The translations under genes and the position numbers were made by a program. DNA of 64,000 nt, from NCBI GenBank assembly GCA_041687695.1, contig JAWLBL010000013.1, positions 146,874 to 210,873 on the forward strand, in the 5' to 3' direction. Below, piece by piece: positions 1-64,000 of this stretch. The first letter of the stretch is position 1. The number at the start of each line of letters is the position of its first letter. Source of the stretch: Myxococcota bacterium. GTDB taxonomy: Bacteria > Myxococcota_A > UBA9042 > PHBI01 > JAWLBL01. Below the pieces are notes generated by a model, which saw nothing but the letters and a program-made list of their open reading frames with translations, had not been told where the DNA came from and did not search any database.

Positions 1-276
1 TCTCACGGCCCACGCTTGCCCGCCGGGCCGCCGTTCCTAGCTTCCGCGCCTTGGGCCAGCGCCTGCCCCGTGACGCCACGGGCGCCGGGGGCTGTCTGGC
101 TGCGCTTCGGCCCCGACCATTGACACACAGCGTCCCGCTTGCGACGATGCAGCGCGCTTCCGACCAACGGAGCGAGCGGCTTGTTCGACGCCAAAAGCCG
201 GGTCTCATAGGCCTTTCGGGCGCGTCTCAGTCGGCCGCCGACGCGATTGCCAGGATCGAGCCCCCAAGGAGTCTAA

Positions 277-792
277 ATGCAATTTCCCTTCAAGATCGGC
301 GACAAGGCCGTCTATCCCGCGCAGGGAGTGACGGAGATCATGGGGATCGAGAGCATGGAGATTTCCGGGACGCAGCACACGGTCTACGTCCTCCGGGTGC
401 TCGACACCAACCGCACGATCCGCATCCCGGTCAACAAGATCAGCTCGGTCGGCCTGCGCTCGGTCATCCAGGGCGAGGAGATCGACGAGGTCTACGGCAT
501 CCTCCGCGAGCGCCCCGGCAAGTTCGACCAGCAGACCTGGAACCGCCGCTATCGCCGCTACCTCGAGAAGATCAAGACCGGCTCGGTCTACGACGTCGCC
601 GAGGTCCTGCGCGATCTGTACCTGCTCAAGTACGACAAGAACCTGTCGTTCGGCGAGCGCAAGATGCTCGACACGGCCCGCTCCCTGCTGGTCAAGGAGC
701 TGTCCATCGCCCGCGAGAGCGCCGAGGACGCCGTCGAGCGCGAGCTCGAGGAGATCTTCGCCGACCAGGAGCCGCTCGAGAAGACGGCCTGA
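277..792 (+). CDS. cdnL: CdnL/CarD-family RNA-polymerase-binding transcription factor
   Basis: 171-aa ORF. The N-terminus FKIGDKAVYPAQGVTEI...HTVYVLRV matches the CarD_CdnL_TRCF RNAP-interaction domain, with a C-terminal helical domain. GC3-rich codon usage. Followed by a rho-independent terminator. Confidence 0.9.
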   Translation: MQFPFKIGDKAVYPAQGVTEIMGIESMEISGTQHTVYVLRVLDTNRTIRIPVNKISSVGLRSVIQGEEIDEVYGILRERPGKFDQQTWNRRYRRYLEKIKTGSVYDVAEVLRDLYLLKYDKNLSFGERKMLDTARSLLVKELSIARESAEDAVERELEEIFADQEPLEKTA

Positions 793-821
793 GTCGCGGC
801 GCAGGGCGCATCGCGCATTGA

Positions 822-858
822 GAAGGGGCGGCTCCGGCGCGCCCCTTCTTCGTTTCGA
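822..858 (+). terminator. rho-independent terminator after cdnL
   Basis: 9-bp GC stem GAAGGGGCG/CGCCCCTTC (822-830 and 840-848) followed by TTCGTTTCG. Lies between convergent cdnL and the M20 peptidase gene. Confidence 0.6.
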
Positions 859-921
859 AGGCCGGCGCTCGGCTCCGGGGCCGGCGCCGCCGCCGTCGGC
901 CTCCGGCGCCCGGCGCCGCGC

Positions 922-2424
922 TCAGCGTCCGCCGACGCCCGCCATCCGGTGGTCGCTGGCCGAGGTGGGCGCGTCCGCGGCCTCCTCGGGCCGCCGCGCG
1001 AGGCACCAACGCGCGATCATGGCCTCGTAGAAGCGCAGCGCCGCCTCGAGGTGGCTGACCGGGATGCCCTCGTCGTCGCGGTACAGGTCGCCCGCGCCGC
1101 GCCCCGGCCCGAACACCAGCGTCGCCGCGCCGGTCTCGGCGATGAGGCCGGCGTCCGTGCTCAGGCGCCCGCCCGACAGGACCGGCGGCACCCCGGCCGC
1201 GCGCAGGCTCTCGCGGGCGGCGGTCAGGAAGCCGGAGTCGTCGGCGCCGGCGGCCAGGGCCGCGCGGTCCTGCGTCACCTGGACGGTGAAGTCGAGCTCG
1301 TCCTCGCGGGCGAGGGCCCGCTGCACGGCGGCGACGAACCGGTCGCCGATGGCGTGGGTGTCGACGCCGGGCCCGGTCCACATGGTGATGACCCCGGTGA
1401 CGGTGTCCCGGTCCGATTCGAGCCAGCCGGTGTGCGCGGCGGGGCGCGGGCGGGCGGCCAGGGCGTTGCGCTCGGGCGCGGTCACCTCGGCCACGGCGGC
1501 GAGGCCGGCGTCGCGCGCCCGCAGCCAGGCCTCGAACATCGGGTCGATGGGGAAGGGCAGGGGCGTGCCGTCCGCGAGGGCGCGGGCGGTGACGTCCGGC
1601 GGCAGCGGCGGCAGGTCGTCGTAGCTGGTCGCGATCTGCATGGTGCAGCGCGCCGGGACGCGGTTGGAGGCCTCGCCCGCCTCGAAGGACAGGACGCGCA
1701 CGTCGCCCGCCTGGCGCAGCTGCTTCAGCACCTCGAGGCCGCGGGCCAGGGCGTCGGCGCCGAGGTGGGGCACCTGCGCGTGGGCCGAGCGCCCGGGCAC
1801 CTCGACCTCGAAGAACCCGCGCGTGGGCGGCATGCGGCGGTGGCGGATCTGGCGCTCGATCTGCAGCCGGAAGCTGACGTAGCCGGGGTGGTCGGTCCAG
1901 ATCTCGAGGTTGGTCGGCGCGCCCACCAGGGCGGCCGCCGGGCGCGCGCTGTTGCCGTCGAGCAGGGCCCGGATGCCGGTGCCGCGGGCCTCCTCGCCGA
2001 AGAGGGCGACGACGTGCAGGGGGCGGACGAGGCGCTCGTGGCGAAAGCGCGAGGCGGCCAGGATCTTCAGCACCAGATCGACCTTGCCGCTGCAGGCGCC
2101 GAGGCCGTGCAGCAGGCCGGTGCGCGGGTCGAGGCGGGGCTCGAAGGGGTCGCCGCCGGTCGAGCGCCAGACGCCCGGGACCGGATCGGCGCCGGTGGAC
2201 ACGCACGACACGAGCCACAGCGGCTCGTCGACGCGCTCGCCGTGGCCGAGGCCGACGAGGTTGACGAAGTCGGCGGTCTCGCTCGACGAGACCTGCTCGA
2301 AGATGTGCAGCTCTCCGTAGAACATGAGATCCATCAGGTACGCGATCGTGTCGGAGGCGCTGTGCCTCAGGCGGGAGTCGCGTCGAAGGATCTCGAGCAC
2401 GGCGTCGACGGGCTTGACCGGCAT
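922..2424 (-). CDS. M20-family metallopeptidase (ArgE/DapE/carboxypeptidase G2-like)
   Basis: 500-aa ORF with M20-like metal-binding segments ([20 protein letters not shown]) and a C-terminal dimerisation-like region. The family is assigned by recall. The exact substrate is not inferable. Confidence 0.75.
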
Positions 2425-2570
2425 CGGACACCTCGGTGCGGCGCGCCAGGGCGCGCGGGCGGACGGCGGCTAGGCGGCCACCGACCCCGCCGCTCGGCGA
2501 GCGGTCGGTCGGGCGGACCGCGGGGCCGATCGAATCGATCCCTTGGGCATGTTGTCAACTGGAGCGGCGG

Positions 2571-3032
<462 letters not shown>

Positions 3033-3072
3033 GCGAGGGCGAAGCCCGATCTTGATCCTCGCCGCGATGGCG

Positions 3073-3091
3073 ATACACTTGTTCAGTGTAT
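3073..3091. promoter_or_regulatory. LexA-box-like palindrome overlapping the imuA start codon
   Basis: ATACAC-TTGTTCA-GTGTAT is a perfect 6-nt inverted repeat containing GTTCAG. It matches the delta-proteobacterial LexA consensus CTRHAMRYBYGTTCAGS at about 15 of 17 positions. The imuA ATG at 3090 lies inside the 3' arm. Confidence 0.45.
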
Positions 3092-4004
3092 GGCCCAGCG
3101 CGTGACCATCGACGAGCTCAAGGCTCGTCTCCATCAGGCCTTCCCCGAGGCGATCCCCGAGGCGGAGCTCCCGTCGCCCTCGGGGCGGGTCGCGACCGGG
3201 GTGCCGCGGCTCGATCGGCTGCTCGGCGGCGGGCTCGTCGCCGGGCAGGTGGCGGCCTGGCTGGCCGCGCCGGGGGCCGGCTCGGCTTCGCTGATGCGCG
3301 CGACGGCGCGCCGGGCGCTGGGCGACGGCCACCGCGTCGCGATCGTGGACGCGGGCGGGACGCTGGCCCCGGCGGACTGGGCGCCGATCGGCGCGCCCCC
3401 TCAGGAGCGGCTGTGGTTCGTGCGCCCACCGGTCGGCGGCGATCCCGAGGAGGCGGGCCGCCAGGGCCTGTGGGCGGCCGAGGTGCTGACCCGCTCGGGC
3501 GCCTTCGGCCTGGTGATGCTGGATCTGACCGGCCTCGACGTGCGCGGGGCCACCCGCTGGGCCGCGCCCCTGCGTCGGGCGGCGCGCGACGGCGCCGCGG
3601 CCCTGCTCCTGGTCGGCGAGGCCGCCACCCGCGCCGCGCCGACCCAGGTCGTCCGTCTCGAACCCCGGGCGCCCGCCCCCGCCGATCTCGAGGCCGGGCG
3701 CCGCGCGCTGGGGGTGTCGCTCGTGCGCGGCGGCCCCCCCGGCGCCGAGGAGCTCGTCATCGATGCTCGCCCCTGTCTCGTCCCGCGTCGCCTGCCTGCG
3801 CTCGCCGTGGTTCGCGATCGACGTCCTGGCGCGCGACGGCCTCGCCGCGAAGGGTTCGCCGATCGCGGTGATCCGGGGCGCCGGCACGCACGCGCGGGTC
3901 GCGCTGGCCAGCCCGGCGGCCAGGGCCGCTGGGGTGCGGGCCGGGCAGAGCCCGTCGGAGGCGCGGGCCCTGGCGCGCGATCTGGCGCTGACGACGTGGG
4001 ATGA
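3090..4004 (+). CDS. imuA: ImuA (SOS mutagenesis cassette protein, RecA/SulA-fold), C-terminus uncertain
   Basis: The first roughly 228 aa (to ...EELVIDARP) look like ImuA: GVPRLDRLLGGGL, and a RecA-like core AIVDAGGTL...GLVMLDL. After nt 3763 the frame overlaps imuB and reads Arg/Gly/Pro-rich sequence typical of wrong-frame translation. The true end is probably near 3770-3790. Confidence 0.65.
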   Translation: MAQRVTIDELKARLHQAFPEAIPEAELPSPSGRVATGVPRLDRLLGGGLVAGQVAAWLAAPGAGSASLMRATARRALGDGHRVAIVDAGGTLAPADWAPIGAPPQERLWFVRPPVGGDPEEAGRQGLWAAEVLTRSGAFGLVMLDLTGLDVRGATRWAAPLRRAARDGAAALLLVGEAATRAAPTQVVRLEPRAPAPADLEAGRRALGVSLVRGGPPGAEELVIDARPCLVPRRLPALAVVRDRRPGARRPRREGFADRGDPGRRHARAGRAGQPGGQGRWGAGRAEPVGGAGPGARSGADDVG

Positions 4005-5313
4005 GGCGCGGATCGCGGCGGCGATGGCGGCGCTGGGCGAGCGGCTCGAGGCGGTGACGCCGCGGCTGGCGCCCGCGGGGCCGGGGTGCTTCTGGCTCGA
4101 GCCGGTGGTCTCGCGGGGCGAGGACGAGCGGGCCTTCGCCGCGCGGCTGCTCGAGGCGGCGCGTGGCGAGCGGCTGACCGAGGCGCGCGTGGCCATCGCG
4201 GACGGGCCGGTCGCGGCCTCGGCGGCGGCGCGGACGGCGCGCGAGGCGGTGACCTGCCTGCCGCCGGGCGGGGACGCGGCCTTCCTGGCGGGGCTGCCCA
4301 TCGAGCTCCTGGGCGTCGGGCCGGCGATGCGCGAGCTGCTGGTGGCGCTGGGCGTGCGCACCGGGGCCGCGCTGCAGGCGATGGACCCGGGGCTGCTCGA
4401 GGCGCGCTTCGGGCCCGAGGGGCGCCGCCTGTGGCTGCGGGCGCGCGGGCAGACGCGGCGGCGGCCGCTGACGCCGCGCGGGCGGCCCGAGCACCGGGTC
4501 GAGGTGCCGCTGCTCGAGGCGACGGCGCACCTCGAGCCGGTCCTGTTCGTGCTGCGGGGCGCCATCGATCGGGTGGCGCGGGCCATGGCGGGGGCGGGGG
4601 CGGCCGTCGCGCGGCTGCGTGTCACCCTGGTGCGCGAGCGGGGCGAGGCGACGCGGCTCGAGCTGGCGCCGTCGCGGCCGAGCGCCGAGGGGCCGCTGCT
4701 CTTCGAGCTGGTCCGGGCGCGCCTGGCCGAGTCGCCCGACGGCGAGGAGGGGGCGCCGGACTGGACGGCCCACCCGGTGACCGACGTCGTCGTCGAGGTG
4801 GGCGAGGGCGCGCCGCTGAACCCGCTGCAGGGCGACCTGTTCGCCGCGCGCTGGCGCGACCCGGTGGCGCTCGAGGCGGCGCTGGCGCGGCTGACGGGCC
4901 GCTTCGGCGAGGGCGCGGTGGCCGTGCCGGTCGCGGTGGACACCTGGCGGCCCGAGCGGGCGGGGATCTGGCGGCCGGTGGCCGAGGCGGGGGCGGCCGC
5001 GGCGACCGGGGCGGCGCCGTCCGAGGCCCCCGCCGAGGCCGCGGACGGGGACGTCAGCGCCTGCGTGCGGCTGCTGCCCGAGCCGGCCCCGGTGCGGCTC
5101 GACGCCGAGCGGCGGCAGGTCTTCGGGGCGCGGGCGCGGGGGCCGGTCACGGTCACGGCCTGGCGCGGGCCCGAGCGGCTGTCGGGCGAGGCCTGGGGCG
5201 AGGACCCCTGGGACCGCGACTACTTCTGGCTGCTGACGGCCGAGGCCGGGGCGCTGTGGGTCTACCGGGATCGCCGCGCGGGGGGGTGGTTCCTGCACGG
5301 CTGGCTCGACTGA
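3763..5313 (+). CDS. imuB: ImuB (Y-family DNA-polymerase-like, catalytically degenerate)
   Basis: 516-aa protein. N-terminal RVACLRSPWFAIDVL...SPIAVIRGAG...RVALASPAARAAGVRAGQSPSEARAL matches the Y-family palm/finger start (IACVD...PVAV...V.AASYEAR..GV..GM). Sits immediately downstream of imuA, as in imuA-imuB(-dnaE2) cassettes. Confidence 0.8.
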   Translation: MLAPVSSRVACLRSPWFAIDVLARDGLAAKGSPIAVIRGAGTHARVALASPAARAAGVRAGQSPSEARALARDLALTTWDEARIAAAMAALGERLEAVTPRLAPAGPGCFWLEPVVSRGEDERAFAARLLEAARGERLTEARVAIADGPVAASAAARTAREAVTCLPPGGDAAFLAGLPIELLGVGPAMRELLVALGVRTGAALQAMDPGLLEARFGPEGRRLWLRARGQTRRRPLTPRGRPEHRVEVPLLEATAHLEPVLFVLRGAIDRVARAMAGAGAAVARLRVTLVRERGEATRLELAPSRPSAEGPLLFELVRARLAESPDGEEGAPDWTAHPVTDVVVEVGEGAPLNPLQGDLFAARWRDPVALEAALARLTGRFGEGAVAVPVAVDTWRPERAGIWRPVAEAGAAAATGAAPSEAPAEAADGDVSACVRLLPEPAPVRLDAERRQVFGARARGPVTVTAWRGPERLSGEAWGEDPWDRDYFWLLTAEAGALWVYRDRRAGGWFLHGWLD

Positions 5314-5424
5314 GGGCGCGCGGGTCGGGACGCGCCCCTAACCCTGGCTTGACGCTGGGAAAAGCCGGTGTCTATGATGCGCCGGCTCGACGGGACCGAG
5401 TGTCAGTCATCATCGAGGGTTAGC

Positions 5425-6768
5425 ATGGGCGAAGGCGCCGACAAGTCGAAGAAGGATGCTTCCACGGGCGAGCCCGAGGGGGGCCTCCCGGAGTTCATCG
5501 TGACCGAAGGCGCCGAAGACGCCGCGGACACCACCGCCGCGGCCGAGGAGACCCAGGCCGAGGCGTCGTCCGACGCGGGCGCCGAGCTGTCGGCCGAGGA
5601 GGCGCTCGCCATCGCCGAGGCCGAGGCCGCGGCGGCCGAGGCGGCGGCCAAGGCGGCGGCGGCGGCGGCAGCGGCGGCGGCGGCCAAGGCCAAGGCCGAG
5701 AAGGTCAAGGCGGCGACCAGCGACACCGTCGAGGCGTCGGCCGAGGGCAAGGGCAAGAAGGGCAAGGCCAAGGGCGGCGGCGACAAGGCCAAGGACGTGG
5801 CCAAGGCGGCGGCGACCAAGGCGCCCGAGCCCGAGCCCGAGCCGATCCTGGTCATCAAGCCCAGCGCCGAGGGCCTGTTCGAGGGCAAGGTCGACGAGAA
5901 GGCCGCCGAGTCGTTCATCCCCGACGAGCCCTTCCGCGGCGGGCGCAGCAAGGTCGCCATCGGCGCCTTCGCGGTCGTGCTGCTGGCCACGGTCGGCGGC
6001 GGGGCGGTCATCGCCTCGAACGAGCGGCTCAAGACCGACGTGCAGTGCTTCCTCGAGCAGCGCCTCGACGAGTGCAAGGGCGCCGAGAAGCGCGCGCTCG
6101 AGGCCCGGTGGAAGGACGAGGACCTCAAGGCGCGCAACCGCTACGGCGACGTGACGCTGGTCTACTTCCCGCCGGACGCCAAGGTGAAGGTGACCAAGAC
6201 CACCTACACCCAGGAGGGCCTGAGCGGCGCGCCCACCAAGTCGGGCGAGGAAGAGATCAAGAACGCCACGAGCGATCTGAAGCCGGGCCAGACCATCGAG
6301 CGCCTGCCGCTGCTCAACCTGCCGATCTTCGAGTCCGAGAAGAACGAGCAGGGCGACGTCACCACGGTCTTCACCTACGAGTACAAGCTCGAGTTCGAGC
6401 GCGAGGGCTACGAGCCGCGCACCTTCACCTACCGCATCGACGACTGGCAGCGCGTCGGCCCGGGCAACGAGATCATCGACTGGAAGGGGCTCGACCTCAT
6501 CCCGAAGCCCGAGACCCTGATGGCCAACTTCGCCAAGGCGATGGGGCAGCTGCACTGCGCGCTCAAGGACAACAAGAAGGCCAAGGGCCTCGACCCCGAG
6601 AGCCTCGGGCTGGTCGAGGAGTCCGCCTTCGAGATCATCCGCCTGCGCAACGGCTTCAAGACCAAGGACGACTTCAACACGGCCTACTCCATCCTGACCG
6701 GCGGCCAGCACGCCGAGTGGTGGGCGAAGACCGCCGAGGAGATCGCCAAGAACAAGTGCGACGAGTGA
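5425..6768 (+). CDS. hypothetical single-pass membrane protein with Ala/Lys/Glu-rich low-complexity N-terminus
   Basis: ATG at 5425 preceded by a GAGGGT RBS. Disordered acidic/poly-Ala N-terminus, one TM helix (VAIGAFAVVLLATVGGGAVIA), and a roughly 250-aa C-terminal domain with good coding statistics. No recognisable family. Confidence 0.6.
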   Translation: MGEGADKSKKDASTGEPEGGLPEFIVTEGAEDAADTTAAAEETQAEASSDAGAELSAEEALAIAEAEAAAAEAAAKAAAAAAAAAAAKAKAEKVKAATSDTVEASAEGKGKKGKAKGGGDKAKDVAKAAATKAPEPEPEPILVIKPSAEGLFEGKVDEKAAESFIPDEPFRGGRSKVAIGAFAVVLLATVGGGAVIASNERLKTDVQCFLEQRLDECKGAEKRALEARWKDEDLKARNRYGDVTLVYFPPDAKVKVTKTTYTQEGLSGAPTKSGEEEIKNATSDLKPGQTIERLPLLNLPIFESEKNEQGDVTTVFTYEYKLEFEREGYEPRTFTYRIDDWQRVGPGNEIIDWKGLDLIPKPETLMANFAKAMGQLHCALKDNKKAKGLDPESLGLVEESAFEIIRLRNGFKTKDDFNTAYSILTGGQHAEWWAKTAEEIAKNKCDE

Positions 6769-6839
6769 CGGCTCAGACGTGAGCTGAAGGCTCCTGGCAC
6801 GAGCTGAAGGCTCCGGCCTGAGTCGGCGCCACGACGCGG

Positions 6840-6876
6840 AGGCGGCCCCCACCCGGAGGCCGCCTTCGTCCTTTCG
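6840..6876. terminator. bidirectional terminator between convergent genes
   Basis: AGGCGGCC/GGCCGCCT stem with a 10-nt loop followed by TCGTCCTTTCG. Lies between the + hypothetical gene (ends 6768) and the - mepA-like gene (ends 6902). Confidence 0.4.
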
Positions 6877-6901
6877 AAGGCCCGCTCGGCCAGGCGCGCG
6901 G

Positions 6902-8212
6902 TCAGTCTCCGACGTCCTCGCCGGTCAGGTGGGCCCATGCGGGCGGCGTGCGCTCGCCCCGCAGGAAGGCGACGGCGTCGGCGGCCAGGGCGCGGATCTC
7001 GGGGTCGGCGTGGGCCGTCAGCGGCTCGAGGTGGGGCGTGGCCTGCGAGGCCTTGAGGCGCACGAGGCGGGTGATGGCGTAGCGCAGCTCGTCGGGGCCG
7101 CCGGCGCGGAGCAGCGGCACCACCTCGGCCACGCGCTCGGCGAGCGCCGCCTCCCACGTGTCCACCCACGGCCGCGTCGGGCCCTGGTCGACGCAGCCCT
7201 CGACCCGCTCCTCGAGCGCGCAGTACAGGCGCACGTGGAAGTGCTCCTCGTGGCGCGACGAGTCGCGCGGCTCGCGCAGGACGGCCTCGGCGCGCTCGAC
7301 GAGCAGCGGGTCGGCCCCCGCGCTGCGGGCCCAGGCGATGAGGCGCGCCTTCAGCGGGTTCGAGACGAAGATCCACTGGATCTGCACGCGCGGGTCGCGC
7401 AAGAGCCCCTCGACCAGCGCCCAGTTGCGCGCGTCGTCGAACCACAGATCGCCGCCCCAGCGCGCGCGCCCGTCCGCGCCGAACGGGACCAGCTCCGGCT
7501 GATCGGCGATGCGCCAGGCGCCGTCGCGCACGTAGAAGGCCAGATCGACGTCGCGCCCGCTGTTGTGGCTGGCGTGGCCGTGCAGGTCGCCGCCGTCGCG
7601 CGCGCTGAGATCGCCCGCCCACAGGACGCTGCCCGGCCACTGGTCCGCGACCCGCCGCGCCGCGCGCTCGAGGGCGCCGACCAGCTCGTCGGTGCCCCAG
7701 ACGGCGCCGCGCCGGACCGAGATCGGGCGCGCCCGCAGCGGGCCCGTGTCGGTGAGGCGGCGCGCCCCGACCAGGTAGCCGCGCGACGCGGTGCCGATGG
7801 AGTAGCTGCGCTGGGCGCTGAGCCCGACGAGGTGCGCCCGGTCGAAGGCCGGGATGGAGGCCTGGTGCGACGGCGCCGGCGGGGGCGGGGCCGACAGGCT
7901 GGCGGCCGGCAGGAGCTGCACGGCGCCGAGGTCGAGCCGGGCCAGCGCGCGGCCCTCGGCGGGGCCCGCGACGGGCGATGGGGGCGCGCACGACAGGCAG
8001 GCGGCCGCGCCGATCCCGGCGAGCCAATCGCGGGGGCCCAGATGGGCGCGACCGCCCCGGCGCCCGCGGGGAGGCCGGGGCGGGTGCCGCGACGCGTCGG
8101 GCGACGGCCGATCTCGTAACGAGCGCTTCACCGCCGCGCACCGTACCGCAGCCTGGGCGCAGGCGCACCAAACGCGCGGCCGCGATCGCGGGTGAATTCT
8201 GGCTGAATACAC
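6902..8212 (-). CDS. mepA: penicillin-insensitive murein endopeptidase MepA-like (peptidase M74), start uncertain
   Basis: Contains the MepA-type metal-site motifs HGHASHNSGRDVDLAFY and EEHFHVRL. A signal/lipobox-like stretch WLAGIGAAACLSCAPP precedes the domain. The first ATG of the ORF (8212) may be upstream of the true start. Confidence 0.65.
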   Translation of the reverse strand: MYSARIHPRSRPRVWCACAQAAVRCAAVKRSLRDRPSPDASRHPPRPPRGRRGGRAHLGPRDWLAGIGAAACLSCAPPSPVAGPAEGRALARLDLGAVQLLPAASLSAPPPPAPSHQASIPAFDRAHLVGLSAQRSYSIGTASRGYLVGARRLTDTGPLRARPISVRRGAVWGTDELVGALERAARRVADQWPGSVLWAGDLSARDGGDLHGHASHNSGRDVDLAFYVRDGAWRIADQPELVPFGADGRARWGGDLWFDDARNWALVEGLLRDPRVQIQWIFVSNPLKARLIAWARSAGADPLLVERAEAVLREPRDSSRHEEHFHVRLYCALEERVEGCVDQGPTRPWVDTWEAALAERVAEVVPLLRAGGPDELRYAITRLVRLKASQATPHLEPLTAHADPEIRALAADAVAFLRGERTPPAWAHLTGEDVGD

Positions 8213-8229
8213 CGCCGGGCGGCCCCTTT

Positions 8230-8259
8230 TTGACCGGGTCGGAGCCGGCCCGGTAAGCT
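8230..8259 (+). promoter_or_regulatory. sigma70-like promoter of Cys-rich lipoprotein gene 1
   Basis: TTGACC - 18 nt - TAAGCT, then CTCCGCAC. It sits about 45 nt upstream of the ATG at 8305. The gene-2 promoter-like element has almost the same layout. Confidence 0.35.
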
Positions 8260-8304
8260 CCGCACGCGCGGGCCCGTCCAGGGCTCCAGGGGGACGAAGC
8301 GGTC

Positions 8305-11300
8305 ATGCGGAAGATCGGTGCGACAGGCTTGGGGCTGGTGGTGGCGCTCGCGTTGGTGGCTTGCGGCGACGAGGTGACGCAGACGCCGCTGCCCGGCAAG
8401 ACCTGCACGGTCCCGGCCGACTGCGAGGCGACGCTGGCGACGCGCGGCTACGCGGCCGAGTGCACGACCGTGACCTGCGACGCCAGCCGCTGCGTCTTCA
8501 CGGCCGTGAACGAGGGCGGCAGCTGCGGCGAGGGCGACGCGTGCGTCACGGGCGGCGTGTGCGCCAACCGTCTCTGCGTCGGTGAAGCGGTCGTGTGCGA
8601 CGACGGCGACCCCTGCACGACCGACGCCTGCGATCCGGCGACCGGCGGCTGCACGACCACGCCGGCGCCCGGCGAGCCCTGCGACGACGGGGTGGCCTGC
8701 ACCGAAAAGGACGTGTGCCAGCTGGACGGCCAGTGCCTCGGGCAGCCGTCCGCGACCTGCCAGTGCGCCGAGGACGCCGACTGCGCGGCGCTGGCCGAGA
8801 CCGACAAGTGCGCCGGCACCTTCGTGTGCGGCGACGACTTCGCCTGCCACGCCGACCCGGCGACGGTCATCCAGTGCGACACCAGCGGCGACACCGAGTG
8901 CGCCGGGGCGGTCTGCGACCCGGCGACCGGCGGGTGCGTGCTGACCGCCACGAACGAGGGGCAGCCCTGCGGCGAGGCCGCGGACGACTGCACCGGGCAG
9001 GCGGTGTGCACGAACGGGGCCTGCGCGGGCGAGGCGGTCGCCTGCGACGACGGCGACCCGTGCACGACCGACGAGTGCGTGCCGGGACAGGGCTGCGTGT
9101 ACGAGCCGGCGACCGGGCTGCCCTGCGACGACGGCGACCCGTGCACCAGCCCCGACGTCTGCCAGGCCGGGCAGTGCCAGGGCGCGGCGGCCAGCTGCGA
9201 CGACGGCAACCCATGCACGGTCGACGCGTGCGACCCCGTCACCGGGCAGTGCAGCCACACCGCGTCGGACGAGCCCTGCGACGACGGCAACCCGTGCACC
9301 ACGGGCGACAGCTGCTCGACCGGCGTGTGCAAGGGCGCGGGCGTGGCCTGTGACGACGGCAACCCGTGCACGGCCGACGTCTGCCAGGTGGGCGACGACG
9401 GCGAGGTCACCTGCGCGCACCAGAACGTGTTCGGCGTCTGCGACGACGGCGACCCGTGCACCGGCGGCGACGCGTGCCTGGGCGGGCAGTGCGTCGGGAC
9501 CGAGAAGCTGTGCGGGTGCTCGAGCGACCAGGAGTGCCAGGACAAGGCGCCGGACGACCTGTGCGTGGGCGCGTGGCTGTGCGACACCAGCGTGACCGGC
9601 GGCAAGTGCGTGCCCGACCCGGCGACGGTCGTGACGTGCCAGGCCAACGAGACGATGTGCACCATCGACCAGTGCGACCCGGCGACCGGGACGTGCAAGT
9701 CGCAGCCCAAGCCGGACGCGACCCCGTGCGACGACGGCAACGCCTGCTCGACCGGCGACATCTGCTCGTCGGGCGTGTGCGTCGGCAACGCGATGGACTG
9801 CAGCGACGGCAACCCCTGCACGGGCGACCTGTGCAGCGGCGGCGTGTGCAGCAACCAGCCGCTGGGCGGCAGCATGACCTTCCTGGACGTCGGCTTCGAC
9901 GCGGGCCTGCCGGACGGCTGGACCGCCGAGACGACCACGGAGGGCGTGGGCTGGAAGGTCTCGGCCGAGTACGCCGCCGAGGGTGACTTCGGCCTGGTGG
10001 CGACCGGTCCGAGCGGCGTGTACGACCACGGGGCGGTCACGGCGACGCTGCGCTCGCCCAAGTTCTGGGTCTACGGCGAGACGGTGCAGCTGCGCCTGAA
10101 GATGAAGACCGGCTTCGCGTCGCCGACCGTGGGCGCGGACAAGTGCTTCGCCTCCAACGACTACCTGTCGGTGGGCGTCGACAACTACGGGCTGCTCGAG
10201 CAGGTCGAGTGCGTCTCGGGCGACGCCCCGGACTGGGTGCAGCTGCAGGTGGACCTGTCGTTCTTCAAGAACCGCGAGATCGGCCTGGTCTTCGTCTTCC
10301 ACGCCGACGCCGAGGACAACGGCGGCTTCGGCGCCGCCATCGACGAGGTCGAGGTCTCGGCCCTGTTCACCTGCACCGACGGGCCGTGCACCATCGGGTC
10401 GTGCACGGCGGGGGCCTGCAACGCGGGGCCGCTGGTCTGCGACGACGGCGACCCGTGCACCCTGGACACCTGCAGCGCGACCACCGGCAAGTGCCAGTAC
10501 AAGCTGCAGGTCAACTGCGGCTGCGAGAGCGACTTCGACTGCCTGACCTTCAGCCCCTGCCTGCAGGGCACCTGCGGCCCGGACGGCTTCTGCGAGGAGA
10601 CGGTCATCACGGGGGCCTGCGACGACCAGGACGCCTGCACGGTGAACGACGTGTGCAACGAGGAGGGCGAGTGCCTCGGCGACGACATCGTCTGCGACGA
10701 CGGCGTGCCCTGCACCGACGACTGGTGCGACTACTCGGGCGAGTGCGTCTTCCAGTTCAAGCCGCTCGCCTGCGACGACGGCGACGCGTGCACGACCAAC
10801 GACACCTGCACGAGCGCCTCGACCTGCGCGGGCTCGCCCGTCGTGTGCGCCAGCGGCTCGTGCGCCTCGGGCTACTGCTCGGACGGCAGCTGCAAGTTCT
10901 CGATCAACCACGACGGGAGCTTCGAACTCGAGGAGGGCTTCGACTCGCTCGCCCCCAACCAGCTGCCGGCCGAGTGGACCGACAACGCCGAGAGCCCCGG
11001 GTGGAGCTGGAAGTCGACGACCACGGCCAGCCACTCGGCCCCGACCGCGCTGGGGCTGATGGGCCCGGCCAGCGCCTACGCGGCCGCCACGGTCAGCGTC
11101 ACGGCGCCGGCGGTGTCGCTGCCGCCCGACGGCGGGACGCTGCGTTATTGGGTCCGCGGCACCTGGGGCGACCAGGGCTGCACGACGGACGTGCTGCGCG
11201 TGAAGGTCAACGGCACGGTCGTCGACACCGTCTGCGCGAACGTGCCGGCCTTCGCCGAGCGCACCGTGGATCTGGCCGCCTTCGCCACCCAGCTGGCGAC

Positions 11301-11469
11301 CGTGAGCTTCGAGTTCTCGGCCAAGGCGGCCGACGCAGGCGCCGTGAGCCTGCTGCTCGACGACGTGGCGGTCACGGCGAAGTACCTGTGCGACGACGGC
11401 GACGCGTGCACCACGAACGACGCGTGCGTGCTGGGCTTCTGTCAGGGACAGGACGGCCTGTGCCCCTGA
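8305..11469 (+). CDS. giant secreted lipoprotein with Myxococcus-type cysteine-rich repeats (C-x-D-G-[DN]-P-C-T-x-D-x-C)
   Basis: 1054 aa. Lipoprotein signal MRKIGATGLGLVVALALVACGDE. At least 18 copies of a roughly 40-aa repeat (CDDGDPCTTDACDPATGGC...), interrupted by two non-Cys domains of about 170 aa each. RBS AGGGGGA. Confidence 0.85.
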   Translation: MRKIGATGLGLVVALALVACGDEVTQTPLPGKTCTVPADCEATLATRGYAAECTTVTCDASRCVFTAVNEGGSCGEGDACVTGGVCANRLCVGEAVVCDDGDPCTTDACDPATGGCTTTPAPGEPCDDGVACTEKDVCQLDGQCLGQPSATCQCAEDADCAALAETDKCAGTFVCGDDFACHADPATVIQCDTSGDTECAGAVCDPATGGCVLTATNEGQPCGEAADDCTGQAVCTNGACAGEAVACDDGDPCTTDECVPGQGCVYEPATGLPCDDGDPCTSPDVCQAGQCQGAAASCDDGNPCTVDACDPVTGQCSHTASDEPCDDGNPCTTGDSCSTGVCKGAGVACDDGNPCTADVCQVGDDGEVTCAHQNVFGVCDDGDPCTGGDACLGGQCVGTEKLCGCSSDQECQDKAPDDLCVGAWLCDTSVTGGKCVPDPATVVTCQANETMCTIDQCDPATGTCKSQPKPDATPCDDGNACSTGDICSSGVCVGNAMDCSDGNPCTGDLCSGGVCSNQPLGGSMTFLDVGFDAGLPDGWTAETTTEGVGWKVSAEYAAEGDFGLVATGPSGVYDHGAVTATLRSPKFWVYGETVQLRLKMKTGFASPTVGADKCFASNDYLSVGVDNYGLLEQVECVSGDAPDWVQLQVDLSFFKNREIGLVFVFHADAEDNGGFGAAIDEVEVSALFTCTDGPCTIGSCTAGACNAGPLVCDDGDPCTLDTCSATTGKCQYKLQVNCGCESDFDCLTFSPCLQGTCGPDGFCEETVITGACDDQDACTVNDVCNEEGECLGDDIVCDDGVPCTDDWCDYSGECVFQFKPLACDDGDACTTNDTCTSASTCAGSPVVCASGSCASGYCSDGSCKFSINHDGSFELEEGFDSLAPNQLPAEWTDNAESPGWSWKSTTTASHSAPTALGLMGPASAYAAATVSVTAPAVSLPPDGGTLRYWVRGTWGDQGCTTDVLRVKVNGTVVDTVCANVPAFAERTVDLAAFATQLATVSFEFSAKAADAGAVSLLLDDVAVTAKYLCDDGDACTTNDACVLGFCQGQDGLCP

Positions 11470-11536
11470 CCGGGCCCGGGCGGCGGGGAGCGTCCGCGTC
11501 GACGCCCCCCATCGGACGGCTTCGGACCGGGAACCG

Positions 11537-11566
11537 TTGAGCGCAGCGGGGTCGCCCGCCTATACT
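11537..11566 (+). promoter_or_regulatory. sigma70-like promoter of Cys-rich lipoprotein gene 2
   Basis: TTGAGC - 18 nt - TATACT, followed by CCGCAC. Same spacing and downstream motif as the element upstream of gene 1. Confidence 0.35.
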
Positions 11567-11613
11567 CCGCACCTCTTCGACGCCGGGGTTCGGAGATGGG
11601 GGGAAGTCCGATC

Positions 11614-14600
11614 ATGCGCAAGCTCTTTGGTGGGGTGCTGCCCGCGGTGGCGGCCCTGACGCTGCTGGCGGCGGGGTGCACCGAGGTGACCCTGGTCCCC
11701 GGGCTCGAAGGCGAGACCTGCAAGCGCCCCAGCGAGTGCGCCGAGGGCCTGACGTGCGTCCAGGGACGCTGCGCCGTCGACACCGAGCTGCCCTTCACCG
11801 ACGTCTCGGGTGACGAGGGCGGCAAGGGTGACGTGCCCCCGCCCGAGGACGTCCCCGACGTCTCGAACGACACCACCGTCGACGCCGAGGACGTGCTCGA
11901 GGTGACGGACCCCGGGACCCCCGAGGTCATCGTCACGCCGGACGTGCCCACGGACACGCCCGACGACCCCGATGTCGACCCGATCTGGGACGTCGCCGAC
12001 GCCGACGCGGGCGAGGAGACCGCCCAGACGCCCGACGCGACCGAGGACGTCGAGATCGATGTGCCGCCGGGGCCACCCGGGCCCGACGAGCCGTGCGAGG
12101 GCGACTGCCCGACCGGCTACCTGTGCCTGCCGCAGGTCGACGGCGTCGCCCGCTGCAAGCCCTTCCCCAAGGGCGTGTGCCTGCCCTGCGCGTCGGCGGC
12201 CGACTGCCCGACGCCGGGCGCCCAGTGCCTCAGCTTCCCGGACGGACAGAGCTTCTGCGGCGCGGTCTGCGGCACCCCGGCCGACTGCCCTTCGGGCTTC
12301 TCGTGCACCGACGGCCAGTGCCGCCCGCAGACGACCTCGTGCGAGTGCACGCCCGACCTGTTCGGCTGGAGCCTGCCCTGCGACAACGCCGGCGCGGGCG
12401 GCGTGTGCAAGGGCCAGACGACCTGCCTCCAGAAGGGGTGGTCGACCTGCTCGGCGGCGGCGCCCTCGGTCGAGCTGTGCAACGGCAAGGACGACGACTG
12501 CGACGGCATCACCGACGAGGAGCCCAAGTACTTCGAGAAGGGCAAGAGCCTGCCCTTCGGCGCGCCCTGCGGCCTGGGCGTGTGCGCGGGCGGCGAGGTG
12601 GTCTGCACGCCCGACGGCGGGGTGACCTGCTCGGGCAACGCGCTGGCCGGGCCCGAGGTGTGCGCCGACCAGCTCGACAACGACTGCGACGGGCAGGTCA
12701 ACGAGGGCTGCGAGTCCGACGACTGGGACGGCGACGGGGTGCCCAACGACAAGGACTGCGCGCCGATGGACGCCAGCACCTACCCGGGCGCGACCGAGAA
12801 GTGCTGCAACCCCGCCCTGGGCTACAACAAGGCCTGCGACACCAACTGCGACGGCAAGGTCACGCCCTGCGCGAGCTGCGACAAGGACCTCGACGGCTTC
12901 TGCCCGCCCGAGGACTGCAACGACAACGATCCGAAGATCCACCCGGGCGCGGCCGAGAAGTGCAACGACGGCATCGACCAGGACTGCCAGGGCGGCGATC
13001 TGCTGTGCTCGGCCGCCCAGGACAAGGACGGCGACGGCTTCATCCCGCCGGCCGACTGCAACGAGGGCAACCCGTCGGTCTACCCCTACGCCGAGGAGCT
13101 CTGCGACAACCTGGACAACGACTGCGACGGCCTCATCGACGAGGGCAACCCGCAGGGCGGGCAGAACTGCGGGACGACCGCCGAGTACTGCCAGTCGGGC
13201 AAGATGGTCTGCACCCACTACGGGTACGGCGCGGTGCTGCAGTGCCAGGGCGCCATCAAGTACGGCCCCGAGACCTGCGACGGCGTCGACAACGACTGCG
13301 ACGGGCAGACCGACGAGACGTTCACCCAGCTGGGCCAGCCCTGCGACGGGCCCGACAGCGACTTCTGCGCCAACGGCGTGCTCGTGTGCTCGGGCGACGG
13401 GCAGGGCGTCGAGTGCTCGGACGAGGCCGTGTCCAACCTGGTCGAGGAGTGCAACGGCCTCGACGACGACTGCGACGGGGCGACCGACGAGTTCGTCTGC
13501 AACCTGAAGGACCTCGACGGCGACGGCTACACCGCGGCCCAGGGCGACTGCGACGACTGGCGGCCCGAGGTGTACCCCGGCGCCGCGGAGCCGTGCTGCG
13601 ACCCCAAGCTGGGGCCGGCCGCCTACGAGATCTGCGACCTGAACTGCGACGGGATCATCGTCCCGTGTGGCTTCAACGACGCCGACGCGGACGGCTACCC
13701 GGCGGGCGTCGACTGCGACGACAACGACCCGCGGACCTACCCGGGCGCCCCCGAGAAGTGCGGCGACGGCAAGGACCAGGACTGCGACGGCGTCGACACC
13801 AACTGCGCGCTCGTCCAGGACAAGGACAAGGACGGCTTCCACTCGGGCATCGACTGCAACGACAACGACAACAAGGTCCACCCGTGGGCGACCGAGGTCT
13901 GCAACTACATCGACGACGACTGTGACGGCGTCATCGACAACGGCAACCCGTCGACCCTCAGCGGCCCCTGCGGGCCCGGCACGCCCGGCTGCGACCCGGG
14001 TGCGTGGGTGTGCGTGCACGACGCGCAGACCTACTCGGTCAAGGAGCTGTGCATCAACGACAAGTTCCAGGCGACCGAGCTGTGCAACGGCCTCGACGAC
14101 GACTGCGACGGCGAGATCGACGAGACGTTCTACGACCTCGGCCAGCCCTGCGACGGGCCGGACGCGGACGGCTGCGCCAACGGCGTGTTCCAGTGCTCCG
14201 AGGACGGGCTGGGCGTGACCTGCGGCGACGAGGTGGTGGTCGACATCCTCGAGGTGTGCGACGGCGTGGACAACGACTGCAACGGCCAGACCGACGACGG
14301 GATCTCCTGGGAGGGCGTCGCCCTCGGGCAGATCTGCGACGGCACGGGCGTGTGCGGCAAGGGCGTCGTGGTGTGCACGGCGGGCTTCACGGTGACGTGC
14401 TCGACCAACCCGGACGGGCCCTTCCCGCAGAGCAAGGCCGAGACCTGCAACGGCCTGGACGACGACTGCGACGGTGAGATCGACGAGGACTTCCTGTTCG
14501 ACGGCGTGCCGGTGGGCGGCGCCTGCGACGGCTGGGGCGAGTGCGGCGTCGGCGTGGTCGAGTGCAACGGCGCGGGCGGGGCGACCTGCTCGACGCAGCC

Positions 14601-16617
14601 CGACGGGTCGGCGCCGCAGGGCTCGGTCGAGGTGTGCAACGGGCTCGACGACGACTGCGACGGGCTGACCGACGAGGAGCTGACGTTGGCGGACAGCCCG
14701 TGCAAGGCCGTGGGGCAGTGCGCGGCCGGCGGGGTCGGGGCGATGTGCGCCGACGGCGAGTGGGTGTGCGACTACACGGGCGTCGCCGGCTACGAGGAGG
14801 ACGAGACCCTCTGCGACGGGCTGGACAACGACTGCGACGGGCTGACCGACGAGGGCTGGGACGTGGGCCTGGCGTGCGACGGCGACGACACGGACCTGTG
14901 CCAGAACGGGACCTGGACGTGCACGCCGGACGGGATGGGCCTCGAGTGCCTGAACGAGACCGAGGTCGACATCGAGGAGGTCTGCAACAACTACGACGAC
15001 GACTGCGACGGCGACGTGGACGAGGTCGAGGTCTCGCCCGCCGAGGCCGGGTGCGCCAGCAAGGGCGTGTGCGCGTCGGGCGAGGGCGTCGTCGTCACCT
15101 GCGCCGAGGTCGGCTACGCGTGCGACTACTCCGGCGTTCAGGGCTGGGAGGCCGACGAGACCCTGTGCGACGGGCTCGACAACGACTGCGACGGCAAGAC
15201 CGACGAGGAGCTGCTCTTCGAGGGGGCGGCGCTCGGCGAGGACTGCGACGGCTGGGGCGAGTGCGGCATCGGCAAGGTGCAGTGCGGGCCGGGGGGCAGC
15301 ATCATCTGCTCGACGATGCCCGGGGGCGCGACCCCGCAGGACAAGCCCGAGGTGTGCAACGGCCTCGACGAGGACTGCGACGGGGTCGCCGACGACGACT
15401 TCCTGTGGAACGACCTGCCGGTCGGCGCGGCCTGCGACCCGTCGGGGCCGTGCGGCGAGGGCGTGGTCGAGTGCGCGCCGTCGGGGATGGCGGCGCTGTG
15501 CAGCACGGGCGCGGGCGGGTCGGCCGACCAGGGCCAGCCCGAGACCTGCAACGCCGTCGACGACGACTGCGACGGCCAGACCGACGAGACGGCGGACCTC
15601 GACCTGACCGTCTCGGGGTGCCCGGCCTTCGGCGTGTGCGCCGCGCTCGACCAGTTCGTGTCCTGCACCGACGGCGTGTGGATGTGCCACATGGAGTTGC
15701 TGCCGGACTACGAGCCCGACGAGCAGACCTGCGACGACCAGGACAACGACTGCGACGGCCTGGTCGACGAGAGCTTCCCCGACAAGGGGCAGCTGTGCGA
15801 CGGCCCGGACCCCGACCAGTGTCCGACGGGCAAGCTCGAGTGCAACGCCACGGGAGACGGGTTGGTGTGCGGCGCCGAGACGGGCAAGGGCAGCCCCGAG
15901 ACCTGCGACGGCATCGACAACGACTGCGATGGCCTCATCGACGAAGGCTTCACCTACAAGGGCCTGCCGATGGGCGCGTACTGCGACGGCGTGGGCGCTT
16001 GCGGGCTGGGGCGCGTGGAGTGCAACGGGCAGGGGGCGGCGACGTGCTCGACCAACCCCGACGGCAGCAAGAGCCAGGTGACGGCCGAGGTGTGCAACGG
16101 CAAGGACGACGACTGCGACGGGCTGACCGACGAGGGGCTGACCTGGAACGACATCCCGGTGGGGCAGCCGTGCGACGGCGTGGGCGCCTGCGGGATGGGC
16201 GTCGTGGTGTGCCACGTGAGCAGCGGCCAGGCGACGTGCTCGACCAACCCGAACGGGACGACGCCGCAGAGCACGACCGAGCTGTGCAACGGCCTGGACG
16301 ACGACTGCGACGGGCAGACCGACGAGAGCTTCCCCGAGGCGGGGCAGCCGTGCGACTCGGCGGCCGACGCGGACAGCTGCAAGACGGGCGAGTGGACGTG
16401 CCAGGGCGGGCAGATGAGCTGCCAGGGCGATTACGGCTGCGTGCCGGACAGCGAGTGCTACGACCCGGGGGCGCCGGCCAAGCAGCGATGCCTGTGCGTC
16501 GGGATGCAGTGCACCAAGGCCCACGGCGACTCTTGCGACGCCTTCGGGTGCCACTGCAACGGCGGGCTGCCGTGCGTCGCGCCGAAGGTGTGCGTGCCGA
16601 ACGTGGGGTGTCAGTGA
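11614..16617 (+). CDS. giant secreted lipoprotein with MopE-like putative metal-binding repeats (C-N-G-x-D-D-D-C-D-G-x-x-D-E)
   Basis: About 1667 aa. Lipoprotein signal MRKLFGGVLPAVAALTLLAAGC. The ATG at 11614 has a better RBS than the ORF-track start at 11596. Acidic Pro/Asp/Thr linker, then at least 20 CNGLDDDCDGxTDE repeats plus DCNDNDPxxxPGAxExC variants. Confidence 0.85.
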   Translation: MRKLFGGVLPAVAALTLLAAGCTEVTLVPGLEGETCKRPSECAEGLTCVQGRCAVDTELPFTDVSGDEGGKGDVPPPEDVPDVSNDTTVDAEDVLEVTDPGTPEVIVTPDVPTDTPDDPDVDPIWDVADADAGEETAQTPDATEDVEIDVPPGPPGPDEPCEGDCPTGYLCLPQVDGVARCKPFPKGVCLPCASAADCPTPGAQCLSFPDGQSFCGAVCGTPADCPSGFSCTDGQCRPQTTSCECTPDLFGWSLPCDNAGAGGVCKGQTTCLQKGWSTCSAAAPSVELCNGKDDDCDGITDEEPKYFEKGKSLPFGAPCGLGVCAGGEVVCTPDGGVTCSGNALAGPEVCADQLDNDCDGQVNEGCESDDWDGDGVPNDKDCAPMDASTYPGATEKCCNPALGYNKACDTNCDGKVTPCASCDKDLDGFCPPEDCNDNDPKIHPGAAEKCNDGIDQDCQGGDLLCSAAQDKDGDGFIPPADCNEGNPSVYPYAEELCDNLDNDCDGLIDEGNPQGGQNCGTTAEYCQSGKMVCTHYGYGAVLQCQGAIKYGPETCDGVDNDCDGQTDETFTQLGQPCDGPDSDFCANGVLVCSGDGQGVECSDEAVSNLVEECNGLDDDCDGATDEFVCNLKDLDGDGYTAAQGDCDDWRPEVYPGAAEPCCDPKLGPAAYEICDLNCDGIIVPCGFNDADADGYPAGVDCDDNDPRTYPGAPEKCGDGKDQDCDGVDTNCALVQDKDKDGFHSGIDCNDNDNKVHPWATEVCNYIDDDCDGVIDNGNPSTLSGPCGPGTPGCDPGAWVCVHDAQTYSVKELCINDKFQATELCNGLDDDCDGEIDETFYDLGQPCDGPDADGCANGVFQCSEDGLGVTCGDEVVVDILEVCDGVDNDCNGQTDDGISWEGVALGQICDGTGVCGKGVVVCTAGFTVTCSTNPDGPFPQSKAETCNGLDDDCDGEIDEDFLFDGVPVGGACDGWGECGVGVVECNGAGGATCSTQPDGSAPQGSVEVCNGLDDDCDGLTDEELTLADSPCKAVGQCAAGGVGAMCADGEWVCDYTGVAGYEEDETLCDGLDNDCDGLTDEGWDVGLACDGDDTDLCQNGTWTCTPDGMGLECLNETEVDIEEVCNNYDDDCDGDVDEVEVSPAEAGCASKGVCASGEGVVVTCAEVGYACDYSGVQGWEADETLCDGLDNDCDGKTDEELLFEGAALGEDCDGWGECGIGKVQCGPGGSIICSTMPGGATPQDKPEVCNGLDEDCDGVADDDFLWNDLPVGAACDPSGPCGEGVVECAPSGMAALCSTGAGGSADQGQPETCNAVDDDCDGQTDETADLDLTVSGCPAFGVCAALDQFVSCTDGVWMCHMELLPDYEPDEQTCDDQDNDCDGLVDESFPDKGQLCDGPDPDQCPTGKLECNATGDGLVCGAETGKGSPETCDGIDNDCDGLIDEGFTYKGLPMGAYCDGVGACGLGRVECNGQGAATCSTNPDGSKSQVTAEVCNGKDDDCDGLTDEGLTWNDIPVGQPCDGVGACGMGVVVCHVSSGQATCSTNPNGTTPQSTTELCNGLDDDCDGQTDESFPEAGQPCDSAADADSCKTGEWTCQGGQMSCQGDYGCVPDSECYDPGAPAKQRCLCVGMQCTKAHGDSCDAFGCHCNGGLPCVAPKVCVPNVGCQ

Positions 16618-16654
16618 CCGGCGCCGCCGGCGTGGAACGACGAGGGAGCGCGAG

Positions 16655-18538
16655 ATGAGCTGGAGGACGGCGAGCGGGTGGGTCGCGGCGATGTGGGCGG
16701 CCTGCGCCGTCGGCCTGGGGGCCGCGGGGTGCGGAGACGACGAGCCGGGCGGCGCCGCGGACGCGGATGTCGTGGCGCCGAAGGCCGACGCCGCCGACGA
16801 CGTGGGTGGCGAGGCCGACGCGGCGGACGAGGTGGCCGAGGACGCGGTCGAGCCCGACGCCGAGCCCGCGTGCGCCGAGGGGACGCCCTGCGACGACGGC
16901 GACCCGTGCACGACCGACGACGCGTGCGACGCGGCCGGGCAGTGCGTCGGCGGCGGCGCGACGTGCGACGACGGCCTGGCGTGTACGGCGGACACGTGCG
17001 ACCAGGGCGCGTGCGAGCACACGCTGGTCGCCGGCTTCTGCCTGACCGAGGGCGAGGCGCCCAGCTGCGTGGCCCACAACGGCAAGGACACGGCCGGGTG
17101 CCGGCTGTGCGACGCCGAGGCGCAGGGCGGGCCCAAGTGGAAGAACGCGGCCATTGGCGCCCTGTGCGACGACGGCGACGCCTGCACGGCCGACGACCGC
17201 TGCGAGATCGGGGTGTGCGTCGGCAAGACGGCGGTGACGTGCGCCCCCAGCACCGCGTGTATGCAGGTGGCGTGCGAGCCGGCGGTGGGCTGCGTCGAGA
17301 CGCCCATCGTCGCGGCCTGCGACGACCTGGACGCGTGCACGGCGGACGACGAGTGCAAGGACGGCGTGTGCGTGGGCAAGCCCATCACGTGCGACGACGC
17401 CAACCCGTGCACGGTCGACAGCTGCGACGTGTTCGAGGGCTGCGTCTACGACCCGAGCAGCCAGTGCGACGACGGCGACCCGTGCACCGAGGACGCGTGC
17501 CTGGTGGACGGCAGCTGCGTGAACACGCCGTTCGACGGGCCGTGCGAGGACGGCGACCTGTGCACGACCGGCGAGCAGTGCGCCGAGGGGACGTGCGCCG
17601 GCGGCGAGCCCGTCGTCTGTGACGACGACAACGCCTGCACGGTCGACTCGTGCGACCCGGCCAAGGGGTGCCTGCACCTGTTCGACGACGGCGGCTGCGA
17701 CGACGGGCTCGAGTGCACGACGAGCGACTTCTGCGCCTCGGGCGTGTGCCTGGGCAGCAAGACCGAGACGTGCCCCCTGTGCGCGACCCCGTCGTCGTCG
17801 ATGGCCGTCCGGGTCGCGAGCCTGCAGATCGGGGACGCCGGGCAGCCGGGCGACGGGCTGGACGTCGACGGCAAGCTCTCGACCTGCTCGCCGGCGGGCG
17901 ACTGCAGCGAGGGCATCGACAACAACCTGGGCCTGCTCGCGCCCATCGTGAACCCGTCGATGAACCAGAGCATCGCCGAGGGCGGCCTGCACTTCGTCAT
18001 CGACCTCTCCCAGGCGACCTTCGACGGCCAGCCGTTCCCCCTCGTGGTCTACGACGCCGATCTGATGCAGCCCTGGTGCGACTTCACCGCGGCGACGTGC
18101 AACTACCGCGCGCGCCAGGTCAGCTTCGACGGCGACTGCACGCCCTACTTCGCCATGGACAACGCCGTCATCGAGGCCGGGCGCCTGCGGGGCGGCGGCA
18201 AGGGGTCGGTCATCACCATGGTCATCCCGCTCAGCGGGTCCAGCTCGCTGCCGCTGACCCTGGCCGACGCGGTCATCGAGGGGGACGTCTCGACGACCCC
18301 CGACGGCACCAAGATCATCGGCCTCAACGGCGTCATCGCGGGCGCGCTGCCCAAGACGCAGCTCATCGCGGCCATCGAGGCCTTCGACGAGGATCTCCTG
18401 CCGCTCGACAAGGAGGTCGTCGTCGACCTGCTCGAGAGCATCATCGAGCCGGACATCGACGTGGACGGCGACGGTGTCTTCGAGTCGGCGAGCCTCGGCA
18501 TGTCCGTCAACACGGTGCCGGCCAACCTGGTCCCGTGA
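16655..18538 (+). CDS. secreted Cys-rich repeat lipoprotein (Myxococcus-type repeats) with unique C-terminal domain
   Basis: 627 aa. Signal AAMWAACAVGLGAAGCGDDE, acidic linker, about 10 CDDGDPCT/CDDxNACTVDSC repeats, then a roughly 250-aa non-repeat domain. Starts 38 nt after gene 2 and is probably co-transcribed. Confidence 0.8.
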   Translation: MSWRTASGWVAAMWAACAVGLGAAGCGDDEPGGAADADVVAPKADAADDVGGEADAADEVAEDAVEPDAEPACAEGTPCDDGDPCTTDDACDAAGQCVGGGATCDDGLACTADTCDQGACEHTLVAGFCLTEGEAPSCVAHNGKDTAGCRLCDAEAQGGPKWKNAAIGALCDDGDACTADDRCEIGVCVGKTAVTCAPSTACMQVACEPAVGCVETPIVAACDDLDACTADDECKDGVCVGKPITCDDANPCTVDSCDVFEGCVYDPSSQCDDGDPCTEDACLVDGSCVNTPFDGPCEDGDLCTTGEQCAEGTCAGGEPVVCDDDNACTVDSCDPAKGCLHLFDDGGCDDGLECTTSDFCASGVCLGSKTETCPLCATPSSSMAVRVASLQIGDAGQPGDGLDVDGKLSTCSPAGDCSEGIDNNLGLLAPIVNPSMNQSIAEGGLHFVIDLSQATFDGQPFPLVVYDADLMQPWCDFTAATCNYRARQVSFDGDCTPYFAMDNAVIEAGRLRGGGKGSVITMVIPLSGSSSLPLTLADAVIEGDVSTTPDGTKIIGLNGVIAGALPKTQLIAAIEAFDEDLLPLDKEVVVDLLESIIEPDIDVDGDGVFESASLGMSVNTVPANLVP

Positions 18539-18547
18539 CGTCGTCGG

Positions 18548-20383
18548 TCAGCGGATCTCGAGCACGAACGGCATCAGGGCGACGGCGCCCTCGCGGGCGA
18601 GCAGCGTCTCGACCAGGCTGACCGCGCGGGACAGGCGCTCGGCCAGGGGCGCCGGCAGGCCCACCAGCGCCGGCAGCGTGGGCGTCGCGCCGCGCAGGAG
18701 CAGCCGCGGGGCCACGAGCTGCAGCTGGTCCTCTTGCAGCAGCTCGAGGATCGAGCGCGGCTCGGGATAGGTCACCAGGCGCGCCTGGGCGCGGTCGATC
18801 TTGGCCAGCCGGGCGGCCTCGGCCACGGCCTCGTCCAGGCCCCCGAGCCCGTCGACCAGGCCCATGGCCAGCGCCTGCTGTCCGCTCCAGACGCGGCCCT
18901 GCGCGACCCGGTGGACGGCGTCATAGGACATGCGGCGCCCCTTGGCGACGCGGTTGACGAAGGTGTCGTAGGTGCGCTGCATCCACGCGCGCACGGTCGC
19001 GCGCTCGGAGTCGCTGAAGGCGTCGAGCGGCGAGAAGATGCCGGCGTGCTTGCCGCGGCTGACCACGACGGTGTTGACGCCGAGCTTTCCGAGCAGGCCG
19101 CGGAAGACCACCTTGCCGCCGAAGACGCCGATGGAGCCCGTGATGGTCGTCGGCTCGGCGAGGATCTTCTGGGCGCCGCAGGCGATGTAGTAGCCGCCCG
19201 AGGCCGCCATGTTGCCCATCGAGACGACCACCGGGCGGGACTTGCCGACGCGGCGGAGCTCCTGCCAGATGAGGTCGCTCGCCAGGGCCGAGCCGCCCGG
19301 GCTGTCGATGCGCAGGACGATGGCCTTGACCGAGGCGTCGTCCTCGATGTCGCGCAGGGTCTGCACCAGCGTCTCGGACGCGATGACCGCCTCGCTCGCG
19401 AAGGGGTCGTCGGACCCGCGCCCGGTCACGATGGGGCCCTCGGCCGTGACCAGGGCGATCTTGGCCTCCGCCGCCGGCGCCCGGTCCGGCCGGCGGGTCA
19501 GGAGCTGCAGCAGCCCCATGAAGGAGCCGACGTCGGGCAGCGGCTCGGCCTTGGGGTAGGCCAGCTCGAGCGAGCGGTGGCTGGCCTCGAGGCTCCGCTT
19601 GAGGTCCTGCCACGTCGTGAGCTGGTCGACGAGGCCGCGCTTTCGGGCCTCCTCGGCCGTGAGCAGCCCGCGGTCCATCAGCGCCGTGACCTGGGCCGGG
19701 GTCAGCCGCCGGTTCTTGGCGAGCTCGGCCACCAGGCTGTCGAACAGGCTGCCGACCAGGGCGTCGAAGGCTTCGCGCGCCGCGTCCGAGATGTCCGACC
19801 GGGTCATCGGCTCGGCGGCGCTCTTGTAGCGCCCGATGGCCTCGACGTCGGCCTGGATCCCCAGCCTGTCGAGCAGGTCCTTGTAGAAGGCCAGCTCGGC
19901 GCGGAGGCCCGTCAGCAGGATCAGCCCCTCGGGGGTGGCGTGGACCTCGTCGGCGGCCGTCGCGGCCAGCATCATCCCGTTCTCGGCCGCGTCGAGGTGC
20001 GTCACGACCCGCTTGCCGGCCGCGCGGACGCGCCGCAGCGCGTGGGTCAGCTCTTGCAGCTGCGCGAGGCCCATCTGCGTCGTGCCCAGGCGCAGGACCA
20101 CGGTGCCGACGTCGTCGCGGGCGGCGGCGTCGTCCAGGGCGGCCAGCAGCTCGGAGAAGACCAGCGTCTTGTCGAGGCCCAGGATGTCCCAGGGGTTGTT
20201 CGCCTCGGCGACGCGGCCCGAGAGCTTGAAGACGAGGGCGCGCGGCTTGGCCTGCGGCGCGGCGGCGTTCGTCAGGCCGGGCAGGTTGAACGGGAACGCG
20301 TGGGCCGCCGCGGTGGCGACGAGCACGATCAGGGCGACGGGGGCGGCGAGGAGCAGGGCGAGGGGGCGTCGGGGCTGGCGCAT
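18548..20383 (-). CDS. sppA: signal peptide peptidase SppA (protease IV, 67K type)
   Basis: 611 aa with N-terminal signal/TM and two ClpP/crotonase-fold repeats (IDSPGGSALASD...GNMAASGGYYIACGA). Canonical SppA sequence. Confidence 0.9.
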   Translation of the reverse strand: MRQPRRPLALLLAAPVALIVLVATAAAHAFPFNLPGLTNAAAPQAKPRALVFKLSGRVAEANNPWDILGLDKTLVFSELLAALDDAAARDDVGTVVLRLGTTQMGLAQLQELTHALRRVRAAGKRVVTHLDAAENGMMLAATAADEVHATPEGLILLTGLRAELAFYKDLLDRLGIQADVEAIGRYKSAAEPMTRSDISDAAREAFDALVGSLFDSLVAELAKNRRLTPAQVTALMDRGLLTAEEARKRGLVDQLTTWQDLKRSLEASHRSLELAYPKAEPLPDVGSFMGLLQLLTRRPDRAPAAEAKIALVTAEGPIVTGRGSDDPFASEAVIASETLVQTLRDIEDDASVKAIVLRIDSPGGSALASDLIWQELRRVGKSRPVVVSMGNMAASGGYYIACGAQKILAEPTTITGSIGVFGGKVVFRGLLGKLGVNTVVVSRGKHAGIFSPLDAFSDSERATVRAWMQRTYDTFVNRVAKGRRMSYDAVHRVAQGRVWSGQQALAMGLVDGLGGLDEAVAEAARLAKIDRAQARLVTYPEPRSILELLQEDQLQLVAPRLLLRGATPTLPALVGLPAPLAERLSRAVSLVETLLAREGAVALMPFVLEIR

Positions 20384-20486
20384 GGGAAGCCTTGGTCTCG
20401 GTCGTCGCGGGGCGGCCGTGGCGCCCGACGGGCACGCAGGGGCCGAGCGTCACGCCGGCCGATCGGCTGCCGGGGGAACCGTTGGT

Positions 20487-21395
20487 TCAGGGGCGGTATT
20501 CCTCGCCGTCGAGCAGAGGTCGCGCGAACGGCAAGGCGGCGAGGAGGGCGACGGCGGCCCGCCGCTCGTCCGAGGTGGGCACGCGTCCGAGCGGGCCGGC
20601 GCGACCCGCGAGGTGGAAGGGATGATAGCCCGTCATGAGGTTGACGGGGACGTTCGGGTGGTGGGCCGCCAGCCACGTCAATACGGGCTCGGTGCAGCAG
20701 GACAGGTGGCCGGGCATCAGCAGGTGGCGCACGACGAGCTGCCCCGACCGGGCGACGAGGGCGAGCAGGGGCTCGAGGGTCGCGAGGTAGTCGCGCGCGC
20801 CGGAGAGCTTGAGCGCGCAGCGGTCGCTGCCGAACTTGTGATCGACCAGCCAGGTCCCGACGACGCCGGTGAGGCGGCCGACGACCTCGGGCGTGGTCCA
20901 CAGGTTGGTGTTCCACACGACGTGGGTGTCGGGCCGGCACAGGGCCAGCGTCTCGAGGACGTACAGGAGGTTCACGTCCGGCAGGCCGCCGACGAAGTTG
21001 ACGTTGCGGGCGCCCTCGGCGCGGCGGCGCGCGATCCGGCGGGCGAGGGCGGCGGGCGGCAGCGGCGCCCCGTGGGCGAGCGGCTCGCGCACCTGGCGGT
21101 CGTCGCTGCAGAAGACGCAGCGGAAGTTGCAGCCCGTCAGGTAGACGGTGTGCGACGGCAGGAGGCACCGCTCCTCGCCGAGGTGCAGGTACTCCTTGTA
21201 GACGCGGCCGCCGACGCCGACGCCGCAGGGGCCCAGGGCGCCCGAGAGGCGGTCGACGCCGCAGCGGACGGCGCAGACGTCGCAGGCGCGGTAGCGTTCC
21301 CGGGTCCAGACCAGCGCGTCTCGCAGGCGCTGGGGATCGACGCCGACCGAGAGGTCGGGCACGGGAGAGCCTGGGGTTTCGACGGGCGCCTGCAC
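20487..21395 (-). CDS. radical SAM enzyme (PflA/NrdG-activase-like, with extra N-terminal Cys cluster)
   Basis: CNFRCVFC CxxxCxxC motif preceded by C-x2-C-x3-C-x11-C (CDVCAVRCGVDRLSGALGPCGV). GTG start at 21395. Confidence 0.8.
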   Translation of the reverse strand: MQAPVETPGSPVPDLSVGVDPQRLRDALVWTRERYRACDVCAVRCGVDRLSGALGPCGVGVGGRVYKEYLHLGEERCLLPSHTVYLTGCNFRCVFCSDDRQVREPLAHGAPLPPAALARRIARRRAEGARNVNFVGGLPDVNLLYVLETLALCRPDTHVVWNTNLWTTPEVVGRLTGVVGTWLVDHKFGSDRCALKLSGARDYLATLEPLLALVARSGQLVVRHLLMPGHLSCCTEPVLTWLAAHHPNVPVNLMTGYHPFHLAGRAGPLGRVPTSDERRAAVALLAALPFARPLLDGEEYRP

Positions 21396-21445
21396 GGCGG
21401 GTATCCTAGCGCAACTGGGCGCGCGAGGCGCGCGGGAGGCAGGCG

Positions 21446-22384
21446 ATGGGGCGACGGTGGCGGGCAGGGATCTGGGTGGGGGCGCTGAGCGCGGGCGTGG
21501 CCGGGTGCGCCACGCCGCCGCCGCCCAAGCCGCCGGTGACCCCCACGCAGCGCGTCGTCACGTTCTACAACACGACCGACGAGTGCGCCGTCGCGGCGCC
21601 GGTGACGCTTCGCACGGGCGCGGACGCTGGCGTCGTCGAGGTGCCGCCCGGCGGCGAGGCGCGCGTGACCGTCCCCACGGCGACCGACGCGTTGTCGGCG
21701 ACGTGGGCCGGGCGCCCCGATCGGGCCGTGCCGCTGCCGCGCGACGGGGACGTCGCGTTCGTGGGGTGCGCGCACCCCGTGTTTCGGCGGCCGACGCCCG
21801 GCGCCGCGCCGGTCACGCTGGTCCAGCGCGAGCACGCCTGCGACGACGGCCCCTACGGCGTCGCGACCTGGCGTCTCGAGGACGCGCCCGTGGCCGTGAC
21901 GCGGCCGGGCGCCTCGGTGACGCGCTGGCTGCCCCTCTCCGAGCTGGTGCTGGCCGTCGGCCTCGCGGGCCGAGCGCCCGAGGACCTCGCAGGCGTCATC
22001 GTTCCGCCCGCGGCGGACGCCGACGAGCCGCGCCGGGTCGTCCTGGGCTGCGACGACAGCCCGCGCGCCGGGGGGCGCTTGCTGCCGCTGACCGTGTGGG
22101 CCACCGCCGAGGGCTGCGAGCGTCCGGCGCCGGTGGGCGTGGTGCTGGCCGGCCGTCGCCTGCGCATCGAGCCGGGCGCCGCCTTCACGGTCTCGCTGCC
22201 GGCGGGGCGCCACCTCGTGACACCGTTCGATCCCGAAAGCGGCGCCACGGCGGACGAGCCGGTGGCCGTCGAGCTGACCGACCGCGGGGCCGTCCTCACG
22301 CGGTCCGCCTGCGGCTCCGCCGCGCGCGAGGTCGACGCGCCGGACGCCGTCGGCGACCTTGTCCCGAGCGGCGACGTGCGTTAG
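21446..22384 (+). CDS. hypothetical lipoprotein
   Basis: 312-aa ORF with lipoprotein signal (ALSAGVAGCATPPPPKPP) and coding-like GC3 bias. No recognisable domain. Divergent from the radical SAM gene. Confidence 0.5.
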   Translation: MGRRWRAGIWVGALSAGVAGCATPPPPKPPVTPTQRVVTFYNTTDECAVAAPVTLRTGADAGVVEVPPGGEARVTVPTATDALSATWAGRPDRAVPLPRDGDVAFVGCAHPVFRRPTPGAAPVTLVQREHACDDGPYGVATWRLEDAPVAVTRPGASVTRWLPLSELVLAVGLAGRAPEDLAGVIVPPAADADEPRRVVLGCDDSPRAGGRLLPLTVWATAEGCERPAPVGVVLAGRRLRIEPGAAFTVSLPAGRHLVTPFDPESGATADEPVAVELTDRGAVLTRSACGSAAREVDAPDAVGDLVPSGDVR

Positions 22385-22423
22385 CGTCCCGCGCTTCCAA
22401 ACCCGGAGCGAGCGGAGCGAGCC

Positions 22424-23922
<1,499 letters not shown>

Positions 23923-23926
<4 letters not shown>

Positions 23927-24672
23927 AGGTCCTGGTCGCCGGCTTCGACGAGGCGGCGACCGAGCGGCTGTCCGTGGCGCTGCGGGCCGCCGGGCACCAC
24001 GTCGTCGGCGTGACCGGCCGCGAGAGCTGCCGGGCGCTGGTGCGCGCCGTGGGGCCCGACCGGGTCCTGGCGCCGGCGGGCGACGGCGAGGTCCTGGTGG
24101 CCGAGTGGCTGGCCGACCTGGACGCGGTGCCGCCGCTGGTGGCGCTGGCGCCCGGCGAGCCGCCGGAGACGGCCCTGGCGCCCCCGCGCGTCACGACCGG
24201 CCGCGTCACCCCGATGGCGCCGGAGCCGGCGCCGCGCCCCGCGCCGGCAGCGCGCCCTGCGCCCGCGCCGCCCGCCGTCCCCTCGGCGCCGCCGCGGCCA
24301 CCCGATCCGCCGCCTCGTGCCCTCGAGCCCGAGCCATGGCTGAACGACGCGCCCCCGGCCCCGCAGCCCGGCCAGCCGAACATCGCCTCCAAGCTTGCTC
24401 AGGTCCGCTTCGGTGACTACCACTCAGTCCTCGAGACGACCGCAGCCGCCTCCGCGTGGGAGGTCCGCGAGCAGTTCGTCCACCTGGCGCGGCTGTACAG
24501 CCCGGCGGGCTGGCCGAGTCGGCTGAGCCCGGAAGACATTGACATGCTGGTCGAAATCGGTCGCGGGCTCCGGGACGCCTACGGTATCTTGGGCGACCCC
24601 GAGCTCAGGACCCGTTACGAGCGCGCCCTCACCGAGGCCAGCGCGCCCGGCCTCGAGCCCCTGCGACGCTGA
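23923..24672 (+). CDS. pseudo-receiver / Pro-rich linker / degenerate J-domain protein
   Basis: GTG at 23923 overlaps the cysS TGA (GTGA). The real gene is the 3' part of a 1071-aa mixed-frame ORF. N-terminal CheY-like fold (KVLVAGFDEAATERL...) with no obvious phospho-acceptor Asp. C-terminal J-like domain DYHSVLETTAAAS...LARLYSP in which HPD is replaced by SPA. Confidence 0.55.
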
Positions 24673-24696
24673 CGCCGGCCAGCACAGAGAGAATCC

Positions 24697-25248
24697 ATGG
24701 CACGCCTCCCCCTGGTCTACTATCCCGACGTCGTCCTCAAGACGCGCTGCAGCGACATCACCGAGATCGACCAGGAGCTCGTGGACCTCGTCAAAGACAT
24801 GGGCGAGACCATGTACCTGTCGCACGGCATCGGCCTTGCCGCGCCGCAGGTCGCCAAGAACATCCGGCTCGTCACGGTCGACGTCGAGCCCGACCGCGGC
24901 GGGGCGACGCTGATGCACCTCATCAACCCGGTCATCGCCGACAGCCACGGAAAGACGACCTACCAGGAAGGCTGCCTGTCGTTCCCCGGCATCTCGGCCG
25001 AGGTCCGGCGCAAGGACAAGATCCACGTCAAGGCCTACGACGTGAACGGCCGCGAGCTCGACTTCGAGGCCGACGGCCTGCTCTCCATCTGCATCCAGCA
25101 CGAGCTCGACCACCTCAACGGCGTGACCTTCGTCGACCGCCTCAACCCGGTGCAGAAGAAGCTCGTCCTGCGCGACTACCTGCGCATGCGCGAGGACGAC
25201 CGCGAGGACGACACGCTCGAGGCCATCCGCTCGGTGCACCAGAAGTAG
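24697..25248 (+). CDS. def: peptide deformylase
   Basis: GIGLAAPQV, EGCLSFPG and QHELDHL motifs. Confidence 0.95.
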   Translation: MARLPLVYYPDVVLKTRCSDITEIDQELVDLVKDMGETMYLSHGIGLAAPQVAKNIRLVTVDVEPDRGGATLMHLINPVIADSHGKTTYQEGCLSFPGISAEVRRKDKIHVKAYDVNGRELDFEADGLLSICIQHELDHLNGVTFVDRLNPVQKKLVLRDYLRMREDDREDDTLEAIRSVHQK

Positions 25249-25257
25249 GAGCACTTC

Positions 25258-26205
25258 GTGCGCATCGTGTTCATGGGCACGCCCGAGTTCGCGGCCGTGT
25301 CGCTGCGCGCGCTGCTCGGCTCCCACCACACCGTCGCCGGCGTCGTCTCGCAGCCGGACCGCCCCGCCGGCCGCGGCAACGCCATGAAGCCTCCCGAGGT
25401 CGCGGTGGTGGCCCGCGAGCACGGCCTGCCGCTCATCCAGCCCGAGGCCGTGCGCACCCGCGAGTTCCGCGCCTGGCTCCGCGCCCGCGAACCCGAGATA
25501 GGCGTCGTGGCGGCCTTCGGGCACGTCCTCGGCCCCAAGGTCCTGGGCCTGCCGCCGCGCGGCTGCCTGAACGTGCACGCCAGCCTGTTGCCGCGCTGGC
25601 GCGGCGCGGCCCCCATCCAGGCGGCGCTGCTCGCGGGCGACCCCGAGTCGGGAGTGTGCATCATGCGCATGGAGCCCGGGCTCGACACCGGCCCCGTGCT
25701 CCATCGCCTCGCCACGCCCATCACCGACCAGGACACCGCCGAGACCCTGCACGACCGCCTGGCCGCCCTCGGCGCCCGGGCGCTGCTCGAGGCCCTCGAC
25801 CGCCTCGAGGCCGGCCCCGTCCCGGCCGAGGCGCAGCCGGCCGAGGGCGTCACCTGGGCGTCGCCGCTGCGCCGCGACGACGCGGACCTCGACTTCACCC
25901 AGCCCGCCGAGGCCCTGGCGCGGCGCGTGCGCGGCCTGCACCCGTGGCCCGGCACGCGCGCCCGGCTCGGCGGCCAGAGCGTCAAGGTCTTCCCGCCGGT
26001 CGCGGCCCTGCCGCCCGACGAAGCCACGGCCGGCGCGTCCCCCGGGACCGTGGTCGCGGCCGGCCCCGACGGCGTGGACGTCGCGACCGGTGACGGCGGC
26101 CGCCTGCGGCTGATGCGCCTGCAGGCCCCCGGCCGCAAGCCGCTCGACGCGGGCCCGTTCCTGGCCGGCCATCCGCTCCCCCCAGGCACCCGGTTCGACC
26201 CATGA
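25258..26205 (+). CDS. fmt: methionyl-tRNA formyltransferase
   Basis: GTG start. VFMGTPEFA...SLLPRWRGAAPIQ is canonical Fmt. Follows def. Confidence 0.95.
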   Translation: MRIVFMGTPEFAAVSLRALLGSHHTVAGVVSQPDRPAGRGNAMKPPEVAVVAREHGLPLIQPEAVRTREFRAWLRAREPEIGVVAAFGHVLGPKVLGLPPRGCLNVHASLLPRWRGAAPIQAALLAGDPESGVCIMRMEPGLDTGPVLHRLATPITDQDTAETLHDRLAALGARALLEALDRLEAGPVPAEAQPAEGVTWASPLRRDDADLDFTQPAEALARRVRGLHPWPGTRARLGGQSVKVFPPVAALPPDEATAGASPGTVVAAGPDGVDVATGDGGRLRLMRLQAPGRKPLDAGPFLAGHPLPPGTRFDP

Positions 26206-27164
26206 ACGCACATCGCACGACCGCGCGCGCCGTCCGGGCCCGCTCGCCCTGGGCGGGCGTGGTGGCCGCGCTGCTCGCCGTGGCCTGTGGCACCGACCCG
26301 GTCGGTGGCGGCGAGCGCGCCCTCGAGGAAGCGCTCGCGACGAGCCGCGGCGAGGTGTCCCCCGAGGCGAGGGTCTGGGGCGCCGAGCCGCCGCCCCTGG
26401 CCGGCGCCAGCCCGCACCGCATGACCGTCGAGGCCAGCTTCTCGCTGCGCGTGGGCGACAAGGAGACGCAGACCGTCACCATCGCGCGGCGCATCGATCG
26501 CCGCGGCGACGCCTTCCGCATCGACGAGCGCCACGCCCTCGCGCACCCGCAGCTGACCGACGGCGAGTACGAGGACGGGCGCGAGGCCGTGTTCGACGGT
26601 CGCCGCTTCGCCACCCGGCGCAAGTGGAGCCCCTGGATCGAGCGGGACACGCTGTACGGCGGCCACGCGACCGCCATCCGCGAGGCCTACGGGCTGGCCG
26701 AGCCCGTCCTGACGGCCTACGAGCCGTGGCTGAGGTGGGTCCCGGTCGCGGGCGAGCCCGAGCTGGCCGGCCTGCCGGTCCGTTGGTCGTCGGCCCAGCT
26801 GGACCCCGGCGGCGCCCCGCCCAGCGCCACGCCGGCCGCGCTCGCCGCCCAACGCGACAACCAGCGCGCCTGGCCGCAGTGGCTCGGCGCGACGCACCGG
26901 CCCCAGCGCGTCGTGGGCAGCGTGGCCCACCGGGTCGGGTCCAGCGAGGTGGTCGCCCTCGAGCTGAAGATCGAAGGCACGGCCACGGTCGAGGGCAAGC
27001 AGGCGCCGTTCACGCTGACCCTGACCATGAAGCCCGAGGCGCTGCCCGAGGACGCCGATCTGGCGCTGCCTGACGAGGTGCTGCCGGCGCGCCGTCCGCG
27101 CCCGTGGCAGATGGTCGAGGAGGTCCTGGGCGACGCGCTGAACCCGATCTACGTCCGCAAGTAG
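26202..27164 (+). CDS. hypothetical lipoprotein (ATGA-coupled to fmt)
   Basis: 320 aa. Signal VVAALLAVACGTDP. Its ATG overlaps the fmt stop codon. No known domain. Confidence 0.55.
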   Translation: MNAHRTTARAVRARSPWAGVVAALLAVACGTDPVGGGERALEEALATSRGEVSPEARVWGAEPPPLAGASPHRMTVEASFSLRVGDKETQTVTIARRIDRRGDAFRIDERHALAHPQLTDGEYEDGREAVFDGRRFATRRKWSPWIERDTLYGGHATAIREAYGLAEPVLTAYEPWLRWVPVAGEPELAGLPVRWSSAQLDPGGAPPSATPAALAAQRDNQRAWPQWLGATHRPQRVVGSVAHRVGSSEVVALELKIEGTATVEGKQAPFTLTLTMKPEALPEDADLALPDEVLPARRPRPWQMVEEVLGDALNPIYVRK

Positions 27165-27180
27165 GCGGCCGGCGCCAAGT

Positions 27181-27975
27181 TCAGAGGCGAACGGCGCCCG
27201 TGAGCCCGACGTAGGGCACGTTGCGCAGACCCACATCCAGGCGCAGGACACCTTCGGCGCCCAGCTCGACCTGCAGGCCGCTGAACAGGTGCAGCACCGG
27301 CAACACACGGGGGACCTCTGCGTCGTCGTAGGTGACCTGGCGCCAGTGGGGGCAGGTCGCGACCGGCTCCTCGCAGGTGGGCAGGACCTCGGCCGTCCGG
27401 GCGGGGCCGATGAGCGCGGCGAGGCCGAGGCCGGCGCCGTAATGCAACGCGAAGGTGCCGGAGCCGAAGGGCACGAAGCCGCGGTAGGCGACGTCGACCG
27501 ACAGGATGTCGAGATCGATCTCGGCGTAGGTCGCCCCGAAGGTGGGCGTCCCGGTCAGCCGCCAGTTGCCGTCGGGGAAGGAAAGGCGCATCCAGTCGAC
27601 CTCGACGGCGATCTGGTAGTCCAGCCGCCGGCCGGTCACGAAGGTGACGCCGGCCGCGACGCCGTCGACCGACGGGTGGTCGGTGTAGAAGGCGCTCAGG
27701 ATGGCGTCGGGGATGCTGACGAAGCGGCTGTAGACGCCCATCAGCGACTCGCGCGGGGCCTCGGGGCCCGGCTCGGGTTCGGGATCCGGGGCGCGGCGCG
27801 TGACCGTCGGCGCCGGGCCGAGCGCGCCCGGCTCGGGGTGCAGGCGCGAGGCGCCGCCGCGCTCGTCGAGGATGGGGAGCGGGTCGGCCGGCTGGGCGCG
27901 CGCGCCGTCGCTCGGGGCGACCGTCAGCGTCAGGGCGGCGAACAGGACGCGCGCGATGGGGCAGGGGTGGCGCAT
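27181..27975 (-). CDS. hypothetical secreted/outer-membrane-associated protein
   Basis: 264 aa with N-terminal signal (ARVLFAALTLTVAPSDGARAQP). Gly/aromatic-rich beta-strand-like C-terminal half ending in aromatic-rich strands. No family recognised. Confidence 0.45.
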   Translation of the reverse strand: MRHPCPIARVLFAALTLTVAPSDGARAQPADPLPILDERGGASRLHPEPGALGPAPTVTRRAPDPEPEPGPEAPRESLMGVYSRFVSIPDAILSAFYTDHPSVDGVAAGVTFVTGRRLDYQIAVEVDWMRLSFPDGNWRLTGTPTFGATYAEIDLDILSVDVAYRGFVPFGSGTFALHYGAGLGLAALIGPARTAEVLPTCEEPVATCPHWRQVTYDDAEVPRVLPVLHLFSGLQVELGAEGVLRLDVGLRNVPYVGLTGAVRL

Positions 27976-28042
27976 GAAGCGGCGCTAGCATAGGTTGGCA
28001 TGCGCCTGGCCGCAATCGGCATCGGACCCGAGGAGCCCGCCC

Positions 28043-28687
28043 GTGACCACGCCCACCCGCTACGTCTTCGACCTCGACGGCACGCTCGTGGACGCCTTCG
28101 CCGACCTCCTGGACGCCCTCGGCCACGCCCTGACCCGGCTGGGCGGCCGCCCGCTGACGATGCCCGAGCTGAAGGAGCGCGTGGGCCACGGCGCGCACCA
28201 CCTGGTGGCCAGCAGCTGCGGCCTGGTCGGCCTGCCGGACGAGGCGGTGGACGAGGCCTACGCCCTCTTCAAGGCCGCCTACCGCGGGCACTGCAGCGCC
28301 AAGACACGCGCCTACGAGGGCGTCCCGGCGCTGCTGACCGCGCTCGGGCCCGAGCGCGGCGCCGTCCTGACGAACAAGCCGCGCGCCTTCGCGCTGCGCA
28401 TCCTGGGCGAGCTGCGCCTGCGGGCGCTGCTGGGGCCGGTCGTCGGCGGCGACAGCCTGCCGACGCGCAAGCCCGATCCGTCGACGCTGCGCTTCGTCGC
28501 CCGCCTGTGGGGCGCGCCGCTCGAGTCGCTGACGATGGTCGGCGACAGCGTCATCGACGTCGAGGTGGCGCGCCGCGCCGGGATCCCGTGCGTCGCCGTC
28601 ACCTGGGGGCAGCACGGCCGGGAGGTCCTACTAGCGGCTGGGGCGACGCGCATCATCGATCACCCGAGCGAGCTGCTCACGGACTGA
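28043..28687 (+). CDS. HAD-superfamily hydrolase (phosphoglycolate phosphatase Gph-like)
   Basis: YVFDLDGTLVD motif I, LTNKP motif II, and the GDSVIDVEVARRAGI motif IV region. GTG start at 28043 inside a longer ORF. Confidence 0.8.
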   Translation: MTTPTRYVFDLDGTLVDAFADLLDALGHALTRLGGRPLTMPELKERVGHGAHHLVASSCGLVGLPDEAVDEAYALFKAAYRGHCSAKTRAYEGVPALLTALGPERGAVLTNKPRAFALRILGELRLRALLGPVVGGDSLPTRKPDPSTLRFVARLWGAPLESLTMVGDSVIDVEVARRAGIPCVAVTWGQHGREVLLAAGATRIIDHPSELLTD

Positions 28688-28778
28688 GCGCGTGGCCGGG
28701 GCCGCAGCGCTGCGTCGACCCCCCGAAGAGCCGCGGATGGCCGCGATTTGGCGCAAGAAATTGGCGTCGACAGTAGCG

Positions 28779-28807
28779 TTGACACCTCTGGGGGGGCGTG
28801 TTAGGCA
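28779..28807 (+). promoter_or_regulatory. possible promoter for tRNA-Gln
   Basis: Perfect -35 TTGACA, 17-nt spacer, weak -10 TAGGCA. An AT-richer patch (CAAGAAATT) lies upstream. About 60 nt ahead of the tRNA 5' end. Confidence 0.2.
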
Positions 28808-28868
28808 TCCGCACCCTCGCTTCCGGGGGTCCCCGGGGACCTTCGAGCGGGATGCCCAAGCGGCTTGC

Positions 28869-28940
28869 TGGGGCGTCGTCAAGTGGCAAGACACGGGTTT
28901 TTGGTACCCGCATTCGTAGGTTCGAATCCTACCGCCCCAA
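28869..28940 (+). tRNA. tRNA-Gln (anticodon UUG)
   Basis: Hand-folded cloverleaf. Acceptor UGGGGCG/CGCCCCA with the U1:A72 pair characteristic of bacterial tRNA-Gln. D-arm GUC...GAC with a GG loop. Anticodon arm CGGGU-UUUUGGU-ACCCG (anticodon UUG). T-arm GUAGG-UUCGAAU-CCUAC. Discriminator A. Near-identical to E. coli tRNA-Gln. Confidence 0.85.
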
Positions 28941-29055
28941 GTCGCCTCCACATCCACCATCGATTCCGAAGGTGACCGGCCCGTCGGGGCCGGCGCTGTA
29001 GGACCTGCCGACCGCCGACACCAGGCGCGCGGCACATGCCCATCGAGGATCCGTC

Positions 29056-29673
29056 ATGGAAACTGCCCAGCTCCGCGCCACCCCGCGCCCCGAGGCCGGC
29101 AAGAGCGCCAACCGCACCCTGCGCGCCGGCGGCAAGATCCCGGCCGTCGTCTACGGCTACCAGCGCGAGAACGCGCCCATCGCGGTGTCGCCCAAGGAAG
29201 TCGTCGCCATCCTCAACGGCCCGCGCGGCTTCAACACGCCGATCGAGCTGACGGTCGAGGGCGAGGCCACGCCCCGCCTGACGATGATCCGGGACCACCA
29301 GCTGCAGCCCTGGCGCCGCACGCTGCAGCACATCGACTTCTGGGAGATCACCCCGGAGACGGTCGTGACCGTCACGGTCCCCTTCGAGCGCGTGGGCCGC
29401 TCGGCGCCCGAGCGCGCCGGTGGCAAGGTCCGCCAGACCCGCAAGGACCTGAAGATCCGCTGCGTGCCCAGCAAGATCCCGGCGTCCATCCAGTTCGACA
29501 TGACGGCCATGCCCGAGGCGAACGCCAACATCACGGTCTCGCAGATCCCGATGCCCGAGGGCATCGAGGCCGTGTGGAAGCACGACTTCAGCCTCATCCA
29601 GATCAAGATGCCGAAGGTCGTCGCGACCGAGGCGGCGCCCGAGAAGGGCAAGAAGGGCAAGGGCAAGAAGTAG
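29056..29673 (+). CDS. rplY: 50S ribosomal protein L25 / general stress protein Ctc
   Basis: RAGGKIPAVVYG...FNTPIEL is canonical L25/Ctc with a Lys-rich C-terminal tail. Conserved rplY-pth arrangement. Confidence 0.9.
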   Translation: METAQLRATPRPEAGKSANRTLRAGGKIPAVVYGYQRENAPIAVSPKEVVAILNGPRGFNTPIELTVEGEATPRLTMIRDHQLQPWRRTLQHIDFWEITPETVVTVTVPFERVGRSAPERAGGKVRQTRKDLKIRCVPSKIPASIQFDMTAMPEANANITVSQIPMPEGIEAVWKHDFSLIQIKMPKVVATEAAPEKGKKGKGKK

Positions 29674-29782
29674 CGATCGGGGCGGCTCGCCGCCCCGCGT
29701 CGCCAGCGCCGTTCGTCCGGCCTCGCTTCGGCGCGGGCCGGGCGGTCGGGGCCGCAAGCAAAGGATCATGGAGGGCCTGGAC

Positions 29783-30361
29783 ATGCCCTGGCTGGTCGCC
29801 GGTCTGGGAAATCCGGGCCCTCAGTACGCCGGGAACCGACACAACATCGGTTTCATGGTGGCCGACGAGCTCGCGCGCCGCGCGGGCGAGACCTTCCGTG
29901 ACAAGTTCAACGCCCGGATGGCGCGGGGGCAGCTATCGGGACAGGACGCGGTCCTGCTCGAGCCCCTGACCTTCATGAACCGCAGCGGCACCTCGATCGC
30001 GGCCGCGGCGACCTTCTTCAAAGTCGACATCGGGCAGGTCATCGTCATCCATGACGAGCTGGATCTGCCCTTCGGCGCCCTCCGAATCAAGGTTGGGGGC
30101 GGACACGGGGGTCACAATGGCCTCCGCTCGATCTTTCAGCATCTGGGCCAGGACTTCGTTCGGATCCGGTGCGGCATCGGCCGCCCGGCCCACGGAGACG
30201 TGACGGGGTACGTCCTCGGAGACTTCTCCGCGGACGAGCGACCGCACCTCGCCCAACTCATCGACACGGCCGCGGACGCCGTGGAGAGCGTGCTCCGGGT
30301 CGGTCCGGGGCCGGCGATGAACACCTTCCACGCCGACAAGGGCAAGGGTGGAAGGGCTTGA
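29783..30361 (+). CDS. pth: peptidyl-tRNA hydrolase
   Basis: [21 protein letters not shown]...MNRSG...GHNG. ATG at 29783 with a GGAGGG RBS. An alternative ATG at 29768 is possible. Confidence 0.9.
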
Positions 30362-30398
30362 TTGGGGACATGACCCCTCACGACGAGGAGCAAAGTCG

Positions 30399-32675
<2,277 letters not shown>

Positions 32676-32681
32676 GCACCG

Positions 32682-32725
32682 GGACGCGGCGTGCCCCCAC
32701 GGGCGCCGCGTCCTCGTGATTTGGG
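32682..32725 (+). terminator. rho-independent terminator after hppA
   Basis: 10-bp stem GGACGCGGCG/CGCCGCGTCC with a 12-nt loop followed by TCGTGATTTGGG. Confidence 0.5.
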
Positions 32726-32733
32726 ACTTGCAT

Positions 32734-32767
32734 GACGGGGGCGGGTGAGACATTCTCCCGCCCCCGT
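32734..32767 (+). other. perfect 11-bp hairpin in the rpsF 5' leader (possible rpsF-leader regulatory RNA or second terminator)
   Basis: ACGGGGGCGGG - 11-nt loop - CCCGCCCCCGT, located 58 nt upstream of the rpsF ATG. Confidence 0.3.
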
Positions 32768-32824
32768 TCGTCTCCTTGCTCCGGCCGAAGGTCGGCCGGG
32801 GCCCGAAGTCCAAAGGGAGAACCG

Positions 32825-33253
32825 ATGTATCTCAGGAAGTACGAGACGGTCGCCATCGTGAACCCGGATGCGGGCACGGACGGCGTCCAGCGCGTGCTCG
32901 ACCGTATGCGCGAGGCCATCACCAAGACCGGTGGCCAAGAGGCGCGGCTCGAGGATTGGGGCCGGCGTCGCCTGGCCTTCGAGATGGCCAAGCAGAACAA
33001 GGGCCATTACCTGTACCTGCTCTACCTCGGCACGACCTCGACGGTCGCCGAGCTCGAGCGCCTGCTCGGCATCACCGAGGAGGCGATGAAGTACCAGACG
33101 GTGCTGCTCGACCCCCGCGTCAAGGCCGACGAGTTCGACTTCGAGAAGGCCAAGAGCGAGTCGACGCAGCACGCCCGGTCCGAGGCGGCCTCGCCCCTGT
33201 TCGAGGACGACGAGGACGAGTCGGATGACGAAGAGTACGAGGAGGAGGACTAG
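32825..33253 (+). CDS. rpsF: 30S ribosomal protein S6
   Basis: [10 protein letters not shown]...[12 protein letters not shown]...KGHYLYLLY, with the acidic C-terminal tail typical of S6. RBS AAGGGAGA. Confidence 0.9.
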
Positions 33254-33255
33254 CC

Positions 33256-33495
33256 ATGCGCAAGCGTCGTACCGGCGGCCGCCGTAAAGTCTGCCCGTTC
33301 CTGGCGGACAAGAACCTCGCGGCCCAGCTCGATTACAAGAACCCCGAGCTCCTCAAGCGCTTCATCACCGATCGCGGCCGCATCGTGCCCCGCCGCATCT
33401 CGGGCGTGAGCTCGTTCTATCAGCGCATCCTGGCCCGCGAGATCAAGCGCGCCCGTGCCATCGCGCTCCTCCCCTACGCCTCCGCGGGCGAATAG
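33256..33495 (+). CDS. rpsR: 30S ribosomal protein S18
   Basis: [38 protein letters not shown] is canonical S18. Confidence 0.95.
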
Positions 33496-33517
33496 CCCAG
33501 GCGGACCGGAGACACCC

Positions 33518-33961
33518 ATGCAGGTCATCCTGACTCAGGACGTGCCGAACCTGGGCGCGGCGGGCGAGATCGTCGACGTCAAGCCGGGTTATGGCGCCAA
33601 CTTCCTCATCCCGCAGGGCCACGCGGTCCTCGCGACCAGCCGCAACATGTCGCGCGTTCAGCACGAGCGCCGGCAGATCGAGGCGCGGATCGCCCGCGAG
33701 CGCGCCGACGCGCAGCAGGCTGCGTCCAAGCTCAAGGGCCTCAGCGTCACCCTGACGCGGCTCGTGGGCGAGGACGACAAGATCTTCGGCTCGGTCACGA
33801 CCAAGGACATCGCGGACGCCCTGGCCAACGAGGGGATCCGCATCGATCGCCGGCAGATCATCCTCGATCAGCCGCTCAAGGCGCTCGGCGTGTACGAGGT
33901 CGACATCAAGCTGCATCGCGACGTGAAGACCCAGATCAAGGTCTGGGTGGTCGCGGACTGA
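33518..33961 (+). CDS. rplI: 50S ribosomal protein L9
   Basis: MQVILTQDVPNLGAAGEIVDVKPGYGANFLIPQG is canonical L9. ATG at 33518 with a GGAG RBS. Confidence 0.95.
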   Translation: MQVILTQDVPNLGAAGEIVDVKPGYGANFLIPQGHAVLATSRNMSRVQHERRQIEARIARERADAQQAASKLKGLSVTLTRLVGEDDKIFGSVTTKDIADALANEGIRIDRRQIILDQPLKALGVYEVDIKLHRDVKTQIKVWVVAD

Positions 33962-34072
33962 CGCGGCCTGCCGCGCCGGGTGCCCTCGGGGCGCGCGGTG
34001 CGGCGCGGAGCCGTCCCTTTCAGGCCCGTCGGTGCAAGCCGGCGGGTCTTTTTCGTTTGGCGGGAGTGGACG

Positions 34073-34992
<920 letters not shown>

Positions 34993-34996
<4 letters not shown>

Positions 34997-35703
34997 CCCG
35001 CGTCCGCGTCGAGGGCCCGGCGGCCCCGGGCGAGCGCCTGACGCTGGACCCGGGGCAGGGGCACCACCTGGCGCGCGTGCTGCGCAAGGGCGTTGGCGAC
35101 GCGGTCGAGCTGGTCGACGGCCAGGGCGTGCGGTTCGCGGCGCGGCTGGTGGCCACGGAGCCGGTCGCGCTCGAGGTGGGCGAGCCGCTCGGGGCGGCGC
35201 CGGCCAACCCGGTCGAGCCCCTGGAGATCTGGCTGCCGCTGCTCAAGGGAGGCCGCAGCGACGATCTGGTCCGGCAGCTGGTCGAGCTGGGGGCGACCCG
35301 CATCGTCCCCTATGTCTCCGAGCGGACGGTGGCCCGGCCCGACGCCAAGCGCGCGTCCCGCCAGCGCGAGCGCTGGCAGAGCATCGCCATCGAGGCGACC
35401 CGGCAGTGCGGGCGCAGCGACGAGCCGTCCGTACAGGACGTCGCGGGCCTGCCCGACGAGGGCCCCGGCGTCTTCCTGTGGGAGGGCGGCGGGCGCCCAG
35501 CGCGGCAGGTCCTGTACAACGCGGCGCGGCCGCTGCGTGTCCTGGTGGGACCCGAGGGTGGGCTGGCGCAGGCCGAGGCCGACCGTCTGGTGGCGCAGGG
35601 CTGGGAGGCGGCGTGGCTGGGGCCGCGGGTGCTGAGGGCCGAGACGGCGGTCATCGCGGCGGCCGTGCTGGCCCTGAGCGCGCTTGGCGACGGCGGCTAC
35701 TGA
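34993..35703 (+). CDS. rsmE: 16S rRNA (uracil1498-N3)-methyltransferase
   Basis: GTG at 34993 overlaps the prmA TGA. Has an N-terminal PUA-like domain and a C-terminal SPOUT trefoil-knot fold. Confidence 0.8.
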
Positions 35704-36617
35704 GCCCGCTCGGCGGCCAGGCTGGCGTCTAGCCGGCGGCCCCAGGTGATCATCGCCACGAACGCGATGTTCATGGGGACCGTGACCGTCAGCAAGTACC
35801 ACCAGAACGACTGCGGGAAGAAGGGAGCCGCCATGATGGCCAGGACGATGAGCACGTTGTGCGTCGTCGGGCCGATCCAGCTGGCGGCGCGCAGGAAGGG
35901 GCTGGTGCGTCGGACGAAGGCCTCGCGCTCGGCCTCGTCGGCCAGAAAGCGCGGGCGCGACTCGATGACCAGGCGCTGCTGGAAGAGCGTGTAGCGCAGA
36001 TAGAGCCACAGGCCGATGCGCTCCCAAGCCGACTCGGCGTTGGCGAACTCGCGGCGGAGCTGATCGGGCGGGTCGATCTCGGTCTTGGCGGGCGCGACGT
36101 GGGCCAGGAACCACTGCTTGCGGAAGTCGAACAGACCCGAGTGCAGCGCCATGGAGGCGCCGGCCAGGAGCATCCAGGCGAACAGGCCCCAGCCGTCGAC
36201 CAGGCGGTCGCGGAACAGCACGCCGGTGTAGGCGAGGTAGCTCCACATGCCCAGGTGCACGGCGAGGGCGGTCGAGTAGTCGGCGATGCCGTCCATCATG
36301 CGGCCAAGGCGCGTGCCGCCGCCGCGCTGGCGGGCGAGCTGGCCGTCGACGCAGTCGAGGACCATGGAGGTCAGTAGGCAGATGGCCGCGAACCCGAGCG
36401 AGCCGGGCGTGCCGACGGCGATGAACCAGCCGGTGAGGGCGCCCAGGGAGGCGGACACGAGGGTCACCTGGTTGGGCGTGACCGGGGTATGGACGAGGCC
36501 CTGGACCACCAGCGCGGCGACGCGTCGGTTCACGTGTAGATCATAGAGCTCCTCGACGACGGGGCTCTTGACCGCGTCATCCGTCGGGACGGTGCCGGCA
36601 TGGGTGCGTTGGCGCAT
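35697..36617 (-). CDS. CDP-alcohol phosphatidyltransferase family protein
   Basis: 306 aa, multi-TM. Motif DCVDGQLAR-x8-G-x3-D-x3-D (DCVDGQLARQRGGGTRLGRMMDGIADY). ATG at 36617. This is the 3' third of a 1018-aa composite ORF. Confidence 0.8.
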   Translation of the reverse strand: MRQRTHAGTVPTDDAVKSPVVEELYDLHVNRRVAALVVQGLVHTPVTPNQVTLVSASLGALTGWFIAVGTPGSLGFAAICLLTSMVLDCVDGQLARQRGGGTRLGRMMDGIADYSTALAVHLGMWSYLAYTGVLFRDRLVDGWGLFAWMLLAGASMALHSGLFDFRKQWFLAHVAPAKTEIDPPDQLRREFANAESAWERIGLWLYLRYTLFQQRLVIESRPRFLADEAEREAFVRRTSPFLRAASWIGPTTHNVLIVLAIMAAPFFPQSFWWYLLTVTVPMNIAFVAMITWGRRLDASLAAERAQ

Positions 36618-36622
36618 GGACC

Positions 36623-38308
36623 TCAGACCTGTTTGTGGACCCAGCGTTTGGTGGCGAACCAGAGGGCGTAGGCGATGCCGCTGAGGACGTTGCCGAGGGC
36701 GATGAGCAGCCAGGTGCGCTCGGGCGTCACGTCCGAGAGGAGGACCGTCAACAGCGTAATGGGAATCACGAGACCCAAAAGGACCAGGCTGTCCAGCACG
36801 AGGCTCGAGAGCGTGGCTCCCGCGCCGGCGAGCGCCTGCGAGAGGACGACGGCGACGCCGAGGAACGCGTAGCTGAGGCCGACGACGCCCAGATACTCTA
36901 CGCCGGTGGCGACGACCCGCGGGTCGTCGTCGAACAGGCCGACGATGGCGGGGGCCCAGGCGCGATAGATCGCCAGGACGCCGATCATGACCAGCGCGTT
37001 GTACAGGGCGGCGACCCAGGCGGCGGTGTTGGCGCGGCCGGGCCGGAGCGCGCCGAGGTTCTGGCCGACCCAGGTGCTGGCGGCGGCGCCCCAGCCCATC
37101 CCGGTGAACAGGGCGACCGTGTCGAGGCGGATGCAGATGCCGTAGGCGGTCAGGACCGTGCTGTCCTCGGCCGTCGTGAAGTGGTGGCCGATGAGGGCGG
37201 TGAAGAAGAGGATGACCAGGATGCGAAGGACGAACTGGGCCGAGCTGGGCCAGGCGATGCGGACCAGGCGCCGGACGTCGGCGGCGCGGGGCCACATGGC
37301 CAGCGGGCTGAAGCGTAGGTCGCGGTGGGCGGCGAAGAGGAGGGCGAAGCCCAGGACGATGGCGAGGCCGCGCGACCACAGAGTGCTCCAGGCCGCGCCG
37401 GCGACGCCCATGCGGGGGAGGTCGAGCGCCTCGGCGAGCGGGGGCCCCCACGCGAACAGCTCGGGCGCCGGCCCGGGCCCGTAGACCATGGTCACCGACA
37501 GGAACAGGTTGAGGACGTTGGCGCCGACGAGCAGCACCATCGGGGTGACCGAGTCGCCGACGGCGCGCATCATGGCGGTGATCTGGAACAGCACCAGGAC
37601 CGTGAAGGAGCCGCCGACGATGATGCGCATGTACTCGGCGGCCATCTCCTGGACGGGGCCTTTGGCGCCGAAGACGTCGGCGGTCAGCGGCTCGGCGAGG
37701 AGCAGGCCTATCGCGCCGAAGACGATGGACAGGGCGAGGGTCAGGCCCATCGCCTGGGCCGAGGTCGTCGAGATGGCCCGGTCGTCGCCCTCGCCACGGC
37801 GGCGCGCGATGATGGCCACGGTGGCGTTCGAGACGCCGTTGGCGACGATCGAGGCGACCATGGCGACCAGATCGCAGATGGCCAGGGCGGCCAGCGCTTC
37901 GGTGCCCTCGGGCAGCTGGCCGACGATGAACATGTCGACCAGGTTGAACATGGCCTGCAGGGCCATGGCGACCACCAGGGGCAGCCCGAACCAGGCGACG
38001 CCGGTGCTCACGCGGCCGTGCAGGATGCGGGAACGCGGCTTCGCGCTCGGGGTGCGAAGCGCGCTCTCCGGTGCGTGTCCCTGCGGGGCGTCGGGGGGCG
38101 GGCTCACCGCGGGCGCGCGGCCACGGGGCGCGGGCTTGACCGCGGCGCCGGCGCCGCTCTCGGCCGGCTGGATCTCGTGAACTTCGTCGTCGTGCACCGT
38201 TTGGGCCCCGCGCTCCTGGGTGGGTGGTCGTCGCGCCCGCTCGGTGGTATGCAATGCAACATCCGGTCCAGCTCTGCGAGGTCGCGGGAGGGGGTCGGGC
38301 GACCGCAC
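36623..38308 (-). CDS. MATE-family efflux transporter (NorM/DinF-like), start uncertain
   Basis: 12-TM protein with the two-lobe MATE architecture (GLPLVVAMALQAMFNLVDMFIVGQL...). The first roughly 100 aa of the ORF are low-complexity, so the true start is probably downstream of 38308. Confidence 0.8.
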   Translation of the reverse strand: MRSPDPLPRPRRAGPDVALHTTERARRPPTQERGAQTVHDDEVHEIQPAESGAGAAVKPAPRGRAPAVSPPPDAPQGHAPESALRTPSAKPRSRILHGRVSTGVAWFGLPLVVAMALQAMFNLVDMFIVGQLPEGTEALAALAICDLVAMVASIVANGVSNATVAIIARRRGEGDDRAISTTSAQAMGLTLALSIVFGAIGLLLAEPLTADVFGAKGPVQEMAAEYMRIIVGGSFTVLVLFQITAMMRAVGDSVTPMVLLVGANVLNLFLSVTMVYGPGPAPELFAWGPPLAEALDLPRMGVAGAAWSTLWSRGLAIVLGFALLFAAHRDLRFSPLAMWPRAADVRRLVRIAWPSSAQFVLRILVILFFTALIGHHFTTAEDSTVLTAYGICIRLDTVALFTGMGWGAAASTWVGQNLGALRPGRANTAAWVAALYNALVMIGVLAIYRAWAPAIVGLFDDDPRVVATGVEYLGVVGLSYAFLGVAVVLSQALAGAGATLSSLVLDSLVLLGLVIPITLLTVLLSDVTPERTWLLIALGNVLSGIAYALWFATKRWVHKQV

Positions 38309-38529
38309 GCGGTGGGGTCGAGTGACCGCGGCTCTGATAGGCTCGCCGCAGACCGCGAGTCAACGGAACGCGCGCGAAGGGTGGGGCCGGCCGACCCCGG
38401 TGCAGCCCATCCGCGGCCCTTCCGCGACGCCACGACGACGTGCCGCGCCGGGCTTGAAATCCTTGGGAGGGTGCCCACGTTCTGCTATCGTTTCGAGCCC
38501 TCCCGCTCCCCAGCCCCTTAGGCTTACCG

Positions 38530-41325
38530 ATGGTCAACTGGTTCAAGAGAATGTTCGGGACCGCGAACGAGCGGACCCTCAAGCAGATCCAGCCGCTCGT
38601 CGAGCAGGTCAACCAGCTCGAGTCCAAGATGGCGGGGTACAGCGACGCCCAGCTGCAGGGCAAGACCGGCGAGTTCAAGCAGAAGCTGGCCAACGGCGCC
38701 AGCCTCGACGAGATCCTGCCGTCGGCGTTCGCGGTGATGCGCGAGGCGGGCAAGCGGGTGCTCGGGATGCGCCACTACGACGTGCAGCTCGTCGGCGGGA
38801 CGGTGCTGCACCAGGGCAAGATCGCCGAGATGAAGACGGGCGAGGGCAAGACGCTCGTCGCGACGCTGCCCGTGTACCTGAACGCGCTGTCCGGCAACGG
38901 CGTGCACGTCATCACGGTCAACGACTACCTCGCCTCGCGTGACGCCGAGTGGATGGGGCAGGTCTACCGCTGGCTGGGGCTGACGACCGGCGTCATCGTG
39001 CACGATCTGTCGGACACCGAGCGGCAGCGGGCCTACGGCGCCGACATCACCTACGGCACGAACAACGAGTTCGGGTTCGACTACCTGCGCGACAACATGA
39101 AGTTCTCGCTCGACCGCCGGGTGCAGCGCGGGCGCAACTTCGCCATCGTCGACGAGGTCGACTCCATCCTCATCGACGAGGCGCGCACCCCGCTCATCAT
39201 CTCGGGGCCCAGCGACAAGTCGTCCGACTGGTACTACCGCATCAACGCGGTCATCCCGTTCCTCAAGCGCGAAGAGGACTTCCTCGTCGACGAGAAGAGC
39301 CACTCGGCCACGCTGACCGACAGCGGCGTCGACAAGGTCGAGTCGCGGCTCAAGCTCGACAACCTCTACGACGCCGAGAACATCGAGATCCTGCACCACG
39401 TGCACCAGGCCCTCAAGGCGCACACGCTCTACAAGAAGGACGTCAACTACGTCATCGAAGAGGGCAAGGTCGTCATCGTCGACGAGTTCACGGGCCGCAA
39501 GATGAAGGGCCGCCGCTGGTCCGACGGCCTGCACCAGGCGGTCGAGGCCAAGGAGGGCGTGCGCATCGAGGCCGAGAACGAGACGCTCGCGACCATCACC
39601 TTCCAGAACTACTTCCGCCTGTACGAGAAGCTCGGCGGCATGACCGGTACGGCCGACACCGAGGCGTCGGAGTTCCTCGAGATCTACAAGCTGCCGGTGG
39701 TGGTCATCCCGACCAACAAGCCCGTCATCCGCAAGGACGAGAACGACCTCATCTACAAGTCCGAGCAGGAGAAGTGGTTCGCCGTGGCCGACGACGTCGT
39801 CGCGGCCCACGAGCGCGGCCAGCCGGTCCTGGTCGGCACGACCAGCGTCGAAAAGAGCGAGTACCTGTCGACCGTGCTGACCCGCAAGGGCGTGCCGCAC
39901 TCGGTCCTGAACGCCAAGTACCACGCGATGGAGGCGTCCATCGTGGCGCAGGCGGGCCGCCGTGGCGCGGTGACCATCGCGACCAACATGGCCGGCCGCG
40001 GCACCGACATCCTGCTGGGCGGCAACCCCGAGTTCATGGCGCGCGCCGAGGCCGGCACCGAAGAGGGGCCCGACTTCGAGGCGGCGATCGCCAAGTTCAA
40101 GGAGCAGTGCGCCAACGAGCGGCAACAGGTGCTCGACGCGGGCGGGCTGCACATCGTCGGCACCGAGCGGCACGAGAGCCGGCGCGTCGACAACCAGCTG
40201 CGCGGCCGCGCGGGGCGCCAGGGCGACCCGGGCTCGAGCCGGTTCTTCCTGAGCCTCGACGACGACCTGATGCGCATCTTCGGCCACGAGCGCATCAAGA
40301 AGGTCATGGAAGCGCTCCGGATGCCGGACAACGAGCCCATCGAGCACAAGTGGATCAACAAGGCCGTCGAGAACGCGCAGAAGAAGATCGAGGCGCGCAA
40401 CTTCGACATGCGAAAGCACGTCCTCGAGTACGACGACGTGATGAACCTGCAGCGCAAGGCCATCTACCAGCTGCGTGACCGCGTCCTGTCGGGCGAGGAG
40501 ACGCCGCAGCTCGTGCGCGAGGCCATCGAGGACGTCGTCGACCGCATCTGTGACGAGGCGATGCCCGAGGGCTTCGACCCGCACGACTTCGACGCGGCCG
40601 AGCTGGTCAAGGCGCTCGAGGCCCAGTTCACGGCCAAGGCCGACTTCTCCAAGGTCGAGTCGCCCAGCTTCGAGGCCTACCGCGACGCCGCGGCGCAGCA
40701 GATGAAGGCCTTCTACGACCAGCGCGAGATGGGGATCATCGACGCGCTGCAGCGCGCGGCGGTCGCGCAGGGCTCCGAGATCACGCCCGAGATCGCGCGC
40801 GAGCGCTGGCGGTTCTTCGAGCGCGAGCGCTACCTGCGGTCCATCGACACGCTGTGGAAGCACCACCTGAAGGTGATGGAGTCCCTCAAGGAGGGCATCA
40901 ACCTGCAGGCCTACGCGCAGAAGGACCCGAAGCTGGCCTACAAGAAGGAGGGCTACGAGCTCTTCCAGATGATGGTCGACAAGGTGAAGGAGAACGTCAC
41001 CGAGGTGCTCTTCCGCGCCGAGGGGCCGACCGAGGAGGAGATCCAGCGCATGCGCGAGCGGCGCCTCGAGGAGGAGAACCGCATCCTGCTCATGCGCCAG
41101 CAGCAGGAGGCCGCGCAGGCCGCCGCCGAGGCCAAGGCCAGCGCCTCCGCCGCGCAGCAGCAGGCCGAGGCCGCCCGCATCGCCCACCAGGGCGGGACCT
41201 TCACCCGCAAGTACGACAAGGTGGGCCGCAACGATCCGTGCCCCTGCGGCAGCGGCAAGAAGTTCAAGAAGTGCCACGAGGGGCGCCTCGAGGAGCTGTC
41301 CGCCACGGCGTCCTCGCGGACCTGA
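38530..41325 (+). CDS. secA: preprotein translocase ATPase SecA
   Basis: 931 aa. Walker [19 protein letters not shown]-like motor and a C-terminal Zn finger [13 protein letters not shown]. Full-length canonical SecA. Confidence 0.97.
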
Positions 41326-41502
41326 TGGACCGCTGACGTCGTCGAGGCGGAGCCCACCCCTGACGGTGGGCTCCGTCGTTTCGAAGACCGAGGGCCAGGC
41401 CCGTCCGTCCGCCCCGGCGTCCTCGCGGACCTGATGGACCGCTGACGTCGAGACGGAGCCCACCCCCGATGGTGGGCTCCGTCGTTTCGCAGGCCGAGGG
41501 CG
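41308..41502 (+). repeat. tandem direct duplication (2 x about 90-109 bp) of the secA 3' end plus terminator
   Basis: GGCGTCCTCGCGGACCTGATGGACCGCTGACGTCG...GGAGCCCACCCC.GA.GGTGGGCTCCGTCGTTTCG.AG.CCGAGGGC occurs twice (41308-41396 and 41417-41502) at about 95% identity. Confidence 0.75.
41349..41383 (+). terminator. rho-independent terminator after secA (first of two tandem copies)
   Basis: GGAGCCCACC-CCTGAC-GGTGGGCTCC followed by GTCGTTTCG. A second copy lies at 41455-41489. Confidence 0.6.
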
Positions 41503-41556
41503 GGGCCCGACCCGACCTTGACAGCCTCGGCGGGCGCGGGCCATAACCCGCGCACG

Positions 41557-42498
41557 ATGCAGATGTACTTCGGTTTGGACGACCTGCCCGAGGAGCCGCT
41601 CGAGCCGGTCGTGACCATGGGCAACTTCGACGGCGTGCACCGGGGACATCAGGCCCTGCTCGCGCGCGTGCAGGAGGAGGGCTCGCGCATGAGCGCGCCC
41701 ACCATGGTCATCACCTTCCACCCGCACCCCCGGCAGGTGCTGCGGCCCGAAGAGCCCTTCACGCCCATCATGTCGCTCAAGGAGCGCATGCGGCGGCTGT
41801 GGGATCTCCGCATCGACCACGCCCTCATCCTGCCGTTCGACCACGACATGGCCGAGATGACCGGGCGCGAGTTCATCGAAGAGGTGCTCTGGGACGCGCT
41901 GCGCATCCGCGGCATCTATGTCGGCGCGGCGATGACCTTCGGATACCAGCGCCAGGGCAACGTCAAGCTGCTCGAGTCCGAGGGGCGACGGCTGGGCTAC
42001 GGCGTCGGCGTCATAGACCCCGTGCTGGTCGAGGGCTATCGCGTCTCGTCCACCCTCATCCGGCAGGCGGTCGCGTCGGGGCAGCTCGAGGTCGCCGCGC
42101 GGCTGTTGGGCCGCAACCACCGCGTCGTGGGGACGGTCGTCGAGGGCGACAAGCGCGGCCGCGAGCTGGGCTTCCCGACCGCCAACCTCGAGACCGACGG
42201 CGGCGTCCTGCCGCCGAACGGGGTCTATGCGGCCTGGGCGCTGCTGGACGACGGCGCGACCCGCGTGCCCGCGGTCGTGAACATCGGCGTGCGGCCGACC
42301 TTCACCGAGGGCGGCCCCGTCAGCGTCGAGGCGCACCTGCTGGACTTCGAGGGCGACCTGTACGGCCAGGAGGTCGCGCTCGCCCTGGTGCGCAACCTGC
42401 GCGGCGAGCAGCAGTTCGGGGGCGTCGAGCCCCTCAAGCGGCAGATCAAGCGCGACGTCATCGAGGCGCGGCGCGCCCTGGGCGTCCCGCGGGCGTGA
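41557..42498 (+). CDS. ribF: bifunctional riboflavin kinase / FMN adenylyltransferase
   Basis: GNFDGVHRGHQALL (nucleotidyltransferase motif) and the C-terminal riboflavin-kinase domain (GFPTANL...). ATG at 41557. Confidence 0.9.
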   Translation: MQMYFGLDDLPEEPLEPVVTMGNFDGVHRGHQALLARVQEEGSRMSAPTMVITFHPHPRQVLRPEEPFTPIMSLKERMRRLWDLRIDHALILPFDHDMAEMTGREFIEEVLWDALRIRGIYVGAAMTFGYQRQGNVKLLESEGRRLGYGVGVIDPVLVEGYRVSSTLIRQAVASGQLEVAARLLGRNHRVVGTVVEGDKRGRELGFPTANLETDGGVLPPNGVYAAWALLDDGATRVPAVVNIGVRPTFTEGGPVSVEAHLLDFEGDLYGQEVALALVRNLRGEQQFGGVEPLKRQIKRDVIEARRALGVPRA

Positions 42499-43361
42499 CC
42501 GCGACGCCCCTGCGGCTCGGCCTGGTCGGTCACCCGGTCGCCCACAGCCTGTCGGCCGTGATGCACCGCGCGGCGCTCGAGGCCGTCGGCCGGCAGGGCG
42601 ATTATGCGCTGTTGGACACGCCGACCGAGGTCGAGTTGGCCGACCTCGTCGGACGGCTCAGGTTCGGCCACCTCGACGGCCTGAACGTCACCATCCCGCA
42701 CAAGCAGGCGGCCCTGGGTCTGTGCGACCGCGCGACCGCCGAGGCGAGCGCCCTGGGCGCGGTCAACACGCTCGTCCGCAGCGCCGACGGCCTCGTGGTC
42801 GGGCACAACACCGATCTGCCGGGGCTGGTGGCGGCCCTGCGGCAGGCCTTCCCCGACCCGCCCTGGGTGGGCGGCGTCTGCGCCCTGCTGGGCGCCGGAG
42901 GGGCCGCCCGCGCCGCCGCCGCCGCCGCCCTGCAGGTCGGGGCGCGCGAGGTCCGCGTCTACAACCGCACCGCCAGCCGCGCGCGCCAGCTCACCGAGGA
43001 TCTGGCCGACCCGCGGGTCGTCCCGGTCGCGTCGGCGCTGGACGCGCTGGCCGGGGCGACCCTGGTCCTGCAGTCGACCAGCGCGGGCATGGGCACGCAG
43101 CCGGCCTCGCCCGAGTGGGAGGAGCTACGGGTCCATGCGATGACGGCCCTGGCCGCGACGTCGGCCGAGGCCTGCGTCATGGATCTGGTCTATCGGCCCG
43201 CGCGGACGCCGTGGTGCGCGGCCGCCGAGGCCCTGGGACGCCGGGCCGAGGCCGGCCTGCCGATGCTGGTCGAGCAGGCGGCGCTGGCCTTCGCGCTGTG
43301 GACGGGCCAGCCGGCCCCGCGTGAGGTCATGGCGCGGGCGGCGGCGGGGGCCCTGCGCTGA
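42495..43361 (+). CDS. aroE: shikimate 5-dehydrogenase
   Basis: GTG at 42495 overlaps the ribF TGA. LVGHPVAHSLS, LNVTIPHK, NT (NTD) and GAGGAARA Rossmann motifs. Confidence 0.85.
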   Translation: MTATPLRLGLVGHPVAHSLSAVMHRAALEAVGRQGDYALLDTPTEVELADLVGRLRFGHLDGLNVTIPHKQAALGLCDRATAEASALGAVNTLVRSADGLVVGHNTDLPGLVAALRQAFPDPPWVGGVCALLGAGGAARAAAAAALQVGAREVRVYNRTASRARQLTEDLADPRVVPVASALDALAGATLVLQSTSAGMGTQPASPEWEELRVHAMTALAATSAEACVMDLVYRPARTPWCAAAEALGRRAEAGLPMLVEQAALAFALWTGQPAPREVMARAAAGALR

Positions 43362-44709
43362 GCGCGGCGACGAGGGCCGCGGCCTTGGCCTCGGTCTCGG
43401 CCCACTCGGCCTCGGGCGTGCTGTCCGCGACGATGCCGCCGCCGGTGTGGTAGCTCAGCTGGCCGTCGGCCACGACACACGAGCGGATGAGGATGTTGAA
43501 GGTGGCGCGCCCGGTGCCGTCGACGACGCCCAGGCTGCCGGTGTACAGGCCCCGTCGCAGTCCCTCGACCCGCTCGATGCGGGCCATGGCGGCGATCTTG
43601 GGCGCGCCGGTGATGCTGCCGCCGGGGAAGAGCGCCGTCAGGACGTCGGCGAGGTCGGCGTCGGGGCGGACGCGGGCGGCCACGTCGCTGACCAGGTGGT
43701 GGACGGTCGGCAGCGGCTGCACGCCCAGCAGCTGGGGCACCGAGACCCCGCCCGGGACCGCGACCCGGCCGAGATCGTTGCGCACGAGGTCGACGATCAT
43801 GACGTGCTCGGCGCGCTCCTTGGGGTCGGCGCGGAGCGCGTCGGCCAGGCGTGCGTCCTCGGCAGGCGTTGGGCCACGGGGGCGGGTGCCCTTGATGGGG
43901 TAGCTGTGGGCCGCGCGGGTCGCCGGGTCCCAGGTGAGCAGGCACTCGGGCGAGGCCGAGACCAGCCACTGGTCCGGCCCGAAGGCCCACAGCGCGCCCA
44001 GCGCGGCCGGGCTGCGGGCGCGCAGGGCGCGGTGCAGGGCGGGCGCCAGCGCGGGGTCCATGGGGGCCGACAGGCGCCGTGCCACGTTGGCCTGGTAGAG
44101 GTCGCCGCGGGCGATGCCGTCCAGGACGTCGGCCAGGGCGGCGCGGTGGGCGTCGCGGTCGAGGTGGCTGTCGAGCCGGGTCGGCAGCGTGCCTTGGGCG
44201 AGGGCGCGGGGCGGGCGCTCGAGGTGGGTCAGCAGTCGCCGGCGGGCCGCGTGGTCGGTGGCGTGCAGGCGCCAGGGCCCGGTCGGCCCGTCCGAGGCCA
44301 GGAAGGCGGGGTAGGTGGCAAGGACCAGGTCGGGGACCGAGCCGTCGCGGCGCGCGGTGGCGGGCAGGCGCTCGAGGTTGCGGCCGAGGTCGTAGGACAA
44401 GCCGAGGACGTGCAGCGGCGCGGGCTGCCCGCTGCGCGTGACGTGCCGCCGGAGCCAGTCGGACAGGCCGCGGAGGGGCAGGTCCTCGACCCGCAGGCGC
44501 TGGACGCGGCTGGGGAGCGCGGCGAGCAGGTGCCCGGGGCGCGTGAAGCCGACGGTCGGCCCAGCGGCCGGGAGGGCGTCGCCGCCGTCGGCCCAGAACG
44601 GCGACGCCCGCCACGCGTCCTCGCCGGCGAACAGGCGCTCGGCGAGGACGGGGGCGGGCGCGCCCGAGAGGATGAGCGGTCCCGTGGTCAGGGCGGCGCT
44701 CCGGATCAG
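43327..44709 (-). CDS. chorismate-binding enzyme, anthranilate/aminodeoxychorismate synthase component I family (PabB/TrpE-like), start uncertain
   Basis: C-terminal chorismate-binding domain (SPECLL, IKGTRPRG, PGGSITGAPK, GIVADSTPEAEWAE). No in-frame ATG/GTG start exists downstream of the pspA stop. A CTG at 44709 overlaps the pspA TGA. Confidence 0.75.
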   Translation of the reverse strand: MIRSAALTTGPLILSGAPAPVLAERLFAGEDAWRASPFWADGGDALPAAGPTVGFTRPGHLLAALPSRVQRLRVEDLPLRGLSDWLRRHVTRSGQPAPLHVLGLSYDLGRNLERLPATARRDGSVPDLVLATYPAFLASDGPTGPWRLHATDHAARRRLLTHLERPPRALAQGTLPTRLDSHLDRDAHRAALADVLDGIARGDLYQANVARRLSAPMDPALAPALHRALRARSPAALGALWAFGPDQWLVSASPECLLTWDPATRAAHSYPIKGTRPRGPTPAEDARLADALRADPKERAEHVMIVDLVRNDLGRVAVPGGVSVPQLLGVQPLPTVHHLVSDVAARVRPDADLADVLTALFPGGSITGAPKIAAMARIERVEGLRRGLYTGSLGVVDGTGRATFNILIRSCVVADGQLSYHTGGGIVADSTPEAEWAETEAKAAALVAALSAGPPPPPAP

Positions 44710-45476
44710 CGCTCGCGCAGGAGCGCCTCGAGCTCGGCCTCGACGTCGTCGACCGAGGCCGACTGCTGACCGGGCGGCAGCGCCGCGGGCTGGGCGGCGG
44801 GGGCCACGCCCATCTTGGCCTTGAGGGCCGCGAGCGCGTCGTCCTGCGCGACGTCCGAGGAGCTGAGGGCGTCGAACTGCTTGGACAGCGAGTCGGTGTC
44901 GAGGTCGCCCGAGAGCTCGAGCGCGGCCTGCGCCTCGGCCTCGGCGCGGTCGACCTTCTCCTCCATGCGCGAGAAGGTGTCGAAGGCGCTGTTGTCCTTC
45001 ATCCCCGCCATGGTGTCCTGGATCTTCTTCTGCGCCTCGGCCCGCTTCTGGCGCGCGATGAGGAGGTTCTTCTTGCGCGAGGCCTCCTCGATCTTCTTGT
45101 TGAGCGCCGTCAGGGCGTCCCGCAGCTGGTCGGCGGCCTGCTTCTGCGCCACCCACTGCTGCTGGAACTGCTCGGCCAGGGTGTCGTGCTCACCCTTGCG
45201 GGCCAGCGCCTGGCGGGCGAGGTCGTCGCGGCCGGCCTTGATGGCCGTCATCGCCTTCTTCTCCCACTCGCGCGCCTTCTCGAGCTCGCTCTCGTACTGG
45301 CGCTTGAGGCGCTTTTCGTCGGCGATGGCGACGGCGACCTGCTTGCGCGCCTCGAGGAACTGCTGGCGCATGTCGATGATGAGCTGGTTGAGGATCTTCT
45401 CGGGATCCTCGGCCTTGCTGATGAGCGCGTTGATGTTCGACTTCAGCAGCGTCGACATCCGGGCGAAGATGCTCAT
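44706..45476 (-). CDS. pspA: phage shock protein A (PspA/IM30/Vipp1 family)
   Basis: 256 aa, all coiled-coil. MSIFARMSTLLKSNINALISKAEDPEKILNQLI is the canonical PspA N-terminus. ATG at 45476 is preceded by GAGGAGG. Confidence 0.9.
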   Translation of the reverse strand: MSIFARMSTLLKSNINALISKAEDPEKILNQLIIDMRQQFLEARKQVAVAIADEKRLKRQYESELEKAREWEKKAMTAIKAGRDDLARQALARKGEHDTLAEQFQQQWVAQKQAADQLRDALTALNKKIEEASRKKNLLIARQKRAEAQKKIQDTMAGMKDNSAFDTFSRMEEKVDRAEAEAQAALELSGDLDTDSLSKQFDALSSSDVAQDDALAALKAKMGVAPAAQPAALPPGQQSASVDDVEAELEALLRER

Positions 45477-45478
45477 GG

Positions 45479-45898
45479 TCAGGCCTCCTCGGTGGCCGTC
45501 TCGTCGGCCCGCTGGTGAAAGCCCCTCAGCAGCTCGTAGTGCTCGCTGATGGCCAGGGAAAGGCTGTCGATGGCCGCCTCGAACTCGTTGTAGTCGAGGT
45601 TCTCGGACTGGAGGGTCTCGCTGGCGATGACCGCGTTGCCTTCGAGGCCGTAGGCGCCGGCGACCATCTCCGTGGCGTTGAGCTCGAGCAGGCGGCGATA
45701 CAGCGCGCGCTGCGCCTCGGGGTCCTCCGGGACCTCCATCAGCTTGACGCGGAAGACCACGATGGGTGGGCTGTAACGGATGACGATGTTGTCGATGTGG
45801 TCGACTTCGTCGTGGATGATCCACAACCCCTCTTCGACGGACTCGTACTCGAGTCCGCTTCGGATGAGGTAGCCTTCGAGGGTTTCGGGACGGTCCAT
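45479..45898 (-). CDS. YbjN-like small acidic protein (putative chaperone-like or sensory regulator fold)
   Basis: 139 aa. ATG at 45898. Stop lies 2 nt before the pspA ATG, which places it in a pspA operon. The family is assigned only by sequence resemblance. Confidence 0.5.
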   Translation of the reverse strand: MDRPETLEGYLIRSGLEYESVEEGLWIIHDEVDHIDNIVIRYSPPIVVFRVKLMEVPEDPEAQRALYRRLLELNATEMVAGAYGLEGNAVIASETLQSENLDYNEFEAAIDSLSLAISEHYELLRGFHQRADETATEEA

Positions 45899-46083
45899 CG
45901 GTGCTCCGACTCCGTGGCTGGTGGGCAGACGGTTGCTTGTCTGTAGCGCCGTTCCGAGGTAGCAAGGCGCTCTTTCATCGTCAAGGGCGGCTCCCGGGAA
46001 AAGGCCTCGGGCGCGGCCCAGCAAGGTGACGCGGCGGTCTTCGACCCGCCGGGACGCACACCAGGCTGGTGTGAGGTGTCGCG

Positions 46084-46581
46084 ATGAGCAGGACGCGTTT
46101 TTGGCGAAGGCTCACCCTCGTGGGGCTGCTCGGGGGCACGGCGCTCGGCGCCTTCGGCGGCTGTGACGAGGAGCTGGTGCTGGCCAACGCCCTGCCGCGG
46201 GTCACCTGGGTGGACGTGGCGCCGGCCGAGGACGGCGTCGCCGCCATCACCGTCTGGGTGCGCGACCTCGAGGGCGACCCCGTCAGCCTCGACGTGACGT
46301 GGTCGGCGCCCGGCGGCGCGCCTACGCCCATCGCGATCGCGCCGGGCGGCCACGGCCTCGTCGGCCTGACCACGCTCGAGGGCGCTGGGGACCCCAATGG
46401 CCAACCACACCTCATCTCGTGGGACGTGACCGCCGTCCCCGAGGGGCAGGTGACCCTGACCTTCGTGGCCGACGACTCGGCGGCGGGGCGCACCCGCGCC
46501 TCGTCCGATGTGGCCGCAACCACCGTGTCGACCCCGGCCTTCCCGCTGTCGACCGGCACCGACGGCCGCGTCCCGCTCTGA
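46084..46581 (+). CDS. hypothetical lipoprotein
   Basis: 165 aa. Signal LTLVGLLGGTALGAFGGCDEE. Coding-like composition. No domain recognised. Confidence 0.5.
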   Translation: MSRTRFWRRLTLVGLLGGTALGAFGGCDEELVLANALPRVTWVDVAPAEDGVAAITVWVRDLEGDPVSLDVTWSAPGGAPTPIAIAPGGHGLVGLTTLEGAGDPNGQPHLISWDVTAVPEGQVTLTFVADDSAAGRTRASSDVAATTVSTPAFPLSTGTDGRVPL

Positions 46582-46591
46582 CCCGCCGGGG

Positions 46592-47446
46592 CTACAGCCC
46601 CAGCCGCTCGATCACCTCGGCCATCACGGCCTCGTAGGCCTTGGCCCCGCGGCAGCCGGCGTCGAACTGGAAGATGGGCGCCCCCTCGGCCTGCGCCTGG
46701 GCGAGCGCCGTGTTGACCGGCACGCGCGTGGCCAGCAGGTGCCGCCCATAGCGCGCCTCGAGCCCGGCCTCGACCGCGTCGTTCACCTTCTGGTTGCGCG
46801 CGTCGTAGCGCGTGCGCAGCACGCCCAGCACGCCGACCTGGTGGCCCAGGGTGTCGGTCAGCGTGTCGACCGTCTCGAAGATGTCGTCGACGCCCTCGAG
46901 CGCCAGCACGCTCATGTCGCAGGGGACCAGCAGCCAGTCGGCCGCGACCAGCGCGTTGACCGTCAGGTTGCCGAGGTTGGGCGGGCAGTCGACGACGATG
47001 ACGTCGTAATGGGTCCGTGCGGTCTCCAGCGCCTTCTTCAGCAGGAACTCCTTGCCGATGCGCCCGGCCATGACGCCCTCGGTGGCGCCGAGATCCTTGT
47101 CGGCCGGGGTCACCGACAGGCCGGCGATGGCGGTCGGCAGCGCGACCTCGTGGACGTCGCGGCGCTTGCCCAGCAGGACCCCGCTGAGGGACTCGGCCGT
47201 GGCGCCGCGCAGCTGGGCGTGCAGGGCCGACGAGCAGTGCCCCTGGGCGTCGATGTCGACCAGCAGGACCTGCTTGCCGCGCAACATCGCCAGGCCCGCC
47301 GCCAGGTTCACGGCCGTGGTCGTCTTGCCGACGCCCCCTTTCTGGGCGCACACGGCGATGACCTGCGCCTGGTGCGTGCCCTTGAGCGGGCCACGAGAGT
47401 CGCCCCGGACGAGGCGGCGCAGCGGGTCGGTCAGCAGGCTGGTCAT
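46592..47446 (-). CDS. orphan ParA/Soj-family P-loop ATPase
   Basis: Deviant Walker A KGGVGKTT, with VDIDAQG and DCPP motifs. A roughly 25-aa N-terminal extension. Strong RBS AAGGAGAGG. No parB nearby. Confidence 0.9.
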   Translation of the reverse strand: MTSLLTDPLRRLVRGDSRGPLKGTHQAQVIAVCAQKGGVGKTTTAVNLAAGLAMLRGKQVLLVDIDAQGHCSSALHAQLRGATAESLSGVLLGKRRDVHEVALPTAIAGLSVTPADKDLGATEGVMAGRIGKEFLLKKALETARTHYDVIVVDCPPNLGNLTVNALVAADWLLVPCDMSVLALEGVDDIFETVDTLTDTLGHQVGVLGVLRTRYDARNQKVNDAVEAGLEARYGRHLLATRVPVNTALAQAQAEGAPIFQFDAGCRGAKAYEAVMAEVIERLGL

Positions 47447-47742
47447 GAGCCTCTCCTTGGGCGAGTGGGGCGCGCGGGTCGTGCGGCGCTCAATGTAACG
47501 CGGCGCGTCATCGTGTCAAATCGTCTCCCGCCGGGGCGCTCGGTGTGGCAAGCGTGACACGCTGCTTTGCTTGCTGGCGGGGGGCCGGCTGGTATGCTCG
47601 GGCCCGGCCAGCCGCAGGCCCCGCGCCTGTCGGACCTGGCGATCACGAAGCGCGGCGGCTGGCACGCCGCTTGCTGAACACTCTCTGGACGCGCGCCCCC
47701 CGGCGACGAGCCGCGGCCCCTGGTCGCGCCCACCCAGGTTGG

Positions 47743-49824
47743 ATGAACACGATGGTGATGCGAACGCTCTCGAGGACTCCGTGGACGATGCGCCTGCTGG
47801 CGGCCCTGCTCGCCTGGCCGCTCGTCGCGGGTTGCGCCTCGGACGACCCCACGCCCGCACCGACCCCGCGGGGCCCCGGCTCGGCCGACGGCCTCACGGC
47901 CGGCACGCCCGGCCCGGGCGCCGACCCGGCGGACGAGCCCAGCGCCGTGACGGACCCGCCGCCGGCGCCCAAGGTCAAGCGCGCCCTGCTCGCCCGCGAC
48001 GTGCGCGGCTTCCTCGACCGCTGGGCCAAGCGCGAGCGGACCTTCGTCGCCGAGCACACCAAGGCCTTCACAAAGGCGCTCGAGCAGCTGCGCTGGTTCA
48101 AGAAGCTGTCGACGAGGGCCTACGAGGCGCGTGAGCAGTCGGCCATCTTCAACGATGGCGAGCGGCTCCTGCCGGCCGCCGAGCAGCTGCTGGCCAGGCT
48201 CGACGCGCTCGAGGCCCACGGCGTCGACCCCAAGCCCTACGACCGCGAGCGGCTGCGGCAGCTGGTGGGCGACGTGGCCGACAGGCGGGCCGCCTACGAG
48301 GCCGCGATCGCCGGGGTCAGCGACCCGCGCGAGGCCGCGCTGTGGAAGGTGGTCGACAAGGCGCGCACGATGGTGGCGCTGGACGGGCCGGCGCTCGAGG
48401 CGCTGCTCGCGCCGACCGGGCTGAGCGACGACGACGCGCCGCTGGTCGCCCGCATCGAGGAGCGGGTCGAGGCCACGCTCTCGGCCAAGGGGGCGCTGAA
48501 CACGGCGCTGCGCGAGGCCGACCTGGCGCTGCTGGGGGCGTACTTCCGGTACGTCTACGACATGCGCTACGCCCGGCGCGCGCATCCGTTCCTGGCGGAC
48601 GCCAACGACGGCGCCGGCGTCGAGCGGACGGCCGACGCGCTCTTTTCGGCCTTCGAGGAGACCGACTTCGGCAAGCTCGACGACGCGCTGGCGGCGCTGG
48701 AGCCGCGCCTGCCGGACTATCGCAAGCTGATGGAGGGGCTGGCGTTCTACCGGACGCTCGCCGCCGAGGTCGAGCAGCCCCAGCTGCCCAAGGCGGCCGA
48801 GCGGCTGCGCAAGGGCTCCAAGGGCGAGACGGTCACGATGCTGCAGCGGCGCCTGTTCCAGGAGGGCTACTTCGAGGGCGAGGCGGACGGCAAGTACGGC
48901 GACCAGCTGGCCGAGGCGGTGCGTTGGTATCAGGAGACGCACCAGATGAAGGAGACCGGCGAGATGGACGCCGGGACCCTGCGTTCGATGAACCGCACCT
49001 ACGCCGAGCGCGCCGAGGACATCGCGCTCGGGCTCATGCGCCACCGCGAGAGCGAGCTGCACCAGGGCACCTGGCGCTTCGGCGAGCACCCGGTGCAGGC
49101 GCGCATCAACATCCCCGAGTTCGTCGCCCGCTTCTACAAGGACGGCGAGGTCGCGCGACGCCACAGGGTCGTGGTCGGCAACAACGCCATCGAGGTGGAC
49201 GAGCAGACGGGCAAGCGTGGGCACTTCAACCGCACGCGCATGTTCTCCGAGGAGATGCGCACCATCGTGCTCAACCCGACCTGGAAGGTGCCGCGCCGCA
49301 TCAAGGAGACCGAGCTCGACCGCGAGCTGCTCGAGCAGCCGGACTACTACGAGAAGCACAACTACCAGGTGCGCATCCTCGACGACGGCACCGAGGAGGT
49401 CGTGCAGATGCCGGGGCCCAACAACGCCCTGGGGCTGGTGAAGTTCCTCTTCCCCAACCGCTTCTCCATCTACATGCACGACACGCCGAGGAAGAGCCTG
49501 TTCAACCGCGAGATCCGGGCCTTCAGCCACGGCTGCATGCGGACCGAGGACCCGCTCGATCTGGCGCGCTGGATCCTGGTCGAGGTCGAGGGCATGACCA
49601 ACGACCGCTTCGACGCCATCTTGAGGAGCCGCGAGGAGTACGGGATCGCGCTCAAGAACAAGATCCCCATCACCATCGACTACAACACGGTCGGCGTGCA
49701 CGAGACGGGCAAGATCATGTTCTTCATCGACATCTACAAATTCGACCGCGACTACCGGGACGGCAAGACGCCCTACGCCGGGGCCGACCGCGGCGAGCTG
49801 GAGCAGGTGGTGATGTCGCCATGA
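47743..49824 (+). CDS. L,D-transpeptidase (YkuD/ErfK/YcbB-like) lipoprotein with peptidoglycan-binding domain
   Basis: Lipobox LLAALLAWPLVAGCASDD, a PG_binding_1-like segment (GETVTMLQRRLFQEGYFEG...GKYGDQLAEAVRWYQ), and the YkuD catalytic HGC motif (IYMHDTPRKSLFNREIRAFSHGCMR). Start is 47743 or 47788. Confidence 0.85.
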   Translation: MNTMVMRTLSRTPWTMRLLAALLAWPLVAGCASDDPTPAPTPRGPGSADGLTAGTPGPGADPADEPSAVTDPPPAPKVKRALLARDVRGFLDRWAKRERTFVAEHTKAFTKALEQLRWFKKLSTRAYEAREQSAIFNDGERLLPAAEQLLARLDALEAHGVDPKPYDRERLRQLVGDVADRRAAYEAAIAGVSDPREAALWKVVDKARTMVALDGPALEALLAPTGLSDDDAPLVARIEERVEATLSAKGALNTALREADLALLGAYFRYVYDMRYARRAHPFLADANDGAGVERTADALFSAFEETDFGKLDDALAALEPRLPDYRKLMEGLAFYRTLAAEVEQPQLPKAAERLRKGSKGETVTMLQRRLFQEGYFEGEADGKYGDQLAEAVRWYQETHQMKETGEMDAGTLRSMNRTYAERAEDIALGLMRHRESELHQGTWRFGEHPVQARINIPEFVARFYKDGEVARRHRVVVGNNAIEVDEQTGKRGHFNRTRMFSEEMRTIVLNPTWKVPRRIKETELDRELLEQPDYYEKHNYQVRILDDGTEEVVQMPGPNNALGLVKFLFPNRFSIYMHDTPRKSLFNREIRAFSHGCMRTEDPLDLARWILVEVEGMTNDRFDAILRSREEYGIALKNKIPITIDYNTVGVHETGKIMFFIDIYKFDRDYRDGKTPYAGADRGELEQVVMSP

Positions 49825-50084
49825 CGACCCCCGAGGACGCGACCGACGAGACCCCGAGCGCCGCGGCGCCGCCCGACATCGACGCCGCGCTCGAGGGGCT
49901 CGACCCCGAGCTGCTGGCCTCCTTCGAGCTGGTCATCAACGCCGACGGCAGCGTGACCTTCATCGACTTCCCGCCCGAGCTGCTCGACATCGCGCACGCG
50001 CTCAACCCGGACGATCCGCTGGTGTGCGAGCGGCGCGCGCTGGCGCAGGCGGGCGCAAGCTCGGACGAGGGCTCAGGCGGCTGA
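49821..50084 (+). CDS. small acidic hypothetical protein (87 aa)
   Basis: ATG at 49821 overlaps the LD-transpeptidase TGA (ATGA). GC3-rich codons. Its 3' end overlaps the convergent ArsA-like gene by 12 nt. Confidence 0.4.
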   Translation: MTTPEDATDETPSAAAPPDIDAALEGLDPELLASFELVINADGSVTFIDFPPELLDIAHALNPDDPLVCERRALAQAGASSDEGSGG

Positions 50085-51260
50085 CGCGTCCGGCGGGGCG
50101 AAGACCGTGTCGGCGAAGGCCGCGAGGCCGCCGATGTCGTGCACGTCGCGGCGGAACAGCGGGACGTGCCACAGCCGGGCCGCGTCGGCGCCCAGGGCGG
50201 TCGACAGGGACGCGATGCGCGCCCGGTCGATGCGGGTGAGCGTCGCGTAGTCCATGCAGGCGGCGGTCAGGCGGTCGGCCAGGCGCGCGAGGAGATCGGG
50301 GTCCTCGTACCCCAGGGCCGGCGTGGTCGTCAGGGCCTGCCGCAGGCGGCCGTCCAGGGTCGCCTCGTCGACGTCGAGCGGCAGGAACGGCTCGCGGACC
50401 CGGTTGACGACGAAGGCGCCGAAGGGCATGGCCTCGCGCCGCAGCTGCGCGTGGAAGAACAGCCCCTCGTCCATGGCGACCAGGTCGGTCGAGGCGACCA
50501 CGACGAAGGCGACGTCGGGCGAGCGCAGGATCTCCTTGACCCTGGCCGCGCGGGCCTTGAAGCCGGCGTACATCTCGTGGAACGACTCGATGAACTCGAG
50601 CAGGTTCAGGAAGGTCTCGGCGCCGATGAAGCGGTTGAGGCCCTTGAGCAGCAGGCGGTTCATCTTGACGAAGCCGAGCCCGACGCGGCCGGCCGTGCGC
50701 GCGCCGGCCATCATCAGGCGCGACGAGGCCGAGTCCAGGAAGTCCTCGAGGCGGTCGGCGGCGTGCAGGAAGTCCAGCGCGTTGGGGGTGGGCGGCGTGT
50801 CGAGGACGATGAGGTCGTAGTCGCGCTGCTCGCGGACCTCGTACAGCTTCTCCATCGCCATGTACTCCTGGCTGCCGGCCAGGACGGTGGAGGTCTGCTT
50901 GTAGAAGGGGTTGGCCATGATGCGGCGCTTGGCCGCCTCGTTGGGCGCGTGGCGATCGATGAGCGCGTCGAAGGTGCTCTTGGTGTCGAGCATCATCGCC
51001 CACAGCTCGCCCGCGCCCAGGGCGACGCCGGCCTCGGCGAACAGCTCGGGGGCGACGCGCACCTCCTCGTTGCCCAGCTCGGCGAGGCCCAGCGAGGTCG
51101 CGAGGCGGCGGGCCGGGTCGACGGTCAGGACCAGCACCTTCTTGCCCATCCGGGCGGCCTGCACGGCGAAGGCGGCGGCCGTGGTCGTCTTCCCGACGCC
51201 GCCGGAGCCGACCACGATGAGGGTCCGCTTGTCGTCGACGAGGCGCGCGAGGCTCGGCAT
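50073..51260 (-). CDS. ArsA/GET3-family anion-transporting-type ATPase
   Basis: P-loop VVGSGGVGKTTTAAA, DTPPT switch region and ArsA-like helical insertions. 395 aa. Confidence 0.85.
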   Translation of the reverse strand: MPSLARLVDDKRTLIVVGSGGVGKTTTAAAFAVQAARMGKKVLVLTVDPARRLATSLGLAELGNEEVRVAPELFAEAGVALGAGELWAMMLDTKSTFDALIDRHAPNEAAKRRIMANPFYKQTSTVLAGSQEYMAMEKLYEVREQRDYDLIVLDTPPTPNALDFLHAADRLEDFLDSASSRLMMAGARTAGRVGLGFVKMNRLLLKGLNRFIGAETFLNLLEFIESFHEMYAGFKARAARVKEILRSPDVAFVVVASTDLVAMDEGLFFHAQLRREAMPFGAFVVNRVREPFLPLDVDEATLDGRLRQALTTTPALGYEDPDLLARLADRLTAACMDYATLTRIDRARIASLSTALGADAARLWHVPLFRRDVHDIGGLAAFADTVFAPPDASAA

Positions 51261-51324
51261 GGGCTCGACTTCCTTGCTGGGGGTCCCGGGGCCGAGGCGG
51301 CTGTAGCAATGCCTCGGCAGGCGG

Positions 51325-52143
51325 TCAAGCCGGTTCGGGCGCCGGCGCGTCGTCGGGGCGCGGCCGCTTGCCGAGGCGGGGGTAGCCCTCGAAGTGGACC
51401 TGGACCAGGGTCAGGCCGTGCGCGGGCGCGGTCACGCCGGCGGCGGCGCGCGCGCCGGCCGAGAGCAGGGCGTCCAGCGACTCGGGCGCGCGCTGGCCCC
51501 AGCCGACCTCGGCCAGGGTGCCGGCGATCACGCGGACCATGTTGTGCAGGAAGGCGTTGCCGGTGATGTCGAGGGCGAGCAGGCCGTCGGCGCCGAGCTC
51601 GGTGAGGTCGAGGCGGTACATGCGGCGCATCGTGGTCTTCGACACGCAGCTCGACGAGCGGAAGGCGGCGAAGTCGTGCTCGCCGACCAGGCGCTGGGCC
51701 GCGTCCCGCATGGCGCCCAGATCCAGGGCGCGGCGGCGCACCCACCAGGCGGTGCGCCGGTGCAAGGGCAGGGCGCACGGGCCCGTCTGGAACAGGTAGC
51801 GGTAGGTCTTGGCGACCGCCGCGTCGCGGGCGCGGAAGCCGGCGGGCACGTCGCGGGCCTCGACGACCGCCGCGTCGGGCGGCAGGTGGCCGTTGAGGCC
51901 GCGCAAGAAGCCCTCGGCCGGGATGGTCCGGTGCGTCTCGAAGTTCACCGGCATCGCGCGAGCGTGGACGCCGGCGTCGGTGCGCGAGCTGCCGTAGAGC
52001 GTCACGTCGTGGTGGACCATGGCGCGCACGGCCTCGCCCAGCACGCCCTGGACGGTGCGGAGGCCCGGCTGGTGCTGCCAGCCGGCGAAGTCCGTCCCGT
52101 CGTACTGGACGAGCAGCAGGACGTTGCGCGTCGGCTCGCTCAA
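51325..52143 (-). CDS. truA: tRNA pseudouridine(38-40) synthase
   Basis: VLLLVQYDGTDFAGWQ, RTDAGVHA (catalytic Asp) and GNAFLHNMVR motifs. Probable TTG start at 52143 overlapping the upstream stop (TTGA). Confidence 0.8.
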   Translation of the reverse strand: MSEPTRNVLLLVQYDGTDFAGWQHQPGLRTVQGVLGEAVRAMVHHDVTLYGSSRTDAGVHARAMPVNFETHRTIPAEGFLRGLNGHLPPDAAVVEARDVPAGFRARDAAVAKTYRYLFQTGPCALPLHRRTAWWVRRRALDLGAMRDAAQRLVGEHDFAAFRSSSCVSKTTMRRMYRLDLTELGADGLLALDITGNAFLHNMVRVIAGTLAEVGWGQRAPESLDALLSAGARAAAGVTAPAHGLTLVQVHFEGYPRLGKRPRPDDAPAPEPA

Positions 52144-52874
52144 AACTCGAACATGAGCCCGAAGGACAGGGTGTCGTCGCCCAGGTTCCAGCTGTCGTCC
52201 GAGCCGAAGTCGTCGACCCGGTTGATGCTGTACTCGGCGAAGAGGTAGCTGTTGTTCACGCCCGCCTCCTCGTCGAACTCGGTGGCCATGAAGGGCGCGA
52301 AGAAGTCGAGCAGCAGCTGCAGGCCCGCCCCGACGTGCCAGCCCATCGTGCCGCCCTGGCCGGCCCGGGCGACGCCCTCGGGGTCGCGGGTGTTGGCGAT
52401 GTCGTCCTGGGCGTTGGTCACCCACCAGAGGGTGTAGTTCAGACCCGCCTTGAGGTACGGCACCAGCGGGACGCCGTGGTACACCGCGCCCCAGTCGAAG
52501 CGATAGGTGGCGGTCAGCTTGAGCGGCAGCAGGTTGAGCGAGGTCTCGTCGTCGGTCTCGAGGTCCTGGTCCGACAGGGCCTGCCCGTCGACCCAGCCGT
52601 AACCCAGGCTGCCGCCGATGGCGAAGCTGCCGATGCCCTGGTAGATCTGGCGGTCGAGGTGCGCCGTGAACAGCAGGACGCTGTCGCTGCCAAAGATGTC
52701 GTTGTAGGGCGTCGGGCCCGAGAACTCGGTGTCGATGTCGGGCTCGTAGCTGCCGACGTGGAGCTCGAGCATCATCGAGCGCGGCGACTGCGCGTGGGCG
52801 GCGGTCGGGGCGACGGCGACGGCGAGCGCCAGGGCGAGCCCGGCGCGGAGGGGCGGGACCAGGCGGAGCGTCAT
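52140..52874 (-). CDS. small outer-membrane beta-barrel protein (OmpA-like/OmpW-like 8-strand type)
   Basis: 244 aa. Signal MTLRLVPPLRAGLALALAVAVAPTAAHAQS. Alternating amphipathic beta-strands with aromatic girdles, and C-terminal ...SFGLMFEF ending in Phe (a BAM recognition signature). ATG overlaps the upstream stop (ATGA). Confidence 0.7.
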   Translation of the reverse strand: MTLRLVPPLRAGLALALAVAVAPTAAHAQSPRSMMLELHVGSYEPDIDTEFSGPTPYNDIFGSDSVLLFTAHLDRQIYQGIGSFAIGGSLGYGWVDGQALSDQDLETDDETSLNLLPLKLTATYRFDWGAVYHGVPLVPYLKAGLNYTLWWVTNAQDDIANTRDPEGVARAGQGGTMGWHVGAGLQLLLDFFAPFMATEFDEEAGVNNSYLFAEYSINRVDDFGSDDSWNLGDDTLSFGLMFEF

Positions 52875-54118
52875 CGGGCCACCTCGGACAGGGACAGCGG
52901 GGCAGGGCCGAAGGCGCCGCGGACCGCGCGCTGGCGGGCGCGGCGGAACAGGAGCGCGGCCAGGGCCAGGGCGAGCAGGACGCAGGGCAGGCCGAAGCGG
53001 GTGGCCAGATCCGCGAACCAGACCAGCGGGACGAGCGCCACGCGGACGGCGCCGCGCAGGACGGGGCGCTCGGCGATGAAGGCCGCGGCGTAGCGGCCCC
53101 AGGTGTAGTAGGTGTCGACGAAGGCGCGGCCGACGCCCGTGGTCATCAGGACCGAGTCGCGGAAGCGCCGCAGCGGCTGCAGCTGACCGGCCATGGGGGT
53201 GCCGTAGGCGGCCGTCGCGATGAAGCAGAAGCCGCCGGTCTCCTGGCCGCCGCTCTCCTGGTAGTGCTCCCAGAAGTCGGTGGTCGGGACGGGCGTGCCC
53301 TCCTCGAGGTTCGACAGGGGGCTGCGGTTGTCCGCGTCGTCGACGGCGACCACCGCGACGAAGTAGGTGACGTCGTTCTCTAGGCCGGCGTCGTCGATGG
53401 CGAAGCTGGTCGCCGTCAGGCCCGAGCGGCTGCGCACCGTGCCCAGGTCGTCCTCGCCGAAGGGCGCCTCGGACCAGTAGACCGTGTAGGTGACCTCGCT
53501 GCTCTCGTTGATCTCGTCGGACCAGTCGACGTTCAGGCGCTGGTCGCCCGGCGTGATGCTGGTGATCTCGGGCGCCTCGGGTGGGTCGAGATCGATCTCG
53601 ATGTCGATGACCTCCTCCTGGGTCGCGGCGCCGGAGACCGCGAGGTAGATGTAGACGCGCGAGGTGGCCTCGATCTCGGTGTCGCAGTCGGTGCCGACGA
53701 GCTTGGACAGCTCGACGTCGAACTCGATCTCGGTCGAGGTCAGGTCGACGTCGGTGGCGACCACGAAGCAGTCCTCCTCGGACACCGGCGCCGTGTTGGT
53801 GGCGGTGCAGGTCCCGCCGGGGCTCGTGTAGGCGACGCCGTACTGGGCCGGGAGGACGGCCGTCGGCGCCGTGCTCAGCAGCCGCGCCTGAAAGCGCGCC
53901 CGTCCGCCCTGGTAGCGCTCGCAGTCCTCGATGTTCACCAGGTGCTCTTGCTCGCCCACGGTGAGCCCGAACCGGTCGCTCAACGTCAGCCCGCTCACGC
54001 CCCGGATGCTTTGGAGCTGGAAGTTCGTGATGTCCGCCAGCGCCTGCGGGGCGGCGCCCCAGGCGAGCCAGCCCGTGAGGGCGAGGGTCAGGAGCCTCCT
54101 GAGGGTGGGTCCGGTCAT
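52871..54118 (-). CDS. secreted protein with Ig/FN3-like beta-domains and a C-terminal GGFCFIATAAYGT motif followed by a hydrophobic anchor
   Basis: 415 aa. Signal MTGPTLRRLLTLALTGWLAWGAAPQALA. Acidic beta-rich central region. C-terminal GGFCFIATAAYGTPMAGQLQPLRRFRD...VRVALVPLVWFADLA...LLALALAALLFRRARQR is a conserved-looking sorting or anchor module. Confidence 0.7.
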   Translation of the reverse strand: MTGPTLRRLLTLALTGWLAWGAAPQALADITNFQLQSIRGVSGLTLSDRFGLTVGEQEHLVNIEDCERYQGGRARFQARLLSTAPTAVLPAQYGVAYTSPGGTCTATNTAPVSEEDCFVVATDVDLTSTEIEFDVELSKLVGTDCDTEIEATSRVYIYLAVSGAATQEEVIDIEIDLDPPEAPEITSITPGDQRLNVDWSDEINESSEVTYTVYWSEAPFGEDDLGTVRSRSGLTATSFAIDDAGLENDVTYFVAVVAVDDADNRSPLSNLEEGTPVPTTDFWEHYQESGGQETGGFCFIATAAYGTPMAGQLQPLRRFRDSVLMTTGVGRAFVDTYYTWGRYAAAFIAERPVLRGAVRVALVPLVWFADLATRFGLPCVLLALALAALLFRRARQRAVRGAFGPAPLSLSEVAR

Positions 54119-54331
54119 GGCGTGGTCGTTCCTCGGGCGTCGTCGCGGGATCGTGGAGGTCGGTGGCCTCGCGGCATCGCAGCAAGCGGCGTGCCAGCGT
54201 GTAGGCTCAATGGATTCAATGGGTTGGGTGCGTCGTCCCGGGGAGTGCGGTGCCATTCTGGCACGGCGGCGGCGGGGCGGCGAACAAACGTGACAATCTG
54301 GCACGCCGCGGGCGGCGGCGCGCCCCGTGGG

Positions 54332-55330
54332 CTACCAGAGGTCTCGCTTGATGACGTCGTCGAGCAGGGTGGCGACGGCGCTGGCGGTGCGGTGCAGGCC
54401 GTCGGCGCAGGCGAAAAAGCGCAGCACGCCGTCGGAGTCACGGCGGAGCTGGCCGATGGACACCTCGTCGAGATCGAGGCTGTCGCGGACGGCCGGGCCT
54501 TCCTCGACCCGCAGGATCTCGGCGCGGGCGTCCAGAGCGGCGACGACCTGCTCGAGGGGCGGGCCTTCGCCGTCGAAGCGGGCGGTGACGACCAGGCCGA
54601 TGCCCGCGAAGAGCGGCACCTGGACCGAGGCGACGCGCAGGTCGACGCCCGCGACGGCGGGGACGAGGCGCGGCAGCTCCATCAGCAGCTCTTGCTCGAT
54701 GGGGTCTTCGCCGTGGCTGGCGCGGCTGGAGCCGGGCAGGACGTTGAAGGCCAGCACGCCGCCGAACGGGCCGGGGTCGGGGATGCCGAACTGCAGGAGG
54801 GCGACCGTCTGGCGCGACAGGGCCTGCTCGCCCTCGCGGCCCGCGTCGGTGGCCGACAGGAGGGCGACCACGTCGAGGCCGGTGAGATCGCCCAAGGTCG
54901 ACAGGGTCTGGACGATGGGCGCCAGGGTGGCGGCGGCCGCGCAGGGGATGGCGAGGCTGCCGGAGTGCTCCTCGGCGGCCTCTCGGTTGAGGGTCGGCCA
55001 GATGAGCGGGACGGCCGGATCGCGGCGCCCGTAGGCGGACAGGTCGATGACCAGGACCCCGGCGGCGACCAGCTCGGCGTGGATGCGCTCGGCGGGCTCG
55101 GCGGGGATGGCCAGGATGGCGACGTCCAGCGCGTCCTTGTCCACCTCGGCCGGGCTGACCACCGACACCGCGCGGCCGCGGAAGCGGACCTCGGCGCCGG
55201 CGGAGCGGGCCCCCGACACGGCGACGAAGTGGTGGACGGGCAGCCCCTCGCCCTCGAGGGCCACCAGCACCTGCGTCCCGAGCGCGCCCGTGGCGCCGTA
55301 CACCGCGAGCGCGATCGTGTCCTCGGCCAT
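54332..55330 (-). CDS. asd: aspartate-semialdehyde dehydrogenase family (Asd/USG-1-like)
   Basis: Rossmann N-terminus LAVYGATGALG, VIDLSAYGRRDPAVPLIWPTLN, and active-site Cys in SLAIPCAAAATL. ATG at 55330. Confidence 0.75.
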   Translation of the reverse strand: MAEDTIALAVYGATGALGTQVLVALEGEGLPVHHFVAVSGARSAGAEVRFRGRAVSVVSPAEVDKDALDVAILAIPAEPAERIHAELVAAGVLVIDLSAYGRRDPAVPLIWPTLNREAAEEHSGSLAIPCAAAATLAPIVQTLSTLGDLTGLDVVALLSATDAGREGEQALSRQTVALLQFGIPDPGPFGGVLAFNVLPGSSRASHGEDPIEQELLMELPRLVPAVAGVDLRVASVQVPLFAGIGLVVTARFDGEGPPLEQVVAALDARAEILRVEEGPAVRDSLDLDEVSIGQLRRDSDGVLRFFACADGLHRTASAVATLLDDVIKRDLW

Positions 55331-55492
55331 GCTTACCTCCAGGGCCCCGACCTGGGCGTCGGCGCACGCCGGCCGCGCCTCGGGGACGTTTGGAGCCGCG
55401 GACGCTACCAGGGAAGGCGCCGCCATGCTACATTGGTTCGCGTTGCTCTAAGGCGCTGGCCCGGCCCGACGCGGCGGCGATCGAGGAGGTGC

Positions 55493-56521
55493 ATGAAGGC
55501 GCTGCTCTCACGGTTCCACGCGCTGCTGGCCAGGACGGCGCTGCGGTTCGCGCCGGACAGCCTGCCCGCGCACCTGCGTCTGGGGCAGGCCCTGCACGAT
55601 CTGGGGCGCATGGCCGAGGCGCACGCCACGCTGGCGGCGGCGGTCGACCTGCACCCGGGCGACGCGCGCGGCCACTTCGCGCTGGGGACCACGTTGGCCG
55701 CCCTGGGCTGCCTGCCCGAGGCGCGCATCGCCTTCGCGCGCGCCCGCCGCCTGGACCCGACCAACCCCGAGATCGCCTTCGCGCTGGGCAACATCTACTT
55801 CGAGTGCGCCGAGATCGAGCTGGCCGTGCGCGCCTACGAGGCGGCGATCCGGCTGCGCCCCGACTACGCCCGCGCCTACTTCAACCTGGGGCACGCCTTC
55901 AAGGAAAAGGGCCTGCTGCGCCAGGCGGCCCAGGCCTTCCGCCGGGCGCTGGCGGTCGAGCCGCGCTTTTACAAGGCGCGCTTCATGCTGGCCTACGTCT
56001 ACGCCCTGATGGATCTGAACGACGAGGCCATCGAGCAGTATCGCCTGACCATCCACGCCTCGCCGACCTACGTGAAGGCGCACTACAACCTGGGCAACTG
56101 CTACCTGAAGAAGGGCCAGGTCGCCGAGGCGCTCGAGGCCTACTACACCATCCTCGAGCTCGAGCCGCGCCACGCGCGCGCCCACTTCGCCATCGGGCAG
56201 GCCCTGGTGCGGCGCGGCCGGCTGGCCGAGGCGCTGCTGAGCTTCCAGGAGGCGCTGGGCTGCAAGTCCGAGTTCCCCGAGTGCCATCTGGCCTACGCGC
56301 GGGCCCTCGAGGCGGTCGGCCGCGTGCGCGAGGCCATCCACCACTACCTGGCCTACGTGAACGATCCGGGGGCCCACGAGCAGCGCGCCGAGGTCGAAGC
56401 GCACATCGCGGCCTTGCAACAGTCCCACCCGCGGCGCGAGAGTACCGCCGAGGTGCGAGCCTATCGAGAGACGACCGCGGAGCTGAGGGCCTACCGCGAG
56501 CCGACGCAGACGCGAGGGTAG
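55493..56521 (+). CDS. TPR-repeat protein (cytoplasmic)
   Basis: About 342 aa with 7-8 canonical 34-aa TPRs (AHF/AYFNLG...A...Y..A......P). ATG at 55493 after GAGGAGG. This is the 3' part of a mixed-frame 859-aa ORF. Confidence 0.75.
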   Translation: MKALLSRFHALLARTALRFAPDSLPAHLRLGQALHDLGRMAEAHATLAAAVDLHPGDARGHFALGTTLAALGCLPEARIAFARARRLDPTNPEIAFALGNIYFECAEIELAVRAYEAAIRLRPDYARAYFNLGHAFKEKGLLRQAAQAFRRALAVEPRFYKARFMLAYVYALMDLNDEAIEQYRLTIHASPTYVKAHYNLGNCYLKKGQVAEALEAYYTILELEPRHARAHFAIGQALVRRGRLAEALLSFQEALGCKSEFPECHLAYARALEAVGRVREAIHHYLAYVNDPGAHEQRAEVEAHIAALQQSHPRRESTAEVRAYRETTAELRAYREPTQTRG

Positions 56522-56555
56522 CTTGTCGGTCAGGTTGCTGGACGGAGAGCGAGGG

Positions 56556-57266
56556 ATGGCGGAGGCGGAGCTGGAGGTGCGCGGCGGGCGGCCGGGCGCC
56601 TCGCCGGACGCGCGTGGGGGCTCGGAGTCGCCATCGGCCTCGGACGCGCGACGCTCGATGGTGGTGGGCATCGCGGGCGGGACGGGTTCGGGCAAGAGCA
56701 CGCTGGCCCGGCGCCTGGCGCGCGCCCTGGGGCCCGAGCGCTGCGCGATGGTCTCGCAGGACAACTACTACCGCGATCTGTCGGATCTCAGCTTCGAGGC
56801 GCGATCGCACGTCAACTTCGATCACCCCGACAGCATCGAGGCGGATCTCCTGGCGGCCGATCTGGTCGCCCTGCGCCAGGGGCGCACCGTGCACACGCCG
56901 CGCTACGACTTCAGCCGGCACGCGCGCATGAGCGGCGGCAGCGAGGTGCAGCCGCGGCCGATCGTGCTGGTCGAGGGCATCCTGGTGTTCGTGTGGCCCG
57001 AGGTCGCCGAGCTGTGCGACATCAAGATCTTCGTCGACACGGCCGACGACGTGCGCCTGGCGCGGCGCATGCGGCGCGACATCGCCGATCGCGGGCGCGA
57101 CGTCGACAGCGTGCTCAACCAGTACCAGTCGACCGTGCGGCCGATGCACGAGCGGTTCGTCGCGCCGACGCGCCAGATCGCCGACCTGGTCGTGCCGGGG
57201 CACGGCGACAACCAGGTGGTGGTCAAGCTGCTGGCGCGCGCGCTGCAGGACGGGTTGCCGGACTGA
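56556..57266 (+). CDS. udk: uridine kinase
   Basis: P-loop VGIAGGTGSGKST, with YRDL...FDHPDS and LVEGI motifs. ATG at 56556 is preferred over the TTG at 56523. Confidence 0.9.
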   Translation: MAEAELEVRGGRPGASPDARGGSESPSASDARRSMVVGIAGGTGSGKSTLARRLARALGPERCAMVSQDNYYRDLSDLSFEARSHVNFDHPDSIEADLLAADLVALRQGRTVHTPRYDFSRHARMSGGSEVQPRPIVLVEGILVFVWPEVAELCDIKIFVDTADDVRLARRMRRDIADRGRDVDSVLNQYQSTVRPMHERFVAPTRQIADLVVPGHGDNQVVVKLLARALQDGLPD

Positions 57267-57285
57267 CGCGGGCGCCCGCGGCGGA

Positions 57286-58272
57286 TCAGCGCGCGGCCTC
57301 GGCCAGGAGCAGGCTGGACGGACGCGAGGCCATGTCGCGTCGGGCGCCGGCCGTCTCGATGAGGGCGACCACCTCGGTGCCGATCCCCGGCCTCATGCGC
57401 AGCGCCAGGTGATCGACCATCTGGTAGACGCGGGTCAGGCCCAGGCCGGCGCCGCCCTGCTTGGTGTCGATCTGGTCGGGGCCGCCGCGTAGCCCCTTGG
57501 AGACGAAGCGGCGCGCCGTGACGGCCACCAGGCTGCCGTAGGGGTCGCGGACGGCGACGGCGGCTTGCTGGTCGTCGGCGGCCATGGTCAAGACGGCCGC
57601 GCCGCGCGCCGGCAGCTCGACGCGCTGGCGGCGGTCGAGCGAGGCGAACAGGGGCTTGCCGTTGGCGTCGACCGGGGCGTCGTAGACGGCGTTGGTCACC
57701 AGCTCTTCGGCGGCGTCCTGCAGCAGCGAGACGAGGCGGCGACGCAGGCCGCGCTGCCCGAAGAAGTCGGCGACCACGTCCAGCGCGCCGTCGCGGTCGT
57801 CGCTGCCGCGCAGCGGGACCTCGCAGGTGGCGGCGCCCGGGGCCATCAGGCCGTCCCAGCCGAACGACGGGCCGGCGAGGCGGCAGCGCAGGGCGTGGCG
57901 CAGCTCGCGGTCGCTGGCGAAGTGGTCGCGCGGGACGATGGCGAGGGTCGTGGGCAGGCCGATCAGGGCGGCGAGGCGGTCGTGCTCGCAGGGGCCGCAC
58001 AAGAAGATCACCGGCGCGCCGGCGAGGCGGCCGACGACCGCCTCGAGCGCCTGCGTCGGGCGCGCGCCCAGCAGCTCGGGGTCGATGACCGCGACCGAGA
58101 GCGGCCCCGCGGGGAAGGTCGTCGGGTCGACCGCGGCCACCGGGTCCAGGCCGGCCTCTCTCAGGACGCCGGCGACCCGCGGCTCGTCGAGCGTGCCGAC
58201 GAAGACCAGCGCGCGTCGGGTCACCCCGGCGGGGGCGGCGTTCAGCTTGGCGGTCCCGGCGGGGGTCGGCAT
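57286..58272 (-). CDS. receiver-like domain fused to a GHKL (HATPase_c) ATPase, RsbW/SpoIIAB-like serine-kinase candidate
   Basis: C-terminal AEELVTNAVYDAP...GGAGLGLTRVYQMVDHL (N-box and G-box of GHKL) with no HisKA/DHp region. N-terminal roughly 170-aa CheY-like fold (ALVFVGT...VAVIDPEL...VIFLCG). Last gene of the STAS/PP2C operon. Confidence 0.7.
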   Translation of the reverse strand: MPTPAGTAKLNAAPAGVTRRALVFVGTLDEPRVAGVLREAGLDPVAAVDPTTFPAGPLSVAVIDPELLGARPTQALEAVVGRLAGAPVIFLCGPCEHDRLAALIGLPTTLAIVPRDHFASDRELRHALRCRLAGPSFGWDGLMAPGAATCEVPLRGSDDRDGALDVVADFFGQRGLRRRLVSLLQDAAEELVTNAVYDAPVDANGKPLFASLDRRQRVELPARGAAVLTMAADDQQAAVAVRDPYGSLVAVTARRFVSKGLRGGPDQIDTKQGGAGLGLTRVYQMVDHLALRMRPGIGTEVVALIETAGARRDMASRPSSLLLAEAAR

Positions 58273-58277
58273 CGGGG

Positions 58278-59216
58278 CTACTCCGGTAGGGTCGGGACGA
58301 TCGCGGCCTGGCCCACCGACGGCCGGGGCAGCTGGCCCGTGGCCTCGAGGCGGGCGCGCGGGGGTTTGACGTCGGCGGCGCTCGCCGGGACGACGATGGG
58401 GCGGGCCCGCTCGACCAGCGGGGCGCTCTGCATGGCGCGGGCCGCGGCGGCGAAGGCCTTGCCCGTGCCGGCGCGCCAGCCGGCGATGCCGCCGCCCTTG
58501 CCGGCGCCGCCGAGCAGGGCCTGGGTGACGGCGTCCTTGATGGGAGCGGACAGGGCAGCGCCCTGGGGCGCCACGACGACGGCCAGCGGGATGCGGCCGC
58601 CCTGTCCGACGAGGCGCAGGCCCGCGGCGGCCGGATGGTCCAGCGGGGCGAAGGCGGCCGGGGTCACCTGCGCCTTGACGGCGCCCAGGGCCGCCTCGGC
58701 GTCCTTGGCGGGCCGGACCTCGGCGAAGAAGCCCTGGCCCGACACCTCGCCGGCCAGGGCCGCGTTGATGAAGTAGCGGGCGTTGTCGGCCCCGACCTCG
58801 GGGACGCTGAGCACCTTGCCGCGCAGGCTCATGAGGTTCGCCACGTCGGGCGCGGCGTACAGGGCGGCGAGGGGGCCCTCTTCGCCCCGGCCGTCGACGG
58901 CGTGGGCCAGGATGACGCCCGTCCGGCCGACCTGGAACAGTCCGTCGGTCACAAGCACGTCGACCTTGCCGGCGGCCAGGAAGCTGAGCAGGTCGGCGCG
59001 CTTGGCGAAGGCGCGGGCCTCGAAGGTCAGCTGGCCCCCGGCGGCCTGGCTCATCGCTCTGGCCAGGGCGTCGGCGTAGGCGCTGCGCTCGGTGTTCGAG
59101 GCGAAAGAGGCCTGCGGCAGGTAGACGCCGACGCTGACCGTCTGGGCGGCCGCGAGGCCCGGCGCCAGCAGCGTCAGGGCGAGCAGGACGACGGCGAGCA
59201 GGCGACGCGAGCGCAT
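58278..59216 (-). CDS. periplasmic binding-protein-like protein (PhnD/SsuA-type fold candidate)
   Basis: 312 aa. Signal MRSRRLLAVVLLALTLLAPGLAAAQT. Alternating beta-alpha pattern of a type-II PBP. Its ATG shares one nt with the upstream TGA (TGATG). Confidence 0.6.
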   Translation of the reverse strand: MRSRRLLAVVLLALTLLAPGLAAAQTVSVGVYLPQASFASNTERSAYADALARAMSQAAGGQLTFEARAFAKRADLLSFLAAGKVDVLVTDGLFQVGRTGVILAHAVDGRGEEGPLAALYAAPDVANLMSLRGKVLSVPEVGADNARYFINAALAGEVSGQGFFAEVRPAKDAEAALGAVKAQVTPAAFAPLDHPAAAGLRLVGQGGRIPLAVVVAPQGAALSAPIKDAVTQALLGGAGKGGGIAGWRAGTGKAFAAAARAMQSAPLVERARPIVVPASAADVKPPRARLEATGQLPRPSVGQAAIVPTLPE

Positions 59217-61663
59217 CAGTTCACCCCCTGACCGGCGACGAAGCCGAAGAGGCGCTCCTTGCGCTCGGCGCGCTCGCGGGCGCGCTGTGCGTCGGGGCGA
59301 CCCGAGGTGGCGTAGCGCCGGAAGAGATCCCAGGCTTCGCGATAGGCGCCCTCGCGGTCGCGGATCAGCGCCAGGTTGTAGAGCGCCTCGGGCGGGCCGC
59401 CGTCGCTGGTCTGCCGGAGCCAGGTGCGGGCGGCCTCGCCGGCCTGACCGGAGGCGAGGCGCGCCGCGGCGATGTTGTGGTCCATGGCGGCGCTGGGGGC
59501 GGCCTGCGCCGCCTGGGTCCAGTGCTGGATGGCCTTGGCCCAGGCCTTGGCCGCGTAGGCGGCGTGGCCGAGCTGCTCGTGGGCGGCGGCGGTGATGGCG
59601 GCGGCGGTCGGGCCGCCGTCGCGCACCTTGGCCAGCGCCTTGAGGGCGCCGTTGGCGTCGCCCTTCCGCAGCAGGCTCCACGCCACGCACGCGTGCGCGA
59701 GCTCGCGCGCCGAGGCCCAGGCGGGGCCTGCGAGCGCCCGTCCCTCGGCCATCTGCCGCAGCGCACCCAGCGGGCCTTCGCTGCCAGGGGCGGCCAGGAC
59801 GGCGGCCATCGCGGAGCCCAGCTGGGCCAGCGTGCGATCGCGCGCCTCGAGCCCCTCCTTGGCGGACAGCGCCCGCTCGAGGGCCGCCCGCGCGCCTCCG
59901 GCGTCCCCCGCGGCCAGCCGGTCGAGCCCCAGCTCGAGGGCCGCGATCGCGGCGCTGCGTTGCGCCGCGGCGTCTCCCGGCGCCAGCGCGGCGGCCTCGT
60001 CGAAGGCCTCGGAGGCCCGCGCCCACTCGCCCTTGTGGGCGGCCAGGTGCCCCGTGACCGTCAGGGCCAGGCCCTGCAGCTGCGTCCCGGCCGCGGTGGC
60101 GGCCTCGATCTCGGCCTGCGCCGGCTCGTGACGCCCGGCGAGCAGATGCAGCATCGCCCGGACGGCCCGCGCGTCCGGCCCCGACGGCGCGTCCTCGCGG
60201 CCGCTCGGCCCGATGGCTCGCTCGGCCGCCTCGACCTGGCCCGCCGCCAGCTCGAGCAGCGCCAGGTTCACGCGCGCCGGCTCGTAGGTCGGCATCCGGT
60301 CCAGCGCCTCCTGCAGCCCCCGCCGCGCCGCGGCGTCGTCCCCGGTGGCGCGCGCGGCGGCGGCCTGCGCCGTCTTGACGGTGACCAGCCCCAGCGTCGC
60401 GTCGGTCAGCGCCGGGTCGAGCGTGGCGGCGCGCTCGAAGGCGGCGAGCGACTCCTGGAGCCGCTGCAGCGCCCACAGATCGCGCCCGCGCTCGACGTGC
60501 AGCGGCGCGCGCTCGGGCGCCTTGTGGAGGGCCTTGTCGTGCCAGGCCAGCGCCTCGTTCGGCCGGCCGGCCCGGCGCAGCAAGGTCCCGAGCCACCCCG
60601 TGATCTCGAAGGAGTCGTCGAGACCGGCGGCTCTCTCGGCCTGGGTCAGCGCCTCGTCGAGCTGGCCCTCGCGGAAGGCGATCTGGCTCAACCCGTAGTA
60701 GACCCACGGGTTGTTGGCGGCGCCCGTCCCGGCGAGTTCGAAGGTCTGGCGGGCCTCGGCGAGGCGCCCGAGCTGCAGCTGGCAGTCCGCCTTGAAGTAC
60801 AGGGCGGTGGCGTAGTCGGGTTGCAGCTTCAGGAAGCGGTCGAGCAGCGCGACGGCCTGGTCGCAGCGGCCCTGCTTGATGCGCACCGACGCCAGGTTGT
60901 AGAGCAGGCGCGGGCGGTCGCCCTCCTCGCCCAGCAGCTCCTCGTAGGCGCGGCCGGCCTCGACCAGCCGCGACGAGCGGAACAGGGCGTTGGCGCGGTT
61001 GATGCGCGCCGCCAGGTTCTTGGGCTCGACCACGAGGAAGGCGTCCAGGGCCACGACGGCCTCCTGGAAGCGATCGAGCTTGAGGTAGTAGGTGCCGAGG
61101 AGCCCGAGCGCCTTCTTGTCGTCGGGACGGACCTTTACGTACCGCTCGATGTGCGGCAGGCCTTCGAACCAGCCCGACTGCTGGAAGTGATAGGTCGCCA
61201 GGAGCCACATGGCGTCGAAGCGCTTGGGGTCGTCGGCGACGCGCTCGAGCAGCTTGGCCGCGTCCTGCGGGCGGCCGTTCTGGAACTGGTGCAGGCCGAG
61301 CTGGTGCGTGTAGTCGGGGTCGTCCGGGGCCTTGGCGTGCAGCGGCTCGAGGAGGTCGACGCCCTCCTGGAAGCGCTTGTCGATGAGCAGCGCTCGCGAC
61401 AGGCCGAGGTTGGCCTGCTTGTTGCCGGGCTCTCCCGCCAGGATGCGCCGGTAGGCCTTCTCGGCCTCGGCGACGCGCTGCTTGGCCGCCTTGGTGTCGC
61501 CCCGCGCGGTCAGCGTCCGCGCCGAGTCGAGCGCGTCGTCGCCCACCTGCAGCAGGCGCTGCTTCTCGCGCTTGTCGAGATCCTGCGCCCCCAGCGCGGG
61601 GCCGAGGGACAGCGCGACGGCCATCGCCGCCGCGAGTAGGCGTGCGGCGAGGCGGGGCGTCAC
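59216..61663 (-). CDS. large periplasmic TPR-repeat protein
   Basis: 815 aa. Signal MTPRLAARLLAAAMAVALSLGPALGAQD. At least 15 TPR-like helical repeats. GTG start overlaps the upstream phosphatase stop (GTGA). Confidence 0.75.
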   Translation of the reverse strand: MTPRLAARLLAAAMAVALSLGPALGAQDLDKREKQRLLQVGDDALDSARTLTARGDTKAAKQRVAEAEKAYRRILAGEPGNKQANLGLSRALLIDKRFQEGVDLLEPLHAKAPDDPDYTHQLGLHQFQNGRPQDAAKLLERVADDPKRFDAMWLLATYHFQQSGWFEGLPHIERYVKVRPDDKKALGLLGTYYLKLDRFQEAVVALDAFLVVEPKNLAARINRANALFRSSRLVEAGRAYEELLGEEGDRPRLLYNLASVRIKQGRCDQAVALLDRFLKLQPDYATALYFKADCQLQLGRLAEARQTFELAGTGAANNPWVYYGLSQIAFREGQLDEALTQAERAAGLDDSFEITGWLGTLLRRAGRPNEALAWHDKALHKAPERAPLHVERGRDLWALQRLQESLAAFERAATLDPALTDATLGLVTVKTAQAAAARATGDDAAARRGLQEALDRMPTYEPARVNLALLELAAGQVEAAERAIGPSGREDAPSGPDARAVRAMLHLLAGRHEPAQAEIEAATAAGTQLQGLALTVTGHLAAHKGEWARASEAFDEAAALAPGDAAAQRSAAIAALELGLDRLAAGDAGGARAALERALSAKEGLEARDRTLAQLGSAMAAVLAAPGSEGPLGALRQMAEGRALAGPAWASARELAHACVAWSLLRKGDANGALKALAKVRDGGPTAAAITAAAHEQLGHAAYAAKAWAKAIQHWTQAAQAAPSAAMDHNIAAARLASGQAGEAARTWLRQTSDGGPPEALYNLALIRDREGAYREAWDLFRRYATSGRPDAQRARERAERKERLFGFVAGQGVN

Positions 61664-63228
61664 GTGATCCTCCCGATGACCACGGTCACGTCGTCCTCGA
61701 GCGGGACCTGGTCGCGGAACTGGTCGAAGTCCGTCACCAGGTGACGGATGGCCTCCTCGGGGCCGATGGCGCGGTCGAACTCGCTCAGGACGCGCAGCAG
61801 GCGCCGCATGCCGTACTGCTTGCCGCCGCGCCCCACCGACTCGATGAGCCCGTCGGTGTACCAGACGATGAGGTCACCCGACTGCACCTTGGTGCGCCGC
61901 GCCTCGAAGCCGGCCGGGTCGCCGTCGCCCAGGCGGTTGCCGCGCGAGACCAGGCGGGTGAGCTTGACGCCGTCCTCGGCCCAGCGCAGCAGCAGGGCGG
62001 GCGGGTGGCCGGCCGACGAGAAGAACAGGGTGCTCTGGTGCGTGTCGAGGATGGCCGCGGTGGCGGTCATGAAGAACGAGCCGGCGCCGGCGTCGCGGAT
62101 GACGCGATCGAGGACCCGCAGCGTCTCGGAGACCTGCAGGCTGTCGCCCTGCAGGTGCCGCAGCGTGTCCAGGCAGCTCTTGGCCGTGGCGGTCAGCATC
62201 GCCGCCGGCACGCCATGGCCGGTGACGTCGCCGACGAGCAGGGCGCTGCAGCCGCGGGGCAGGGCGGCGAAGTCCCAGAAGTCGCCGCCGCAGGTCGTGG
62301 CGGGCTCGTAGTAGCCGGCGACCTCGAGGCCCGGCGCCGTGTGCGTCCCCTCGCCGGGCACCAGGACGCTCTGGATCTGGCGCGCCAGGCTCAGCTCGTG
62401 CTCGAGCTCGGCCTTGGACACGGCCTCGACCAGCAGCGTCTGGATTCGGTCGGCCATGTGGTTGAACTGCAGCCCCAGGCTGCCGACCTCGTCGTTGGAC
62501 TCGACGCGCACGCGCGCGCCCAGGTCGCCCTGCGCGATCTGCGAGGCGGTCCGCTCGAGGCGCTGGATGGGGCGCGCGAACCGGAACGCCTGCAGCAGGC
62601 TCAGCAGCACGCCCAGGCTGAGGGCGACGGCGCCGACGAGCAGGGTCGAGTGGAGCGCCTTGCGCGTGCGCTCGGCGCGCTCGGTCTCGACCGAGGCGAG
62701 CGAGGCCTGTAGCGGCTCGAGATCGTAGCCAAACGCGACGATGCCACGGGCGACCTGTTCGCCGCCCTCGCCGTCGACCACGATGGGTTGCTGGACCCGC
62801 AGGATGCGCTTGCCGTCCTCGTCGTCCTCTCGGGCCGAGGCGGCGAGCAGGCCGTCGACCGGCGCGTCGAGGCGCGGCAGCTCGGCGGCGTCGATGGCGC
62901 GGCGCGAGTCGGCGAGGATGCGGCCGTCACGGTCGGCGACCAGGGCGAAGACGACCTGCGGGTCGTGCGCGACCAGGCCGCGCACCACCGAACCCAGCGT
63001 GCCGAGCTCCGTCCCCTCGAGCGCCTCGCGCAGCGACACCGACAGGACGGTCGCGGTCGACTGCGCGCGCCGGTTGGCCAGGTCGGAGAAGGTCGCCTGC
63101 ATGTCGCTCGCGCGCTCGTCGTGCAGGCGCCGGATCTCGACCGCGTTGACGTAGCCGAGGAAGGCGACGACCAGCGCGACCAGCAGCGTGGACGCGAGCG
63201 TGAGCTTGACGCCGAGGGTGAGTCTCAT
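61660..63228 (-). CDS. transmembrane HAMP-domain PP2C-type serine phosphatase (RsbU/SpoIIE-like)
   Basis: 522 aa. TM1 LTLASTLLVALVVAFLGYV, a roughly 160-aa extracytoplasmic loop, TM2 LLVGAVALSLGVLLSLLQAF, HAMP (RPIQRLERTASQIAQGDLGARV...VGSLGLQFNHMADRI), then a SpoIIE/PP2C domain (GGDFWDF, DVTGHG, LIVWYTDGLIE, LEDDVTVVI). Confidence 0.85.
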   Translation of the reverse strand: MRLTLGVKLTLASTLLVALVVAFLGYVNAVEIRRLHDERASDMQATFSDLANRRAQSTATVLSVSLREALEGTELGTLGSVVRGLVAHDPQVVFALVADRDGRILADSRRAIDAAELPRLDAPVDGLLAASAREDDEDGKRILRVQQPIVVDGEGGEQVARGIVAFGYDLEPLQASLASVETERAERTRKALHSTLLVGAVALSLGVLLSLLQAFRFARPIQRLERTASQIAQGDLGARVRVESNDEVGSLGLQFNHMADRIQTLLVEAVSKAELEHELSLARQIQSVLVPGEGTHTAPGLEVAGYYEPATTCGGDFWDFAALPRGCSALLVGDVTGHGVPAAMLTATAKSCLDTLRHLQGDSLQVSETLRVLDRVIRDAGAGSFFMTATAAILDTHQSTLFFSSAGHPPALLLRWAEDGVKLTRLVSRGNRLGDGDPAGFEARRTKVQSGDLIVWYTDGLIESVGRGGKQYGMRRLLRVLSEFDRAIGPEEAIRHLVTDFDQFRDQVPLEDDVTVVIGRIT

Positions 63229-63232
63229 CGCG

Positions 63233-64000
63233 TCACTCCAGCGTCACGATGAGGTAGACGATGACGCCGAGCAGCCCGAGCATCACGAGGAGCACGCCGA
63301 CGAAGACGACGTCGCCGCCGCGGCGACCCGTCGCCTGGGAGGGTGGGGCCGCGGCGCCGAGGCGGGCCGCCACCTGGGAGATGGTCGACTGCGAGCGCTC
63401 CGGGTCGGGGGTGACGCCGAGCTGCGCGATGGTGCGCGCCCCGCCGGCGCCCGGGCCCGACACGAGCGGGGCGGCGTCGGAGGCGCCGGCGTCCAGGGCC
63501 ACGCGGGCCGCCGCGACCATCGGCTCGAGCTGCTCGCGGTCGACCTCGCGGGGCTGGTCCTCGATGAAGCCGAAGTAGTTCTCCTCGACGTCGTCGAGGG
63601 CGTTGCCGCAGGCGGCCTTGCCGCAGGGGAACTGCGGGGCGGCGCGCCGGCCCGGGCCGCGGAGATCCAGCGCGTTGAGGCGCTCGTCGCCCTCCTTGCC
63701 GCACTTGTCGCAGTAGTAGGGGGCGAAGAAGGTGAAGACCGTGGCGGCGCCGGCGAAGTTCCGGACCAGGTTGACCTGGTCCATGATGGCCGGCGAGCAG
63801 TCGAAGAGCACGACGCGCAGCCTGCGCTTGTGCAGCTCGGCCATCCAGTTGACCCAGTCGCGGACGCCGACCGAGTTGATGCGGTAGATGCCGGCGAGGT
63901 CGACGAGCAGCGTGTCGTGACGGATGCGGGCCGTCAGATCGGGCAGCCCGTTGTGCTCGTCGATGACCCCCGACAGGCGGATGGCCGTCCAGCGCTCACC
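63233..64000 (-). CDS. STAS-domain anti-sigma-factor-antagonist-like protein with C-terminal Zn-ribbon and TM anchor (5' end beyond window)
   Basis: Reverse-strand translation from the window edge gives ...ERWTAIRLSGVIDEHNGLPDL...LLVDLAGIYRINSVGVRDWVNWMAELHKRRLRVVLFDCSPAIMDQVNLV (STAS fold). Then CDKCGKEG...CGKAACGN (Cys4), then a hydrophobic tail VVFVGVLLVMLGLLGVIVYLIVTLE. The ORF track begins only at the internal Met 63844. Confidence 0.7.
   Translation of the reverse strand, partial: GERWTAIRLSGVIDEHNGLPDLTARIRHDTLLVDLAGIYRINSVGVRDWVNWMAELHKRRLRVVLFDCSPAIMDQVNLVRNFAGAATVFTFFAPYYCDKCGKEGDERLNALDLRGPGRRAAPQFPCGKAACGNALDDVEENYFGFIEDQPREVDREQLEPMVAAARVALDAGASDAAPLVSGPGAGGARTIAQLGVTPDPERSQSTISQVAARLGAAAPPSQATGRRGGDVVFVGVLLVMLGLLGVIVYLIVTLE

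Follow-up and report, generated by a model that had tools for sequence, protein, structure and literature searches.

Three adjacent reading frames of 1054, 1667/1673 and 627 aa, lying on the same (forward) strand of the window, i.e., the whole analysed stretch of 64,000 nucleotides from the Myxococcota bacterium contig JAWLBL010000013.1, encode proteins with a Cys content of 8.5–10.7%, as compared to ≤3.7% in the other ORFs of the window, and are the sole Cys-rich ORFs there. The genes and immediate surroundings of the locus are the following:

6902..8212, minus strand: gene of an M74 (MepA-like) murein endopeptidase, its position beside gene 3 orthologues being conserved in related contigs
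8305..11469, plus strand: gene 1, predicted lipoprotein of 1054 aa, a Dicty_CTDC repeat stalk broken by two predicted jelly-roll-type domains
11537..11566, plus strand: sigma-70-like site TTGAGC-18-TATACT in the spacer between genes 1 and 2, a consensus match only
11596..16617, plus strand: gene 2, ORF of 1673 aa, or 1667 aa from the ATG at 11614 (NCBI call), predicted lipoprotein
16655..18538, plus strand: gene 3, predicted lipoprotein of 627 aa, 37 nt past gene 2, a conserved syntenic gene

The sigma-70-like site is a possible separate promoter for genes 2 and 3.

Many long ORFs are present on both strands of this high-GC DNA, the source of which is a metagenome-assembled genome (MAG), as would be expected if the three frames were spurious products of GC-rich DNA or of mis-assembled, collapsed repeats. 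However, GC3 values of 0.95–0.98 were confined to the called frames of genes 1–3, all three genes gave strong Pfam matches, and orthologues were found in independent metagenomes. Another MAG contig from NCBI aligns colinearly along 21,884 bp (24 mismatches, gap-free, 99.89% identity), and gene 2 comprises 1667 aa in both assemblies, with 2 substitutions between them. The DNA repeats themselves are diverged, the best tandem repeat having a period of 192 nt, 1.8 copies and 82% identity. Due to this divergence and the gap-free agreement of the second contig, the collapse of repeats named in the preliminary description as a potential pitfall is unlikely. All three ORFs are real genes; the artefact reading is largely refuted and retains a negligible probability.

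Each of the deduced proteins begins with a positively charged n-region and a hydrophobic h-region, followed by a lipobox Cys within about 35 residues, as in substrates of signal peptidase II. The signal peptides read MRK...LALVAC (gene 1; lipobox LVAC, Cys20), MRK...LLAAGC (gene 2; AAGC, Cys22) and M..R...GLGAAGC (gene 3; AAGC, Cys26), predicting N-terminal lipidation of all three products, the C-termini of which lack a transmembrane tag. Net charges are −131 (gene 1), about −294 (gene 2) and −94 (gene 3), and His is scarce (7, 9 and 4 residues, respectively). Past the lipidated Cys, the number of Cys residues is even in all proteins (112, 166 and 52), which for gene 2 suggests that all of them are paired. 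Genes 1–3 are thus predicted to encode very acidic, disulfide-rich lipoproteins whose repeat families are known but uncharacterised. The lipoboxes, together with the Pfam scores given below, bear out the initial view of a tandem set of three secreted lipoproteins with Cys-rich repeats from two families.

Genes 1 and 3 share one of these families and can be divided as follows:

8404..9864, plus strand: first Cys-rich block of gene 1 (aa 34–520), Dicty_CTDC units of about 25 aa alternating with CxC...DC modules
9865..10371, plus strand: non-Cys domain 1 of gene 1 (aa 521–689), weak InhA-like MAM match, paralogue of domain 2
10912..11388, plus strand: non-Cys domain 2 of gene 1 (aa 870–1028), choice-of-anchor J (NF038128), 35.4 bits versus a cut-off of 30
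16871..17770, plus strand: Dicty_CTDC stalk of gene 3 (aa 73–372), from Pfam and motifs
17771..18535, plus strand: C-terminal 255-aa domain of gene 3 (aa 373–627), non-repeat, of an unnamed family

The Pfam model PF00526 (Dicty_CTDC; gathering cut-off 27 bits) matched gene 1 with 101.2 bits in 6 stretches and gene 3 with 66.9 bits in 3 stretches. Four-Cys repeats about 24 residues long (CxDxxxCTxDxC...) occur in both, and a regular expression search returned 15 and 8 CxDxxxCTxDxC motifs, respectively. The family originally proposed, TIGR02232, gave no match for gene 1 or gene 3 in NCBIfam at E≤0.01 or at E≤10, in searches whose HMMER filters drop weak matches; judged by these scores, the repeats are to be assigned to Dicty_CTDC rather than to TIGR02232. 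In Dictyostelium, the Dicty_CTDC repeat, for which no structure is known, is that of the matrix proteins EcmA and EcmB. The Dictyostelium proteins of this family (EcmA, EcmB, PsiA, PsiF) have the same 24-residue, four-Cys repeat and are likewise secreted or extracellular, with the repeats joined to a globular domain, whereas the products of genes 1 and 3 are bacterial and carry a predicted N-terminal lipid anchor. The partner domains also differ, being PA14 in Dictyostelium but MAM/choice-of-anchor-J domains and a 255-aa domain here.

The two inserts of gene 1, described previously as paralogous, indeed share 28% identity (E 2e-12). The NF038128 match spans aa 875–1023, covering the full length of the model; domain 1 appeared as a second, weaker stretch below the threshold, and aa 634–685 weakly matched InhA-like MAM in Pfam. 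By sequence comparison the inserts are paralogous choice-of-anchor-J/MAM-like domains. They resemble these families in that aa 875–1023 score above the NF038128 cut-off, but differ in being embedded in a Cys-rich array, and gene 1 has no C-terminal sorting tag.

Gene 2 is built from the other family, and two segments can be delimited:

11779..12093, plus strand: acidic Asp/Pro/Val/Thr/Glu linker (aa 62–166), from composition
12478..16422, plus strand: PF11617 array (aa 295–1609), about 20 units of 57–64 aa, each containing 6 Cys and belonging to one of three subtypes

An acidic linker had been noted before; a stretch of 110 residues over it contains 24 D, 19 P, 14 V, 12 T and 12 E. PF11617 ("Cu-binding_MopE"; gathering cut-off 27 bits) matched the array with 320.4 bits in 18 stretches (E 1e-97), in agreement with the family named at first, and CNGxDDDCDG motifs number 18 by a strict and 20–21 by a lenient count. 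Each unit contains an Asp-rich loop, (N/D)G(L)D(D/N)DCDGxxD(E), and two clusters of longer units, which resemble the N-terminus of MopE, bear DxDGDG. The model of two units (pLDDT 81) shows beads consisting of a loop plus a small beta-hairpin; Foldseek retrieved nothing significant with it (best E 1.7). An obvious globular head domain is absent from gene 2. Homologues of the PF11617 repeats, many of them in Myxococcota and other MAGs, are named "putative metal-binding motif-containing protein" or "MopE-related protein" by NCBI.

These names, and the Pfam title "Cu-binding_MopE / putative metal-binding motif", would suggest that PF11617 repeats bind copper like MopE, as implied by the "MopE-like metal-binding" label that was applied to gene 2 at the outset, and that the protein serves at the surface as a metal sponge or in metal acquisition, sequestering copper or other transition metals. 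The weaker Cu(II) sites of MopE*, which are unmapped, have moreover been discussed as lying near its N-terminus. However, the sole PDB sequence match of gene 2 aligns residues 428–469 with residues 5–46 of MopE*. The Cu(I) site of MopE* is formed by Kyn130 (Trp130), His132 and His203 in the beta-sheet body, and the crystal model begins at Gly47; the matched segment is therefore both outside the site and outside the crystal model. The likeness consists in the N-terminus matched by the gene 2 units, whereas the beta-sheet body with two His and a kynurenine that characterizes MopE/CorA copper proteins is lacking, an array of 20 units on a predicted lipid anchor being found instead. The mature protein of 1646 residues contains as few as 9 His and 12 Met, the even Cys count suggests full pairing, and the conserved putative ligands are carboxylates, which are suited to Ca2+. 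The Asp-rich loop thus does not resemble a copper site, and copper sequestration appears improbable.

The gene 2 motif aligns, moreover, with a proven calcium site. PF11617 has been aligned with the C-rich core of teneurin (Tucker 2012), which binds three Ca2+ in a geometry like that of thrombospondin type-3 and LDL-A modules (Meijer 2022). When a profile of the gene 2 motif was compared with five teneurin/gametolysin cores by hhalign, a probability of 94.3% and an E value of 9.6e-8 were obtained over 14 columns. At the positions of teneurin-4 D843, D845, D847 and D851, Asp is invariant or nearly so, i.e., the acidic ligands in the DxDxDGxxD core of teneurin C-rich and thrombospondin type-3 modules have conserved counterparts, and the best homologue of a gene 2 unit carries a precomputed label of Dockerin_1, a calcium loop. 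What gene 2 shares with teneurin C-rich, thrombospondin type-3 and LDL-A modules is this Asp-rich core between disulfides; it differs from the teneurin domain as a whole in that the match is restricted to 14 columns and in that the CxDPDCC segment and the third calcium site are absent. Neither the six-Cys pattern (1–3, 2–5, 4–6) nor a fold match was found, and profile searches of PDB sequences with a gene 2 unit or the motif retrieved neither teneurin nor thrombospondin. Based on the 14-column alignment of Asp-rich sequence, the loops of the gene 2 units most likely bind calcium, as do thrombospondin type-3 repeats and the teneurin C-rich domain.

The C-terminal domain of gene 3 is distinct from the repeats, as had been recognized (aa 373–627), but it is not unique, as had been supposed: homologues fall into 429 clusters at 50% identity. 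Widespread and unnamed, it is, as far as the searches indicate, the only unusual part of the locus. It gave no Pfam match at E≤10, no NCBIfam match and nothing significant in PDB sequence and profile searches, and its AlphaFold model, which is confident, had no neighbour in PDB or BFVD by Foldseek (best E 0.16, TM≤0.22). Conserved features are the motifs LDVDGDPxTC...GIDN and DIDxDGDGxxDxAS and three Cys pairs; the invariant residues are Asp, Asn, Ser, Gly, Cys and Pro, a set that is not of a catalytic type. In most homologues the domain ends 0–4 residues from the C-terminus. Of the top 150 homologues, 65 carry it behind Dicty_CTDC arrays and 4 behind PF11617 arrays, with 20 and 12 PF11617 stretches in two of the homologues; one protein combines it with Ig-like and FG-GAP domains, and another consists of a 12-copy tandem array of the domain. 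Occurrence of one end domain on both repeat types suggests a generic stalk function for the repeats, and directs attention to the head domains.

In related contigs, gene 3 orthologues directly adjoin the M74 peptidase gene. Three of these contigs show the order M20, Dtd, M74 and gene 3 orthologue (40–51% identity) without genes 1 and 2, which implies that the latter are a lineage-specific addition; the orthologues retain the layout of lipobox, acidic linker, CTDC array and end domain. Gene 3 would accordingly be the ancestral, conserved member, upstream of which genes 1 and 2 were put in in this lineage. The interpretation of the block as a paralogous expansion is thus borne out only in part, the block being an old syntenic gene beside M74 plus a lineage-specific insertion of genes 1 and 2, of which gene 1 may or may not derive from gene 3. 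To judge from how homologues are named, a myxobacterial origin is plausible. In two lineages, genes of the gene 3 family neighbour those of peptidoglycan enzymes. It is possible, although this is a tentative proposal, that the end domain founds an undescribed, widespread extracellular family that has no solved fold relative and acts as a conserved functional head, swapped between Dicty_CTDC and PF11617 stalks and encoded beside peptidoglycan-remodelling enzymes in two lineages; it might then represent a new kind of binding module that depends on calcium and is directed at the envelope or cell wall.

Taken together, the products of genes 1–3 are best regarded, with a probability of roughly 55%, as membrane-anchored rods that display binding domains and owe their stiffness to disulfides and, probably, to calcium. 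They would be exported and anchored by an N-terminal lipid in the envelope or on the surface, and the bulk of each would form a rod of small, fully disulfide-bonded modules (Dicty_CTDC in genes 1 and 3, PF11617 in gene 2), calcium stiffening the rod of about 20 units in gene 2. Such rods may act as spacers that keep globular binding modules off the membrane, namely the two MAM/choice-of-anchor-J jelly rolls of gene 1 and, at the tip of gene 3, the 255-aa domain with its putative calcium motifs.

A precedent for stalk plus head is TraA of Myxococcus xanthus, a lipid-anchored surface protein, the Cys-rich tandem repeat of which has been proposed to hold up a lectin-like head as a rigid stalk. 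The analogous build might be taken to indicate a TraA-type receptor for kin recognition or outer-membrane exchange, but TraA has a TIGR04201 repeat, a PA14 head, a C-terminal MYXO-CTERM anchor and a different partner gene. Pfam and NCBIfam searches detected neither this repeat nor the PA14 head nor MYXO-CTERM in genes 1–3, and a traB-like OmpA gene is missing from the neighbourhood, making such a function very unlikely; the two genomes available for judging polymorphism are 99.89% identical.

Somewhat less remote, though still doubtful, is a role as bulk structural, matrix or mineral-interacting proteins that have no specific ligand-binding heads, i.e., an extracellular matrix or envelope scaffold like the Dictyostelium Dicty_CTDC proteins, or high-capacity calcium buffers or nucleators. 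Apart from the repeat shared with EcmA and EcmB, the extreme negative net charge, the approximately 20 putative calcium loops, the headless gene 2 and the proximity of gene 3 family genes to peptidoglycan enzymes would be consistent with it. However, the predicted N-terminal lipid anchor points to tethered rather than shed proteins, and the globular domains of genes 1 and 3 belong to adhesin-type families or architectures; the proteins may serve in adhesion or recognition.

The locus does not represent a new biological system, and the functional statements made here derive from sequence and models. Cys-rich repeat lipoproteins are nevertheless among the most abundant unannotated surface proteins of Myxococcota-like bacteria, and the locus provides three handles on them. 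First, the label "copper-binding MopE" of PF11617 is probably misleading, calcium being the better hypothesis, which would change the reading of hundreds of "putative metal-binding" annotations. Second, if the repeats are generic stalks, the specific functions of these proteins may have to be sought in their heads. Third, the end domain of gene 3 is a compact, confidently modelled target without a solved relative, and a candidate for a new Pfam family.

The window DNA, which stems from an uncultured bacterium, has a GC content of 72–75%, and long ORFs are numerous on both strands. A third-position GC content (GC3) of 0.95–0.98 combined with low GC2 was found only in the frames of the following three genes; no other ORF of the 64-kb window is rich in Cys:

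8305–11469, + strand: gene 1, 1054 aa
11596–16617, + strand: gene 2, 1673 aa (1667 aa from the ATG at 11614, the NCBI call)
16655–18538, + strand: gene 3, 627 aa

Each product carries a lipoprotein signal peptide, with the lipidated residue at Cys20 in gene 1 (LVAC), Cys22 in gene 2 (AAGC) and Cys26 in gene 3 (AAGC), confirming the three same-strand Cys-rich lipoprotein genes of the preliminary description. Genes 2 and 3 are separated by 37 nt. A sigma-70-like consensus site is located at 11537–11566 (+), in the 126-nt spacer between genes 1 and 2; it is the only such site in 8000–19000, as compared to about 0.1 expected by chance.

The block is present on a 99-kb contig of GCA_041690335.1 and on a second, 226-kb NCBI contig; the two align colinearly along 21,884 bp with 99.89% identity and zero gaps, and only two residues of gene 2 differ. 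Since the two assemblies are gap-free and the repeats have diverged at the DNA level (the best tandem repeat shows 82% identity), a repeat-collapse artefact is unlikely.

The repeats of genes 1 and 3 belong to the Dicty_CTDC family PF00526 (CTDC), with Pfam scores of 101 and 67 bits, respectively, at a cut-off of 27; regular expressions identified 15 motifs in gene 1 and eight in gene 3. Neither TIGR02232 nor TIGR04201 gave an NCBIfam match even at E≤10, hence the previous labelling of these repeats as TIGR02232 was wrong. A 2026 preprint on Cys-rich repeats and horizontal transfer deals with a different repeat and was set aside. Gene 2, in contrast to genes 1 and 3, is an array of PF11617 (“Cu-binding_MopE”) repeats, as expected, scoring 320 bits over 18 stretches (Pfam) and containing 18 to 21 CNGxDDDCDG motifs (regular expression). 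Its units, of which there are three subtypes, are 57–64 aa long with six Cys each; longer units, clustered around aa 375–500 and 640–770, add a DxDGDG...DCxDxxPxxxPGAxE half resembling the MopE N-terminus. Gene 1 additionally contains two non-Cys inserts:

aa 521–689 of gene 1: insert 1, weak InhA-like MAM match
aa 870–1028 of gene 1: insert 2, passes the choice-of-anchor J model NF038128

With 28% identity to each other (E 2e-12), the two inserts are indeed paralogous. Overall, the initial interpretation was partly right, in that PF11617 and the paralogous inserts stood, while TIGR02232 and a “unique” domain at the end of gene 3 did not.

The family name of PF11617 would imply copper binding by the gene 2 repeats, which is one of the rival explanations. 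The sole solved protein with sequence similarity to gene 2 is the Methylococcus copper protein MopE* (2VOV), residues 5–46 of which align to gene 2 residues 428–469. The Cu(I) site of MopE*, however, is formed by Kyn130, His132 and His203, and the crystal model starts at Gly47 (PMC3423442). As the match is confined to residues 5–46, the PF11617 motif is not the copper site, and its structure is not known; thus, the MopE-like metal binding suggested earlier holds for family membership, but not for the copper site. Tucker et al. aligned PF11617 with the Cys-rich core of teneurins (PMC3278476), which according to Meijer et al. binds three Ca2+ via Asp/Asn side chains, in a geometry that is thrombospondin type-3-like and LDL-A-like (PMC9058538). 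Comparison of a profile of 18 gene 2 motifs with five teneurin/gametolysin cores resulted in a probability of 94% (E 1e-7, 14 columns), and Asp is kept in the gene 2 motifs at the positions matching D843, D845, D847 and D851 of teneurin-4, whereas the third calcium site of teneurin is missing. Neither teneurin nor thrombospondin appeared in PDB profile searches with the gene 2 unit and the gene 2 motif, which gave nothing meaningful. A two-unit AlphaFold model of gene 2 (pLDDT 81) consists of beads, each a loop with a small beta-hairpin, and had no significant Foldseek match. The numbers of mature Cys following the lipidated Cys are even in all three proteins (112, 166 and 52 in genes 1, 2 and 3), and His is scarce (seven, nine and four residues, respectively). 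Because the ligands are carboxylates, His and Met are almost lacking, and the Cys count is even, a structural Ca2+ site is favoured over copper binding, as judged from this short motif; the PDB profile searches, the missing third teneurin site and the Foldseek comparison did not bear this out.

The C-terminal non-repeat domain of gene 3 (residues 373–627, “end domain”) had no Pfam match at E≤10 and no NCBIfam match, and PDB sequence and profile searches gave nothing meaningful. It is not unique, though: exhaustive HMMER searching of 1.84 billion representatives revealed 429 homologous clusters at E≤1e-3, 108 of them at E≤1e-30. The homologue set rests on this search; word-index protein searches yielded one match with the end domain alone and five with profile A1. 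By annotation, most homologues come from Myxococcota-type MAGs. In the majority of homologues the end domain stops 0–4 residues before the C-terminus. CTDC-type motifs occur in 65 and PF11617-type motifs in four of the 150 best homologues, and a lipobox-like N-terminus is present in 73 of 120 Met-starting homologues. The end domain is preceded by a PF11617 array in the homologues P0024 (2062 aa; 20 stretches) and P0039 (1193 aa; 12 stretches), occurs together with Ig-like Big_7 and Big_13 and with FG-GAP in P0045 (2207 aa; all Pfam), and forms 12 tandem copies in P0002 (4804 aa). Only Asp, Asn, Ser, Gly, Pro and Cys are invariant in it, located in the motifs LDVDGDPxTCxP...C..G.DN and DIDxDGDG..D.AS and, in addition, at C103, C110 and C123; this is more in keeping with calcium sites and disulfides than with a set of catalytic residues. 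The AlphaFold model, based on a 37-sequence alignment, reached a pLDDT of 94.4 and a pTM of 0.89; it is mostly beta, with long strands and three helices. Foldseek found nothing in the PDB (best E 0.16, TM≤0.22) and no match in BFVD. Matches of this model and the gene 2 model to PsbO, avidin and fibronectin type I were dismissed as noise (TM≤0.25).

The genes flanking the block are housekeeping genes, coding for an M20 peptidase, Dtd, an ImuA/ImuB-like pair, an Ala/Lys-rich membrane protein and an M74 MepA-like endopeptidase upstream, and for SppA, a radical SAM enzyme, CysS, Def and Fmt downstream. Scanning metagenomes with an end-domain alignment (A3) retrieved 16 loci. In three of them (L038, L039, L041), M20, Dtd, (Ala/Lys-rich protein) and M74 come in this order and are directly followed by a gene 3 orthologue (40–51% identity along its entire length) which retains the layout of lipobox, acidic linker, CTDC array and end domain; SppA and the radical SAM gene are found further on in L041. 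Genes 1 and 2 are missing from all three. Since the orthologue directly follows M74 in these contigs, gene 3 is the old, conserved gene, and genes 1 and 2 were added between it and M74 in a lineage-specific manner. Gene 1, which is 33–38% identical to gene 3 across the CTDC region, may or may not have arisen from it by duplication.

In L040, a third related contig, a divergently oriented Cys-rich ORF (4860–9449, – strand; 12% Cys) with PF11617-type motifs is located immediately upstream of the orthologue of gene 3, so gene 3 is again accompanied by a PF11617 protein, albeit differently arranged. Peptidoglycan enzymes adjoin gene 3 family genes in two separate lineages. In the lineage of the window (L038, L039, L041) this is the M74 endopeptidase (6902–8212, – strand, in the window); in a GC-60% lineage (L045–L048), the gene is preceded by RelA/SpoT and followed on the same strand by genes for a 219-aa unknown protein, an S66 LD-carboxypeptidase and a beta-lactamase-family protein. 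The ImuA/ImuB-like (mutasome) pair, labelled from inspection of translations, lies at 3090–5313 (+) between Dtd and the Ala/Lys-rich gene, and is missing at that position in the syntenic loci L038 and L041. The latter gene (5368–6768, +) codes for a 466-aa protein without Pfam match, having an Ala/Lys/Glu-rich low-complexity N-terminal half, a single predicted membrane segment and a C-terminal half that is conserved; its counterparts in L038 and L041 (about 32% identity) are found at the equivalent position. Searching genome contigs with SppA gave 33–38% identical matches in unrelated phyla, with no synteny. Rfam detected one tRNA in the window (28869–28940, +) and nothing else, and no rRNA.

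We propose that the three proteins are exported and lipid-anchored and would form rods of disulfide-bonded repeat modules, those of gene 2 probably being stiffened by calcium as well. The rods might project binding modules from the membrane, namely the MAM/choice-of-anchor-J modules of gene 1 and the new end domain of gene 3. The Dicty_CTDC repeat, which is without solved structure (PMC8078820), marks Dictyostelium matrix proteins (PMC4931340), and the net charges of the products of genes 1, 2 and 3 are about –131, –294 and –94, respectively; a bulk matrix or calcium-buffer role is a rival explanation, and kin recognition is another. In TraA of Myxococcus, Cys-rich repeats have been proposed to form a rigid stalk that carries a PA14 head (PMC3325183). 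TraA is the nearest characterised analogue in design, but none of its defining parts is present in genes 1–3. A TraA-type function and a toxin function were both considered but rejected, since the domains that define them are lacking. The block comprises members of known, uncharacterised repeat families around one unnamed, well-modelled head domain; this end domain, and PF11617 recast as a calcium motif, are the aspects that deserve to be pursued.

Follow-up and report, generated by a model that had tools for sequence, protein, structure and literature searches.

A five-gene operon of uncultured Myxococcota that probably encodes a partner-switching module assembled at the inner membrane

We analyzed a 64,000-nucleotide stretch of Myxococcota DNA (the window) and found at its end a five-gene operon that probably encodes a partner-switching module, assembled at the inner membrane, whose output is non-sigma or distal. 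Partner switching is one of the main signaling logics outside of two-component systems, and to our knowledge it is understood almost entirely from soluble modules of the Bacillus type, in which it governs sigma factors. The locus is an unusual variant of this well-known bacterial switch and not a new type of system, and every single ingredient has a precedent. Its distinctive features are a tail-anchored STAS protein with a zinc-ribbon-like insert, a pseudo-receiver kinase from a large unstudied family, and two periplasmic proteins that are encoded within the operon.

All five genes are on the minus strand. They encode a STAS protein (63233 to 64000 plus 51 nucleotides past the window; 272 amino acids in total), a SpoIIE/RsbU-type PP2C phosphatase with two transmembrane segments, a periplasmic domain, and a HAMP domain (61660–63228; 522 amino acids), a secreted TPR protein with a non-lipoprotein signal peptide (59216–61663; 815 amino acids), another secreted protein (58278–59216; 312 amino acids), and a cytoplasmic protein that joins a pseudo-receiver to a SpoIIAB/RsbW-type GHKL serine kinase domain (57286–58272; 328 amino acids). 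The first-pass annotation, which was made from the window alone, had proposed these five reading frames and four coupled junctions. The same genes are called on a public contig (GCA_041690335.1, JAWLHM010000023.1), and the junctions are exactly as it described them: a 4-nt gap between the STAS and phosphatase genes (TGAcgcgATG), a GTGA overlap between the phosphatase and TPR genes, a 1-nt overlap between the genes for the two secreted proteins (TGATG), and a 5-nt gap before the kinase gene (TAGccccgATG). GC content at the third codon position is 0.96–0.97 in the claimed frame of all five genes, versus about 0.5 at the second position, which marks them as genuine genes rather than open reading frame noise in GC-rich DNA. 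Scans for sigma-70 promoters and intrinsic terminators at the ends of the operon found none (such scans are uninformative at 73% GC). A look-up of one exact protein sequence returned no record.

On the parent contig, the part of the STAS gene that lies beyond 64000 is its first 17 codons (51 nt), and the next gene is a divergent cdsA; at the other end of the operon is a convergent PRK gene. This leaves exactly five genes in the operon. The expectation that the STAS gene runs past 64000 was correct, if only for those 51 nt, and no further genes of the system follow. The divergent cdsA refutes the idea that the output might be encoded there, and the extended contig shows no canonical rsbRSTUVW-sigB locus of which the operon could be a fragment.

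The phosphatase has Pfam matches above the gathering score to HAMP (PF00672, 2.3e-14; residues 216–263, at 62440–62583 on the minus strand) and to SpoIIE (1.1e-37). Its catalytic domain (61669–62376, minus strand) contains the motifs GGDFWD, GDVTGHG, TDG, and DDVT. D316, D334, D459, and D512/D513 do not vary among 11 orthologues (one of which has 36% identity), and the domain is thus a SpoIIE-type PPM/PP2C domain with intact metal-binding aspartates. Among PDB sequences, the phosphatase matches the RsbU domain of Rv1364c (1e-15) and 6k4e, a “putative serine phosphatase” from Pseudomonas (2e-10). Hydropathy indicates two transmembrane segments, at about residues 2–33 and 190–218, separated by a loop of about 157 amino acids, in agreement with the loop of roughly 160 amino acids that was first reported. 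This extracytoplasmic sensor loop (about residues 34–190; 62659–63129, minus strand) is moderately conserved among orthologues and is possibly Cache-like, as it has sub-threshold scores for dCache_1 (7.5e-4, 19.5 bits; cutoff 45) and sCache_3_2 (4.5e-3, 17.5 bits; cutoff 28.4). The input domains listed for partner-switch phosphatases include HAMP (PMC12143880), and some serine phosphatases have Cache domains (PMC4822843).

The STAS protein’s own match to Pfam STAS (0.04) is under the gathering score, and its assignment, as STAS_2 type, is made through family-level matches and predicted structures. As modeled, it has a STAS fold with a conserved phosphorylatable serine at the start of helix 2. 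This candidate phosphorylation site, Ser60 (codon at 63872–63874, minus strand; motif R-x-N-S-x-G-V-R), lies at the N-terminus of a modeled helix (residues 60–75), is invariant in 26 of 26 orthologues and in all of the distant homologues, and aligns with the serine of the xS(S/T/A)G motif in the Haliangium antagonist 4hyl. We take it to be the phosphoserine position of SpoIIAA/RsbV. The STAS core is followed by a zinc-ribbon-like insert with four cysteines (C114-x2-C117 ... C143-x4-C148; 63602–63721, minus strand), all of which are invariant in the same 26 orthologues. Distant soluble homologues have a canonical CxxC...CxxC, and a profile of the protein matches zinc-finger knuckles in PDB, so the insert may bind metal. 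After a variable linker that is rich in alanine and proline comes a C-terminal anchor (63239–63316, minus strand; ending in ...YLIVTLE), which was already noted in the first pass and is kept in 26 of 26 orthologues. Residues 243–272 have a mean Kyte-Doolittle hydropathy of 2.97 and are predicted to form one transmembrane segment, which is modeled as a helix at residues 246–271 with a pLDDT of 97. (Single-sequence searches of PDB with the STAS protein, the kinase, and the shorter secreted protein gave only noise: a zinc-finger knuckle, armadillo repeats, and nothing, respectively.)

The GHKL domain of the kinase (57298–57831, minus strand) is likewise assigned through family-level matches and predicted structures; the protein’s own Pfam match (2.6e-4) is under the gathering score. 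Its top structural match is SpoIIAB, followed by UsfX and RsbW. It has the N box (E190-x2-T-N194-A), G1 box (D243-x2-G246), and G2 box (G273-G-A-G-L-G-L279) of an RsbW/SpoIIAB-type kinase, with no variation at any of these motif residues among 16 orthologues. Because the G1 box is D-x-x-G and not D-x-G-x-G, kinase activity is not certain. Hydropathy shows no transmembrane or signal-like segment. The N-terminal domain (57868–58221, minus strand) is receiver-like (CheY fold) and lacks the acidic pair and the lysine of true receivers, so we rejected a true receiver on motif grounds. The same absence makes classical phosphotransfer unlikely, which weakens the earlier suggestion that the GHKL protein signals through this domain. 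The kinase belongs to a family with at least 2,790 clusters at 50% identity, whose members include fusions to PilZ, PEGA, cNMP-binding, and Ser/Thr kinase domains; in one protein (P0117), dCache-HAMP-GAF-SpoIIE is fused to a GHKL domain of this type. Some family members are named at source as “anti-sigma regulatory factor (Ser/Thr protein kinase).”

Both of the remaining proteins begin with hydrophobic, signal-like segments (residues 3–29 in the shorter one), as expected from the signal peptides proposed in the first pass. The longer one matches TPR_16 (3.8e-38), TPR_19 (3.3e-33), and further TPR families in Pfam. Its best NCBIfam match is the PEP-CTERM TPR protein PrsT, at 157 bits versus a cutoff of 312, and with a score so far under the cutoff, we consider this to be TPR similarity only. 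The shorter protein is probably a periplasmic binding protein of the PhnD/AioX type (PF12974), judging from its relatives. It has no Pfam match itself, and its profile matched nothing meaningful in PDB, but PF12974 (Phosphonate-bd) is matched by 3 of 12 orthologues (best 2.3e-9), P0046 has a precomputed PF12974 annotation, and single orthologues match TIGR01096 (3e-4) and TIGR01098 (0.07). Its proline-rich C-terminal tail has a conserved P-x-L-P-E. Overall, the analysis recovered every fold that the first-pass annotation had guessed (PP2C, HAMP, STAS, GHKL, receiver-like, and TPR), with PF12974 detected at the family level only, and these folds support its partner-switching reading.

What does the module control? 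In line with the first-pass annotation, we found neither a sigma nor an anti-sigma factor in the window as far as annotation reaches, which covers the called genes between about 12.4 kb and the window's end and the open reading frames at 0.3–11.5 kb (several open reading frames have no family assignment, and there are two unannotated gaps). We also found no sigma factor within 10 kb on either side of the operon in eight distinct related genomes, nor at two more distant loci (L017 and L019, described below), and neither the operon, nor the annotated genes of the window, nor the related loci include a GGDEF protein or any other obvious target. The output is therefore a step that we infer. A classical anti-sigma switch, in which the kinase sequesters a distally encoded alternative sigma factor and the membrane parts serve only as input, as in Chlamydia, seems unlikely. 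It would account for the structural match to SpoIIAB, which is an anti-sigma factor, and for the source names in the kinase family, and the target of the transmembrane RsbU of Chlamydia is also not in the same operon (PMC11619594). However, no sigma factor was found in the annotated part of about 64 kb, in the flanks of the relatives, or at L017 and L019; the kinase has a receiver-like domain in addition; and fusions to PilZ, PEGA, cNMP-binding, and Ser/Thr kinase domains, rather than links to sigma factors, characterize its relatives. Furthermore, many characterized partner switches have non-sigma outputs, such as SiaC to SiaD, SypA, and HsbA to HsbD (as cited in PMC7647112 and PMC10120452). 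It is improbable that the STAS protein stands outside of any phospho-switch, as a membrane-associated accessory or scaffold protein (a nucleotide sensor, a zinc/redox sensor, or an MlaB-like transporter regulator), with the PP2C and GHKL proteins acting on other substrates; the MlaB-like or transport reading was rejected because no MlaF/E/D ABC transporter genes are co-encoded.

Gene order in relatives bears on whether the five genes work together. The order STAS, PP2C, TPR, putative binding protein, kinase, with overlaps or 4-nt gaps, is found at all 10 of the fetched loci that are long enough. These represent eight distinct genomes (L011 and L015 re-fetch L002 and L004), so the synteny that was proposed as a check of the first-pass reading holds in 8 of 8, with STAS identities of 39–59% across the collinear loci. 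The entire 20-kb Tol-cdsA-operon-PRK-asd region is collinear in these close relatives, so synteny within the clade does not by itself prove a functional linkage, and we discounted gene order in the eight genomes as evidence for one. Elsewhere in Myxococcota, the cytoplasmic triad recurs in varied orders and contexts, as does the link between the TPR protein, the binding protein, and the phosphatase. A Myxococcaceae locus (L017) has a three-gene set of a similar kinase, a PP2C protein, and a soluble STAS-ZnR protein; its PP2C protein matches ours over residues 262–522 only, without the 2TM-HAMP sensor part. At L019, a similar kinase adjoins STAS-ZnR. At L018, which has unrelated flanks, the order is TPR (812 amino acids), a homologue of the putative binding protein (A3 profile, E = 5.6e-25), and HAMP-PP2C (36% identical to our phosphatase), plus a divergent STAS-ZnR. 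The fused protein P0117 is a further case that does not depend on the collinear region. All of the carriers that we found are metagenome-assembled genomes (MAGs) of uncultured Myxococcota.

We link the TPR and binding proteins to the phosphatase because of the translational coupling and one independent locus, L018. That the operon is instead composite, with the triad as the switch and the TPR and binding proteins as unrelated periplasmic passengers (such as envelope assembly factors), is very improbable: shared ancestry would explain the collinear region, L017 and L019 have neither gene, and neither protein has a direct signaling domain, but the two genes are flanked by those for the phosphatase and the kinase, with overlaps of 1–4 nt in several genomes, their homologues are directly upstream of the orthologous HAMP-PP2C gene at L018 despite other flanks and another order, and they are absent exactly where the PP2C protein has no 2TM-HAMP part (L017).

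In the membrane-assembled partner switch that we favor, the secreted TPR protein and the PF12974-like protein would influence the phosphatase from the periplasm through its Cache-like loop, either as ligand carriers, like AioX for AioS, or as a scaffold. HAMP would relay the signal to the PP2C domain, which would dephosphorylate the tail-anchored STAS protein, with its zinc ribbon, at Ser60. The unphosphorylated STAS protein would then bind the kinase and draw it to the membrane, away from another partner, until the kinase re-phosphorylated Ser60 and was released, which would reset the switch. A more specific version, which we offer tentatively, is a spatial switch: the status of the periplasm, read through the TPR protein, the binding protein, and Cache-HAMP-PP2C, would set the phosphorylation of a zinc-binding STAS protein that, at the inner membrane, recruits the kinase or lets it go. 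In this version, the zinc ribbon and the pseudo-receiver might be an additional, co-evolved docking pair, and the target might be non-transcriptional, such as a factor in envelope or lipid biogenesis.

All three core parts look adapted to operate at the membrane: the phosphatase is a sensor that faces the periplasm, the STAS protein has a tail anchor and four invariant cysteines, and the kinase has a pseudo-receiver. If the proposal is correct, it would extend sensing by solute-binding proteins to PP2C phosphatases; it would give a first functional handle on the family of receiver-like-GHKL proteins, with its thousands of uncharacterized members; and it would suggest relocalization, rather than release of a sigma factor, as the output of a switch. 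A spatial switch would also make this a partner-switching branch that is large and unstudied, with at least 2,790 kinase clusters, and the first case of a PP2C phosphatase controlled through a solute-binding protein. We found no description of a zinc-ribbon or tail-anchored STAS protein, or of a PP2C phosphatase controlled by a solute-binding protein, in a partial search of the literature, which is absence of evidence.

Among known systems, SpoIIE/SpoIIAA/SpoIIAB and RsbU/RsbV/RsbW of Bacillus share the PPM phosphatase aspartates, the STAS serine at the N-terminus of helix 2, and the GHKL kinase. Our locus differs from them in having no sigma factor gene nearby, a STAS protein with a four-cysteine insert, a long linker, and a C-terminal transmembrane anchor, a kinase with an N-terminal pseudo-receiver, a phosphatase that is a 2TM-HAMP sensor, and two periplasmic proteins encoded inside the operon. 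SpoIIE is also membrane-bound, with 10 transmembrane segments and no HAMP domain.

The first-pass annotation implied that a membrane-embedded, periplasm-sensing phosphatase is new, which overstated the case, as SiaA (PMC7647112) and RsbU of Chlamydia (PMC11619594) precede it. SiaA, from the SiaABCD system of Pseudomonas aeruginosa, is a 2TM-HAMP-PP2C protein that works with the kinase SiaB and the SpoIIAA-fold protein SiaC and has a non-sigma output (PMC7647112). It is the best NCBIfam match of our phosphatase, which also matches a Pseudomonas PP2C structure in PDB. We rejected membership in SiaABCD, since the NF038263 score is 84 bits versus a cutoff of 700, the partner is of the STAS_2 type and not DUF1987, and there is no GGDEF protein SiaD. 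RsbU of Chlamydia trachomatis senses the periplasm via a domain between two transmembrane helices, according to PMC11619594 (citing Soules et al. 2020, PMC7007330). That system, unlike ours, has soluble RsbV1/V2 and RsbW proteins with a single domain each, sigma-66 as its proposed target, and no co-encoded accessory periplasmic proteins.

SypE/SypA of Vibrio fischeri and HsbR/HsbA of Pseudomonas combine a receiver-type domain fused to an RsbW-like kinase with a STAS partner and a non-sigma output (PMC10120452, PMC6482189). SypE and HsbR each unite receiver, kinase, and phosphatase in a single polypeptide, with a receiver that is a true phospho-acceptor, whereas our operon encodes the phosphatase separately, as a membrane protein, and the receiver-like domain of our kinase has no acidic pair or lysine. 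On the input side, a review of receptors that are stimulated by solute-binding proteins lists chemoreceptors, kinases, c-di-GMP enzymes, and Ser/Thr kinases, with no PP2C example (PMC8050422). In AioX-AioS, a PF12974 solute-binding protein with a role in signaling only acts on an sCache-like membrane sensor (PMC8050422). As in our locus, a secreted protein of the PF12974 family (a weak match in our case) is found without an ABC transporter and beside a 2TM sensor with a Cache-like loop of about 150 amino acids (sub-threshold in our case); here, the output is a PP2C domain instead of a histidine kinase, and an 815-amino-acid TPR protein is also present.

The terminal 6.7 kb of the window (57286–64000) is about 73–78% GC and contains five minus-strand ORFs, with exactly the boundaries that the first-pass annotation had proposed. 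In these frames, GC content at the third codon position is 0.96–0.97, versus about 0.5 at the second position, and this contrast distinguishes the five ORFs from the spurious ORFs that are common in a GC-rich genome. The genes, which we call g1 to g5, are tightly coupled at all four junctions: on the minus strand, there is a 4-nt gap between g1 and g2 (TGAcgcgATG), a 4-nt overlap between g2 and g3 (GTGA), a 1-nt overlap between g3 and g4 (TGATG), and a 5-nt gap between g4 and g5 (TAGccccgATG). An exact-protein look-up found identical calls for all five genes on a 99-kb public contig (JAWLHM010000023.1, from GCA_041690335.1). There, g1 encodes 272 amino acids and reaches only 51 nt past the end of the window. 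Because the operon is bounded by a divergent cdsA upstream and by a convergent PRK-family kinase gene downstream of g5, it has exactly five genes, and a fragment of an rsbRSTUVW-sigB-type locus is ruled out. The stop codons of g5 and the PRK gene are just 19 nt apart (57267–57285). This spacer holds a short GC palindrome (GCGGGCGCCCGC) without a T-run, and a terminator scan detected nothing. Overall, the coupled five-gene operon is confirmed.

The first gene, g1, encodes a STAS protein with the motif R-x-N-S60-x-G-V-R, which is invariant among its orthologs. Ser60, at the N-terminal end of helix 2, aligns with the serine of the antagonist motif xS(S/T/A)G. The phospho-acceptors of SpoIIAA (Ser58) and RsbV (Ser56) occupy this position. 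Past the STAS core are four invariant cysteines (C114-x2-C117 ... C143-x4-C148), which resemble a zinc ribbon. They are followed by a variable linker rich in Ala and Pro and by a conserved transmembrane helix at the C-terminus, which ends in YLIxTLE. This family is small: among 5.8 billion proteins, there were 26 clusters, with 34–59% identity and the same full length throughout. In one related locus (L022:9716–10807), the STAS gene is broken into fragments in three reading frames (profile positions 6–102, 76–147, and 196–271), while the PP2C and TPR genes are complete; a pseudogene or a frameshift in the assembly could explain this.

The g2 protein (522 amino acids) is a putative phosphatase with two hydrophobic segments, identified by hydropathy, around a loop of about 157 amino acids. 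Pfam profiles detected both of the folds that had been predicted for it, HAMP (E = 2.3e-14) and SpoIIE/PP2C (E = 1.1e-37), and its four metal-binding aspartate motifs (GGDFWD, GDVTGHG, TDG, and DDVT) are invariant in 11 orthologs. Its sequence relatives in the PDB are RsbU-type phosphatases (Rv1364c, the putative serine phosphatase 6k4e from Pseudomonas, and RssB). The loop had only sub-threshold matches to Pfam's Cache profiles.

The putative kinase, g5, joins a receiver-like half to a GHKL domain of the SpoIIAB/RsbW type. In the receiver-like half, strand 3 ends in an invariant aspartate (Asp64). Because this half lacks the acidic pair after strand 1 and has an invariant arginine where receivers have lysine, we read it as a pseudo-receiver. 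When 1.84 billion cluster representatives were searched with a profile, this architecture was found in at least 2,790 clusters (50% identity) at E ≤ 1e-3 and in 539 at E ≤ 1e-30. The members are mostly of 300–345 amino acids, and no curated family covers them; where they are named in the source records, the names are "hypothetical", "CheY-like", or "anti-sigma regulatory factor".

The other two proteins are predicted to be periplasmic. The N-terminus of g3 (815 amino acids) is signal-like but has no lipobox cysteine, and TPR repeats run along the whole length of the protein; g4 (312 amino acids) also has a signal-like N-terminus. The first-pass annotation described g4 as similar to periplasmic binding proteins. 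The window's own g4 has no Pfam match, but three of the 12 members of its ortholog alignment match Phosphonate-bd (PF12974; best E = 2.3e-9). Another model for Lys/Arg/Orn-binding proteins and one for phosphonate-binding proteins each match one of the 12, both weakly. Because few orthologs match, and some of the matches are weak, we consider g4 to be only a probable binding protein. The g4 orthologs share a Pro-rich tail that ends in a conserved P-x-L-P-E (58278–58370), and the invariant YLIxTLE of g1 (63233–63250) is predicted to face the periplasm. TPR proteins are classic binders of short C-terminal peptides, so we speculate that g3 might bind the C-terminal tail of g4 or g1.

With each GTDB species represented by one genome, a scan identified 19 loci with this STAS gene, all from MAGs, and nearly all labeled as Myxococcota, Myxococcales, or Deltaproteobacteria (one is labeled Bdellovibrionia). 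The order STAS, PP2C, TPR, g4, g5, with tiny gaps or overlaps, is kept in all 10 of the fetched loci that were long enough to judge, which represent eight distinct genomes (L011 and L015 re-fetch L002 and L004). The gene order thus proved to be syntenic, but the surrounding 20 kb is also collinear in those genomes (tolQRAB, an FHA/TPR protein, an orphan response regulator, cdsA, the operon, PRK, a TPR protein, and asd), so within-clade synteny alone says little. Two genes upstream of cdsA, outside the window, are conserved beside the operon in all close relatives: a single-domain response regulator (124 amino acids; L001:7321–7695, plus strand) and the FHA/TPR protein (816 amino acids; L001:3033–5483, plus strand). 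FHA domains bind phospho-threonine.

Three loci from more distant genomes, with other flanks, are more informative. A Myxococcaceae MAG (L017) has a three-gene set: a g5-like protein (341 amino acids), a PP2C protein (623 amino acids) whose match to g2 is confined to the catalytic half, and a soluble STAS protein (159 amino acids) with a canonical CxxC...CxxC ribbon. In a Kofleriaceae MAG (L019), a g5-like gene adjoins a zinc-ribbon STAS gene. In a Myxococcales MAG (L018), the gene order differs. The cluster is headed by a 719-amino-acid protein (L018:2818–4977, plus strand) with two tandem zinc-ribbon STAS domains (10–176 and 209–394) and then a PDZ domain; next come a 375-amino-acid protein, an 812-amino-acid TPR protein, a clear g4 homolog (E = 5.6e-25 with the g4-family profile), an orthologous phosphatase with both transmembrane segments, HAMP, and PP2C (36% identity to g2), and a divergent zinc-ribbon STAS protein (177 amino acids). 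From these loci, we conclude that the zinc-ribbon STAS, the receiver-like kinase, and PP2C travel together, and that the TPR and g4 pair accompanies the membrane-sensor phosphatase and is absent where the phosphatase has no sensor part. The STAS protein has acquired a zinc ribbon and its cognate kinase a pseudo-receiver, and these two types are neighbors in three contexts, which suggests that the two extra domains may dock on each other.

The folds, the motifs, and the recurring gene sets support the earlier interpretation as partner switching, and we think that a membrane-based switch with periplasmic input is moderately likely. Periplasmic input, via g4 and g3, would act on the Cache-like loop of g2, and HAMP would pass the signal on to the PP2C domain. 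PP2C would then dephosphorylate Ser60 of the membrane-tethered STAS protein, which would capture g5 at the membrane and keep this kinase from another partner. Rephosphorylation of Ser60 by g5 would reset the switch.

In the operon and the annotatable genes of the window, we found no sigma factor or anti-sigma factor, as had been noted, and no GGDEF or other obvious target; this coverage is incomplete for several ORFs that match no family and for two gaps (about 11.5–12.4 kb and parts of 51–57 kb), which were taken from the contig annotation or left unscanned. There is also no target within 10 kb on either side of the operon in the related loci. The leading alternative is that the switch acts on a distal sigma factor, which we consider unlikely. 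Members of the g5 family are occasionally fused to dCache-HAMP-GAF-SpoIIE, Ser/Thr kinase, cNMP-binding, PilZ, or PEGA domains (for example, P0114, P0149, P0173, P0180, and P0117), and this variety hints at diverse non-sigma wiring. Next is the idea that the g1 STAS protein is something other than a phospho-switch, which we view as improbable. Least probable of all is that the TPR protein and g4 are unrelated passengers, since the pair recurs in L018 with other flanks, beyond the uninformative synteny of close relatives.

Most of the annotated genes of the window have housekeeping roles (CarD, SecA, RibF, ribosomal proteins, CysS, Def/Fmt, H+-PPase, and PspA). At 44706–45898 (minus strand), a CesT/Tir-chaperone-like gene immediately precedes the PspA/IM30 gene, which is an unusual pairing. 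Three consecutive, very large genes (8305–18538, plus strand) encode Cys-rich repeat proteins of 1054, 1673, and 627 amino acids that match Dicty_CTDC repeats and Cu-binding_MopE and are probably secreted or at the surface. The window's sole tRNA is tRNA-Gln (TTG; 28869–28940, plus strand).

The proposed switch has the same logic as RsbU/V/W and SpoIIE/AA/AB, whose three core folds are those of g1, g2, and g5. The membrane-embedded, periplasm-sensing architecture of the first-pass annotation is supported, but it is not new in kind: SiaA has a documented membrane input with two transmembrane helices, HAMP, and PP2C (PMC7647112), and another report documents periplasm sensing by Chlamydia RsbU (PMC11619594). 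HAMP is among the listed input domains of partner-switch phosphatases (PMC12143880), Myxococcus and Anaeromyxobacter have long been known to have a HAMP-SpoIIE protein (PMC2887360), and Cache domains are present on serine phosphatases (PMC4822843). Signaling-only PF12974 binding proteins act on sCache-like sensors in AioX/AioS, and a review of receptors that depend on binding proteins gives no PP2C example (PMC8050422). We rejected membership in SiaABCD: the score is 84 bits, whereas the cutoff is 700, and there is neither a DUF1987 partner nor a GGDEF gene. Within incomplete coverage of the literature, we found no published description of a zinc-ribbon or tail-anchored STAS antagonist. The operon stands out by combining three features: a tail-anchored STAS protein with four cysteines, a pseudo-receiver RsbW-type kinase from a large and unstudied family, and two secreted proteins whose genes both sit between those of the phosphatase and the kinase.

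Follow-up and report, generated by a model that had tools for sequence, protein, structure and literature searches.

Partner-switching modules are a major signalling device of bacteria. In descriptions of these modules, the switch protein is a small, soluble STAS protein with a single domain. SpoIIAA and RsbV, the single-domain antagonists of Bacillus, have (as does TM1442) a serine at the N-terminus of helix α2; a PP2C phosphatase and a SpoIIAB/RsbW-type kinase with the Bergerat fold are encoded alongside them. In the RsbU-RsbV1/V2-RsbW system of Chlamydia and the SiaABCD system of Pseudomonas, a phosphatase with two transmembrane (TM) helices and a periplasmic sensor (with a HAMP domain in SiaA) targets a small and soluble switch protein; SiaC in turn acts on a diguanylate cyclase, so the output of partner switching need not be a sigma factor. 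STAS folds also work on the cytoplasmic side of the inner membrane, in MlaB (of MlaFEDB) and at the C-terminus of SLC26/SulP proteins. There they are kept in place either by a partner protein or because they are fused to a transporter with 14 TM helices, and in no case by a single C-terminal tail anchor. In Anabaena, the STAS protein All4160 is fused to a glycosyltransferase and is under the control of the phosphatase HenR (PMC13555669). A 2021 review of partner-switching STAS proteins mentions neither zinc, nor a cysteine cluster, nor a membrane-anchored form.

Here we describe a protein in which a STAS core, a built-in four-cysteine insert, and a C-terminal anchor are combined, an architecture that is confirmed as real and that our literature searches (STAS with Myxococcus, transmembrane, zinc ribbon, and tail- or membrane-anchored) did not find described; a search for tail-anchored anti-sigma factor antagonists likewise found no papers. 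Its gene lies at the end of the window (the whole stretch of 64,000 nucleotides analysed, from contig JAWLBL010000013.1 of a Myxococcota bacterium), at positions 63233–64000 of the minus strand, on which all features described below also lie, and covers residues 18–272 of 272 and the stop codon (63235–63233). The initial annotation had held that the gene is cut by the window rather than begun at position 63844, and this is borne out: the minus-strand frame is open, without a stop, from 63233 to base 64000 at the window edge, and a 100% identical protein of 272 amino acids (P0001, contig JAWLHM010000023.1), the complete form of the same protein, continues the frame past 64000 for 17 codons to a GTG start codon, 51 bases beyond the edge and 11 nt after an AGGAG, leaving residues 1–17 as the sole part outside the window. 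The N-termini of homologues in the alignment agree with this GTG start, so the methionine at 63844 (residue 70) is internal; the ORF list begins the gene at that ATG because ORFs running off the window cannot be listed. The motifs quoted in the initial annotation are all found: CDKC (C114, C117), CGKAAC (C143, C148), and the tail VVFVGVLLVMLGLLGVIVYLIVTLE.

Residues 18–106 (63734–64000) constitute the STAS core, comprising β1 (cut by the window edge), β2, α1, β3, α2, β4, and α3. An AlphaFold model of the protein (pLDDT 82.5 overall, residues 10–190 confident, core above 90) has a β-β-α-β-α-β-α fold that is superposable on SpoIIAA/RsbV, and its top Foldseek matches are SpoIIAA, TM1442, RsbV, and RsfB (probability 1.0, rmsd 2.1–2.9 Å, about 90 residues), with target-normalised TM-scores of 0.52–0.73 over 80–100 residues against 1tid, 1th8, 1vc1, 6m36, 8ih8, 4qtp, and 4hyl. 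A profile of the family matches TM1442 (1sbo) at E = 8.7e-4, which is marginal but specific, and more weakly the STAS domain of prestin, 4qtp, and SpoIIAA. Taken singly, the sequence stays under the Pfam gathering scores (STAS_2, PF13466, 14.6 bits vs 29.2, E = 0.04; STAS, PF01740, 12.3 vs 22.6), unlike SpoIIAA/RsbV, and an NCBIfam scan of it gave no match; among the members of the family, 27 of 44 match Pfam STAS or STAS_2 at E ≤ 0.01, the best at 3.9e-6. The fold and profile matches uphold the reading of the N-terminal part as a STAS fold.

That annotation had also proposed to locate a phosphorylatable serine or threonine by STAS alignment, and the residue so located is probably Ser60 (codon 63872–63874), a candidate phosphorylation site judging from alignment and model. 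It lies within the motif R57-I-N-S60-V-G-V-R-D-W66, at the N-terminus of helix α2 (which begins at residue 60 in the model), and the profile search aligns it with the MDSAG serine of TM1442, which we take to be the phosphorylated Ser59, equivalent to Ser58 of SpoIIAA. Ser60 is invariant in all 44 aligned homologues, as are R57, N59, G62, V63, R64, D65, and W66, and the motif RINS(V/C)GVRDW differs from the DSSGLG of SpoIIAA/RsbV. A serine kept at the start of a helix may also have a purely structural role.

The N-terminal 190 residues form a globular STAS/ribbon domain, the last part of which is a helix (residues 172–187, 63491–63538, pLDDT 91–96) that is moderately conserved in the clade (36% pairwise identity). 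What follows is an addition to the SpoIIAA/RsbV plan: a disordered linker rich in Ala, Gly, Pro, and Ser (residues 190–245, 63317–63484; pLDDT 42–66, with residues 199–234 disordered in the model), then a predicted C-terminal membrane helix, V248–T270 (63242–63310), after which come just L271 and E272. This helix contains the strongest 19-mer of the protein on the Kyte-Doolittle scale (mean 2.97) and is modelled as a helix over residues 247–270 (pLDDT 94–96); a C-terminal hydrophobic 19-mer is present in 125 of 135 relatives, and the hydrophobic tail noted from the window alone is a conserved, predicted membrane helix. It would be the only membrane segment of the protein, whose N-terminal part is globular and carries no signal peptide. 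Across the family, 57 to 161 aa (median 110) separate the YFxF motif, counted from residue 162, from the membrane segment. With R243 and R244 ahead of the helix and only two residues behind it, the positive-inside pattern favours a cytoplasmic head; the protein is probably tail-anchored in the inner membrane with its STAS head in the cytoplasm.

The STAS gene is the first of a five-gene operon, in which gaps or overlaps between genes range from −4 to +5 nt. The second gene (61660–63228), whose ATG lies 4 nt past the STAS stop codon, encodes the TM phosphatase that the initial annotation had placed beside the STAS protein: a 522-aa sensor phosphatase with TM1, a Cache-like periplasmic domain, TM2, HAMP, and SpoIIE/PP2C (Pfam SpoIIE 1.1e-37, HAMP 2.3e-14, weak dCache/sCache), of which about residues 216–522 are cytoplasmic. 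It scores 84 bits against the NCBIfam SiaA model, for which the cut-off is 700, and is therefore no SiaA orthologue; its presumed substrate is predicted to be membrane-anchored, unlike the soluble switch proteins of SiaABCD and of Chlamydia RsbU. The third gene (59216–61663), which overlaps the phosphatase gene by 4 nt, encodes an 815-aa TPR protein (Pfam TPR families down to 3.8e-38) and the fourth (58278–59216), which overlaps the TPR gene by 1 nt, a 312-aa protein resembling periplasmic binding proteins; both are syntenic, have signal-peptide-like N-termini, and are predicted to be secreted. The 312-aa protein, a called gene in its locus, has no Pfam match, and a 311-aa protein at the equivalent operon position of a related locus (L087) matches Phosphonate-bd.

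In about 50 of 89 loci the STAS gene is followed downstream by a phosphatase gene, while about 40% of related loci have no PP2C within 6 kb, many of these being short contigs or rearranged modules. The order STAS, PP2C, TPR, binding protein, kinase is found in 11 loci of the clade, and the first four genes recur in the same order in other Myxococcota and Bradymonadia lineages. Two associations considered for the operon were rejected. A link to Tol-Pal was suggested by TolQRA-like genes near two loci, but these genes are absent from more distant syntenic loci. An ABC-transporter or MlaB-like role as the main reading, prompted by the binding-protein-like gene, was set aside, since genes for a permease or an ATPase are absent.

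The last gene of the operon (57286–58272) encodes a 328-aa protein with a receiver-like N-terminal domain and an RsbW/SpoIIAB-type Bergerat fold (serine kinase/anti-sigma), and this protein is likely the cognate-type kinase, recognised by fold and motifs alone. Its match to Pfam HATPase_c_2 is weak (2.6e-4), and the N-box, G1, and G2 ATP-binding motifs are conserved; a PDB sequence search returned only spurious armadillo-repeat matches with the single sequence and nothing with a profile. Its AlphaFold2 model (pLDDT 88, pTM 0.88) finds LvrC, SpoIIAB (target-normalised TM-score 0.72–0.80), and RsbW (up to 0.87) in Foldseek. The top full-length match is LvrC of Leptospira (PDB 9qih; PMC13269768; E = 2.9e-8), which has the same domain order of a receiver-like domain followed by an anti-sigma/kinase fold. 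The two proteins share 12–13% identity, and the receiver-like domain here is non-canonical, with Arg in place of the conserved Lys; the superposition is poor (rmsd about 19 Å), so the arrangement of the domains differs. To our knowledge, LvrC does not act with a membrane-anchored STAS protein.

We consider it probable that the operon encodes a partner-switching module assembled at the inner membrane, in which the switch protein is a tail-anchored STAS head with a Cys4 insert. The following account of the module, including its phosphorylation, bound zinc, topology, signalling direction, and output, is inferred. The receiver-like/RsbW-type kinase would phosphorylate Ser60 and so render the STAS head inactive. 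A periplasmic signal, read by the Cache-like domain of the phosphatase, possibly together with the secreted TPR and binding-protein-like products, would activate the HAMP-PP2C phosphatase, which would take the phosphate off the STAS head. The dephosphorylated, tethered head would then capture the kinase, drawing it to the membrane and off its target; candidate targets of the free 328-aa protein are a sigma factor encoded at another place in the genome and a conserved single-domain response regulator whose gene lies upstream. The anchor and the flexible linker of about 55 aa would keep the substrate locally concentrated next to the phosphatase, and the role of the zinc ribbon would be mainly structural. 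This module is conserved in cultured and uncultured Myxococcota, a phylum known for complex signalling; Haliangium ochraceum, which has a related locus (L080), is a culturable example. In it the switch protein itself is predicted to be tethered next to a transmembrane sensor phosphatase and has a conserved insert that resembles a metal site. If the mechanism holds, it would show how a partner-switching module becomes spatially restricted, and how an output could be controlled by moving a kinase or anti-sigma protein to the membrane. As in All4160, a phosphorylatable STAS domain would here be something other than a free single domain and would have a target other than a sigma factor, but the fusion partner is an enzyme there, and a zinc ribbon, linker, and anchor here.

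No sigma-factor Pfam family was found among called genes within ±10 kb or in the related loci inspected, and the operon, unlike those of SpoIIAA/RsbV, has none either, so that 'antagonist of an anti-sigma factor' is an analogy. The fold, Ser60, and the operon phosphatase and kinase agree with the SpoIIAA/RsbV-type antagonist of the initial annotation. The lack of a neighbouring sigma factor suits an alternative that we regard as unlikely, in which the protein is a non-phosphorylated membrane scaffold or regulatory subunit that tunes the phosphatase or the TPR/binding-protein sensor, much as MlaB acts on MlaF or as the STAS domains of SLC26 act, with Ser60 being structural. MlaB (6xgz, 7cge, 6zy3) and SLC26 STAS domains are among the Foldseek matches of the model, although the best fold and profile matches are to the phosphorylatable SpoIIAA, RsbV, and TM1442 rather than to these. 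A stable complex would also fit the sequence-specific conservation of the membrane helices. Pairwise identity in the clade reaches 52% for the anchor helix (80% for the last 7 residues) and 81% for TM1 of the phosphatase, unusually high values that far exceed those of the linker (21%) and of the periplasmic domain (45%). The operon moreover contains a binding-protein-like gene, but it has no ABC permease, ABC ATPase, or SLC26 gene, and the present locus, unlike those of MlaB and SLC26/SulP, has no transporter genes; instead it encodes a PP2C phosphatase and a protein of RsbW-type kinase fold, the pair of enzymes that make up a phosphorylation cycle, and Ser60 is invariant.

Directly after helix α3 comes a Cys4 zinc-ribbon-like insert (residues 107–150, 63602–63733), with the knuckles C114-x2-C117 (63712–63701) and C143-x4-C148 (63625–63608). 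The cysteine cluster reported in the initial annotation is conserved in the family, but in the model it is not appended after a complete STAS fold: the ribbon and the motif D153-D154-x-E-E-x-Y-F-x-F162 (63566–63595), which forms short helices (156–159 and 161–165 in the model), replace helix α4 of SpoIIAA/RsbV. The first knuckle lies between strands 107–114 and 119–126, and the second between β-bridges at 142 and 149–152 (pLDDT 77–94). In the homologue alignment C143 is invariant and C114 and C117 are at least 90% conserved, while in the motif D153, D154, F160, and F162 are invariant and E156 and Y159 at least 90% conserved. Curated zinc-ribbon families give sub-threshold matches in relatives only, and none for the protein of the window: Zn_ribbon_SprT (0.0089 in one family member and 0.03 in a soluble paralogue at locus L086), Zn_ribbon_8 (1.5e-4 in P0278), and TFIIB Zn_Ribbon_TF (0.02 in a soluble paralogue at locus L002). 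The insert is a putative zinc-binding site.

Redox switches based on zinc thiolates (ZAS domains) are known from the regulation of sigma factors, and the Cys4 cluster might itself be a sensor, in which thiol oxidation or metal loss unfolds the ribbon and alters partner binding (cf. RsrA, Hsp33), as a redox or metal response besides or instead of phosphorylation. The arrangement of the four conserved cysteines as two knuckles adjoining the conserved DDxEExYFxF face, and the somewhat lower model confidence of the ribbon (pLDDT 77–83), are in keeping with such a role. Some family members (P0052, P0228), however, have lost the cysteines and retained the rest of the domain and the anchor, which fits a replaceable structural role; a CxxC...CxxxxC pattern carried by β-hairpins typifies zinc ribbons with a structural role, and the operon is without redox enzymes. 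We judge a sensing role for the cysteines to be quite improbable, and keep to the mainly structural ribbon of the proposed module.

The third-position GC content (GC3) is 97.6% across the whole STAS gene, linker and tail included, compared with 51% for an overlapping minus-strand ORF (63225–63704), while a plus-strand ORF (63261–63578), which is the antisense of the STAS frame in third-position register, has 98%. It is scarcely credible that a frame error or gene fusion conceals an ordinary small STAS protein, for although high-GC genomes yield many long spurious ORFs and several overlap the STAS region, an artefactual linker and tail are refuted by a GC3 of 96–100% through linker and membrane segment, by the occurrence of this architecture in over 120 independent sequences drawn from many assemblies, and by the conserved, clade-specific C-terminus YLIxTLE.

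A search for homologues with the same order of STAS, Cys4, and TM segment, proposed in the initial annotation, found it widely: both cysteine knuckles are kept in 130 of 135 relatives, and the motif NS[CV]GVR[DE]W in 132, the exceptions among the relatives being mostly fragment-like proteins of 183–260 aa. The unit of STAS domain and zinc ribbon comprises 3,227 clusters (50% identity) at E ≤ 1e-10, and the named organisms that carry it belong to the Myxococcota and Bradymonadia. Its members, labelled only 'STAS domain-containing' or 'hypothetical' in databases, include soluble single domains, tandem domains either alone or joined to a membrane segment and a PDZ domain, and fusions to a Ser/Thr kinase; the unit is a large unnamed STAS subfamily. 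A bolder reading would combine an unrecognised large subfamily (at least 3,227 clusters at 50% identity) with a tail-anchored form that, once dephosphorylated, sequesters a receiver-linked RsbW-type kinase/anti-sigma protein at the membrane, and with an anchor that in this clade packs specifically on the membrane helices of the phosphatase as a pre-assembled transmembrane complex; we offer it tentatively, as a somewhat doubtful extension. A literature search on partner switching in Myxococcus xanthus found only a 2010 paper on the phosphatome of this species, which describes a conserved group of HAMP-SpoIIE phosphatases, MXAN_4562/Adeh_0917/sce8427. Nothing relevant came from a search on the locus tags MXAN_4560 to 4564, of which MXAN_4564 is esgA.

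The gene for the STAS protein (63233..64000, minus strand) reads without a stop from its TGA at 63235..63233 up to base 64000, and the ORF list starts it at ATG 63844 because ORFs that leave the window cannot be listed. A protein search returned a full-length, 100% identical copy (P0001, 272 aa; contig JAWLHM010000023.1, assembly GCA_041690335.1), and its locus (L001) supplies the sequence past base 64000: 17 further codons, leading to a GTG start 51 bases beyond the window edge, with AGGAG 11 nt before it. The gene is therefore cut by the window edge, as the initial annotation had proposed, and does not start at 63844: Met-63844 is residue 70, the window lacks only residues 1-17, and in an alignment the homologues start at a position equivalent to the GTG.

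Taken alone, the protein stays under the Pfam STAS thresholds (STAS_2, 14.6 bits, E = 0.04), and an NCBIfam scan gave no match. A profile of 44 homologues, however, matches the solved antagonist TM1442 (E = 8.7e-4) and puts the invariant Ser60 onto the serine of the TM1442 MDSAG motif; 27 of the 44 homologues match Pfam STAS models at E ≤ 0.01; and an AlphaFold model built from the alignment (mean pLDDT 82.5, pTM 0.71; residues 10-190 mostly above 90) has SpoIIAA, TM1442, RsfB, RsbV and other antagonists as its best PDB matches (probability 1.0; rmsd 2.1-2.9 Å over ~90 residues). These three lines establish the STAS fold that had been read in the N-terminal part; the profile places the phosphorylatable residue sought in such a fold at the candidate acceptor Ser60.

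The initial annotation had set a Cys4 cluster after this fold. The cysteines are present (C114-x2-C117 ... C143-x4-C148), but in the model, whose elements run β1-β2-α1-β3-α2-β4-α3, the position of helix α4 is filled by a β-hairpin with C114/C117 and, beyond a loop, the second knuckle (C143/C148) between β-bridges, so that the zinc-ribbon-like insert forms part of the STAS domain itself and does not make a separate C-terminal domain. There follow an invariant DDxEExYFxF segment, a helix (172-187), predicted disorder (199-234), and the hydrophobic tail already noted, modelled as a confident helix (V248-T270) with only Leu-Glu after it.

Homologues with the same architecture are plentiful. Among 135 relatives from a word-indexed search, 132 retain NS[CV]GVR[DE]W, 130 have both cysteine knuckles, and 125 have a C-terminal hydrophobic 19-mer (the remainder being mostly short and fragment-like), and the distance between YFxF and the membrane segment ranges over 57-161 residues; judged from these sequences, the combination is a family feature and not chance. 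An exhaustive profile search covering 1.84 billion representatives gave 4,210 clusters at E ≤ 1e-3, 3,227 at ≤ 1e-10 and 544 at ≤ 1e-30, and relatives are encoded at 274 loci in species-representative genomes; the best 80 of these belong to Myxococcota (Kofleriaceae, Haliangiales, Polyangia and unclassified 'Myxococcales') and Bradymonadia, a few records with uninformative titles falling outside this statement. Members are labelled 'STAS domain-containing protein', 'anti-sigma factor antagonist' or 'hypothetical'. The STAS domain with ribbon and tail anchor is a solid, well-supported observation, and a literature search for a zinc-ribbon-bearing or tail-anchored STAS protein found no description.

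The STAS gene is the first of five tightly packed genes on the minus strand. After a 4-nt gap comes the transmembrane phosphatase expected beside it (522 aa: TM1, Cache-like periplasmic domain, TM2, HAMP, SpoIIE/PP2C), then a TPR protein (815 aa, N-terminus signal-peptide-like; 4-nt overlap), a binding-protein-like secreted protein (58278..59216, 312 aa; 1-nt overlap) and, after a 5-nt gap, a putative kinase (57286..58272, 328 aa). The 312-aa protein itself has no Pfam match; its positional counterpart in the operon of another locus (L087, 311 aa) hits the Phosphonate-bd family of periplasmic binding proteins. With no gene for an ABC permease or ATPase nearby, the 312-aa protein may be a sensor partner and not part of a transporter. 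The ORF list around the operon holds very long spurious ORFs (between 57565 and 62712, and 58278..61208, minus strand), the latter, of 976 aa, being really the 312-aa gene plus an open upstream extension; antisense ones span 356-720 aa. Such ORFs are typical of ~75% GC DNA, and the ORF track is therefore unreliable in this region.

For the 328-aa protein, itself labelled 'hypothetical', Pfam gives no more than a weak, sub-threshold match (HATPase_c_2); the homologues that can be detected are few and all bear the same label, but N-box, G1 and G2 ATP-binding motifs are visible in its alignment. In its AlphaFold model (pLDDT 88, pTM 0.88) the N-terminal half matches a receiver domain and the C-terminal half SpoIIAB and RsbW (target-normalised TM-scores up to 0.87); the candidate acceptor Asp64 is invariant, and Arg115 stands where receivers have a conserved Lys. 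Across its full length the model has LvrC of Leptospira as its top PDB match, a protein that combines a receiver with an anti-sigma Bergerat fold (PMC13269768). The protein is thus predicted to join a receiver-like domain to an RsbW/SpoIIAB-type Bergerat fold.

The operon thus encodes the three parts of a partner-switching cycle, a STAS-type switch with a PP2C phosphatase and a kinase of RsbW type. The STAS protein most likely works like a SpoIIAA/RsbV-type switch, which it resembles in fold, serine and partner enzymes; it differs in its sub-threshold single-sequence score and in having no associated sigma factor (none is encoded within ±10 kb in L001). A non-phosphorylated scaffold in the style of MlaB or SLC26 is possible but less likely, since phosphorylatable antagonists match best and the operon has a kinase as well as a phosphatase. 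That the Cys4 site senses redox state or metal has a low probability, the idea being weakened by a few members without the cysteines (P0052, P0228) that retain everything else. An artefactual reading is excluded by the family-wide recurrence of the architecture and by GC3, which is 97.6% across the gene and 96-100% in each part, linker and tail included, against 51% in the overlapping minus-strand ORF 63225..63704, so that the STAS frame is truly coding to its end.

Switch proteins are soluble in systems with membrane sensor phosphatases such as Chlamydia RsbU and Pseudomonas SiaA, whereas the STAS protein has a predicted membrane anchor; the membrane-associated STAS domains of MlaB and SLC26 are held there by means other than a C-terminal anchor. 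The value of the finding lies mainly in this tethering logic, in how large the unnamed subfamily is and in the conserved membrane helices. What is supported directly is the architecture, the fold, the alignment of the serine, and the operon's enzyme partners with their co-conservation; the rest of the cycle we infer. The 328-aa kinase would phosphorylate Ser60, and periplasmic input, sensed by the Cache-like domain and perhaps also through the products of the TPR and binding-protein-like genes, would cause the phosphatase to remove the phosphate; the dephosphorylated head would then capture the kinase and keep it at the membrane, freeing some target. The head would be cytoplasmic, given the arginines ahead of the membrane helix and the cytoplasmic catalytic domain of the phosphatase, and tethering by a flexible linker would raise the local substrate concentration for the phosphatase. 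Unexpectedly, the anchor helix (63242..63310, minus strand) is conserved within the clade to the same degree as the globular core (52% pairwise identity; 80% in the terminal YLIxTLE), compared with 21% for the linker and 29% for anchors of other clades, and TM1 (63148..63216, minus strand) is the most conserved segment of the phosphatase (81%; catalytic domain 69%, periplasmic domain 45%). This suggests sequence-specific packing of the STAS anchor against the phosphatase membrane helices.

Synteny is strong: all five genes recur in this order at 11 loci of the clade, and distant lineages share STAS, PP2C, TPR and binding protein, in a module that usually follows a ~2,100-aa TPR protein and includes a small PAS protein. 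In most other lineages the gene for this large TPR protein directly precedes that of the tail-anchored STAS protein, in the same orientation (L002:1339-7833, L087:611-6973, L089:391-6879); it is absent in the window's clade, where the upstream neighbour is a divergent cdsA. In three distant Myxococcota loci inspected closely, a second, soluble STAS-ribbon paralogue of 160-174 aa follows the binding-protein gene, in the place of the kinase gene (L086:10511-11035, L089:13786-14268, L002:14986-15486), with RxNSCGVREWVNF and CxxC...CxxC and without linker or anchor. The STAS-ribbon unit also occurs as soluble forms of ~165 aa, as a soluble tandem (P0278), as a tandem that continues into a membrane segment and then a periplasmic part of ~350 aa that includes a PDZ domain (P0262, P0276), and in fusion with a Ser/Thr protein kinase domain (P0268); P0274 is also listed among the alternative-architecture relatives in the exhaustive profile search. 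Past the window edge, a gene for a 124-aa single-domain response regulator (L001:8144-8518) lies upstream of the divergent cdsA. The regulator is 65-72% identical across loci whose STAS proteins share no more than 41-53%, constantly adjoins cdsA and the STAS operon, and may belong to the same pathway.
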